Under the pieces are notes generated by a model, which was given only the letters and a program-made list of their open reading frames with translations, was not told the DNA's origin and made no database searches. A program made the position numbers and the translations under genes. Of a stretch of 64,000 nucleotides of DNA, positions 1 to 64,000 are shown piece by piece. Source of the stretch: Macrostomum lignano (taxonomy: Eukaryota); the NCBI GenBank assembly GCA_002269645.1, contig NIVC01003075.1, positions 57,233 to 121,232 of the forward strand, in the 5' to 3' direction. The number at the start of each line of letters is the position of its first letter. Positions within the stretch are counted from its first letter, which is position 1.

Positions 1-832
1 AATCTCACCCTTACATACACGGAAATCTCACTCTTATACACTCGGAAATCTCACTCTTATACACGGAAATCTCACCCTTACACACAGGGAAATCTCACTC
101 TTACACACACGGAAATTTCGCTTTTACACACACGGAAATCTCACTTTTACACACACGGAAATCTCACTCTTATACACGGAAATCTCACCCTTACACACAG
201 GGAAATCTCACTCTTACACACACGGAAATCTCACTCTTATACACTCGGAAATCTCACTCTTATACACGGAAATCTCACTCTTATACACTCGGAAATCTCA
301 CTCTTATACACGGAAATCTCACCCTTACACACAGGGAAATCTCACTCTTACACACACGGAAATCTCACTCTTATACACTCGGAAATCTCACTCTTATACA
401 CGGAAATCTCACCCTTACACACAGGGAAATCTCACTCTTACACACACGGAAATTTCGCTTTTACACACACGGAAATCTCACCCTTACACACGGAAATCTC
501 ACTCTTTCACACGGAAATCCCACTTTTTCACAAGCAAACATGGAAATCTCACTCTTTCACAAGCACACAGGGAAATCTCTTTCTTACACACACGGAAACC
601 TCACTCTTACACACGGAAATCTTACCCTTACACACACGGAAATCTCACCCTTACACACACGGAAATCTCACTCTTACACACCGAAATCTCACCCTTACAC
701 ACACGGAAATCTCACCCTTACACACACGGAAATCTCACTCTTACACACGGAAATCTCACCCTTACACACACGGAAATCTCACTCTTACACACGAAAATCT
801 CACTCTTTCACGAGCACACCCGGAAATCTCAC
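1..832 (-). repeat. Intronic minisatellite, 21-23 bp unit (GGAAATCTCACTCTTACACAC), in a BRWD intron
   Basis: Tandem units run from base 1 to 832. On the transcript strand every unit reads ...AAG(G/A)GTGAGATTTCC, and the last unit is the real 5' splice site of exon 833-1132. Confidence 0.97.
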
Positions 833-1132
833 CCTTCTCTGCACATCAGCAGGATAAGGCTGCATCAGTGCATCAACCAGATAAGGAGGCGGCATCAAAT
901 GCGGCTGCCGTTGCGTTGCCTCGTCCAGCGGCCATCCGTTAGCATCAAGCGCGGGCGGGGCGAAGAAGTCCGTGTGAAAGAACTGCTCGTCCAGCGCGTG
1001 AGCATCGATTTCGTCATCAGAGGCTAAGCCGAACAACAGCAGATGTCCGATCGCGTCCACAACCGCCAGGGAGTCGCCGTCGGGACTGAATTTGGCTTCA
1101 AATAGGCTGACAGGCTGGCGAGTGTTGCTTGC
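833..1132 (-). CDS. BRWD3/PHIP: BRWD/PHIP coding exon 10 (last WD40 repeat and QPHLMPPP motif)
   Basis: Acceptor taccgcag| before 1132 and donor |gtgaga after 833. Translates ASNTRQPVSLFEAKFSPDGDSLAVVDAIGHLLLFG...QPHLMPPPYLVDALMQPYPADVQRR. Confidence 0.92.
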
Positions 1133-4100
1133 CTGCGGTATTCGAGAAATAAGCCATGCTTTGTAATTTTAACACTACTAATAGTAGGCTATAAAGTTTA
1201 AATTCAAAGCTAGAGTCTTGTGTAAATTTCACCACAGGTTAAAAACTAAATAAAGGAATTATTTAGATTTATAAGGACTCAAAGGACTTTATTATTCTGA
1301 TTGTCCAAGAATTCAGGGGGAATTATTCAGATTGTTAATGATCGCATAGGGAATTATTCACATGATTCTAAGTGGAATTATTTAGATGCTTATGAGGGGA
1401 ATTATTCAGATGATTGAGGGGAACTATTTAGATTATTCTAAGGGGAATTATTCAGATGATTCTAAGGGAGATTATCCAGATGATTCTGAGGGGAATTATT
1501 CAGATGATTCTTAGGGGGAATTATTCAGACGATTCTTAGGGGGGATTATTCAGATGATTCTTAGGGGGAATTATTCAGACGATTCTTAGGGGGAATTATT
1601 CAGATGATTCTTAGGGGGAATTATTCAGACGATTCTTAGGGGGTATTATTCAAATGATTCTTAGGGGGAATTATTCAGACGATTCTTAGGGGGAATTATT
1701 CAGACGATTCTTAGGGACAATTATTCAGACGATTCTTAGGGGGTATTATTCAAATGATTCTTAGGGGGAATTATTCAGACGATTCTTAGGGGGAATTATT
1801 CAGACGATTCTTAGGGGGTATTATTCAAATGATTCTTAGGGGGAATTATTCAGACGATTCTTAGGGGGGGGATTATTCAGACGATTCTTAGGGGGGATTA
1901 TTCAGACGATTCTTAGGGGGTATTATTAAAATGATTCTTAAGGGGGATTATTCAGATGATTCTTAGGGGGGATTATTCAGATGATTCTTAGGGGGAATTA
2001 TTCAGACGATTCTTAGGGGGGACTATTCAGACGATTCTTAGGGGTATTATTCAAATGATTCTTAGGGGAATTATTCAGACGATTCTTAGGGGGATTATTC
2101 AGACGATTCTTAGGGGGTATTATTCAAATGATTCTTAAGGGGAATTATTCAGACGATTCTTAGGGGGGGATTATTCAGACGATTCTTAGGGGGTATTATT
2201 CAGATGATTCTTAGGGGGAATTATTCAAATGATTCTTAGGGGGAATTATTCAGACGATTCTTAGGGGGGATTATTCAGACGATTCTTAGGGGGTATTATT
2301 CAAATGATTCTTAGGGGGAATTATTCAGACGATTCTTAGGGGGAATTATTCAGACGATTCTTAGGGGGGATTATTCAGATGATTCTTAGGGGGAATTATT
2401 CAGATGATTCTTAGGGGGAATTATTCAGACGATTCTTAGGGAGAATTATTCAGACGATTCTTAGGGGGAATTATTCAGATGATTCTTAGGGAGAATTATT
2501 CAGACGATTCTTAGGCAGAATTATTCAGACGATTCTTAGGGGGAATTATTCAGACGATTCTTAGGGGGGATTATTCAGACGATTCTTAGGGGGTATTATT
2601 CAAATGATTCTTAGGGGAAATTATTCAGATGATTTTTAGGGAGAATTATTCAGACGATTCTTAGGGGGGGATTATTCAGACGATTCTTAGGGGGAATTAT
2701 TCAGACGATTCTTAGGGGGGATTATTCAGACGATTCTTAGGGGTATTATTCAAATGATTCTTAGGGGAATTATTCAGACGATTCTTAGGGGAATTATTCA
2801 GACGATTCTTAGGGGGAATTATTCAGACGATTCTTAGGGGTATTATTCAAATGATTCTTAGGGGGAATTATTCAGACGATTCTTAGGGGGAATTATTCAG
2901 ACGATTCTTAGGGGGGATTATTCAGATGATTCTTAGGGGGAATTATTCAGATGATTCTTAGGGGGAATTATTCAGATGATTCTTAGGGGGAATTATTCAG
3001 ACGATTCTTAGGGAGAATTATTCAGACGATTCTTAGGGACAATTATTCAGACGATTCTTAGGGGGTATTATTCAAATGATTCTTAGGGGGAATTATTCAG
3101 ACGATTCTTAGGGGGAATTATTCAGACGATTCTTAGGGGTATTATTCAAATGATTCTTAGGGGGAATTATTCAGACGATTCTTAGGGGGGGATTATTCAG
3201 ACGATTCTTAGGGGGATTATTCAGACGATTCTTAGGGGTATTATTAAAATGATTCTTAGGGGGATTATTCAGATGATTCTTAGGGGGGATTATTCAGATG
3301 ATTCTTAGGGAGAATTATTCAGACGATTCTTAGGGGGAATTATTCAGACGATTCTTAGGGGGGGACTATTCAGACGATTCTTAGGGGGTATTATTCAAAT
3401 GATTCTTAGGGGGAATTATTCAGACGATTCTTAGGGGGGATTATTCAGACGATTCTTAGGGGGTATTATTCAAATGATTCTTAAGGGGAATTATTCAGAC
3501 GATTCTTAGGGGGGATTATTCAGACGATTCTTAGGGGGTATTATTCAGATGATTCTTAGGGGGAATTATTCAAATGATTCTTAGGGGGAATTATTCAGAC
3601 GATTCTTAGGGGGGATTATTCAGACGATTCTTAGGGGGTATTATTCAAATGATTCTTAGGGGGAATTATTCAGACGATTCTTAGGGGGAATTATTCAGAC
3701 GATTCTTAGGGGGGATTATTCAGATGATTCTTAGGGGGAATTATTCAGATGATTCTTAGGGGGAATTATTCAGACGATTCTTAGGGAGAATTATTCAGAC
3801 GATTCTTAGGGGGAATTATTCAGATGATTCTTAGGGAGAATTATTCAGACGATTCTTAGGCAGAATTATTCAGACGATTCTTAGGGGGAATTATTCAGAC
3901 GATTCTTAGGGGGATTATTCAGACGATTCTTAGGGGGTATTATTCAAATGATTCTTAGGGGAAATTATTCAGATGATTTTTAGGGAGAATTATTCAGACG
4001 ATTCTTAGGGGGGGATTATTCAGACGATTCTTAGGGGGAATTATTCAGACGATTCTTAGGGGGGATTATTCAGACGATTCTTAGGGGTATTATTCAAATG

Positions 4101-7100
4101 ATTCTTAGGGGGAATTATTCAGACGATTCTTAGGGGGAATTATTCAGACGATTCTTAGGGGGAATTATTCAGACGATTCTTAGGGGTATTATTCAAATGA
4201 TTCTTAGGGGGAATTATTCAGACGATTCTTAGGGGGAATTATTCAGACGATTCTTAGGGGGGATTATTCAGATGATTCTTAGGGGGAATTATTCAGATGA
4301 TTCTTAGGGGGAATTATTCAGATGATTCTTAGGGGGAATTATTCAGACGATTCTTAGGGAGAATTATTCAGACGATTCTTAGGGACAATTATTCAGACGA
4401 TTCTTAGGCAGAATTATTCAGATGATCCTTAGGGAGAATTATTCAAACGATTCTTAGGGAGAATTATTCAGACGATTCTTAGGGGGAATTATTCAAATGA
4501 TTCTTAGGGGGAATTATTCAGACGATTCTTAGGGGGTATTATTCAAATGATTCTTAGGGGGAATTATTCAGACGATTCTTAGGGGGAATTATTCAGACGA
4601 TTCTTAGGGGGAATTATTCAGACGATTCTTAGGGGTATTATTCAAATGATTCTTAGGGGGAATTATTCAGACGATTCTTAGGGGGAATTATTCAGACGAT
4701 TCTTAGGGGGGATTATTCAGATGATTCTTAGGGGGAATTATTCAGATGATTCTTAGGGGGAATTATTCAGATGATTCTTAGGGGGAATTATTCAGACGAT
4801 TCTTAGGGAGAATTATTCAGACGATTCTTAGGGACAATTATTCAGACGATTCTTAGGGGGAATTATTCAGATGATCCTTAGGGAGAATTATTCAAACGAT
4901 TCTTAGGGAGAATTATTCAGACGATTCTTAGGGGGAATTATTCAAATGATTCTTAGGGGGAATTATTCAGACGATTCTTAGGGGGTATTATTCAAATGAT
5001 TCTTAGGGGGAATTATTCAGACGATTCTTAGGGGGGGGGGATTATTCAGACGATTCTTAGGGAGAATTATTCAGACGATTCTTAGGGGGGGATTATTCAG
5101 ACGATTCTTAGGGGGGGATTATTCAGACGATTCTTAGGGGGGGATTATTCAGACGATTCTTAGGGAGAATTATTCAGACGATTCTTAGGGGGGGGGATTA
5201 TTCAGACGATTCTTAGGGGGAATTATTCAGACGATTCTTAGGGGGTATTATTCAAATGATTCTTAGGGGGAATTATTCAGATGATTCTTATGGGGTATTA
5301 TTCAGATGATTCTTAGTGGGAATAATTCAGGTGATTCTTAGGGGGTATTATTTAGATGATTCTTAGTGGGAATAATTCAGGTGATTCTTAGGGGGTATTA
5401 TTTAGATGATTCTTTTGGGGGTATTATTCAAATGACTCTAAGGGGAATTATTCAGATGGTTCTTATGGGGGAATTATTAAGGTGGTTCTTAGGAGGAATT
5501 ATTCAGATGATTCTGAGGGGGGAATAAATCAGATGATTCTGGGGCATTATTCTAATGATTCTGAAGGGGGAATTATTTAAATGACTTTGATGATAATTAT
5601 TTAGACATACAAAAGCATCTAGAAAAAGCAAAATAACCTGGTTGAAATGCCGGAACGCCGAACTAGACGACTGCAAATCTCGCACAGCAATTTTGCCATC
5701 GTAGCCGGCCGTGAGGAACAGCCGCGGATTCGACGGGTGGCAATCCACAACGAATACGTCGTCGCGGTGGTCGCGAAATACGGCTAATAAATGACCGCGC
5801 CGGCTGTCCCAGCAGTGCACCAGGTGATTCGAATGGGTAGTAACTATGCACCTGGAGCCGATATGTATGGAAACAATTATTTAGATTAAAGATAAAATAG
5901 ACTAACTAACTACTAAACTAATACGTTATACAAGCGTATGCATTGTAAAGACAAAAGCTTATCGAACGATATGTATCGAAAAAATGTATTAAGAAATTTT
6001 TATTAATTTAAATGACATTATGCATCCGATGGCGCTCTTGACCAGATAGTCCGATATGTATCGAAAGAACACTTTACAAAGCGTATAATTTATTATTAAA
6101 CGAATCCTTTTCACTGATAATAACAATCAAAACCATACTTTTCAAAACGCGAAATATCATCAACAATATGTATTGAAAGAATGTTTTAAAAAAACAAAAT
6201 TATATACCCTAATTTCTGGGTACTGAAACTTGACTCATATAACTTTAGAAAAGACAATTTAAAAAGACTTATTCACAAACTAGTACGCATCCGATATGTA
6301 TCGAAAGAACACTTACACAAATTATCTCATTTATTATTAAACAAAGCTCTTTTAATTTTAATGCATCAAAACAATGCAAAATTAAATCAACGATATGTAT
6401 CGAAATAATGTTTTACAAAACTAAAATTTTATATATACCAACTTTTAGGTTCTGAAACTAACCTAGTAACCGCATGTTACTTTCAAATGACAATTTGAGA
6501 GCCTAATTCATAGAATAACACACAACCGATATGTATCGAAATAATGTTTTACAAAGCCAAAATTTTATGTATGCTAACTTTTTCCAATATACTAAAAATG
6601 AGTTGTCTGTATGTGGGTAGGTAGGTATGCGATAGATTTCAGAAAAAATGGCTCAACCGATTTTCTTCAAACTTGCACCATTCGATCAGAAATTTTCCTG
6701 GGACGGTACATGCATCCTGGCTAAGAAACTGCTCAATGTTAAAGGGATTAAATATTCGAAAAACATGCTTTTTTTGCAAAGGTCAAGCTAAATTTTCGAC
6801 TTGAAATGCATTTTAAGAATGCTAGAGAAAAAAACTGACTGCCTAAATCCCGATTGTGATAAATATTGCATCACAACAAGTTCAAAACAGTGCCGAAGAA
6901 ATGCACACAAGACTTGATTGTAATTGCGTAACCATATTGCTAACTTGAATTGAGACTAATACTGGCTGATTGAGAAATTGATTATGTCATAACTTTTTAC
7001 TCTAACCAACTTACTGTAAGAATTGAATTATAAGGGCCACAATTCATGTTCTCTCATTAAAAAGAGATAGCCTTGATGCGAACAGACTGGAGTGCTAATT

Positions 7101-10100
7101 AAGCGACCTGGGTTCGAATCTTAGTAGTGCAAAATAATTTTTTTATTAAAGCACATTAAAAACACAAAATGCTAAACATTAAAAAAGCGCAATGTCAAAC
7201 ATAAAATTGGCACCATGTCAAACATTGAATAGCCATTATTTCAAACATAAAAGAGCCACCATGGCAATCATAAAAGAGCCACCATTTCAAACATAAAAGA
7301 GCCACCATGTCAAACATAAAAGAGCCACCATGTCAAACATAAAAGAGCCACCATGTCGAAAATAAAAGAGCCACCATTTCGAACATAAAAGAGCCACCAT
7401 GTCAAACATTAAAGAGCCCCCATGTCGAACATTAAAGAGCCACCGTGTCGAACATAAAAGAGCCACCATGCCAAACATAAAAGAGCCACCATGTCGAACA
7501 TTAAAGAGCCACCATGGCGAACATTAAAGAGCCACCATGTCGAACATAAAAGAGCCACCATGTCAAACATAAAAGAGCCACCATTTTGAACATAAAAGAG
7601 CCACCATGTCGAACATAAAAGAGCCACCATGCCAAATATAAAAGAGCAACGATGTCAAACATAAAAGAGCCACCATGTAAAACATAAAAGAGCCACCATG
7701 TCAAACATAAAAGAGCCACCATTTTGAACATAAAAGAGCCACCATGTCGAACATAAAAGAGCCACCATGTCGAACATAAAAGAGCCACCATGTCGAACAT
7801 AAACGAGCCACCATGCCAAATATAAAAGAGCCACCATGTCGAACATAAAAGAGCAACGATGTCAAACATAAAAGGGCCACCATGTCAAACATTAAAGAGC
7901 TATCATGTCAAACACAAAATAGCCATTATGTCAAACATAACAGAGCTGCCATGGCGAACATTAAAGAGCCACCATGTCAAACATAAAAGTGCCACCATGT
8001 CGAACATTAAAGAGCCAACATGTCGAACATTAAAGAGCCACCATGTCAAACATTAAAGAGCCACCATGTCAAAAATTTAAGAGCCACCATGTCAAGTATT
8101 AAAGAGCCATCATGTCAAACATAAAAGAGCTATTATGTCAAAAATATACGTGACTCCATGTCAAACATTAAAGAGCCACCATGTCAAACATTAAAGAGCA
8201 ATCATGTCAAACACAAAATAGCCACCATGTCAAACATAGAAGAGACACTATGTCAAACATAACAGAGCCACCATGTCAAACACAAAATAGCCACCATGTC
8301 AAACATTAAAGAGCCACTATGTCAAACATTAAAGAGCCACCATGGCGAACATTAAAGAGCCACCATGTCAAATATAAAAGAGCAACGATGTCAAACATAA
8401 AAGAGCCACCATGTAAAACATAAAAGAGCCATTATGTAAAAAATCTACGTGACTCCATGTCAAACATTAAAGAGCTATCATGTCAAACACAAAATAGCCA
8501 TTATGTCAAACATAACAGAGCTGCCATGGCGAACATTAAAGAGCCACCATGTCAAACATAAAAGTGCCACCATGTCGAACATTAAAGAGCCAACATGTCG
8601 AACATTAAAGAGCCACCATGTCAAACATTAAAGAGCCACCATGTCAAACATTTAAGAGCCACCATGTCAAACATTAAAGAGCAACCATGGCGAACATTAA
8701 AGAGCCACCATGTCAAACATAAAAGTGCCACCATGTCAAACAATAAAGAGCCACCATGTCAAACATTAAAGGGCCACCATGTCAAAAAATAAAGAGCCAC
8801 CATTGCGAACATTAAAGAGCCACCATGTCAAACATAAAAGAGCCACCATGTCAAACATTAAAGAGCCACCATGGCGAACATTAAAGAGCCACACTGGCGA
8901 ACATTAAAGAGCCACCATGTCGAACATTAAAGAGCCACCATGTCAAACATAAAAGAGCTATTATGTCAAAAATATACGTGACTCCATGTCAAACATTAAA
9001 GAGCCACCATGTCAAACATTAAGGAGCTATCATGTCAAACACAAAATAGCCACCATGTCAAACATAGAAGAGACACTATGTCAAACGTAACAGGGCCACC
9101 ATGGCGAACAATAAAGAGCCACCATGTCAAACATAAAAGTGCCACCATGTCAAACATTAAAGAGCCACCACGTCAAATATAGAAGACACCATGTCAAACA
9201 TTAAAGAGCCACCACGTCAAATATAGAAGACACCATGTCAAACATTAAAGAGCTATCATGTCAAACACAAAAGAGCTACCATGTCAAACATAGAGGAGCT
9301 ACCATATCAAGCATTAAAGATGCACCTTTTTAAACAAAAAAGAGACCCCGTTTCAAACATAAAAGAAGTGTCATGCCAAACAAAATGAAACCACTATAAA
9401 GCTAAGGAAATAGTTGCACTAGCTACTTGCTTACAGGGGGATGCTTGCTCTTGTGGGTGGAGGGTACTTGCTATCTGAAAGGGGGTTGCTAGATATTAAA
9501 AGGTATCTTTGTATCCAGGTTATGCTTGCTATCAGGGGTCTGGGGGAATGCTTGCTATCTGGGGGATGCTTGCTATCTGGCGTTGCTTGCTATCGGGGGG
9601 ATGCTTGCCATCTGGGGGATGCTTGCTATCGGGGGGATGCTTGCTATCTGGGGATGCTTGCTATCTGGGGGATGCTTGCTATCTGGGGGATGCTTATTAT
9701 CTGGGGTCTGGGGGATGCTTGCTATCTGGGGATGCTTGCTATCTGGGGTTGCTTGCTATCGGGGGGATGCTTGCTATCTGGGGGATGCTTGCTATCTGGG
9801 GGATGCTTGCTATCTGGGGGATGCTTGCTATCTGGGGGATGCTTGCTATCTGGGGGATGCTTGCTATCTGGGGTTGCTTGCTATCGGGGGGATGCTGCTT
9901 GCTATCGGGGGGATGCTTGCTATCTGGGGGATGCTTGCTATCTGCGAGATGCTTGCTGTCTGAGGGATGCTTGCTATCTGGGGTCTGGGGGAATGCTTGC
10001 TATCTGGGGATGCTTGCTATCTGGGGTTGCTTGCTATCGGGGGGATGCTTGCTACCTGGGGGATGCTTGCAGTCTGGGGGATGCTTACTATCTGGGGTCT

Positions 10101-13100
10101 GGGGGAATGCTTGCTATCTGGGGATGCTTGCTATCTGGCGTTGCTTGCTATCGGGGGGATGCTTGCTATCTGGGGGATGCTTGCTATCTGCGAGATGCTT
10201 GCTGTCTGAGGGATGCTTGCTATCTGGGGTCTGGGGGAATGCTTGCTATCTGGGGATGCTTGCTATCTGGGGTTGCTTGCTATCGGGGGATGCTTGCTAC
10301 CTGGGGGATGCTTGCAGTCTGGGGGATGCTTACTATCTGGGGTCTGGGGGAATGCTTGCTATCTGGGGGATGCTTGCTATCTGGCGTTGCTTGCTATCGG
10401 GGGATGCTGCTTGCTATCGGGGGATGCTTGTTATCTGGGGGATGCTTGCTATCTGCGGGATGCTTGCTGTCTGGGGGATGCTTACTATCTGGGGTCTGGG
10501 GGAATGCTTGCTATCTGGGGATGCTTGCTATCTGGGGTTGCTTGCTATCGGGGGGATGCTTGCTACCTGGGGGATGCTTGCAGTCTGGGGGATGCTTGCT
10601 ATTTGGGGATTGATGCTTGAATGCTGTCTGAGGATGCTTGCTATCTTGGGATGTTTTGTTTTTAGAGGGAATATCTGTTGTTGTTTTTTGAAGGCTTTAT
10701 TTCGCTGTCTATTTTTTATTTGTAAAAAAGGATTCTATCCAGATGTCCCCCATCGGGGGGCGAAGATTGCTAGTTCAGGTTCTAAAACTAACCTAGTAAC
10801 TACATGTTACTTTCAAATGACAATTTGAAAGCCTAATTCATAGAATAACACACAACCGATATGTATCGAAAGAATACTTTACAAAGGCAAAAAAGTCACT
10901 AACCTATCGTCAGCTGTCCAACTAACGCCTCTAGCTTGTTGACTTGGCCCGGGCGGGCACAGCACCAGAGAGCGCCACAGCTGTCTAGAGTAGCTCCACA
11001 CTCGGCATGTTCCATCTGTACTGCAGCTGGCAAATCTGCCATCCCAGTGGCTATAGGCGACGCTATCAACGCTACCCTTGTGACCCTCGAGTTCGCCGAT
11101 TTTCTCCGGTATTCCAGGCTGGAAGCTGTACACCCGGATGGCGTGATCGGAGCAACCGCCGACAAAGAAGCCGCCGCCGGCGCTGAAGCAGCTGGCCATC
11201 ATGCAGCAGCCGGGCCTGGATCGTTCAATAAACTTGACAGGCCGTTCTTCAAACTTCAAGCTGGCTGGATCGTAGGACCAGAAGCAGACGCAGCCGTCCT
11301 TAGCTGTCGATGCCAGCCATCGTTTCGAACCCCGGACCGACGGGGAAAAAGCTACGGAGATGATAGCCGAAGTGTGCAAGCTCAGCACGGCAATTGGAGC
11401 GCAATTATCTAAACGCCAAACCATGACGCGCTTATCGCATGCGCCGGAAGCTAATAGGCGATTATCGTGCGATACGGTCAGATCGCAGATTTCATTGCGA
11501 TGCCCGCGCAGAGTGGCTAATAGGCGCAACGAACGGCAGCACCAAACTTTAATTAGGGAATCGTCTGCGCCCTGCAATTGATTTTTCAAAAATCTTTAAT
11601 GATTTTTTCTTTTAAAAAGCTATGCATAATACTTTCAAAAGTATAGGAAAAATTTTATAGGAAAAAGAATTAAATTTTTAAAATCCTGTTCCCGATATGT
11701 ATCGAAAACGACACTTTAGTAAGGGAAACATGATTATGTTTATGACATTCTTTTTTAATTAAGGAGAACCTGTACCAACTTTATTATTTTATTGCCGATA
11801 TGTATCGAAATGATCTTAAATTAAGTAAAATCCTATTCTAAAATCTATACTGATTTTAATTAACTTTCTTTACTAAATGTTTAAGATTTTAGCAAGCAAA
11901 AAATATGCTACTTACAGTAATAACAAATCGAGACGTTCTATCGAACACAACGCAGTAGACTGAATTGCCGTGACCAACGATACGTTTGCGAAACTTCAAT
12001 CGTTTGTAGATGGCGCTCTCCAGCTGGTTGCGATGCCGCGGATCGTAGGCGCTTTGTAGAACGCAGTTGGCTAAAAAAAATCAAGCATAAGCGGTACAGA
12101 CTACTTTCATACAAAATGAGGATACAATTTACTTGAAAAAGTGCAACAGACTATTTTGCCTTTTTACGCACTACCTTAATGACACCTGGTCCAAATGAGC
12201 TAGATGTGCAACCGACAGCTCAGCCGCTGCCCGCAGCTATTGCGCGGCGCCTCTGAAGGCTGCGTACGGCTGCTCAGTCCAAGGACTGGGGGGTCGCTAC
12301 ACACAGCCTCAATTACCCCAGCTAATGCTGAACTGAAGCAATGCAGAGTTAAGTGTCTTGCTCCAGTGGGATCGGGAATCGAACCTCCGACCTTAAGTTG
12401 CGAGTCCGACGCTCTAACCACTGGGCTACAACCCCCTATACGCGCTACAGACTACTTTAAATAGTGGAGTTAGTAGAGGTGATAGCATTTGATAGCAGAA
12501 AAATATTTGCAATCAACTTACGAACGTTCCGCTTGGATCGAACACAATTCACTGGCAATCGAAAGCCGCGCTTATGCACTGGAAAGCTCTGACTAAGCGT
12601 CAGATAAATACTGCCGTGATCTGTAAATTTTGTATCGAAGCTTTTTTTAATAAACTGCTAGATAACTACTAGGTTTGCTACATTGAACTAAACAGGTGAT
12701 GCAACTAACAAAAGACAGTATAGCAATGGCACTATTGTGTAGAAGTACCAGCAGCGAGTAGGGATGACACACTATGCAGATGTTTAGAGGATTTATGCAA
12801 GCGTATATACAAAACTAAAAAGAAAATACTAATTCTCAAGCACAATGACCAAATATTAGTGCCGAAACATCCAAACAAAAATATTGCTATATGATTAATT
12901 CTATGCATTCTAACAACTAAAAGAAAAAAGCAAATTAACATAGATAAATACTTCTATAGGGGAGTTATGCTACAACTTGCCTTGCAAAGACACGCCAGTG
13001 GCTCCTGCAATTGCAAGCGTCGAATAAATTTGATTCGATATGAATAGATTAGGATCCATATGAGATGAGATTTGGGTAGATTTAGATTAGGATCCATATG

Positions 13101-16100
13101 AGATGAGATTTGGGTAGATTTAGATTAGGATCCATATGAGATGAGATTTGGGTAGATTTAGATTAGGATCCATATGAGATGAGATTTGGGTAGATTAGGA
13201 TCTATACTATGAGATTAGATTTGGATCTATTAGGATCTATATGAGATTAGCTTTGGATAGATTAGGATTTATATGAGATTAGATTTGGATAGATTAGGAT
13301 CCATATGAGATTACATTTGGATAGATTAGGATCCATATGAGATTAGATTTGGATAGATTAGGATCTATATTAGATTAATTTGGGTAAATTAGGATCTATA
13401 CTATGAGATTAGATTTGGATAGATTAGGATCCATATGAGATTACATTTGGATAGATTAGGATCTATACTATGAGATAAGATTTGGATAGATTAGGATCCA
13501 TATTAGGATCCATATTAGGATCCATTTGGATAGATTAGGATCTATATGAGATTAGATTTGGGTATATTAGAATCTATATGAGATTACATTTGGATAGATT
13601 AGGATCTATATTAGATTAGATTTGGGTAAATTAGGATCTATACTATGAGATTAGATTTGGATAGATTAGGATCCATATGAGATTACATTTGGATAGATTA
13701 GGATCTATACTATGAGATTAGATTTGGATAGATTAGGATCCATATTAGGATCCATTTGGATAGATTAGGATCTATATGAGATTAGATTTGGTTATATTAG
13801 GATCTGGCTCCCTGGAAAGTAATTAGGCAACTCCATCCAGTTTATCAGCAAAAAATCTAAGCCAAAAACACTGCCTTAACACTCACCGGCAGGCGACCGC
13901 AGCAGGGACTGCACAGCTGATCCCAGAAGGCTGGAACAGGCGCCCCCTGTTAGCGCCCGACTGCTGGCATCGGGCGCTGAAGCGCCAGACGGATAAGCGC
14001 GCTCTAGCAGAGGGCCCATAGCTGAGCACACTTCGACCAGATGACTGCCGGTCACGTGAGGATGGAAGCGATCCTGAGAGCGATTGGTGAGTAAAAATAC
14101 AACAAAAATATACTGACCTTCCTTGGAATTTAATATAATCCATAATTATCGCATGGGATAGCAACAAAAAGTACCACATACTAGGATACCATCAAAAAAC
14201 TTATGCATGAAAAATTAACACACAAATCACAAATGCCAATCATGGGATGACAGCATGGAAATCCCTATCATGGGATGACAGCATGGAAATCCCAATCATG
14301 GGATGACAGCACGGAAATCTCAATCATGGGATGACAGCATGGAAATCTCAATCATGGGATGACAGCACGGAAATCCCAATCATGGGTTGACAGCAGGGAA
14401 ATCCCAATCATGGGATGACAGCACGGAAATCCCAATGGAATGGGAGCATGGAAATCCCAATCATGGGATGACAGCATGGAAATCCCAATCATGGGTTGAC
14501 AGCAGGGAAATCCCAATCATGGAATGACAGCACGGAAATCCCAATCATGGGATGACAGCATAAAAATCCCAATCATGGGATGACAGCATGGAAATCCCAA
14601 TCATGGAATGACAGCACGGAAATCCCAATCATGGGATGACAGCAGGGACATCCCAATCATGGGTTGACAGCAGGGAAATCCCAATCATGGGATGACAGCA
14701 TGGAAATCCCAATCATGGGATGACAGCATGGAAATCCCAATCATGGGATGACAGCATGGAAATCCTAATCATGGAATGACAGCACGGAAATCCCAATCAT
14801 GGGATGACAGCACGGAAATCTCAATCATGGGATGACAGCATGGAAATCCCAATCATGGGATGACAGCACGGAAATCTCAATCATGGGATGACAGCATGGA
14901 AATCTCAATCATGGGATGACAGCATGGAAATCCCAATCATGGGATGACAGCATGGAAATCCCAATCATGGGATGACAGCACGGAAATCTCAATCATGGGA
15001 TGACAGCATGGAAATCTCAATCATGGATGACAGCATGGAAATCTCAATCATGGGATGACAGCATGGAAATCCCAATCATGGGATGACAGCACGGAAATCT
15101 CAATCATGGGATGACAGCATGGAAATCCCAATCATGGGATGACAGCATGGAAATCCCAATCATGGGATGACAGCACGGAAATCTCAATCATGGGATGACA
15201 GCATGGAAATCCCAATCATGGGATGACAGCATGGAAATCTCAATCATGGGATGACAGCACGGAAATCCCAATCATGGGATGACAGCATGGAAATCTCAAT
15301 CATGGGATGACAGCATGGAAATCTCAATCATGGGATGACAGCATGGAAATCCCAATCATGGGATGACAGCATGGAAATCTCAATCATGGGATGACAGCAT
15401 GGAAATCTCAATCATGGGATGACAGCATGGAAATCTCAATCATGGGATGACAGCACGGAAATCTCAATCATGGGATGACAGCATGGAAATCCCAATCATG
15501 GGATGACAGCACGGAAATCTCAATCATGGGATGACAGCATGGAAATCTCAATCATGGGATGACAGCATGGAAATCCCAATCATGGGATGACAGCATGGAA
15601 ATCCCAATCATGGGATGACAGCACGGAAATCTCAATCATGGGATGACAGCATGGAAATCCCAATCATGGGATGACAGCATGGAAATCCCAATCATGGGAT
15701 GACAGCACGGAAATCTCAATCATGGGATGACAGCATGGAAATCTCAATCATGGGATGACAGCACGGAAATCTCAATCATGGGATGACAGCATGGAAATCT
15801 CAATCATGGGATGACAGCATGGAAATCTCAATCATGGGATGACAGCACGGAAATCTCAATCATGGGATGACAGCATGGAAATCTCAATCATGGGATGACA
15901 GCATGGAAATCTCAATCATGGGATGACAGCATGGAAATCCCAATCATGGGATGACAGCATGGAAATCTCAATCATGGGATGACAGCATGGAAATCTCAAT
16001 CATGGGATGACAGCAGGGAAATCCCAATCATGGGATGACAGCATGGAAATCTCAATCATGGGATGACAGCATGGAAATCCCAATCATGGGATGACAGCAT

Positions 16101-19100
16101 GGAAATCTCAATCATGGGATGACAGCATGGAAATCTCAATCATGGGATGACAGCATGGAAATCCCAATCATGGGATGACAGCATGGAAATCTCAATCATG
16201 GGATGACAGCATGGAAATCTCAATCATGGGATGACAGCATGGAAATCCCAATCGTGAGATGTTAATTCAAAATTCAAAATTGAGTATTGAGGAGCAACTT
16301 ACAAATTCTTCAAAACTTCGAACATGATTACGTCCAGTCCAATCCTTGCGCGGAGGCAGAAGCTATAAAAAACAAGTTTACCAAAATTTTAAATAAATAG
16401 AATTTTATTAATACCAACTAATTTAATCTGAATTACCAACCTGATTTGTTTCGCAAAGAGCTTTTAGTTGCTAAAAAAATAAAGAAAGTACATTTTTATA
16501 TCAATTGTATGCAAGAAACACATTTGAAAAATTGGAAATTAAAACAATAACAATAATAATATTAAGATCTAGTACTTACAGTAGCAACCTCTGCACATGG
16601 TCCAGTCTCAAGAAACTTTATAATCAAGTAGTAGAGCTCTAAAATTAAAGAAATGTCTATTAAGATTTTGTTTTATAAAAATAGCCTACATTAAACATGT
16701 TAAATTTTTAAGTTGAAGGCATAGATAAGGTTTTTGTGATACTGTGTTATGATATTTCAACTGTAATTTTTGCCACCTTGAATGTGGAGTCTGAATTCAA
16801 AATGGGCATTTGTTGAAGTATCTATAATCCATTAATTATTGAATTCATTTATGAAAAATTTTTATCAATTGTTATGTCTCAGTAATCCACAAGCATGAAG
16901 TCTATATACTTTGTAAATTCTATAGATGAGAAAGACTTATCATTGTAAAGAGTAGGGTAGAGACTTTAGTAATTTATTTAATTTTTAATTTTTTGACTAA
17001 TGCCAACTAGCATTCTGGGCTTTCTGGCTTTCAATTTGGCAACTTGAATTTGGACTCAATTTGTCAAACAACACTACAAATATATTATTTAAAAAAACCT
17101 AGATACCAACCAACCCAATTTAAAAGTATAGTCTTAAATGCTTAATGCATGGATAGATCCAAGAAGAGGGGCCAAGGGGGGGGGCTATAGTGCCATGCCC
17201 AAAAAAAATTGGGCTATACTTTTTTACCCTATAACCATGCAAGGTCTGTTTCCTAATATTGGGTTACAGTTGCTTAGAACAACTTGCCCCAACCCTCAAA
17301 ATTTTCTAGGTCTGCCTTTGGCTTAGTTGGATATTTTTTACTGCAAACTGCAAGCATATGGGGGAAGGAAATAGGTGTCCAATGTAGGTCATAGGAAAAA
17401 AGGTCATCTAATATAGTTTAGACCTATGCTATAAACAGACTCCTAGTTTAAAAGATTTTCTAAATATAAAAAAACATGTAACAATTCTATAAAGTATATA
17501 GAGTGTAGGAAAGTTATTTTAGAACTAGGTATATTTTAAAAAGTTGTCTAAGGAAAAATTGCATTAGACTGCAATAGATTCATCTTGTTTCTAGTGAAAA
17601 AACCTAGGAAAAAATATGACTGAATTATTTACTTAACAAAAGTTATATTTTAAGTAATAAAAGCAGGAATTAATTTGATTTGCTTATTAGTTGCTATTTA
17701 GACTTATTAAAATCTAAATGATTCACTTTATTTCTAACTTAAAAATATTGCATAAAAAGTTAGACAAGAGTTGGACAAGATTTCAATCTCGATTGTCAAT
17801 ATCTTATGACTTTTTTATCTCAATCTCAGTTTTGAGATCTAAAAAATAAAGATTTGATATTATTTGACTACTTGTGACTATGATGTTATGCTGTTATAGT
17901 AATCTTTTAGTTTGTTTCCTGAGATTTTTTCAAGTTATAATCAGTGTTGCAATATAGTGCCATGGTAGAAAATGATGTTTATGGCCAAAAGGAATAGAAA
18001 ATGGTATCAGAAAATGCTCTAGCCTCTAGCTCTTATCTTCTACTACTCTATAAACCACTCTATATACGAGGGGCACTACGAAAGTTTTTAGCTACACCTC
18101 AGCTGTTTGTCCTATCAGATTAATTTTTCACAGGCTTACAGGACCATGATGAATAAAATTTCACGCAAATATCTCGCAGCATTTAGCCGCTAGAGCCAGA
18201 TAACTTCAGCACCTCTGCCCACTTTCCAGCGGAGCTCATGGAACTGAATCGCGAGCACTTTCGTGCCATGATCTTCTATGATTATCGCAGCGGCCTTGAT
18301 TGCCGCCAGTGCCACGAAAGGCTGTCAGCGGCTTTTCCAGAAGCTGCTCCATCACTTGCGACGTCCGTCAGCAACTGGTTCCGCGAGTTTCGTCGTGGCC
18401 GAGACTCGTTGGAAGATGAGGAGCGTACAGGCCGACCTTCAACCGCCACGACACCAGAAACAGTGGCTCGTGTCCGCCAGCTGGTAGAAGCTGACTGGCG
18501 GATAACCTACAAGGAGATCGAGGCATCCCTGGGCATCCATTCGCCGGCCATCGCCAAAATCCTCCACAACCACATCGGCTTGCGCAAGCTGACCAGTTGT
18601 TGGGTGCCCCACCTGCTGAAGCCTGAGCAGAAGCAGGCCAGGGTCGACTGGTGTCGCCAGATGCTGCAGAAGTACAGCGATGGAGCGTCTAAGGCGGTCG
18701 CCGACATTGTAACATGCGACGAGACTTGGGTTTACTGCTACGAGCCAGAGCGCAAGTGCCAGTCGCAGGTGTGGGCGTTTCCGGACGAGGTGCCGCCAAT
18801 GAAGGTCGTGCGAGGCAGGAGCACCGGCAAGCAAATGGTCGCAACTTTTTTCCGTCGCTCAGGTCACGTGGCGACTGTGCGGCTGCTGGACCAGCGCACG
18901 GTGACTGTGGCCTGGTATACCGGCGTCTGCTTGCCGCAGGTCATTCACAGCCTGAGCAGGACGCGTCCGAAGTCAGGTGTCCGAGGCCTGACGCTGCATC
19001 AGGACAACGCGAGCACTCACACGGCTCAGGCAACACGGCAGTTCCTGCAGACTCAGGGACTGCAGCTGACCAGTCACCCGCCATACTCGCCTGATCTGGC

Positions 19101-22100
19101 ACCGTGTGACTTTTTTTGTTCCCTAAAGTCAAGGACTCGCTGCGTGGTCGCCGATTTTCGACTGCAGAGGAGGCTGCTGATGCATTCGACAAGATGGTGG
19201 AAGGGGTGTCGACTTCTGAGTGGCACCACTGCTTTGTCAACTGGTTTGAGAGGATGAGGCGCTGCATCCAGGCTGGTGGAGAATACTTTGAGAAGCTGTG
19301 AAAAGGGGATGTGAACTTAAGAGTCAAAATGGAGCCTGAAGCATTGGGTCCCGATTTCTCTACGCCAATCCCTTCATTTGGAGCCAACTAGCTCCCGTTA
19401 TGCCGAAAACCCGACCACTTTAGCATTTGGGGATCTCTGTGGGGAGAAAGGGGATAAATGGGGATTTCATGTGAACTTAAGGCTCTAGAATGGAGCCTGA
19501 AGCATTGGGTCCCGATTTCTCTACGCCAATCCCTTCATTTGGAGCCAACTAGCTCCCGTTATGCCGAAAACCCGACCACTTTAGCATTTGGGGATCTCTG
19601 TGGGGAGAAAGGGGATAAATGGGGATTTCATGTGAACTTAAGGCTCTAGAATGGAGCCTGAAGCATTGGGTCCCAATTTCTCTACGCCAATCCCTTCATT
19701 TGGAGCCAACTAGCTCCCGTTATGCCGAAAACCCGACCACTTTAGCATTTGGGGATCTCTGTGGGGAGAAAGGGGATAAATGGGGATTTCATGTGAACTT
19801 AAGGCTCTAGAATGGAGCCTGAAGCATTGGGTCCCGATTTCTCTACGCCAATCCCTTCATTTGGAGCCAACTAGCTCCCGTTATGACGAAAACCCGACCA
19901 CTTTAGCATTTGGGGATCTCTGTGGGGAGAAAGGGGATAAATGGGGATTTCATGTGAACTTAAGGCTCTAGAATGGAGCCTGAAGCATTGGGTCCCGATT
20001 TCTCTACGCCAATCCCTTCATTTGGAGCCAACTAGCTCCCGTTATGCCGAAAACCCGACCACTTTAGCATTTGGGGATCTCTGTGGGGAGAAAGGGGATA
20101 AATGGGGATTTCATGTGAACTTAGGGCTCTAGAGTTTATCTCAAAAACGCGCAGTGTTATGCAGCCCTTAAGCCATGTTAAGAATTATTTGTGATTATTT
20201 TGGAAACCAAGAAGCGAGTCAATGGCCCTCACATTTCAGTTTTTGGTTTAGGCCGCGAGTTTTTTACGGTATAATTGCCCAAGACCATAAGGTGCCATCA
20301 GCGCCATTCGGGCTGGCGGGTGGGGAAGCGGTCACCCTCCCCCCACCTTAGGAGGCGACCCGCAATAAATGTTTGGGAGGACCAATCGAATTTTCGCAAA
20401 AATCCAAGCCTGCCTAACTCCACCCTCCCTTGGCTAATCCACCCAGTTGGATCCGCCCCCTCCCCCCTCAGAAAATCTTTATATTATGGTATTTTTCGAC
20501 GACATTCTTTTTTATAGTTTTGAAAACCGATTCGCAAGCACCGGAAGTGTGAGATCAATATTTATATGCGATTTTACCAAGAATTTTGTTTCCTATTTGC
20601 AGATTTTTGTACAGAGAACGACCTGCACATGTTTTTATTGAACCATCAAACGCAATAGCCAGCTTTTTTAACTTGCTTTTGTATTCAACTCTGTTGCTCT
20701 CAAATGTTGTGTTGAGTATGACATCGAAAGCCTGCGTAAGTGGTTTGAAAGTTTTAATGCTCTGCATTATTTTTATGCTTTAGCAAGTTTTAAACAGTTT
20801 TACTTGATAGCTACTTGATTTCAATATTATTCCTGCTAGGTTTTCATTCATAATAGTCTGCTACGAATCAGAGAGTCACTTTATCGTGTAATAGGACTTT
20901 TCCGTTTGCGTTTACTGCGTTTGTTTTCTTTGCATCTGACTTTTCTGATTGCACAGTCATGTCTGGCAATTCATGTCCAAAGTGTGGTCATGCTTTTAGC
21001 AAAACTAGCAACTTAACTAAACATCTGCAGACGAGCAGATATGGATCTTCGCCTTCAAAAACTACTCTTGTTCCGCCGCCAGTTTTACGCAACGCTAGAG
21101 AAGCGCGGTGCTTTTTAGACTCAGCAGATGAATACATCCGATGTTTTCTGAATCCTAATATTTTCCCTAGCATTAGTAAAGACACTTTAGTAGAGCTCGA
21201 GCAGGTTACTGGCATGGATCGAAACCAGTTTAATGATTTTTGCGCGTCTCTTCCGGATACTATACGATTGCGCTTTCTGTCTAAGGAGAATCGCGTGTTT
21301 CTTTATCTGAAGAAGATACGACAAGGTCAAAGCTTCGAAGCTCTGGCTTTTGACTTTAACATATCTGCCCGTCGAGCTTGCGATATTTTTTGGGAACTAG
21401 CAGAGCAGCAGTATCGCCATGATCCTTTCCACCCACGGTTCCTTGCCAGAAGCGATGATCCATCTGGCTTGTTGAAACGCTGTGTGGTGAGAGACGAGTT
21501 CATCCTTGAAGTTTTCAATCGACTGCTAAAAGGAAAGCAGCTGGTATTGCTTGTCGGAGACCACACCTATTTTTATCTTTCTAAGAGCAGCTGCCACCAC
21601 GCTCAGACCCGAACCTACTCTGCTCACAAAAGTAGTAATGTGACAAAAAAGATGGCTATTGTAAACAGCCATGGACACATAATCTACTGTGGGCCGCTAA
21701 CAGGCGCTATCTCACCAGTTCTTGGCGATGGAAACCTGACGGCACTACAACTCGAAATGGAGGCAAGTGGCACAATTGAAGCAGATTTACTACGAATTCT
21801 GTGCTCAGGTTGCAGTGCCTTTCAGGTTGTCGCTATCTTTGATAAAGGCTATACACGCCAGCCCTGCTCTCCAATGAGTTTAAACTTCGTTGATTTTGTA
21901 AAGAGAGAGAGCGAAGGCAATACATCGCTCCTCTTTCCCACTGGTCCAGGTGACGAGGTGCTAAACGAGAATTTTGAACTTGTTGAGAACCAAGTTCCAA
22001 AACAAGGACTACCAATCACTGGAAAGCTAACGGCATTGGAAGCCAACACAAGTCGCTGTGCAACAATGTTTCGTTATCTTGTCGAGTGCAGCTTTGCTGC

Positions 22101-25100
22101 AATCAAGCAAGACAAGTGCATCAACGAAAGACATGAACCATATCAGTGGCTGCAGCCTGCGATGTTCTGTGATCGCAGCCGCCTCGATGTTGTCATCGAG
22201 AATTCTATGGCCATGTACAATCGCACGCATCCGGGTTTTGAGTCGCATAGAAAGCTTCTGTCATCATGGTCCGGGCTCTCGCTCTTTGAATACGGCCAGA
22301 ACTTTACACAACGTGTGTTTTTATCAAACGAACTGGATGAAATTGAGCAGTTGGGCTACAACTGCGATCTAACGCGAATTCCTACTGCTAGCTCCAGGAT
22401 TTGGACCGTGGTTGATCCGCTAGATCCTCAAAGCTCTGGGTTTCCCAGAATCTGTCCCGAAAATCTAGAGGAGGTGTCAGTGGGACCATATCAGCTTGAA
22501 CAGTCTGACAGCTACATTCAAAATATTCGAGTCAGGGAAGTACTCGGCAGCTATGATGGTGACTCCTGGCAACAGTTTGAGGCTCTAACATCAGAATTAC
22601 CCAGTCATTTGAAATGCTGGAAGTTCCTGCAAGTGACTCAGCCAACCAACTGGAGCAGCAAATTCGGCCAATGGCAACCATCATGGATCTATTTGGCTGC
22701 TGTCTTCTCGCGTCACAAGTCCAAGGTTTATCGCGTACTTCTTCGAATCTGCAAAACTCCCTATGGCAACCGATTTGGCTTTCGAGATTCTGGCCTGCAA
22801 TTTCTACATGGCTACTACTCGACATCAGTTGCCGGTAGCAAAACAGCAGGTTGTGACTGCCATGTCATGGCCGTGCTGAAGATATTAGGCTGCTACGCCT
22901 ACGAGCCTCAAGGTTACAAGAATTCCGGTGCAAGAGTTCGTTTCGTTGATTCTGTCCTTCCGCGCGTACTCATTTCCAGATTATATGGCAGTGTAGATGA
23001 AACAACACCTCAGGCTCACCAAAACAGCCAACGGGACCGGAGCCAGCATCCCCAACATCATCGTCAAGATCAGCAGAGTCAACATGAGACTTCACAGTCA
23101 GACTTTGGCCGTTCGCAGAATCCGAGACTTGTCGGTCTCTCAAATAGAGGTCTGCAATGTTACGCTAATGTTGTCGTGCAGCTCTTTCACTTTCTTCAAT
23201 ACGACATGAAGATCATATTGCCTGTGAATGGCGGTATGGTACATAACGCCATGAGAGACCTGCTGACCGCCATGGCGACAGGGCCTGCCAGCGTAGATCG
23301 GTTTTTGGAAGCATTGAGAGGCCAACTACCAGATCAATTCGCGCCTAGACAGCAGCACTGCATGAATGAACTGCTGCAGTGCGTTCTGCAGCGAATGGAA
23401 CTGGAGCCGCGCAGTCTCACAGAGTTTTCTCTGGTTCGAACTTGCCAGAGCTGCCTCAGCTCCATTGAAGAGCTTCCCAATGGAACCATCGACGGCAGAG
23501 TGATTTCAATCGCATTAAAGCAGTTTTCAAGTGCACCAATCAACATTGAGAACCTCTACAATGCGTGGACAACACCACAGCGTTTGCAATGTGTGAATCC
23601 AGAGTGCAATGGTGAGTCCGTCCAAGAAGTAAAAGCTGTTGCCGGGAGAGTGACACTGCTGCACATTAACCAGACGGGATCTAATGGGCACAAGCTGCAC
23701 ACGAGTATCAATTGGTCAGATCGAGCAGGAAGTGTCTCGTCCCTTGGTTGCCCAGTGTTTACTATTTCGCATCAAGGCCGCTCTATGCAAGAAGGGCACT
23801 ACACCTGCTGCATCTTTAAAAGCAACGTCTGGTATAAAATCGATGACATGAGGATTGAACCAGGTTGGAATCCATTTGTTCATGAAACAGGATTCCTTAC
23901 ATTGATCGCAATGGTGCAGGCTTAGGCAGTTAGTGAGCTGCTACTAGTATGACGACAGCTAAAGCGCATTTTGCTTTCAAGATGACAAACATTAAAGTAA
24001 ATTTTTTTCAAAACCTTCAACTTGTTAATTAAAAATATTTTATATTTGCTTCCGACTAATAAAGGAGTGCTGCAATAATAAATATAATAATACGAGTGTA
24101 CAAAGACATTACATGCATTTAAAATACAATTGCTCTTTGACTTCTCATTCATTAAATAGGAGTACAGGGCCAAATTTCCAGATGGTTATAGTCATCTGGG
24201 CCGACAAGTTATCGATTCCAGTCGGTTTCGTCTGCTGGCCTCATTCGAGCTCCATTCTGGAGCCTTAAGTTCACATGAAATCCCCATTTATCCCCTTTCT
24301 CCCCACAGAGATCCCCAAATGCTAAAGTGGTCGGGTTTTCGGCATAACGGGAGCTAGTTGGCTCCAAATGAAGGGATTGGCGTAGAGAAATCGGGACCCA
24401 ATGCTTCAGGCTCCATTCTAGAGCCTTAAGTTCACATGAAATCCCCATTTATCCCCTTTCTCCCCACAGAGATCCCCAAATGCTAAAGTGGTCGGGTTTT
24501 CGGCATAACGGGAGCTAGTTGGCTCCAAATGAAGGGACTGGCATAGAGAATTTTCGGCATAAGGCTCCATTCTAGAGCCTTAAGTTCACATGAAATCCCC
24601 ATTTATCCCCTTTCTCCCCACAGAGATCCCCAAATGCTAAAGTGGTCGGGTTTTTGGCATAACAGGAGCTAGTTGGCTCCAAATGAAGGGATTGGCATAG
24701 AGAAATCGAAGGGATAAAGTGGTCGGGTTTTCGGCATAACGGGAGCTAGTTGGCTCCAAATGAAGGGATTGGCATAGAGAAATTGGGACCCAATGCTTCA
24801 GGCTCCATTCTAGAGCCTTAAGTTCACATGAAATCCCCATTTATCCCCTTTCTCCCCACAGAGATCCCCAAATGCTAAAGTGGTCGGGTTTTCGGCATAA
24901 CGGGAGCTAGTTGGCTCCAAATGAAGGGATTGGCGTAGAGAAATCGGGACCCAATGCTTCAGGCTCCATTCTAGAGCCTTAAGTTCATATGAAATCCCCA
25001 TTTATCCCCTTTCTCCCCACAGAGATCCCCAAATGCTAAAGTGGTCGGGTTTTTGGCATAACAGGAGCTAGTTGGCTCCAAATGAAGGGATTGGCATAGA

Positions 25101-28100
25101 GAAATCGAAGGGATAAAGTGGTCGGGTTTTCGGCATAATGGGAGCTAGTTGGCTCCAAATGAAGGGATTGGCGTAGAGAAATCGGGACCCAATGCTTCAG
25201 GCTCCATTCTAGAGCCTTAAGTTCACATGAAATCCCCATTTATCCCCTTTCTCCCCACAGAGATCCCCAAATGCTAAAGTGGTTGGGTTTTCGGCATAAC
25301 GGGAGCTAGTTGGCTCCAAATGAAGGGATTGGCGTAGAGAAATCGGGACCCAATGCTTCAGGCTCCATTGTAGAGCCTTAAGTTTACATGAAATCCCCAT
25401 TTATCCCCTTTCTCCCCACAGAGATCCCCAAATGCTAAAGTGGTCGGGTTTTCGGCATAACGGGAGCTAGTTGGCTCTATATGAAGGGATTGGCGTAGAG
25501 AAATCGGGACCCAATGCTTCAGGCTCCATTTTGACTCTTAAGTTCACATCCCCTTTCAGCTTCATAGATGCTTCCATTTAGACATAGCTAAAAACTTTTG
25601 TAGTGCCCCTCGGATCACTACTTTTGTTGCATTATCTATTGCTTTATCTACTATTCTAGCTACTGCTCTATTTAATTTTCTATCAACTATTCTATCTAGT
25701 GCCCAGAGCCAGAGGTATTATATTGTGGTACCAAATCAAACTTGAAAATAGAATTGCAAAACAAACTAGAGACAAGCTTACCAATGTTATTATACTTACA
25801 TTTGATATACACCAAGTTATTAACAAGCTCAAATATTAAATAATTATTGTTATCTTTCTATTATCATCATTGTATACATTTAACAAGTGATAATAATAAT
25901 ATTAATAAATAAAAATATAAATAAATAGGCCAAGTAGATGCAAGTTAGGCTTAATCTTGAATATCAATTATCATATATGCCCAACACATATCCAATCCAT
26001 ATCCATCCAAACCAAATGAGTGAAATGGCCACTGGCCAAGGTAAGTTGCAAAATCAAAAATGCAAAACAATGAAAAATTGGAAAAAAGAAGGAAGAGGAA
26101 GAGAAAGAGAAAAGAAAGGAAGGAGAAAAAAGAGAAGAGAAAGAGAAAGAAAAGAAAGAGAAAAAGGCAAGAAAAGTCATACAAAATAAAAATTAAGTAG
26201 CAATCAGGGGAACTAAATTGCAATTGTGAGAAATTAAATTGCAAATCTAGACAAAACTAAGTTGCACTAGATGGGTGAAATTTTGAGGTTGGGCATATAT
26301 GTCAATTATCTTAAAGTTAAAAGTATAGGCCTAGATCTCAAGTCTAGAAAAATCTTGAAAATTTGATATCCCTATTAGAATAAATAAATTAGGCCTATAT
26401 AGAAAACCTTTGGACATGTAGCATTAGGCCCATTCCATATAAGATGGACATATTTGGAAAATAGAAAAAAGTCAATATTTTTGCTTGTCATTGCTTTATC
26501 AGCCATTTTTTTTTACCAAATCTTTTTTGTATATAATGTAAACAATATAAGAATAAATAAATGATAAAATGTTGGATTAGTATGTTATCAATTGGCAAAA
26601 AGTTATTTTTGTAAAAATTGGACATTTTCTAAGCAAAAGACATCATTCAGTTTATGTACCTTTTAAAAACAAATAGAAAGCTTTAGAAGGTTAAAACAAA
26701 CTATATATAAAATTATAGTACTTGCATTATCAGATAAAAACATTAGCAACCATATAATGCATTATATTTTTAATATATTAGTACTTCAGTTACTGAATTG
26801 ACAGAAAAAATTATGTTACGACCATAATGTTACGACCATAAGGCTGCCTTTTCTTTTGTATTTTTGTTGCCTTTTTGAGTTTATATATTCTAATAAAAGA
26901 GTATGACTTCTAAAGATGTTCTTAGTCAAATTTGAAAAAAATATTGCAAAATATAAAAAATGAAGAATGTTATAAGACTTTTACCTTTTAGTTTCTATAT
27001 GTCAAAAATCCTGTTGTTACGACCATAAGTGCCATTCAAGGTTTAATAGCATCTATACTAATGATGATATCTATATGAAACTTTATAAACATATTCTTGA
27101 CAAAATAATTCTTCATTCAAAATATTGGTTTAGTATATTCTATTATTAGATTTCATTTTATAAGTAAAAATAGTCTGTCATGTTACGACCATAATTATAT
27201 GGAATGGCCTATTAGGTCTAAAATTGTAGCTCAAAAATGAGACATGACAAAAAACATTAACTTTTGCACTGAATATAGGCATAGTACTAATTAGATGATG
27301 AGGCATTTAGCCTTGATAAGAGTCCCTATAGGAAAAAGTTGTAAAACTGCGGACGGTGTCTGGCATACTTTTGAAATTTTTCTAAAGCATAGCGCGCGCA
27401 CAGGCGCATCGTCTGCACACACGCTGCCCTTTATTACTGGCTGCTGCTCTAGCAAATACATATACATGGAAATGGGTATAATGCCTCTGTTGAAGGGGCT
27501 TATAAACTCGTAATTTATTAAGCTTTGAGATGTTCTGAAAATTCAATTTCAATTTTCCATAGTTTGAATTTTTTTAGAGCGAATTTCAATTTCAAAAAAA
27601 ATTTAGAAGTGAAAATTTTGGTAGTGTCTAAAAAGTCACTAAAAATAAAACTACTTTCTACTACATATACATGTATTACTTTTTGCTCAAGCAATAAATT
27701 GAAAGTAAAAAAGTGAGTGTTGATCATACTAAACTTTGTTTTTCTAAATTATGATTTTGGGAAATTTCAATTTTGATTTTGGAAAGTTAGCAAATTTTGA
27801 TTTTGACAAAACTGCAGATTTTTTGGAACATCTCTAATAATCCTAAAGCGCAGTAAAATAGTTTGACTCTTTTCTAAAGTGCGCGTCCACGGGTTTTTAA
27901 CATTTATTCTAATAGGGATAAGAGTCATACTCATTGATATTCCTGCCATTTACTAAAAACTATGCCAAACATGCATACTTGCTAGATGCCAATGTTTGAG
28001 GATTATAATCCAAAAAAATTTAATAAAATTTTAGAATAATACTATACTAGTCAATTTTTAGTGATATCAAATCTAAACTTTGAATTTATAATATCTTTAA

Positions 28101-28477
28101 AATGTTAAATTTGCTAAAATTCTAGCAAGGAAACCATTTAGAAAAATAAAAACCTTTACTTGTCTTTCTTCATTCAAAACCAACTGCAATTTTTGTAACT
28201 GACCAATTTTAATCTAAAAGAATGCATTAAACTTTAATACCAGGACAAATTGTCAAATATTAGCAATAACAAAACACCTTTAGTTTTTGGGTTTACCTTG
28301 TCTGAGCTGTTCATTATGGCGATCTTCATCTTGCTGTCGACTTGAATCAATAATTTTGTCTCTGTTGTCAGCGTCTGTGCCTACATTTTGAACTGTTCCA
28401 TCAAGTTTGGCAGTGCTCCGAGTTAATTTTGAAGTAGGGCTTGAACTTGCACCAGATCCAGATGGACCAGCATCCAT
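833..28477 (-). CDS. BRWD3/PHIP: Bromodomain and WD repeat-containing protein (BRWD1/PHIP/BRWD3 family), N-terminal 651 codons; the gene continues left of the window
   Basis: Coding exons in transcript order, all GT-AG and phase-compatible: 28477-28297 (MDAG...EQLRQ), 16638-16580 (ELYYLIIKFLETGPCAEVAT), 16470-16441 (QLKALCETNQ), 16362-16303 (LLPPRKDWTGRNHVRSFEEF), 14073-13887 (DRFHPHVTGSHLVEVC...SLLGSAVQSLLRSP), 12620-12522, 12070-11916 (KRIVGHGNSVYCVVFDRTSRFVIT), 11571-10904 (GADDSLIKVW...WD40 repeats), 5851-5638 (HRDDVFVVDCHPSNPRLFLTAGYDG), 1132-833 (FSPDGDSLAVVDAIGHLLLFG...FFHTDF...LDEATQRQPHLMPPPYLVD). These motifs match the PHIP/BRWD N-terminus and WD40 region as I recall them. Confidence 0.93.
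1310..5600. repeat. Intronic minisatellite, ~24-25 bp unit (GGGGGAATTATTCAGACGATTCTTA), ~170 copies
   Basis: Direct inspection. The G-run length varies, both edges are degenerate, and diagnostic variants recur at ~1.34-kb spacing. Confidence 0.97.
5638..5851 (-). CDS. BRWD3/PHIP: BRWD/PHIP coding exon 9 (WD40)
   Basis: Acceptor ctccag| and donor |gttatt. Translates CIVTTHSNHLVHCWDSRRGHLLAVFRDHRDDVFVVDCHPSNPRLFLTAGYDGKIAVRDL...FNQ. Confidence 0.9.
7075..7135 (+). mobile_element. tRNA-like SINE head fragment inside the Helitron
   Basis: B-box GGTTCGAATC at 7111-7120 with only a degenerate upstream tRNA-like region and no complete cloverleaf. Confidence 0.4.
7190..9370. repeat. Minisatellite, 23 bp unit (ATGTCAAACATAAAAGAGCCACC)
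   Basis: About 90 tandem, variant copies inside the Helitron. Confidence 0.96.
9436..10645. repeat. Minisatellite, ~17-18 bp unit (GGGGGATGCTTGCTATCT)
   Basis: About 65 copies with an internal 246-bp higher-order duplication (9967 vs 10213). The long ORFs here are repeat artefacts. Confidence 0.96.
10904..11571 (-). CDS. BRWD3/PHIP: BRWD/PHIP coding exon 8 (several WD40 repeats)
   Basis: Acceptor ttgcag| and donor |gttagt. Contains LATLRGH, GSKRWLAST, KFIERSRPG, PEKIGELEGH and DGTCRVW motifs typical of PHIP WD40 blades. Confidence 0.95.
12182..12435 (-). mobile_element. tRNA-derived SINE (family A) with CORE/Deu-like central domain; this copy has an internal deletion
   Basis: Minus strand begins GGGGTTGTAGCCCAGTGGTTAGAGCGTCGGACTCG...GGTTCGATTCC (A and B boxes). 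The body is homologous to copies at 47023, 53517 and 57254. Confidence 0.88.
13040..13805. repeat. Minisatellite, ~32 bp unit (GATTAGGATCCATATGAGATTAGATTTGGATA)
   Basis: Direct inspection; degenerate tandem copies. Confidence 0.93.
14232..16252. repeat. Minisatellite, 28 bp unit (GGAAATC(C/T)CAATCATGGGATGACAGCA(T/C)), ~72 copies
   Basis: Highly homogeneous tandem array with two dimorphic positions. It ends about 50 bp from the donor at 16302. Confidence 0.97.
18238..19301 (+). pseudogene. Mariner transposase with one -1 frameshift in a T-run at ~19111-19117
   Basis: Motifs WVPHLL, TCDETW, HQDNA and YSPDLAPCD (D-34-D). A second frame continues FPKVKDSLRGRRF...AGGEYFEKL-stop(19301). Seven T are present where eight would restore the frame. 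Confidence 0.92.
19305..20132 (+). repeat. Left terminal array: 5 full copies and 1 partial copy of a 161-bp unit
   Basis: Units start at 19311, 19471, 19632, 19793, 19954 and 20115, and are nearly identical. Confidence 0.97.
20959..23925 (+). CDS. 988-aa transposase fusion: C2H2-like finger - HTH_Tnp_4 - DDE_Tnp_4 - degenerate SWIM - Q/H linker - USP (peptidase C19) domain
   Basis: CPKCGHAFSKTSNLTKHL; HTH RVFLYLKKIRQGQSFEALAFDFNIS; DDE motifs GDHTY (D201), TYSAHK, FDKGY (D295) and RYLVE (E376); FPRI...GPYQL and SRH motifs; USP Cys box GLSNRGLQCYANVVVQ (C734); His box ISHQG...GHYT (H947); WYKIDD (D962/963). The ORF is uninterrupted. Confidence 0.92.
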   Translation: MSGNSCPKCGHAFSKTSNLTKHLQTSRYGSSPSKTTLVPPPVLRNAREARCFLDSADEYIRCFLNPNIFPSISKDTLVELEQVTGMDRNQFNDFCASLPDTIRLRFLSKENRVFLYLKKIRQGQSFEALAFDFNISARRACDIFWELAEQQYRHDPFHPRFLARSDDPSGLLKRCVVRDEFILEVFNRLLKGKQLVLLVGDHTYFYLSKSSCHHAQTRTYSAHKSSNVTKKMAIVNSHGHIIYCGPLTGAISPVLGDGNLTALQLEMEASGTIEADLLRILCSGCSAFQVVAIFDKGYTRQPCSPMSLNFVDFVKRESEGNTSLLFPTGPGDEVLNENFELVENQVPKQGLPITGKLTALEANTSRCATMFRYLVECSFAAIKQDKCINERHEPYQWLQPAMFCDRSRLDVVIENSMAMYNRTHPGFESHRKLLSSWSGLSLFEYGQNFTQRVFLSNELDEIEQLGYNCDLTRIPTASSRIWTVVDPLDPQSSGFPRICPENLEEVSVGPYQLEQSDSYIQNIRVREVLGSYDGDSWQQFEALTSELPSHLKCWKFLQVTQPTNWSSKFGQWQPSWIYLAAVFSRHKSKVYRVLLRICKTPYGNRFGFRDSGLQFLHGYYSTSVAGSKTAGCDCHVMAVLKILGCYAYEPQGYKNSGARVRFVDSVLPRVLISRLYGSVDETTPQAHQNSQRDRSQHPQHHRQDQQSQHETSQSDFGRSQNPRLVGLSNRGLQCYANVVVQLFHFLQYDMKIILPVNGGMVHNAMRDLLTAMATGPASVDRFLEALRGQLPDQFAPRQQHCMNELLQCVLQRMELEPRSLTEFSLVRTCQSCLSSIEELPNGTIDGRVISIALKQFSSAPINIENLYNAWTTPQRLQCVNPECNGESVQEVKAVAGRVTLLHINQTGSNGHKLHTSINWSDRAGSVSSLGCPVFTISHQGRSMQEGHYTCCIFKSNVWYKIDDMRIEPGWNPFVHETGFLTLIAMVQA
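24249..25553 (-). repeat. Right terminal array: ~8 inverted copies of the same 161-bp unit, including rearranged units
   Basis: Reverse complement of the left array. It has one internally deleted unit near 24540 and a 399-bp higher-order duplication (24637 vs 25036). Confidence 0.97.
26427..27209. mobile_element. MITE, ~780 bp, TIR GGCC(C)ATTCCATATAA
   Basis: TAGGCCCATTCCATATAAG at 26425 and TTATATGGAATGGCCTA at 27195-27211. The flanks fit a TA duplication, or an ATT duplication if the TIR includes the terminal A. Four internal GTTACGACCATAA motifs. Confidence 0.7.
28297..28477 (-). CDS. BRWD3/PHIP: BRWD/PHIP putative first coding exon
   Basis: ATG at 28477 and donor AAG|gtaaac. The phase-1 end joins exon 16638 to give EQLRQ-E-LYYLIIKFL, homologous to PHIP SELRSELYFLIARFL. 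Confidence 0.8.
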
Positions 28478-29058
28478 TAAGCTCAGAACATAAATCACTA
28501 AGTTAGCCTAAGCAAAAAAATATTCCTATACTTAAAAAAGCGACAACGACTTGTGGATGAGTTTTAATAGTTTAAATATAATTACCAATTAAGCACACAA
28601 ATGCTAATACCTCCGCATTATTTATTTAGCAGCAATTTAATTTTTGCATTTAATACGGAAAAATATTCAAACATTAATTTTTTTAGCAAGTTATGTTAAA
28701 ACTAAGCAAGTAACTTGAGCTTGCATTGATTTAGACGTTAACTTGTTAGTTAGAACTTCAGCATTATCGTTGTTTACGCTTGAAGGTTTGGTCTGTCTGA
28801 CTGATACTTTTTAATTTTAAGGGTCGCACTCCCATCGACTTAAATTACCGCGTTTCTAGGAAAAAGACAAGAAAGAATCAGTATACCAAATTTTGCTTGC
28901 TTTGGGTTTATTTTTTATTTATTTTTATTTTTATAGCTTAAAACTGCAGAAGATGCTTTGAAATATTAAAATAGATACCTATAACGTTTTTTGCTTATAC
29001 CTTGATGTTGCGATAATTATTCATTCCAAATATTGCGTGCGTTCGACGCTTTGAAAAA

Positions 29059-30507
29059 TGTGATGGGTTTCGACCTTCGGGCTCCTTGTTAGGGAAGCCT
29101 TCGGGCCTCAGGCTCAGAAATAAATCAATTAGAGACCTGGCCCCCCACTCCTGTCAGATGGTCAGCCCCATGGTAGCTTGATCGTGTGGCGAGCAGTCTA
29201 GGTCCTATAGCTAAGAGAGGGACAGCGAGAGACGAGCAGGGAGAATTTTGAAAGTAGAAATTAGCTAATCCGCAGATCAACTAACTTGCTGCCACCAGCC
29301 CGTGCGCCCTGGCTCACCACACCGGGACTCTCGAAATCGGGCTTCCGACTAGAAGGGGCTATGCACTTTCCTGCCAACTAGTGTCTTTTTGCTGTCAATC
29401 TCGAAGTCATAGCCGATGATAAGGGACACTGCTGGGACTAGATCGCATTGGCCATGCAGGTACAGAGGGGACTTGTGCAGGGGATTCTTGCGGTGGCGAG
29501 TCTATGGGGTAGCTACATGTACTATTACATTGCTAAATACGAAGATATGTACTTTTGGCCTTCAACGCGCCAACTAGCCTCTCATAGCGCTGATGATAGA
29601 CTAACTCGAACTTCAGAGACCGCATGATTCATTTACCCGAGCCGCTTGGCTACCCTAGAGTGCACAAAGTACATCTCTGGCGCCGATTCTGCACTTCTGG
29701 CAGTTTTGCTCACTGATTTGATAGATTGGTCGACTGAGAACTGCCTTGCCATTGGTCCACTGTGACCGGCGCCTACTAGCTTAGCTACTCATCTGAGCCA
29801 TCGGCGAACAAAGAAATAAAACCGATAAAAATAACTGTTAGATTTAACCTTCTCCTTAGTTCACTTCACACTTCAGATTGAATTGGAGTCTTAGACTACT
29901 AGCAGTATTATTGAATGATTTCTGCCTCAGCAACAGCACTATTGAACAAAATGAGCAAAAGTGTGCGCCTAATTCAGCTACTGCAACAGGGGACAGATGA
30001 AGGATCACCCAATCAAGCAAGTCTAGGTAGCCTCTCACCCAACCAATCAGAAACTCAACAGCCGGAGACCAGGTAATCCACAGTGACCGAATCGGCTCGA
30101 TGCTCTGCAGCTGTAGACTCGGGATGATGCCGGCACAATCTTCGCTGTTAGCTAGCAGGTGATGCTCTTAACTTGATGTTCGCTGCTGATGACCGGGGGA
30201 CTCGTCCTTGATGATGATGGGGGGGAAGTCGCAATCCGGGGATCAAGAAACGACGGTCAGTTCCGGGCCGGTGGAGTAGGAACCAGGCCAGAGTCGGAAC
30301 AGGTACCGGTCCGAGCGGGCCAAAAACACCGGTTTAAATAGCCGCCAACTGGACCGTAGTTTGTTATAATGGAACACGTCGATTCTGATTGGCTGAGCCG
30401 TTTTGTTAAATGAGCGCCGAATTTTCTGATTGGCTAAGCTTGTTGCTACCCAGAATCACGTGACCGAGAGATCCTATCAGTTCCCTCGGGGTCGTAAAAA
30501 GATGACA
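29059..30507 (-). mobile_element. LTR-like sequence (TGT...ACA ends, promoter-like core) upstream of the BRWD start
   Basis: Ends TGTGAT...ATGACA. On the minus strand there are CACGTG, two AGCCAATCAG boxes and TATTTAAA near 30335-30460. No TSD was found, and 29340-29520 is homologous to 31700-31870. Confidence 0.4.
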
Positions 30508-30887
30508 GGTGCGGCCATAAATCACTCAAAATCGCAACAAAATGATTTATGACTTTTCGCGTAGGATTGACGGAAATTAATGAAAAAATATACATTAGAA
30601 AGCTCTTATTAAATAGAAAGTGAAGATAATGAAGAGAAATCGCTAATCGCTAATCCCAAAGTACTTTAAGGGGTAAAACGCATAGCTGTCAAAGCTGTCA
30701 CACGCTTGAGTGAACACGAACAATAGGCTCTGACCTCATAAATCTTGATGGCCTGTCAAATGATGACAAAAAAGCTACCGCCCGCATCCTCTCAGACCAT
30801 CTGGCGCCCGCCTCAACACTGAGTGAGGCGCAGGTGGCTGTCAGACCAGCTTCGAAAGCGATGATTTATGACCCAAAAAGCTGCGCC
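30508..30887. mobile_element. Degenerate MITE-like element
   Basis: Imperfect inverted ends GGTGCGGCCATAAATC and GATTTATGACCCAAAAAGCTGCGCC. A related end occurs at ~32725-32750. Confidence 0.4.
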
Positions 30888-31140
30888 TATGTTATTATGA
30901 CTACTAGTATGGCCAGACATTATATCTAGTATAGATTCTATGAAAATTCGCAGAAAAAGGATAAAATGCCCACTGCCTACTGTTAGTAGACAAGTAAGTT
31001 TAGAGCCCATGTGCTAGCGCGGGATTTGGGAAAAAGTGCGTCCTCATCAAATGGATTAAATGATCCAGGACAAGAAGCCAAAACAAGATCTATGTAGCAA
31101 TGATAGATTGATGTATTATGCAGTCAATGTAAATCTTGCG

Positions 31141-31387
31141 GTAGCACATGCACACGCAGAGAGAGAATCGATATTTGTATGTATTTATTCAAATTCATAT
31201 AGCCACATAGAGTTTGGGCTTCCCTAGCTGGGCAAATCACATGCACATGTACATGTGGTAGCACATGCACACGCAGAGAGAGAATCGATCTTTGTATGTA
31301 TATACACGCGTCGTGCACTCCGGCCAGAATTTATTCAAATTCATATAGCCACATAGAGTGTGAGCTTCCCTAGCTGGGCAAATCAAC
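31141..31387. repeat. Tandem duplication of ~100 bp; the second copy has a ~26-bp insertion
   Basis: GTAGCACATGCACACGCAGAGAGAGAATCGAT...TCCCTAGCTGGGCAAATCA occurs at 31141 and 31258. Confidence 0.85.
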
Positions 31388-33387
31388 AAATCAGTAACTG
31401 CCTAAAACGGTAAATTGCTTAGGGAACGCTAAGGAATTATATGGCTAACTATATAGATATATATTACCGTTTTGAATTAATTAAAGATTTTTTAACAGCG
31501 CATTACATATACATGTATTATATTATGGATATTTAGCATTTGATCAGGGAGATTTTCGGGCCTCATAGTGCAGAAGCTGGTCGTTTAACCTACTGTGTCA
31601 TGCAACGTTGTAGGAATGTTAACGAAGTTGACGTTTCTTGTGTAGTCGTTTTGGAGCTAATCCGCTTGCCACCGACCCTGCAAACTGGCTCACCTAACAA
31701 TTGCTATAAGCTCGATCTTCCAAGTAAAAGTGCTCTATTCAGTATAACCTGCCAATAGTGTCAATTTTAGCTGTCAATCTCGAAGTCATGCACTGCCGCG
31801 ATTAAGGGACCATGTATAGTACAGCTGTAGATACAGAGAGCTGCATGAGAACTTCTTGCAGCGGGTTTTCTGCTTCTGCTGTCGAGTCTCTTTTACACCA
31901 CAGAATGCACTGATGCATGTTACATAATTAATCGAATACCTAGAAAATTCATTTACAAGTTATACTTGCTCGCTATAACATTAAATTGGCCTAAAATGTG
32001 TCAAATAGATTTGTCGGGCAGGTAGCGCTGATCCAGGGACCAGGACTATCAGAGAGCCTTCTCAGAAGATCCTAGACTACAGTAACAATTTAATGACACT
32101 TATTCCTGCCGCTTTGCCGCCTTAATTAGACAGCACTAAAAGTGCATGCCTGTTGAATGGGTTTGTATGTTTTCAGAAACTGACTGATTGATATTAGGTA
32201 CAACGTTGTTTATCCGTCAGCGTAATAGTTGTTATGCTGTAGCGAGTTTTAGCGACGTCCTTCAACATGAGTACGTCGAGTACGTCGAGGGTGCATGATT
32301 TCTGCGGAATTTCCAAAGGACCAGTCTACTAGACTACTAAGAGTAATACAACGGAACACATACTCTATGATTTTGGATTACTAAAAAAGCAGTATGGGTC
32401 CTACATGTGCACCAGGTGCAATAATGCGAATTGCAAGGAGGCAGCTAGACGATCGTCGTGGATGAAGCTGCGGCTATAGTGAAGCAGGCTGATGTTGCTC
32501 TTCTATAGCCCCAGCTGGATTATCTCGCCGATAATGGGGGCTGGTACAGCTTTCAGATAGATCAATTTTGTTGGAAAACAAGCCAAAATTGACTCTTTCA
32601 GACGCCCTGTGACGTCCAGGTGTCTATAGAACAGCTCGGCGCCCATTATAAACCATAATGAAAAGTGAGTTAAATGGTAAGGGGCAAACTAGGAATGTCA
32701 AAATGCTAAACTATCTTGAGCCAAAAACGCAGCTACGATGGTCATAAATCATAAAAGTTCCAATGGTTAAAATAGGAAAGTTGACTGAGGATCACTTCCT
32801 TTAACTATTTGGCATCGAAAGCGACAGGTAAAGGATTTTAAATCAAATTTGGTCCTATTTCTGGATGCGTAAAAGATTCAGACTCAGTGATAATAGACCG
32901 TCATAGGAAATTAAGTGAACTATATGATCTTTAGTAGATGTTAAATATATTTATTTTGTTTCTTTCAAACTGTAAGACATTATATATTACGTCGTGATCT
33001 AATAAAAACCGACAACAGAAAATCAATATGTTTTAGTTTAAAGTTTTGAATTGGTTCAGTATCATCAAGAGATCGGTTTTACATGCGTTTTCAGGAATCG
33101 GATATAATATTAGTTGGTACATTAAATCTGGGATTCTATAATAAAATATCCTAGAAAGAAAAACTTTATTTTTAAGCATATATGAGACGCAGGAACTACT
33201 CAATATGCTTAGTTATCCAAAGCCATGACTTGGATAGGTTTTTAATTACTTAGTAATTAATAGATCGGCCTTAATTTTTTTTATTTCCTGTCCCTACTAT
33301 TGAGTAGTTCACTGAAGAGGCGAAAATGAACTACAACACAGAAAGTACACTTGTTATTAGTTAACGATTGTCTCCAGCTACGCGACA

Positions 33388-34820
33388 TTAAGCCAGCTGG
33401 ATCATCATTCGCATGCTCTTCAGCGCAGTTTTATCCTGGGCTGCGGTGCCACCCCAGTGCATGCTTTCGTGGTGAACCACAGCAGAGTTGAAATAGATCC
33501 CATTCGGAACGGACCTGCTACAGTGATTGCACCACCAGCCCGAGTTTCCGCGCTGAGTGGCACAAAAGCTATGGCCCTCATCGTTGTCGCGGTCCATGGT
33601 AGAGAACTGCATTCCATTCAGATTAACAAGTGGGTTGCTAGTCGTGTTGGAGCTATTGCTCAGTTACGAAGTGTAGGTCATTCTGTAGTTGGTGCTGGCA
33701 TCGGCCACAGAGAAGCCGGAGTGCTCGCTGACGTACAGCTCATCCGACCAGGTGACGGCCTCGACTCGTAGAAGCTTCGGTGAGCTGCCAGTTAGCTTGT
33801 GGATTGTGCGAAGACCTAAAATTACAGTTGCTTTTGTTACCGTCGTACCATTCCTCCACGGGAGTACGACGTTTGCTTGCGGGAAGTTTGCTTGCCGAAC
33901 TTTGCTTGCAGGAATTTTGCTTGCCGAACTTTGCTTGCCGAGCTTTGCTTGTGGCATTTTGCAATTCGGCAACTCGGCAATCTGCAGAAGTTTGCCGAGA
34001 TTGGGCAAGCAAATTTCGGCAAGCAGACTTCGGCAAGAAAATTTCCGCAAGCAAAAGTCCCGCAAGCAAACTTCTTGCAAGCAAATTTCATAGACCCTTC
34101 TTCCACACATAGCGTTTTATTCCTATATTCCCCGGCCTTATCTCATTAAAACAATTAATTCTGCTTACCGATCCAGAAGTCTGTCTCATCTCCAAATCCG
34201 TCCTCATACTGAGTCCATCCCCTGGCAAAGCTGAGCTCGCCCTTCGATCTGTGCTAGATCACTTGGAATGTCTTGCCGTCAATCACAACTATCTTTTCTG
34301 AAATAGACGCAAAATTTGATGTTCGATGTAAAGATGTTCAGTGTAAATATTTTTATGGCTTTTAATTAATACAAGCTACAGTTTATTCGCGTATTTGTTT
34401 AAATCCCATTTAATTTCCCCACAACTCACTATCGCTGTCGATGCTCTTTCGATAAACCAAGCCGCTAGGAGCGGCGGATGAGAAGTCGGCATTCTGCGTC
34501 TCCGTGAGCAGGCAGACCTTACTCTCAGGGACAAAGGCGAAAGCGGAGCAGTATTGCATATACGGGGGCTCGCATTTCATCGCGCAATCGACAACGCTTC
34601 GACCAGGCTCTGACGTCATCGAAGCAGCTATGGTTGGCGAAACCTCGGCAGCCGAAAGCACTGAAATATGAAAACAATTTGTCTTCCAATTTTTCACTCA
34701 TCAAGTAGGCTTTCAGCAAGAAAATTTTACAATTGACCTACCCGACTGTGAGCTGGCGGCAGTCAGAATCGGAGACACGCAGTTCAAGAGAACTGCAGCA
34801 GCAATAAGAGAAGCAGACAT
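33388..34820 (-). pseudogene. Secreted PAN/Apple + fibrinogen C-terminal (FReD) domain gene with two in-frame stops
   Basis: Exons 34820-34742 (signal peptide MSASLIAAAVLLNC), 34660-34430 (PAN: DCAMKC...YCSAFAF...CLL), 34297-34169 (FQVI*HRSKGELSFARGWTQYEDGFGDETDFWIG) and 33815-33388 (...S*L...FSTMDRDND...CA...GWW...C...NG.Y...LKSMRMMI). Stops are TAG at 34254-34256 and TAA at 33664-33666. Confidence 0.88.
33860..34097. mobile_element. Foldback/Mutator-like MITE in the FReD intron
   Basis: GGG...CCC ends with inverted arrays of ~15-bp TTTGCTTGC/GCAAGCAAA subunits. Flanked by a 9-bp duplication with one mismatch (TTCCTCCAC / TTCTTCCAC). Confidence 0.8.
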
Positions 34821-35496
34821 GTTGCAGAAGAAAGCTACCAAAAGCAAGCGAGAAGCCTCTCTGTTTCTGGGTTGACTTAAGTTGGCCTTCTTATTTGCAA
34901 CAGAAAGCCTGCTACAGCGGCGCTAATTAGCTGAAAACTGCATGCTGCTTGAGTAGATGCGTTGCTATGCAAGGATTTCAGAAACATCCTCATCATCCCT
35001 CCCTCGGCTCCGCTTCCCTTTTGTCCATGACGAACCCTTGCTTGAGGGATTCCGAAAGCAAATGCCAATTAAGCAAACTAAGACAGACTTTTTAGACCGC
35101 ATGACAGGTGACGATGCCTTCACTAGTTTAGAACGTGTTGTTTAATGTTTCTAGGGCCTCACCAACTCATCCGCATTAACTAAAGAGGTTGGCTTCCATT
35201 CAAAGGCTGAAAACTGCTTAGGAGATTCCGTGAGTAGCTGCATGTAGGTCTGCTGGATGTCAATTAAGGAAACTACCATAAAAACTCATAGACTTGTTGA
35301 GGCTGAGCTAAAGGCCCATTTTGGCAAACACAATGCCCAGTTAACTACAATGCATCTTTGGAACTTTCGGCTCCTTGTCTTTTTTTCTACATGCAACGCC
35401 GTTCCCTCATTGGAGCTTCAAACGAAGCGGTGGTGCAAGTAAAGCGTAATGGTCTTTTGGATGAAATGCTGAATATACCATTAACGCCCACAAAGC

Positions 35497-36145
35497 ATGG
35501 TGGTACCAATAGACGTATATATAGACGTACACGTGTGGGCAGGGATTTCAATGCGAGGCAGGACCCAGCTGGTTTTCTTAGACGCAAACGTGAACGGCGA
35601 TGAGTACGCTCGTTTGCTGCAGACGCATCTGCTCCCTTTTGTTAACAACCACTTTGGTGGCGTCGCAAACTGCATACTGCAGGACGATAATGCACCGGCG
35701 CACCGGGCAGCAGCTGTCAGCGAACTCAAGGACCAGCTGCACCTGCGTACTCTTCGGTGGCCTTCAAGATCCCCTGATATGAACCCAATTGAACATGTCT
35801 GGGACTTTATCAAGCGGAGTGTTCAACGGCAGAATCCGCCGCAGACAGTCGCTGAACTGCGAAACGCTGTTGCTAACGCGTGGCAGGAAATTCCCCAGGA
35901 CTTTTTTCGACGCCTTGTTCTGGGAATGCCACGTCGAGTCAACGCCCTGTTACTTGCGAGAGGAGGCTACACGCGTTTCTGAAGCTCGATTTGAACCATA
36001 GACTATGCGCTTTGACTCTTCTGAGTGAGTTGATTTTTCTTCTAGTTAGAGTGTTGCGTTTTAAATGTTGCTGAGTGTATGTCCGAAGGGCAAAAAGTTC
36101 ATGAGACAATAAAAAGGGAATGCTTTAACTTTTTTGATGATGCTG
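35497..36145 (+). mobile_element. 5'-truncated Tc1 (DD34E) element fragment
   Basis: VWAGIS...LQDDNAPAH...WPSRSPDMNPIEHVW...GGYTRF-stop(35982), with D-34-E spacing. The right end ...AACTTTTTTGATGATGCTG|TA is at 36145. No matching left TIR was found. Confidence 0.9.
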
Positions 36146-36256
36146 TACATGTAAGGATGCCTTAAAACCGACCATTGAATCTCTCATGAAAGTAGGCATT
36201 CTAGTTCGTTTTAAGGAAAATACAAAAAAATCATCCTCACTAAATACTATGTGAAT

Positions 36257-37114
36257 TGTAACGTTTGCCCTTTGCTTCGGTCCTATCGATTTGCCTGAAA
36301 ATAAACCTAAAACGTTAGCCTTGACTTGGTAGGGTTGCTGCCACCTTGGTGTGCGGACTGGACGCGTCGGCAGAGTTGTCTATCCGTCACCTGAAATAAA
36401 ATTAACGAAGACACTCGGGGCAAAGGCCAAATCTGAAAATGTCTCGACAGTCGATCGTCTTAGTTGAATGCTGCTCGGACCTGAAAACCTGTAAAACCTG
36501 AAATGAGAGAGGAGAGCTCGGAGGCAGAGGCTTCACGAGTTAGCCACAATGCTCCGCGAGACGACGCCGTCTACGAACACGGTCTGGAGAAAATTGGCTC
36601 AGATGCTCCGTATTTATAGACGAGCGGACCCCCAAAAGTCACGTGAGTTTCATGCGGTGAGCGCGTGAAACTTCCTTATTTGGGCATTGAAATCATGCGA
36701 ACGACGCGTGATTCAAGGCCAACTTCCAAATAAGGCAATCCTGTCACGCATCAGTGGCGTGACTCAAGGTCAGTGGCCACGCTCAGAGTGCGTGCACAGT
36801 CACGTGCTTATTCTGTGCTAAAAATAGAACATGGGCGGATGAGTCATCCTGTTTACTCCCTCTAGGCAGCCATTATACTCCGCGCAGGTGATGAGTCATC
36901 CTGCTACGCCTCCTCAGCGCGAGTGGGAAGACATTGAGTGTGGCTGCCCGCGCCCGCTCAGGCGATGAGTCATCGGGCAGTAAACACTTAGGCCCAGCAC
37001 AGGGTAACTCTCTCACTAGCTCAGGTGGACTGAGATACTGTGCAGCGGATCACAGCACTCTTAAGGACAGCTAGTGAATGCTGCTGAATAGCCAGTTAGC
37101 AGCCAGTCACTACA
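36257..37114 (-). mobile_element. Solo LTR (858 bp), probably Gypsy-type
   Basis: TGTA...TACA termini with an exact 4-bp TSD GAAT on both sides. TATAAA is on the minus strand near 36613-36618, and a motif-rich U3 lies at 36640-36980. Confidence 0.85.
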
Positions 37115-38269
37115 GAATTATGGCATAATATTATTGTCGCACATGTATACAATCTTTGTACGCCGTGCTTTTAGGTCCGGGGAATGAAATGTATATCACC
37201 AGTGATGCATTCTGACTGTTCTGACTGTTCTACATTCTGACCATATGATATTTTAGCCTACTGTAATTTGGTAGCCACCCTGGTATAATGAAACATTTGG
37301 AACCGCCATTTTCCCAGGAAATTTCGTCTGGCTGTGATTTGGAAAGTCGTCAGCCTATTAGACTCCTATGAGTAATATATATGATGAAAGGGTGCATACT
37401 TTTATGCTTTCCGTATATTGAAAATAAAAGAATGTATTAAAACAGAGAAAAAGATGTGTGAATTACACGGTGGCAAACGGCTGATGAGGCATGCTGATGC
37501 TGCGGAAGTCTTGATGCATAGGGACGGATTCATTATGGTAATGTACTAAATACGAGTTACTACATTTAGCTATGTGCCATCCAAAACATGTGCACTGCAT
37601 CCATTTCCGTCTAAAGTAGTCTGGTCAGCCTTACATGTAGATCTTCACTCTTTTCACTAATTAACAACAAAGGAAACATGAGCATAGAAGTGACAAGCTT
37701 GTAAGACTCAAGAGCCGAATTAGCTTCGTTGCTTCCACACGATGCATCACTTTTCGCCGCCGGGATAGGAAACGGTGCCCGTGTTGATGAGGGACGAGGT
37801 TGACATTAACGGCAATGTTAAAAGAGCCAAGCAAGAATGAGCCGCATAGAATGGCCTCTTTTAATGACCATGACCATTTCTCATGTTCGCTAGCAACCCA
37901 TTCTCTCCGTTAAAGTGCACAGCGCATGTGCGTCTGCGGTTGAATTGAAACCTGAAGCGATCGGGGGGTTGAGGGCATTAGGCTGGACATTGGGACATTA
38001 GAGATTAGAGAACTCCTAGAGCCTCTCATAGAGCGCGTTTTGATCAAGGTCGAGTAATGTTCTATTAGATTTGGCTTCTAGACATGCGAAAAGTTCACTG
38101 ATGCACCTCATTAAACCTGAAATAAGACTAGCTTAGACCATTTACGGATAAAGCTCAATAGAAATAGGCTTAGTTGAACTTGGCTAATATTTTATTAGAC
38201 CTTTAATAAGGCTCTCTACACATTATAATATATTAATAACTACAGGAGGATTACGAGCACCCTGGTGCA

Positions 38270-38430
38270 ACGTCTTCAGCGACATCGTTGTGTACACTCT
38301 GTGCGTTGGGCTTGGCCTTCATAGGTGTGAATATTGAACGACAACGATAAATGTGATCGGGCTCAGAATTAAACCAGGGGTTGTGGCGCAAGAGTCAGGT
38401 GCGTTCACCGCTGAGCTGCTCCCCGCTCTT
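38270..38430 (-). mobile_element. tRNA-derived SINE (second family), degenerate
   Basis: Minus strand GGGGAGCAGCTCAGCGGTGAACGCACCTGACTC...CCTGGTTTAATTCT resembles A box and degenerate B box. Confidence 0.5.
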
Positions 38431-39359
38431 CTCAGCAGATCTCAGCTAAAGCAGAATTGAGTCACTTTCTAAGGGCCTTGCAGAGGCTGTTTAGATTCTA
38501 CAGACCAGAATTAGACAATAAAACCATGAATTAATTATTCATCCAGGCACGAGTGCTTCATTTTAAAGAAAATATCTAAAGATAAGCAAACGAAATAGTG
38601 CGAGAGAGAGAGAGAGAGAGAAGTCAATTTAGGAACTGTGACATAGCAGTGACGAGTGCAGTTAATCTCCATGCGAGCATCTCAGAATTTGCTGGATTAC
38701 CTCCTGGATGCCAATAAGATGACTGGGAATCGCAGATGTAGGTGAGAGGGCGACACCGATGCCATCCCCATGGGGTATTTTGCGTGCCTGGCTTAAACCT
38801 GCTCTCTCGTACTCTTCATATCTCAGTGAAAGCCTGCTAGTGTTGTATACGCAGAGTAGACATGGGAGGCATGAACATAAGCTAAACCCAGCGAATTTCG
38901 GGTTTTCCCCCTAGGGGCCTAGGGGATGGGAATACGAGAGTGAAAATTACAATATCTCCGGGCCTATCTGCTATGCACAGTTCTGAGTCCTGGCTTTGAG
39001 CATCGGGCTGATGAAATATTAAACAGTTTATTGGCTGAAATCTACCTAACTGTCCAAACGTACTTGCAGCAACTGCTCTTTCTTGACTCCTCTATTTCGA
39101 CTAGCTTTCTGTAGTCTGTATGTGAAACTCTCTGTGTCGTTAGTGAACTAAATCTTGAATTAGAAAGTGTTCTAATAGAAAGATTTGGATGAACGAAATA
39201 TTTTGCTAGAAAACTGCATCATCTTCAGAGGTTTCGACAGCGGCACATACGAGTCGAACGTCTTTTAAAAAGGGCGCTTAACGCTTAGATACTCGTACTG
39301 TCGCTTGATAGCAAAATTCATAAATGAATTCACAAACAACTGAAAATTAACAAAATACG

Positions 39360-39950
39360 CCACTTCACTTTAACATCGTTTCCATTGACGTTAATTCTCT
39401 TAACATCGCTGCACTTAACGTCACTTCACTTAGCGTTACTTCACTCTAACATCGTTTCCATTAACGTCACTTCACTTAACGTCACTTCAATTACCATCGC
39501 TTCCATTAACGTCACTTCACTTAAAATCACTTTACTTACGATCGTTTCCATTAACGTCACTTCACTTAGCATCACTTTACTTAACGTCACTTCACTTAAC
39601 GTCACTTTACTTACTGTCGCTTCCATTAATGTCACTTCACTTAACATCACTTCACTTAACATCGTTTCCATTAACGTCACATCACTTAACATCACTTCAC
39701 TTGACGTCACTTCACTTAACGTCACTTCACTTAACATCACTTCACTTGACGTCACTTCACTTAATGTCACTTCACTTACTATCGCTTCCATTAACGTCAT
39801 TTCACTTAACATCACTTCACTTAACAACACTTTACTTAACATCGTTTCCATTAGCGTCACTTCACTTAACGTCACTTCACTTCACATAAATTCATTTAAC
39901 GTCACTTTGCTTAACATCGCTTCACTTAACATTGTTGCACTTAACGTCGC
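39360..39950. repeat. Minisatellite, 15 bp unit (TCACTTCACTTAACG)
   Basis: About 38 degenerate copies; the overlapping ORFs are artefacts. Confidence 0.93.
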
Positions 39951-40810
39951 TGAACCAAGACGACATTCTATAACATGAGTTAATTGTTGTAATAAATTTA
40001 ACTGGTAACTTCATATTGATACTCGTACTCGTAGCCACCTAAAACCAGTGTGGCAATATATGTAACCACGGCCACGCCTAATTACGAGTAATTTGTCAGT
40101 CCTCAGCTCTACAAGCGTACTATTTGATGGTTTGTGTTCAATATGAAAGCGTAAAAATATTGCCAAGGCCAGCTGGAATTAACCATATTGATAGAGTGCG
40201 AGGGACAGGAGGGTTAGCGATAAAGAGGATGAGAGAGAGAAAGGGATAAATTGCCAAAATTTAGAGTGCTGAGAGCTTCACCATGCAGGCTTAAGCTCTG
40301 TGGGTTTGATATTTTGGCATATAACGGAGTGTTTCTGGAGCAGAGAGAGAACAGCTGACTTTTACAGAGGGAATGAACTGGAGACGCGATTGCCAGTTTC
40401 GTATTGGCTCAGAGGTCTCTCTTTGTTATAATGGAGTTTTCCCAGCCAGCCAGTCAGCTAAGACCCGTCCGTGAGTTCTGTCCACGCAAAGCTTTTTGAC
40501 TTGAACAAGGGAGCTCTGGGCAGTTGAAAGGGTCGGATAGACAAGCCTAGCAGCGCTGTCGATCTATACTCTAGTCTGTCGCATGAATTAGTAAAGGCGC
40601 TGCTGGATCGGCGTCAGCTTATTGGTCTGTGTATACTAATTCCCAACTCCCAAGATAAGGCTCTGCTTAATTGATCTGTCTTATCAATAGGGACCTCGGA
40701 CAGCCGGTAGCGCAAGAGGAAGAAAGAGTCACTTCCAGAGTTGCCGCTGGCTGAGTTTTTATACTTTGGTTTCTGACCCTAACCCTAACCTTAGCTTTGA
40801 TTCAACTGGA

Positions 40811-44900
<4,090 letters not shown>

Positions 44901-45049
44901 GTTAGCGTTAAATGCAACGGTAGGTTCTGACACAAATTCGGGATTGATAACTAATTTTTTATTCATAAATGCTTGATTCTATTTAGCTTAGGTGTACGCA
45001 AGGAATTTTAATTGGAGGGGCCGAAACAGTTCCAATATTTGCTGTCTAG

Positions 45050-46660
45050 GTGGGCGCCCCTGTCTCTTGGTGGGCGCCCCTGTCTCTTGGTGGGCGCCTC
45101 TGTCTCTTGGTGGGCGCTTCTTTCTCTTGGTGGGCGCTTTTTTCTCTTGGTGGACGCCCGTGTCTCTTGGTGGGCGCCCCTGTCTCTTGGTGAGCGCTTC
45201 TTTCTCTTGGTGGGCGCTTCTTTCTCTTGGTGGGCGTCCCTGTCTCTTGGTGGGCGCCCCTGTCTCTTGGTGAGCGCTTCTTTCTCTTGGTGGGCGCTTC
45301 TTTCTCTTGGTGGGCGTCCCTGTCTCTTGGTGGGCGCCCCTGTCTCTTGGTGGGCGCTTCTTTCTCTTGGTGGGCGTCCCTGTCTCTTGGTGTGCGCCCG
45401 TGTCTCTTGGTGGGCGCCTCTTTCTCTTGGTGGACGCCCGTGTCTCTTGGTGGGCGCCCCTGTCTCTTGGTGAGCGCCCCTGTCTCTTGGTGGGCGCCTC
45501 TGTCTCTTAGTGGACGCCCCTGTCTCTTGGTAGGCGCCCCTGTCTCTTGGTGGGCGCCTCTGTCTCTTGGTGTGCGCTTCTTTCTCTTGGTGGGCGCCTC
45601 TTTCTCTTGGTGGACGCCCCTGTCTCTTGGTGGGCGCCCCTGTCTCTTGGTGGGCGCCTCTGTCTCTTGGTGGGCGCTTCTTTCTCTTGGTGGGCGCTTC
45701 TTTCTCTTGGTAGGCGTCCCTGTCTCTTGGTGGGCGCCCCTGTCTCTTGGTGAGCGCTTCTTTCTCTTGGTGGGCGCTTCTTTCTCTTGGTGGGCGTCCC
45801 TGTCTCTTGGTGGGCGCCCCTGTCTCTTGGTGGGCGCCCCTGTCTCTTGGTGGGCGCCTCTGTCTCTTGGTGGACGCCCGTGTCTCTTGGTGGGCGCCCC
45901 TGTCTCTTGGTGGGCGCCCCTGTCTCTTGGTGGGCGCCCCTGTCTCTTGGTGGGCGTCCCTGTCTCTTGGTGGGCGCCCCTGTCTCTTGGTGGGCGCCCC
46001 TGTCTCTTGGTGGGCGCCTCTGTCTCTTGGTGGACGCCCGTGTCTCTTGGTGGGCGCCCCTGTCTCTTGGTGGGCGCCTCTGTCTCTTGGTGGTCGCTTA
46101 TTTCTCTTGGTGGGCGCTTCTTTCTCTTGGTGGGCGTCCCTGTCTCTTGGTGTGCGCCCGTGTCTCTTGGTGGGCGCCTCTTTCTCTTGGTGGACGCCCG
46201 TGTCTCTTGGTGGGCGCCCCTGTCTCTTGGTGAGCGCCCCTGTCTCTTGGTGGGCGCCTCTGTCTCTTAGTGGACGCCCCTGTCTCTTGGTAGGCGCCCC
46301 TGTCTCTTGGTGGGCGCCTCTGTCTCTTGGTGGGCGCTTCTTTCTCTTGGTGGGCGCCTCTTTCTCTTGGTGGACGCCCGTGTCTCTTGGTGGGCGCCCC
46401 TGTCTCTTGGTGGGCGCCCCTGTCTCTTGGTGGGCGCCCCTGTCTCTTGGTGGGCGCCCCTGTCTATTGGTAGGCGCCCCTGTCTCTTGGTGGGTGCCCC
46501 TGTCTCTTGGTGGGCGCCCCTGTCTCTTGGTGGGCGCCCCTGTCTCTTGGTGGGCGCCCCTGTCTCTTGGTGGGCGCCTCTGTCTCTTGGTGGGCGCTTC
46601 TTTCTCTTGGTGGGCGCTTCTTTCTTTTGGTGGGCGCCCCTGTCTCTTGGTGGGCGCCCC
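45050..46660. repeat. Minisatellite, 20 bp unit (GGTGGGCGCCCCTGTCTCTT), ~80 copies
   Basis: Direct inspection; the long ORFs over it are repeat artefacts. Confidence 0.98.
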
Positions 46661-47022
46661 GTTAAAAAAAAGTATTTGTGCAATATCACTTTAAGCCTCA
46701 CTAGAGAATTCTTAGAGTCACCAGCAAATTCAGTCATGGAAGAGTAGCGAAATCAATCACAACTCACAAAGCGATTTTTGAACTGGAATTTACGAGACAC
46801 GGGAGCCAAACAGTATAGAGCTCTGCAAAGCTAGATAACTTTTACTGCAGCTTCAAATTGTACTAACTAAGCTGAAAATTATGTCCTGGAAATTTCCAAT
46901 CCAGAACTACAGCGCACCATGTCACAGCCATAAACTGGCCGTCGACACAATGAGGACTGCGAGACCAAAGATTCCTCGCGGGAATAGGACATCTTGGAAA
47001 TTCTACCAAAATTCATCAAGTT

Positions 47023-47320
47023 TTGAGCGTCGGACTCACGACTGAAAGGTCGGGGGTTCGATTCTGAACCCACACGAAACAATTTGTGCCCTTGAGCAAG
47101 ACACTTTGACTCTGCATTGCTTCAGTTCACCCAGCTGTAAAATGGGTGCCAGCATTAGCTGGGGTAATTGAGGGTGTGTGGCGACCCCCCAGTCCTTGGA
47201 CTGAACAGCCGTACGCAGCCTTCAGATGCACCGCGCAATAGCTGCGGCTGAGCTGTCGGTTGCCCATCTTCCCATTAGTCCAGGTGTACTTAATTATTAC
47301 TATTATTATTATTATTACTA
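47023..47320 (+). mobile_element. tRNA-derived SINE family A, slightly 5'-truncated, with (TAT)n tail
   Basis: GAGCGTCGGACTCACG...GGGGTTCGATTC, core CCTTGAGCAAGACACTT...CAGTTCACCCAGCTGTAAAATGGG, and a TAT-repeat tail. Confidence 0.9.
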
Positions 47321-47969
47321 ACGTCAGTAAAAGCACTATTTCAGTGCGAAATCGTACTCACTAGAGGGCCAGTTGTTTACGGGCAAGAATCGTAAATCTA
47401 AATCAGCCATGATAGCTTAAGAACAAAATTACGTCTGTGCAGATTAACGTTTTGTATTTTGGGTGCACAATTTTTTGGAGCTTCTGCCTTCTCATGTATA
47501 TTTTCAGAAAAATTTTAAGCCTGACCGAAAATCTGATTCTTTTAGTTGTAGGGGCTTCGTCTTTGAGAAGGCCTTGCAATTCACACACACACACACACAC
47601 ACAGCTTTTGAGCTGACGGCCCAGAGGGAGGGAGAGGGTGGGAGAGAGAACAGAGGAACAGAAAGAAATTTGAGTGATTTGTGCGAAGCCGCGACCCAAC
47701 TCCGGAAGTCGAGGCATTGAAAAGCACTTCGGAGGTGGAGCGAAAAGATTTTCTTCTCGCGAAGAGTAACTGAGGAGCAGCTTGTATTGTAAATATGATT
47801 ATTTTTATGGTATATGGAAGCTTGACTGACTGACCTGTTTCATACCTCTATTCTCAAATCGGCTGCGACGTAGAATAGTGCTTTGTAGAATATAGATGAC
47901 TCATTGACGGAGAACGAACATAGAGCGTAATCTGTTAGACTCAGTGGAGTAATATACGTAGCGCAAACT

Positions 47970-48640
47970 CGGTAGAGTAGATTTGGTAGAGAAGACGAGT
48001 ACTCGTAGAATCGGTAGAGTAGACTCGAAAGAGTAGACTCTTAAGATTACATGTAGACACGGTAGAGTAGACTCCAAAAAGAAAACTCCAAAAAGTAGAC
48101 AAGTAGACTCAGTAGAGTAGACTCCAAAGAGTAGAGACGGTAAATTAGACTCTAGAGAGTAGACATGTTAGAGTAGGCTCCGAAAAATAGAAAAGTCAAC
48201 TCGGTAGAGTTGACAAGTAGACTCAGTATGGTAGATGATTAGACTCGGTAGAGTAGACTCCAAAGAATAGACTCCAAAGAGTAGACTCGGCAAAGTAGAC
48301 TTGGTAGATTAGACTGGGTTGAGTAGATTGGGTAGGTCAGACTTGGTAGAGTAGACTCGGTCGACAAGACAAGTAGACTCGATAGAGTAGACTCGGTAGA
48401 GAAGACAAGTAGACTCGCTAGAGTAGACTCGCAACAGTAGACTCTAAAAGAGTACATGTAGACACAGTAGAGTAGACTTCAAAAAAAACTCCAAAAAGTA
48501 GACAAGTAGACTCAATAGAGTAGACTCCAAAGAGTAGACTCCAAAGAGTAGACTCCAAAAAGTATATTCCAAGGAGTAGACTGGGTAGAGTAGACGAGTA
48601 GAATGGGTACAGTAGACTTGGTGGAGTAGACTCCGTAGTC
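47970..48640. repeat. Degenerate ~9-10 bp repeat (AGTAGACTC)
   Basis: Direct inspection. Confidence 0.9.
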
Positions 48641-50761
48641 TATGGTTGAAGCATTCATTTATTGCCAAATACGAGCTAGCTAGTATTAGCTAGTTGTGAA
48701 GCTTAAAATAGCTCTTCGCAGATTTTCCATTAGCCAAAATAATCGCCCTGAACACCCCGCGTACCCTTGCGATTGGCAATTTTCCACTCCATCAAGCATC
48801 GGTCTGCCTCCTAGGCTCCGGTCAGTATGCTGCGATAAGACTGCAACTAATAATAATTGTGCAGCTTTGCAGGCCTGCATAGCTTCCTACTGTTGATTTT
48901 CGACCTCCGGTTGACGGTCGTTCCGTACCTCCTCACCCACCCGCTGCCTGCCTGTCTCATCCAACTGGCTCTTCCTATTCGTGTCCTGCGATCTCTGAAG
49001 CGGAAATTGGGCGCCAGAATTCTCCGTCTTTTTGTAAAGATAGAAAGACAGTAAGGGGTTGTAAATAGCTGGATAATCCGCGTATTACGAGGTACGCGTA
49101 TAAATCAGTCACCGCGTGTTCCTACAATACAACTACTAGCGTATATGATTTTAGCTAGTGTTGAGTTTCCTCAAAATACGCTCGTAGATTAATTCCTTAT
49201 CGACTGAACTTGATGAAAAGTTTGAGTGTCTCTTGACATCAGGTACGTTGGATACACCGGCAGACGTCGGAATGTTGCACTGACAAGTCTACGCTCGTTG
49301 CTCCTTTAGGATGGAAATCAGTGCTGGAAAATGCCGTCACTTATTGCATGTCTATCAACGTACCCCACCCACAGAAGCGTCATCGACTGCCGGATCAACG
49401 ACACTGTTTTCACTATCCGCTATTGCAACAATGACACTGCTGGGTGTCAACATGAGAGCTTCAGCGTGATTTTAAGCTTGAATGCGTTACTTTACTGTGT
49501 ACAGATGAGAGGCGTGCGTGTGACGCGCTTTTTGTTGTTGTTTATTTGTAACACGCATATCAACGAATCAATTGTTTGCTCTGTGTTTGTCGATACTTGC
49601 AAAATGCTTCACCAAAAGAGAAAATTCCAATTTTTTGGTCAGAATTCCTTCGTAGTGTTTTGCGATATGCGTAGCGTAGTAATCTTGTGGAAAAACTATT
49701 GCCGCTGATAAAAAATGTTTCTCCTTACTGTATATTGTCGCGTAGAATAAAGTTAATGTACGCTCGTAGCTATTGTGCGCACGTGATACTAGTGAAAGTA
49801 ATACTGTGTGTGCAAGAAATGCACTTAGAATATAAATTTCGTATCAAATTTTAAATTTCAACTACTAGAAATTCTTTAATGACTTCTTTAATGACTTAAT
49901 ACAGAAAATTATAGTTCTGATAGATCAAAATCGCCAACAATATTTATGCAGCTGCTACAGAAATATCCTGAATAAAATATCACATAATCGTTTAGGACGT
50001 TTTGATAGACGCTGTTTATAATTTAGACGCAAATATTTATATTGAATATTGATAAAATATTAAGGTACAAATTCATATTGAAAACAAACGAAACAATGTT
50101 AACTTGAGTACCCGTGCAACATTCCGACATCTGCCGAAGTACCCGACATTGATGGACGTCGCTGGCAAATGGGTCTTTTTACATTACACCGACGGATAAC
50201 GACGTATGTACAATAGTAATAATTATAATTATAGTAATTATAATAATGATTATTATTATATTAGTGTTAATTCTATTATTTATACGTCGACAAAACTTCG
50301 CATAACGTAAAAGTACTAATTTGCCATCGATGTCGATGGCAAAAACGTCGACTGACATTGCTGTTGTTGATATGCTGCTACGGTATAGAGGAAATGATTA
50401 TTGGATGCAAAAATCATTTTCAGCATTAACGAGTATTAGATATTACACAAACTGAGAGATGAGATGGAAAAAATTAAAAAAGCTGTAAATATTATTCGGG
50501 TGAGCTGGGACACAATTCGCAAGTTTACAATAGTTGACTTGCACACAAGTATATGAAAAAAGCAATGGTGTCAGGACTACGAGCGTATTCAATACTCAAT
50601 AATAAAATATACAAGTCTAGTTCATTTTATATTTTTAAAGTGGATTTTATGCTGAAAATTTTAAAATATCGAGATGTCTTTCATTCTTAAAAGACAATAT
50701 AAATAAAAAACCACGTCAACAGTACACGCTATAGATGCAGTCGAAAGTACAGCAGGAACAC

Positions 50762-52672
50762 TCATGTACAGTAGACTTCGTCCATCGGCCGGGACTTGTT
50801 AGTCTCGTTCTCGATGTACTTGAGAATGGCCATGTACACGAAGCGGTATTGCGGCTCGGTCTGTATCATACCCGAGCGCTGCGTTCGAAGATTCCTAGCC
50901 GCCCGGAAGATGTCCAAATCGGAGTTGACGCCGATCGCTTGCAGCTGGTTGATGAGGATATCCAGCACTATGAAGGTGCCAGTGCGACCAATTCCCGCGC
51001 TGCAGTGCACCACAATTGGTGGACCGGGGCGCGGCTTGCCGGCCCGAATCCGGTCCACTAGCTGGTTCATGTCGCGCAGCAGAGTCAGAATGGAGGTCGG
51101 GTCCGTTGGCACGCTGTGGTCTGGCCAGGCCAGGTACTGGAAGTGATAAACCAACCGCGGTGGCTCTTTGCGTGCGCTGTGGCTCACCTCCAGTTTAGTC
51201 AAGGTGTAGTCATGCTTCAGAGTTTCGTCGAGGTAGCGAATAATAAAAGCGCCGCCAGACTCGCCGATTTCAACCTGTTTGACCGGGTCCGCGCGTGTCG
51301 ACCAATACTTGGCGCACTTGCTCTTGCCGCCCTCAACCTCCTTAGTTGTCATGACGATCATTTCGACCTTCTCTTGCCACACCATGCGCCAGAAGTCCAC
51401 GACAGTGGCCTGCAGCGGCCCCTGACTGGCTATATAGACATTGTGGTTCGGCAAGTGTAGATCAGGTCGAATGTAGTTGGCATTCACGTAATCGTTTAGC
51501 GGTGGCTCAACAGTGTCGGTGAGTTTCACGCGCGTTTCATCATAAGGCAGAATGTTTTTGAAGCGGTTTTTGTTTCGATTGGCTGCTTTGAAGCCCTCAG
51601 TCTTGGGCCTCTCGCGGTTGTCTTCGTCGAACTTTGTCAACTGCATGTACTCGTCGCTGAAGCCGCCCTCCTCCGAGTGGCCAAGATCGTTGATGCGATG
51701 CTTGATGGTTGTCGCCTTCAGACTTGACGTGTTAACAGGTTTTTTAAGCTTGTATTGGATGCCGTTCGAGTCCACCATGCTGCGTTCTTTGTAGAAGCTG
51801 ACCAATTCTTGGACTGAAACAAAGGTGCTGTCCTGTGACACGTGAAACTTTTGCTGACCACGCGAGTCCTGACCTTTGCGAATCTGCACGTGCACCACCT
51901 TGTTGTCCGGGCCTACCATTGAGATCACGTACAAAGGCTCGCCGTGGGCAGCCAATCGGATCAAGAAGCTGCCCTCCGACTTGCCATCAAGCAATGCGGC
52001 AGCCCGCTTTCCGTTGATGTTTCGGTGAAACCAGCGATCGTCCAGGAACACCGGATTGTCCTTGAATATCGGCTGGCTAAGCCTCACCTGCACGTGATTA
52101 GACAGGTTAAGAGTGTGCTTGCCAGAGGTATAATGCTGAATGATCTCGAAAGGGGACGCAAACTGTTCCGTGTCGCCCTCCAGCTGGCAGACCTCGCCGT
52201 TCGAAACGATCTTCACGTGAATAACTTTGGCTCGGTGCAGCACAGACAGCACCGTGGCCTGAGCTCCGGTGCCGTCTCGAGATTTGGAGCTGGGACGAAG
52301 CAAGAAGGCGCCCTCAACGCCGTGAGTTGCCAATAGACTCTCGGCAGTGGGACCATTGATCTTGTGGTAGCACCTGCGTTAATTTTGTGCAGAGAATAGT
52401 TTAGTAATCAGCTTTTACTCTCCCAAAAAAACAAAAAATTAATTGCATAATCAAATGGATTTTGAGTAGCTTAGCACCGGACGATTAGAGTGGGGTTGTT
52501 GTGCGATTCGTGTTGCATCTGCAAGTACGTGTTTGACTCAGGAGCAAGCTGAATGTGCTTGACTACTTGACTATCACCTTAATTTAGTGCAGTGCTCACA
52601 GCAAAATAAAGGCAATGTTATCAAATAACAGTTTACTCACAGGGTCGCAGTTGGAGCCACTGAGACAGTCAT
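50762..52672 (-). CDS. PTPN11: SH2-SH2-PTP tyrosine phosphatase, SHP2/corkscrew (PTPN11/PTPN6) family, ~547 aa, two coding exons
   Basis: Exon 1 52672-52641 (MTVSVAPTAT, phase 2, donor gtgagt) and exon 2 52373-50762. N-SH2 GAFLLRPS; C-SH2 WFHRNING...GSFLIR; PTP motifs KNRFKNILP, DYVNANY, YIASQGP, WPDH, VHCSAGIGRTGT and QRSGMIQT. Confidence 0.95.
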
Positions 52673-53516
52673 TGTTAGGACGAATCTCTCTCTTTAGGAC
52701 TTTTTGCAAGCTGGTTCTTCGAATACCGAATCGAATGACAATTGAAGCTGTTTAGCAAGCAATTGCTATTGCCTGGCTATAATCGTATCAGATATTAAGC
52801 TTGTTCTGCCAGTTTTAAACGCACATTTAATAAATTCCATCTGCGCACTAGCCCACCATAATTCTGTTGGAAACTAACCGGCTAATCAGACTGATCCAAT
52901 CTCTTCCGCTGCAAAGTGACGCTTGGCTAGCTGTGCCGTGTGAAAACTGGCATAGTCATGTAAACAATAATTCTGTTGAAGCTGAGCCCAGGGTTGACAA
53001 CTGCATCGGGGCACATTTGGCAAGAAATTTCGATTCAGCGGATGAGCCAAATTAAGCTTATAATGTGTATTAAAATTAGTGGGCAGCTGTTAATTGCCCA
53101 GCTTGCTGTCAGAAGCCGTGAGCAGAGCCGATTTGTTCGCATGGATCTGGAATTATATGGGAAATTTCGTACATGTGAAACTATTTTGACTGTGACCAAA
53201 ACTTTAGCAATTCATTTAAAATTTGTTGTCACTTTAATTAGATACAATGCGCTTATTCTTGTGTACAACTGCTTTCAAAGCGTACCTAGGAACATGACTG
53301 TTAGTCTCGGGGTGGAACGATTGAGAGACTTACTAATATCAGATAGCCATAGCAACAAAAACCACCAGTGACGTTTACTCTTGGATATTTTACATGCAAT
53401 TTTTTTAACTTAGAGATGTTTCTATTTACATTACCTACTTAAAGCAGTTATTGAATATTTATTTCCAGTAGAAATGAGTTTCCCAGCTAAAAGAGGCATC
53501 CATTTTCACAATAATA

Positions 53517-53822
53517 ATAATATAATAATAATTGATTGGACCTGCCCCAATTGGGCCAGATGTGCAACCGACAGCTCAGCCGCAGCTATTGCGCGGCGCA
53601 TCTGAAGGCTGCGTACGGCTGTTCAGTCCAAGTATTGGGGGGTCGCCACACACATCCTCAATTATCCCAGCTAATGCTGGCACCAATTTTACAGCTGGGT
53701 GAACTGAAGCAATGTAAAGTTAAGTGTTTTGTTCAAGGACACAAATTGTTACGAGTGGTTCGGGAATCGAACCCCCGACCTATCAGTCGTGAGTCCGACG
53801 CTCTAACCACTGGGCTACGAGC
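53517..53822 (-). mobile_element. tRNA-derived SINE family A, near full length, with (TTA)n tail
   Basis: A box TAGCCCAGTGG, B box GGTTCGATTCC, the same body as the other copies, and an AAT-repeat at 53510-53533. Confidence 0.9.
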
Positions 53823-54653
53823 TACATGTACAGCCCCTCAACGAGTAACAAGCATTTTCAACAATTAATAAACAACAATTTATTGCTTTGAGATTTTAGC
53901 GGCTTTTAGCGTCTATGTACAATAGTTTTGTTGTGCAATAGTTTAGCCAGAAAAGTGCATGAAAAGCTTCGAGCACTCGATAATAAGTTCCTTCAGAGAA
54001 CCAAACAGCTGCGGGCTCTGATGAAGAACGCGAATTCTCTGCTGAATCGATCGATGGGTTGAGCAAACAAAACCATGCGCCACTCGGAATCCTTAGGCTC
54101 TGTATTTATTTTATCGATGCAGCAAGGCGGAACTTATGCCAGGTGAAGGTGACGAGTCTCACGGTCCAGAGAGAGACATGAGAGTTGAGCACTTATTGAA
54201 ATTGCAAACGCATTTTTTATTTACATGCAACGCGCGTTTTTTACGACCAATAGATTCTTAAGTCGGTCCTAATACGCGCGTATCTTAGTCGTTCGTATTT
54301 TGAGTTTAAAATCCACTAAGCAGAGTTAATTTTTGCCACTGCCCTCAATTTGCGACAATTTTCAATCCTATTCAAAATACTTTTTACGACTTTCTTCGCA
54401 TAGATTTCATAAAACTGTACACTAAAAAAGCTCGTCTCTAAGAGAGTAAGATGGTCTGAGTTGCTCAGTCCTCTCTACTCTTCTCCCACTTCCTGCTGGG
54501 CCAATGAGAGCTGTGTATGCTCTTTCCTTGTGCACCTGGAGGAGGAGAAGAAATATGACATCCCAGAGAAAAATGAAGAAACTTATTGATTAAACTATAG
54601 CTAGGACTGAATGGCAAACTAAAGTCAATCCTGCAAATTTCACAGAACTAAAT

Positions 54654-61448
<6,795 letters not shown>

Positions 61449-61875
61449 GTAAGGTTGACAAACATGTCGCACTCTTCAACTATATCGTATCGTTGAAACG
61501 TCTCATTGTTTAAGTTAGTTTTCACTGCAGCGAAATTTCATAAGCACGAAACTTCAAGGTAATTTGATATAGCGGAAGTAACGAGGATGACTTTTCGACT
61601 ATTCCTGGGTAATTATGTAGACGGACAAATTGTCAACAACACATGACCAGTCATTACCACACTATCCTTTTTTAAACTTCCTAATGCTACTTTTTCTGAT
61701 CCGAATTCTGCTGGTGAACAGTCGGTTGGTGGTGAAGTTTAATTTAGTTGCCAGACGAAAGCAACTTTACGAGTGAAAGCGTCAATTTCAAGCAACAGTC
61801 GAGAATTAGGAACACCATCGTGTTGTTGGTGTTGTTTATCGAGGTTTTTTATCTTATTTCAACGGACATTGTAAT

Positions 61876-62038
61876 ATTCCTGCACGAAAACGAGTGCGTC
61901 AATGGCAAAAGCACTTCAATGGCGCGACTTTGGGGCTCTTCAATGCGGCTTGAGTTGCCCAGCCTAATGACCAGTTGGCACGCTTTGTTTCGCGCACTCG
62001 TGCTTTTGCCATTGACGCACTCATTTTCGTGCAGGAAA
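61876..62038. repeat. ~39-bp inverted repeat at the putative left end of the Crypton
   Basis: ATTCCTGCACGAAAACGAGTGCGTCAATGGCAAAAGCAC (61876-61914) and its near-perfect reverse complement at 62000-62038. Confidence 0.9.
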
Positions 62039-62472
62039 TCATTGATATATTCCTGCACGGTCACACGAGTGCACGATGTCCTTCACGCACGAGTGAACGT
62101 GAAGGAATTCCATTGTCGATGATTCATCGTGCAGTAATGCACAAAACCGTGCAGGAATGCATTTCTGCGCCTAATGCTTTTTCAGTGAGATTTTACCATA
62201 GACATCCATTCCTGCACGCAAAAGAGTGCAAGAATGCCATTCTTGCATGGAAAATCAGCCGACAATGTCTTTTGACCATAGACAAAGTCATTCCTGCACG
62301 GTTTTCGAGAAACGTTAAGAAGAGATGAAAATTGAGTGGAGAGTTTATAGAAAAGTGTATAAAGCTTATTGACTATGGCGTCTGTAATCGACTCGGCTCT
62401 GAATCCTCCATTAATTGATTTTCGCTACGCTACGGTGTCTGGATTAAGTGGCGACGAAATGTTTATGAAAGT

Positions 62473-63970
62473 GTGTCCAGCAACTTTGAGAGGACGGGCG
62501 ACGATTTGACTGCACTGATAGCGGATTGCACGTTCAGCGAGGAATTAGAGAAACTTTTCAGCTCGGATCCGGAAACCTTGTGTAACCTTGACGAATTGGA
62601 AAGTCTGGCCGCTCAACTGGAACGCGACAACGAATGTCATTCGACTGTCTCTAAGGAGAAAGCTGTGATCAACCGCTTGACGGCCTGGTTGGCGGAGAAT
62701 AATTTAAAAGTGGATTACGCGACTGCTTCGTGGAAGAAATTGCCAAATGGTCCGCTACTTCTATGCGACTCTGCGTAAGTCAGACGGCAGCTTCTATTCG
62801 CCGAATACAATCGTAGGAATTCGAGCCGCACTGTTCAGGTACTTTATGAAATTACGTGGCCTCAATATCATCGCTCACGAGGCTTTCTTGGCGCGAATTT
62901 GATGGTGAAGAATGTTTGCAATGCGTATTTGAAGTCCGGTGGTCGAGTGCAGCATTACGAAGCCATTGAGTCGGACAACCTTGTCAAGCTTGCTTCTTAC
63001 TTCGACAGAAGCACTCCAACACGTTTGCAAGAAGAGGTATATTTCAATGTGTTATTTATATTTCGGCAATCGCGGCAGAGAATGGCTACGAGGTCTCACT
63101 GTTCGTTCATTCCGAGAGAAGGCCCTATCAAACGGAGCTATGGCGATCGAGTTGCAAGGCAGCACCTCAAAGAATGTAAAAGGCTCGAGTGACATGCGAC
63201 TCTGCGACGACAATAAACAGGCCTTGATGGTGGCCAAGCCGGAGTCAAGGCACTGTCCAGTTCAGGCCTTCCAGCTTTATTTGTCGAAAATTACTGCCGT
63301 GCCGGGTTGGAATCAGGAGGACTTCTTTCTGCGTCCGAAACCAGAGTGAATGCGGATGGCATCTGGTACACCAAAGTACCAGTTTGGAATCAACACTGGG
63401 GCCGTTGCTCAAGAAGATCTCTTCGAATGCTAACCTGTCCAAGCTGTACACTCCGCATTGTGTGCGACCTACAGTTGTTACGGAGCTGCATGAAGCTGGC
63501 TTTTCTGTCGAAAAAATTGCGAAGGTGACAGGTCACAAGGTGAGCAATTCTTTATTCTTAGTAAGTTTATTGACACATGGACAAGGAATTTATTAAACAC
63601 CACCTCTATTCACAGAATAGCGCGTCGTAGAACGATACATCCGGAGAGGCAAGAAGAGGACTCGATCATGGCAGGGATGAGTGATCAGCTGACAGTCGCT
63701 CTAGCTGGAACTATGCCGGCACCAAGTTCTACATTGAGCGAAGCTCCTGCAAGGGCTGTATACAACTACCGACCGCTGCGCCCTGAGCGACGCTCCTTCA
63801 AGGGCTGTTGCGACTACCGACCCGTGCGCGATCAGCGTCAATGTCAACTGTCAAGAAGTCACTGGTTGTTGAAGAATCGACCACCACACTTGTAGCAGCC
63901 CCCACTAAGCGGATGAAGATTTTGGCAAACGGCGAAAACGAATGTTGTGCAGTTATATTTTCGAGTAAAT
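62473..63970 (+). mobile_element. Decayed Crypton (CryptonA/DUF3504-like) tyrosine recombinase element in an iGluR intron
   Basis: Frameshifted segments: STVSKEKAVINRLTAWL; YFYATLRKSDGSFYS...IRAALFRY; FGNRGRE (catalytic R); CPVQAFQLYLSK; FFLRPK; WYTKVPVGINTL; YTPHCVRPT (HxxR); VTGHK (H). A 76-nt GT-AG intron (63540-63615) is followed by a frameshifted S.ERY (catalytic Y). Confidence 0.85.
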
Positions 63971-64000
63971 GCCGAGAGGGGGTGTGAGTAGGTCTATAGA

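What the first reader, a model, noticed from the sequence alone, without database searches (positions are those of the whole stretch)
20959..23925. PHIS/Spy-type transposase fused in-frame to an apparently active USP deubiquitinase domain
One uninterrupted 988-aa ORF joins a complete DDE_Tnp_4 transposase (D201, D295, E376) to a peptidase C19 domain through a Q/H-rich linker. Seen in sequence: Cys box GLSNRGLQC734YANVVVQ, a QQ(H) box, candidate fingers-subdomain Zn ligands CQSC and CVNPEC, His box GH947Y, and WYKID962D. Established knowledge: some transposons carry cysteine proteases (Ulp1/OTU in Ginger and Mutator elements, OTU in some Helitrons). I do not recall a USP-family enzyme described on a PHIS/Spy transposase, but I could not search to confirm this. 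Inference: the element may remove ubiquitin from its own transposase to escape proteasomal restriction, or from histones at target or donor chromatin, making it a self-protecting transposon.
Basis: partly seen in the sequence, partly recalled or inferred. Interest (0 to 1): 0.92.

Follow-up and report, generated by a model that had tools for sequence, protein, structure and literature searches.

The report
Flatworm transposon carrying a deubiquitinase domain
An apparently intact jumping gene in the flatworm Macrostomum lignano makes one protein that joins its cut-and-paste enzyme to a ubiquitin-removing enzyme; the same fusion recurs in many distant relatives, so it looks like a functional accessory, though what it does is untested.

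Summary
Window 20959-23925 (+) is one uninterrupted 988-aa ORF.

The C-terminal 265 aa is a USP (peptidase C19) domain. It scores above the Pfam UCH cutoff. A confident AlphaFold model matches only USP catalytic domains in the PDB. The catalytic Cys, His and Asp and four zinc-ribbon cysteines are present.

The N-terminal ~700 aa is a divergent DDE_Tnp_4 (PHIS) transposase. Pfam does not call the DDE domain directly, but homologues establish it.

The ORF sits in a complete 6,249-bp element (19305-25553). Its ends are 98% identical inverted repeats built from 161-bp units. It lies inside a mariner copy, between AAA and TTT, with no target duplication, which is the Spy hallmark.

The fusion is not a one-off. 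At least ten lineages, at 22-76% identity, carry the same collinear transposase-USP protein with catalytic residues kept. They come from flatworm-like reads and marine metagenomes.

Transposon-borne deubiquitinases are known (OTU, Ulp1, VTD). A C19 plus IS5-like transposase was noted once, in Trichomonas. No USP on Spy/PHIS elements is described in the papers I could search. I rate it a new variant of a known kind. The proposed self-protection role is untested.

The parts
19305..25553 (+). Complete Spy-like PHIS DNA transposon, 6,249 bp
   Evidence: The inverted-repeat similarity starts exactly at GGGGATGTGAAC on both ends. The outer 300 nt of the two arms are 295/300 identical. There is no other copy in the window.
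19305..20133 (+). Left terminal inverted repeat: about 5 tandem 161-bp units, each repeating the terminal motif ATGTGAACTTAAG
   Evidence: TRF finds period 161, 5.1 copies, 98% matches. The motif recurs at 161-nt steps. The inverted pairs are listed.
24244..25553 (-). Right terminal inverted repeat: about 8 copies of the same unit, with 77-bp and 238-bp variants
   Evidence: 8 motif copies.
19301..19304 (.). Left target half-site, ...GTGAAAA| (the AAA side)
   Evidence: Sequence read. No direct repeat is shared with the right flank, so there is no target-site duplication.
25554..25556 (.). Right target half-site, |TTTCAGC (the TTT side)
   Evidence: The joined flanks read GAAGCTGTGAAAA|TTTCAGCTTC, an imperfect palindrome.
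20959..23925 (+). Single intronless 988-aa ORF encoding the transposase-USP fusion
20971..21033 (+). N-terminal C2H2-type zinc finger (aa 5-25)
   Evidence: Pfam zf-C2H2 scores 21 bits, below cutoff. The best PDB sequence hit is a consensus zinc finger. The finger is conserved in P0001, P0003, P0005 and P0006.
21277..21390 (+). HTH_Tnp_4-like helix-turn-helix (aa 107-144)
   Evidence: Pfam scores 25.4 bits against a cutoff of 27. 14 of 20 outgroup relatives hit HTH_Tnp_4.
21544..22158 (+). DDE_Tnp_4-type catalytic core. D201 is at nt 21559, D295 at 21841 and E376 at 22084.
   Evidence: D201, D295 and E376 are (nearly) invariant across 33 homologues. Homologue P0007 and 20 of 20 outgroup proteins hit Pfam DDE_Tnp_4. 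The R(3)E motif is present.
22246..22998 (+). C-terminal transposase extension (aa ~430-680) with LGPYQ and a degenerate SWIM-like GCDCH motif (aa 631-636)
   Evidence: Conserved in all relatives, whose consensus is CxCxxGxRxxGCCxHV. It models confidently. There is no significant PDB match.
23011..23118 (+). Q/H-rich low-complexity linker (aa ~685-720)
   Evidence: pLDDT is below 50 at both model edges. The sequence is not conserved between lineages; it is Q-rich in L139 and K/R-rich in P0008.
23128..23922 (+). USP / peptidase C19 domain (aa 724-988). Key residues are N729, C734, H947 and D962/D963. The zinc-ribbon cysteines are C829, C832, C878 and C883.
   Evidence: Pfam UCH scores 42.5 bits against a cutoff of 23.9. 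The AF2 model has pLDDT 87.8 and pTM 0.85. The top 50 Foldseek PDB hits are all USP catalytic domains, E~1e-17, TM 0.65-0.71.
24058..24082 (+). Two AATAAA polyadenylation-type hexamers, 133-152 nt after the stop codon
   Evidence: Pattern search. This is sequence only, not evidence of use.
18067..19304 (+). 5' part of the host mariner element that the transposon interrupts. Its transposase ORF ends ...GEYFEKL* at 19302 and carries one frameshift.
   Evidence: The mariner TIR at 18067-18094 pairs with 25585-25612, 27/28. Pfam hits are HTH_48 and DDE_3.
25554..25612 (+). 3' remainder of the same mariner, ending in its TIR
   Evidence: Without the insertion the mariner would be 1,297 bp.

Best explanation
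**What it is**
- This is an autonomous, probably recently active DNA transposon of the PHIS superfamily in the genome of Macrostomum lignano.
- It behaves like a Spy element: it inserted precisely between AAA and TTT without a target-site duplication.
- Its single protein runs: C2H2 finger, helix-turn-helix, DDE catalytic core, a large C-terminal extension, a flexible linker, then a compact USP deubiquitinase domain.

**What is shown**
- The domain identities, the intact catalytic residues, the complete element structure, and the recurrence of the fusion over deep divergence.

**What is inferred**
- The N-terminal ~700 aa binds the repeated 161-bp end units and performs cut-and-paste transposition.
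- The tethered USP is a catalytically competent accessory module that removes ubiquitin in the immediate neighbourhood of the transposase-DNA complex.
- The most likely target is the transposase itself or its partners, which would stabilise them against proteasomal turnover.
- The next most likely targets are ubiquitin marks of chromatin or DNA-damage signalling at the excision or insertion site.
- The USP was probably captured once, early in this clade, and later lost in several branches. It is therefore helpful rather than essential for transposition.
For: **Architecture**
- ORF and residues.
- USP domain: Pfam UCH above cutoff; confident AF2 model; all top-50 Foldseek hits are USPs.
- Transposase: the DDE triad is (nearly) invariant in 33 homologues, and relatives are called DDE_Tnp_4 by Pfam.

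**A real mobile element**
- TIRs are 98% identical. The insertion splits a mariner whose two TIRs flank it. The flanks are AAA|TTT with no duplication.
- A lineage only 51% identical (L001) has the same terminal 17-mer, directly after AAA.

**Recurrence**
- Collinear transposase plus USP occurs in P0013, the P0008 family, the P0035 family, P0087, P0049, P0060, P0093 and P0114. It also occurs in P0001+P0009 (overlapping fragments of one lineage) and in L139, which is 76% identical and crosses the junction.
- Catalytic Cys, His and Asp/Asn and all four zinc-ribbon cysteines are kept across these lineages at only 17-37% identity.
- The top 150 hits of the exhaustive search include other transposon-type USPs. 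No hit that was looked up carries a host-USP name, which fits a single capture.

**Phylogeny**
- All USP-bearing transposases fall in one clade, interleaved with USP-less ones.
- 85 relatives end within a few residues after the SWIM-like motif, so the USP is a discrete C-terminal add-on.

**Analogy**
- OTU/Ulp1 occur on Ginger1 and Mutator transposases, and OTU/VTD on Helitrons. The VTD domains are experimentally active deubiquitinases and are proposed to protect transposition proteins (PMC2836005; PMC9741609).
Against: - There is no activity, expression or splicing evidence of any kind.
- The geometry of the catalytic triad could not be measured.
- Only one copy lies in the window, and only one complete insertion site was seen. 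No empty site was recovered.
- In the one family with several near-identical sequences (P0008), dN/dS is 0.15-0.20 for the transposase part but 0.46-0.73 for the USP part. The USP figure rests on very few changes (6.5 synonymous, 18.5 non-synonymous). Recent constraint on the USP is therefore weak or unproven.
- USP-less sister lineages exist (P0003, P0005, P0006, P0007), so the domain is dispensable for transposition as such.
- The marine 'families' (P0035 certainly, P0008 probably) are one locus sampled in many metagenomes, not demonstrably many insertions. Some fusion proteins could be domesticated host genes.
- Clade support in the quick NJ tree is modest (62%).
Confidence: 0.6

Rival explanations
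1. The USP acts on chromatin or DNA-repair substrates rather than on the transposase. Candidates are ubiquitinated H2A/H2B, PCNA or FANCD2-type marks. Its role would be to steer repair of the double-strand break left by excision, or to open or mark target chromatin.
For: The domain is tethered to a DNA-bound enzyme by a flexible linker. In the P0008 lineage the linker is strongly basic and looks like a nuclear-localisation signal. Among the best structural matches are USP46, USP12, USP1 and USP21, which from general knowledge act on histone or repair-factor ubiquitin. Bao et al. proposed a link between transposon-borne ubiquitin/SUMO proteases and DNA repair (PMC2836005).
Against: Foldseek scores do not discriminate among USP subfamilies; all are E~1e-16 to 1e-17. 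No substrate-recognition module was found. Nothing here separates this from the self-protection model.
Confidence: 0.2
2. The USP domain is a passenger, or a slowly decaying captured host fragment, with no role in transposition. Its motifs persist only because the capture is carried along with an active transposase.
For: dN/dS of the USP part is 0.46-0.73, against 0.15-0.20 for the transposase part, in the P0008 family. The USP part diverges faster than the transposase part: 36% against 51% identity to the P0001/P0009 lineage, and 48% (linker plus USP start) against 76% to L139. Several related lineages lack it.
Against: A neutral passenger would not keep the catalytic Cys, His and Asp plus four zinc ligands, and an open frame, across lineages that share only 17-37% identity. 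The domain still folds confidently as a complete USP.
Confidence: 0.1
3. The protein is a domesticated host gene (a transposase-derived deubiquitinase), not a working transposon protein.
For: The P0035 and P0060 proteins are found as one and the same locus, with identical flanks, in many ocean samples. This is what a single-copy host gene would look like. Their transposase parts are under purifying selection (for P0008).
Against: For the window copy this does not fit. It has near-identical long inverted repeats. It is inserted inside another transposon at a Spy-type target. Decayed paralogues also exist: L001, L139, and M. lignano fragment P0017. The DDE triad is intact.
Confidence: 0.07
4. 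The USP is a non-catalytic ubiquitin-binding module (a pseudo-enzyme) that targets the transposase to ubiquitinated chromatin.
For: The domain is unusually compact at ~265 aa. One lineage has Ser instead of the oxyanion Asn (P0035), and one has Ser at the first acidic position (P0019).
Against: The catalytic Cys and His are present in every lineage with coverage. The window copy has the complete set.
Confidence: 0.03

Closest known systems
Spy transposons of the PHIS superfamily (Han et al. 2014, PMC4122938; cgSpy/cvSpy, PMC11304231)
   Same: - Insertion between AAA and TTT without a target duplication.
- A single ORF.
- An N-terminal DNA-binding region plus a DDE core of about 700 aa.
- Variable, sometimes very long, inverted repeats.
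- Termini that start with G (GGGG here; GGGCC, GAGCC and GGACC in active Spy elements).
   Different: - It carries an extra ~265-aa USP domain; the main texts of the 2014 Spy paper and the 2015 PHIS survey contain no mention of 'protease' or 'ubiquitin'.
- DDE spacing is D(93)D(80)E, against the published D(79-80)D(44-62)E.
- The long ends here are built from 161-bp tandem subrepeats, whereas the 2014 paper reports no subrepeat structure.
- The host is a flatworm, a phylum not listed in either survey.
- Placement relative to reference Spy sequences was not tested.
Ginger1 (OTU or Ulp1) and Mutator-like (Ulp1) transposases with C-terminal cysteine protease domains (Bao et al. 2010, PMC2836005)
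   Same: A DDE-type transposase carries a ubiquitin- or SUMO-directed cysteine protease at its C-terminus, in one ORF, as a conserved feature of a transposon lineage.
   Different: The transposase superfamily differs (integrase-like or MuDR against IS5/Harbinger-like). The protease clan member differs (OTU/Ulp1 against USP/C19).
Helitron/Helentron OTU and VTD deubiquitinase domains (Erven et al. 2022, PMC9741609); UCH among domains captured by Helitron-like elements (PMC11417382)
   Same: These are transposon-encoded deubiquitinases. VTDs were shown to be active and are proposed to protect transposition proteins from degradation. A UCH (Pfam) domain is listed among Helitron-like captures.
   Different: They belong to rolling-circle elements with RepHel, not a cut-and-paste DDE transposase. 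VTD is a different fold class. The UCH mention is a list entry with no analysis.
Trichomonas vaginalis XP_001314237.1: transposase_11 (IS5-type) plus Peptidase C19, mentioned in Bao et al. 2010 citing Gladyshev & Arkhipova 2009
   Same: It has the same two kinds of domain, an IS5-related DDE transposase and a C19/USP domain, in one protein.
   Different: It is a one-sentence remark about a protist protein. It involves Pfam transposase_11, not DDE_Tnp_4. No element structure, conservation or distribution was described.
ISL2EU and PIF/Harbinger groups of PHIS (Han et al. 2015, PMC4482050)
   Same: They share the DDE_Tnp_4 core and HTH. The nearest Pfam-recognisable relatives (for example Mercenaria XP_053380497.1) share the whole core plus the SWIM-like C-terminal module.
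   Different: Those groups make 2-bp (AT) or 3-bp (TWA) duplications. They usually carry a second ORF (YqaJ or Myb/SANT), and ISL2EU has a THAP domain. None of these is seen here.

Membership tests
USP / peptidase C19 (Pfam UCH PF00443) | Profile match above the curated threshold | tested here: met
   42.5 bits against a cutoff of 23.9. Relatives P0013, P0009, P0008, P0035, P0087 and P0049 also pass.
USP / peptidase C19 (Pfam UCH PF00443) | Cys box with the catalytic Cys and oxyanion Asn; His box with the catalytic His; Asp/Asn of the triad | tested here: met
   N729, C734, H947 and D962/D963. They align with USP14 and USP21. They are conserved across fusion lineages.
USP / peptidase C19 (Pfam UCH PF00443) | USP catalytic fold (thumb-palm-fingers) with a zinc ribbon in the fingers | tested here: met
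   AF2 pLDDT 87.8. The top 50 Foldseek PDB hits are all USP catalytic domains, TM 0.65-0.71. C829, C832, C878 and C883 are conserved. Triad distances were not measured.
USP / peptidase C19 (Pfam UCH PF00443) | Isopeptidase activity on ubiquitin conjugates | not testable with these tools
   This needs biochemistry.
PHIS superfamily (IS5/Harbinger-type DDE_Tnp_4 transposases) | Direct Pfam DDE_Tnp_4 match in this protein | tested here: not met
   No DDE_Tnp_4 hit even at E<=1.
PHIS superfamily (IS5/Harbinger-type DDE_Tnp_4 transposases) | Homology to recognised DDE_Tnp_4 proteins with a conserved D...K...D...D...P...R(3)E signature | tested here: met
   P0007 hits DDE_Tnp_4 at 32.4 bits against a cutoff of 24.8. 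20 of 20 weaker relatives hit it. D201, D257, D295, R372 and E376 are (nearly) invariant. The spacings are larger than published because of insertions (own count).
PHIS superfamily (IS5/Harbinger-type DDE_Tnp_4 transposases) | N-terminal HTH | tested here: inconclusive
   HTH_Tnp_4 scores 25.4 bits, just under the cutoff of 27. 14 of 20 relatives hit it.
Spy group | Insertion between AAA and TTT with no target-site duplication | tested here: met
   The window flanks are ...GAAAA|element|TTTCAG... with no direct repeat. The L001 terminus also follows AAA. This rests on one complete site, with no empty site found.
Spy group | Single long ORF, no second gene | tested here: met
   Only the 988-aa ORF is present. 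Other ORFs in the element are at most 104 aa and overlap it or lie in repeats. Some relatives (P0008 and P0035 families) do have a separate upstream ORF.
Spy group | Terminal consensus 5'-GGANNNNG-3' | tested here: inconclusive
   The terminus is GGGGATGTG (GAGGATGTC in L001), so it starts with G but is not an exact match. The published consensus is only 'relatively well conserved'.
Spy group | Catalytic spacing D(79-80)D(44-62)E | tested here: not met
   The spacing is D201-(93)-D295-(80)-E376.
Spy group | Clustering with reference Spy transposases in a DDE phylogeny | not tested
   No reference Spy, ISL2EU or Harbinger sequences were available. The supplements hold only tables and primers.
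ISL2EU group | 2-bp AT duplication, THAP domain, YqaJ second ORF | tested here: not met
   The flanks are AAAA / TTT. There is a C2H2 finger, not THAP. There is no second ORF.
PIF/Harbinger group | 3-bp TWA duplication and a Myb/SANT second ORF | tested here: not met

The most novel reading that the evidence does not exclude
An old clade of Spy-like cut-and-paste transposons in marine and freshwater animals carries its own USP-class deubiquitinase as a counter-defence module. Its job would be to reverse a ubiquitin-dependent host restriction of transposition, such as degradation of the transposase or ubiquitin signalling at the break. If so, ubiquitination would be a general, so far unrecognised, layer of host control over DNA transposons. 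The intact copy in the transgenesis-capable flatworm M. lignano would be a direct experimental handle on it.
Probability: 0.3. Interest if true: 0.8.

Novelty: new variant of a known kind. Interest (0 to 1): 0.62.

Why it matters
- Several unrelated transposon classes have independently picked up ubiquitin- or SUMO-directed proteases. Why they did so is still unknown, and only the Helitron VTDs have been tested.
- This case adds the largest human deubiquitinase class (USP) to that list, on a cut-and-paste transposase family.
- Close cousins of that family (cgSpy) are already active in human cells and are being developed as gene-transfer tools.
- The element here is compact and intronless, with defined ends. 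Wild type, C734A and USP-deleted versions could be compared directly in the published Spy donor/helper assay.
- If the USP raises transposase stability or integration efficiency, that would bear on how hosts restrain transposons and on vector design.
- If it does nothing, the finding is a curiosity of domain shuffling.

Tried and rejected
1. **Word-indexed homology search.** With the ORF and with a fusion-family alignment it returned almost nothing beyond P0001 and P0002. The exhaustive search was what revealed the family.
2. **Protein-pattern scan of metagenome contigs.** The third ran and found no relative.
3. **Scan for the shared terminal 17-mer GRGGATGTSAACTTARG in metagenomes.** It gave 120+ hits. 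None encodes a relative, none extends the similarity, and the preceding 3 nt show no AAA preference. They are chance or unrelated repeats.
4. **Ends of related elements.** Neither inverted-repeat searches nor a targeted AAA|TIR...TIR|TTT scan found clear termini in L002, L003 or L127, and the targeted scan found none in L129 or L134 either. The contigs probably do not span both ends.
5. **Using the many P0035 and P0008 contigs as independent insertions.** I rejected this. The copies share identical flanks or simply overlap, so they are one locus sampled repeatedly.
6. **dN/dS on the USP part.** It was only possible in the P0008 family, with too few substitutions to be decisive. The window's closest relatives are too diverged at the DNA level; blastn finds no hit to L139.
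7. **Fold search of the transposase model against the PDB.** There was no significant match. The best hits were the P-element and Tn5 transposases at E~0.1.
8. **Bacterial-type promoter and terminator scan.** It is not informative for an animal genome.
9. **NCBIfam scan.** No hits; it is a prokaryote-oriented library.
10. **Exact look-up of the 988-aa protein in public gene calls.** It is not on record.
11. **Gladyshev & Arkhipova 2009.** The paper could not be read because it is not held.

Full report
**1. The observation**

Window 20959-23925 (+) is one 988-aa reading frame from ATG to stop. The nearest upstream in-frame stop is at 20854.
- D201, D295 and E376.
- The Cys box at 726-741, with N729 and C734.
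- QQHC at 798-801, CQSC at 829-832 and CVNPEC at 878-883.
- H947 and D962/D963.

Pfam reports UCH (PF00443) at 42.5 bits against a cutoff of 23.9. HTH_Tnp_4 scores 25.4 (cutoff 27) and zf-C2H2 scores 21 (cutoff 25.2), both just under threshold. DDE_Tnp_4 is not reported at all. So the ORF and the USP part are confirmed directly, while the transposase identity needed more work.

**2. The USP domain**

- Sequence search of the PDB gives only weak hits (USP21 and USP14, E~0.01). They align the Cys box and the His box in register.
- An AlphaFold2 model of aa 700-988, built on 16 related sequences, is confident: mean pLDDT 87.8 and pTM 0.85. Only the linker and one loop are disordered.
- Foldseek against the PDB returns 258 matches at E<=0.001. 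The top 50 are all USP catalytic domains (USP46, USP8, USP1, USP21, USP18, USP12, USP2, USP4/15, USP14 and others), at E~1e-17 to 1e-15 and TM 0.64-0.71.
- The domain is a compact but complete USP. I could not measure triad distances because coordinates are not returned.

**3. The transposase part**

- The exhaustive search of 1.84 billion representatives found 202 proteins at E<=1e-3.
- In an alignment of 33 of them, D201, D295 and E376 are (nearly) invariant. So are D257, R372 (giving the R-x3-E motif) and several Gly, Asn and Pro residues.
- Relative P0007 hits Pfam DDE_Tnp_4 above threshold. Twenty weaker relatives all hit DDE_Tnp_4, and 14 of them hit HTH_Tnp_4. One is Mercenaria mercenaria XP_053380497.1.
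- The family shares a large C-terminal extension with an 'LGxYQ' motif and a SWIM-like CxC...GCCxHV finger. That finger is degenerate in the window protein (GCDCH, aa 631-636).
- This part also models confidently (pLDDT 87.2) but has no significant PDB counterpart. The best hits are the P-element and Tn5 transposases at E~0.1.
- PHIS-superfamily membership is therefore established by homology, not by a direct profile hit.

**4. The element**

The ORF lies between long inverted arrays of a 161-bp unit. There are about 5 units on the left (19305-20133) and about 8 on the right (24244-25553). Each unit repeats the terminal motif ATGTGAACTTAAG. These are plausibly multiple transposase-binding sites, which is an inference.

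The outer 300 nt of the two arms are 295/300 identical. Both ends begin GGGGATGTGAAC.

The flanks read ...GAAGCTGTGAAAA| and |TTTCAGCTTC..., with no direct repeat. That is the Spy hallmark of insertion between AAA and TTT without a target duplication (PMC4122938; PMC11304231).

The insertion sits inside a mariner copy. The mariner's 28-bp inverted repeats lie at 18067-18094 and 25585-25612. Its transposase frame ends (...GEYFEKL*) two bases before the insertion. Without the insertion the mariner would be 1,297 bp.

A relative only 51% identical (contig L001, a JGI metagenome) has the same 17-nt terminus (GAGGATGTCAACTTAGG), directly after AAA.

No second gene is present. AATAAA hexamers follow the stop codon at 24058 and 24077.

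**5. Host**

An intronless SH2 plus tyrosine-phosphatase ORF at 50762-52333 (-) is 100% identical to Macrostomum lignano BOX15_Mlig029219g2. The window is therefore from this flatworm.
- The 988-aa protein is not in public gene calls.
- A diverged fragment of the family is embedded in an M. lignano UniProt model (P0017 = A0A1I8IYQ6, 67% identical over aa 361-478). So the family has older copies in this genome.
- Flatworms are not among the phyla listed for Spy: arthropods, cnidarians, molluscs and a rotifer.

**6. Is the fusion a one-off?**

No. Collinear transposase plus USP proteins were found in these lineages:
- P0013: 955 aa, aligned over aa 76-982.
- The P0008 family: 1048-1050 aa.
- The P0035 family: 1119 aa.
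- P0114: 1134 aa.
- P0087: 865 aa.
- P0049 (1639 aa) and P0060 (1842 aa), which also carry a long N-terminal C2H2 region.
- P0093.

Three further points support recurrence:
- P0009 starts with the same residues that end contig L001 and continues into a USP domain. The P0001 lineage therefore has the fusion too.
- L139, from Logan run SRR31252258, is 76% identical in the transposase part. It runs across the junction into an almost identical Cys box (GLRNRGLQCYANVVVQLF), although that copy has a stop and a frameshift.
- Across these lineages the USP parts share only 17-37% identity. They nevertheless keep the catalytic Cys, His and Asp/Asn and all four zinc-ribbon cysteines. The minor exceptions are Ser for the oxyanion Asn in P0035 and Ser at the first acidic position in P0019.

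Of the relatives retrieved, 85 end within a few residues of the SWIM-like motif and lack a USP. In a quick neighbour-joining tree of the core, all USP-bearing proteins fall in one clade (bootstrap 62%), interleaved with USP-less ones. This fits an early capture with later losses, but it is not proof.

**7. Caveats on 'families'**

Most relatives come from TARA Oceans and other marine metagenomes.
- The ten P0035 contigs share identical right flanks.
- The P0060 contigs are 99.98% identical throughout.
- The P0008 contigs simply overlap.

They are therefore one locus of a widespread organism sampled repeatedly, not shown to be separate insertions. Both ends of these elements were not captured.

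Between P0008 variants, dN/dS is 0.15-0.20 in the transposase part but 0.46-0.73 in the USP part. The USP figure rests on only 6.5 synonymous and 18.5 non-synonymous changes. Recent constraint on the USP is therefore weaker or unresolved, whereas the deep conservation of its active site argues for long-term function.

**8. Mechanism**

Shown:
- A complete element.
- An intact transposase signature.
- An intact USP signature and fold.
- Recurrence of the fusion.

Inferred:
- The USP is an accessory deubiquitinase working next to the transposase-DNA complex through a flexible linker.
- The linker is Q/H-rich here, Q-rich in L139 and strongly basic in P0008.

I rank the possible roles in this order:
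1. Protection of the transposase or its partners from ubiquitin-dependent turnover.
2. Action on chromatin or repair-factor ubiquitin at the break.
3. Passenger domain, domesticated gene or pseudo-enzyme, all of which rank lower.

The ranking follows the proposal made for the experimentally active Helitron VTD domains (PMC9741609) and the general idea in Bao et al. 2010 (PMC2836005). Nothing in my data separates the first two.

**9. Comparison with what is known**

- Transposon-borne cysteine proteases of the ubiquitin or SUMO system are established. Examples are OTU/Ulp1 on Ginger1, Ulp1 on Mutator-like elements, and OTU/VTD on Helitrons.
- For the C19/USP class I found two mentions. One is a single sentence on a Trichomonas vaginalis protein with an IS5-type transposase_11 domain plus Peptidase C19. 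The other is UCH in a list of domains captured by Helitron-like elements.
- In the 2014 Spy paper and the 2015 PHIS survey, full-text searches for 'protease' and 'ubiquitin' found nothing. Further searches combining ubiquitin-protease, USP, C19 or UCH terms with transposon or transposase terms (including Harbinger and ISL2EU) found nothing relevant.
- One lead remains. Table S1 of the cgSpy paper lists Hydra vulgaris Hyvu-Spy-1 with a single 963-aa ORF, against about 700 aa for other Spy elements. That size would fit an unnoticed USP fusion. I could not test it.

**10. Verdict**

The finding is real and correctly read. It is a new variant of a known kind: a transposon-encoded deubiquitinase, here of the USP class, on a Spy-like PHIS transposase, conserved across a deep clade.

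It fails two published Spy descriptors, the DDE spacing and the exact terminal consensus. It meets the defining target-site behaviour. I therefore call it Spy-like and do not file it as a Spy member.

Interest is moderate to high. The biology is untested, but the element is compact, apparently intact and sits in a tractable animal. The obvious experiments are straightforward.

Noticed in passing
window 18067-19304 and 25554-25612: A mariner element (HTH_48/DDE_3 transposase, one frameshift near 19120, 28-bp inverted repeats) is split by the Spy-like insertion. The insertion point lies 2 nt after the mariner stop codon. The joined target GAAGCTGTGAAAA|TTTCAGCTTC is an imperfect palindrome.
   Followed up: partly
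window 19305-20133 and 24244-25553: The long inverted ends are arrays of a 161-bp unit, each carrying a copy of the terminal motif. The original Spy paper states that long Spy ends show no subrepeat structure. The right arm has extra 77-bp and 238-bp variants and 8 units against 5 on the left.
   Followed up: partly
window 50762-52333 (-): An intronless 523-aa SH2 plus tyrosine-phosphatase (PTPN11/SHP-like) ORF is 100% identical to Macrostomum lignano BOX15_Mlig029219g2. This identified the host. Pfam detected only one SH2 family hit (two stretches). It is only about 41% identical to a second M. lignano paralogue.
   Followed up: partly
window 61046-61513 (+): An ORF fragment matches the ligand-gated ion channel domain (Lig_chan). 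It is probably an exon of an ionotropic glutamate receptor gene.
   Followed up: no
window 35497-35982 (+): A 161-aa ORF matches DDE_3. It is the remnant of another Tc1/mariner-type transposase.
   Followed up: no
window 1-811, 1349-5577, 7192-9366, 9522-10653, 13032-13805, 14231-16261, 39357-39948, 42517-42815, 45045-46660: The window is unusually rich in long minisatellite arrays with periods of 15-32 bp, up to 169 copies and 4.2 kb. Several of them create spurious long ORFs (for example 9441-10828 and 45012-46694).
   Followed up: no
L002 202-1944, L124 115-1893, L129 1568-2932: Marine relatives have a separate upstream ORF. In the P0008 family it is a 580-592-aa protein with C2H2 fingers, ending 63 bp before the transposase-USP ORF. 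In the P0035 family it is a 454-aa protein with no Pfam hit. In P0049 and P0060 an equivalent N-terminal region is fused, giving proteins of 1639 and 1842 aa.
   Followed up: partly
P0183 / P0016 / P0182 (no locus fetched): In one related cluster a weak USP-profile match lies N-terminal to, or overlapping, the transposase match instead of C-terminal. It could be a different arrangement or a spurious hit.
   Followed up: no
L001 2580-2582 and ~2741-2746: The metagenomic relative is a decayed copy. It has TGA where the window protein has Trp565, and a frameshift near aa 619. Its contig ends at aa 708, just before the USP would begin.
   Followed up: yes
PMC11304231, Supplementary Table S1: Hydra vulgaris Hyvu-Spy-1 is listed with a single 963-aa ORF in a 3,517-bp element with 102 copies. 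That is far longer than the roughly 700 aa typical of Spy transposases and similar in size to the USP fusions found here.
   Followed up: partly
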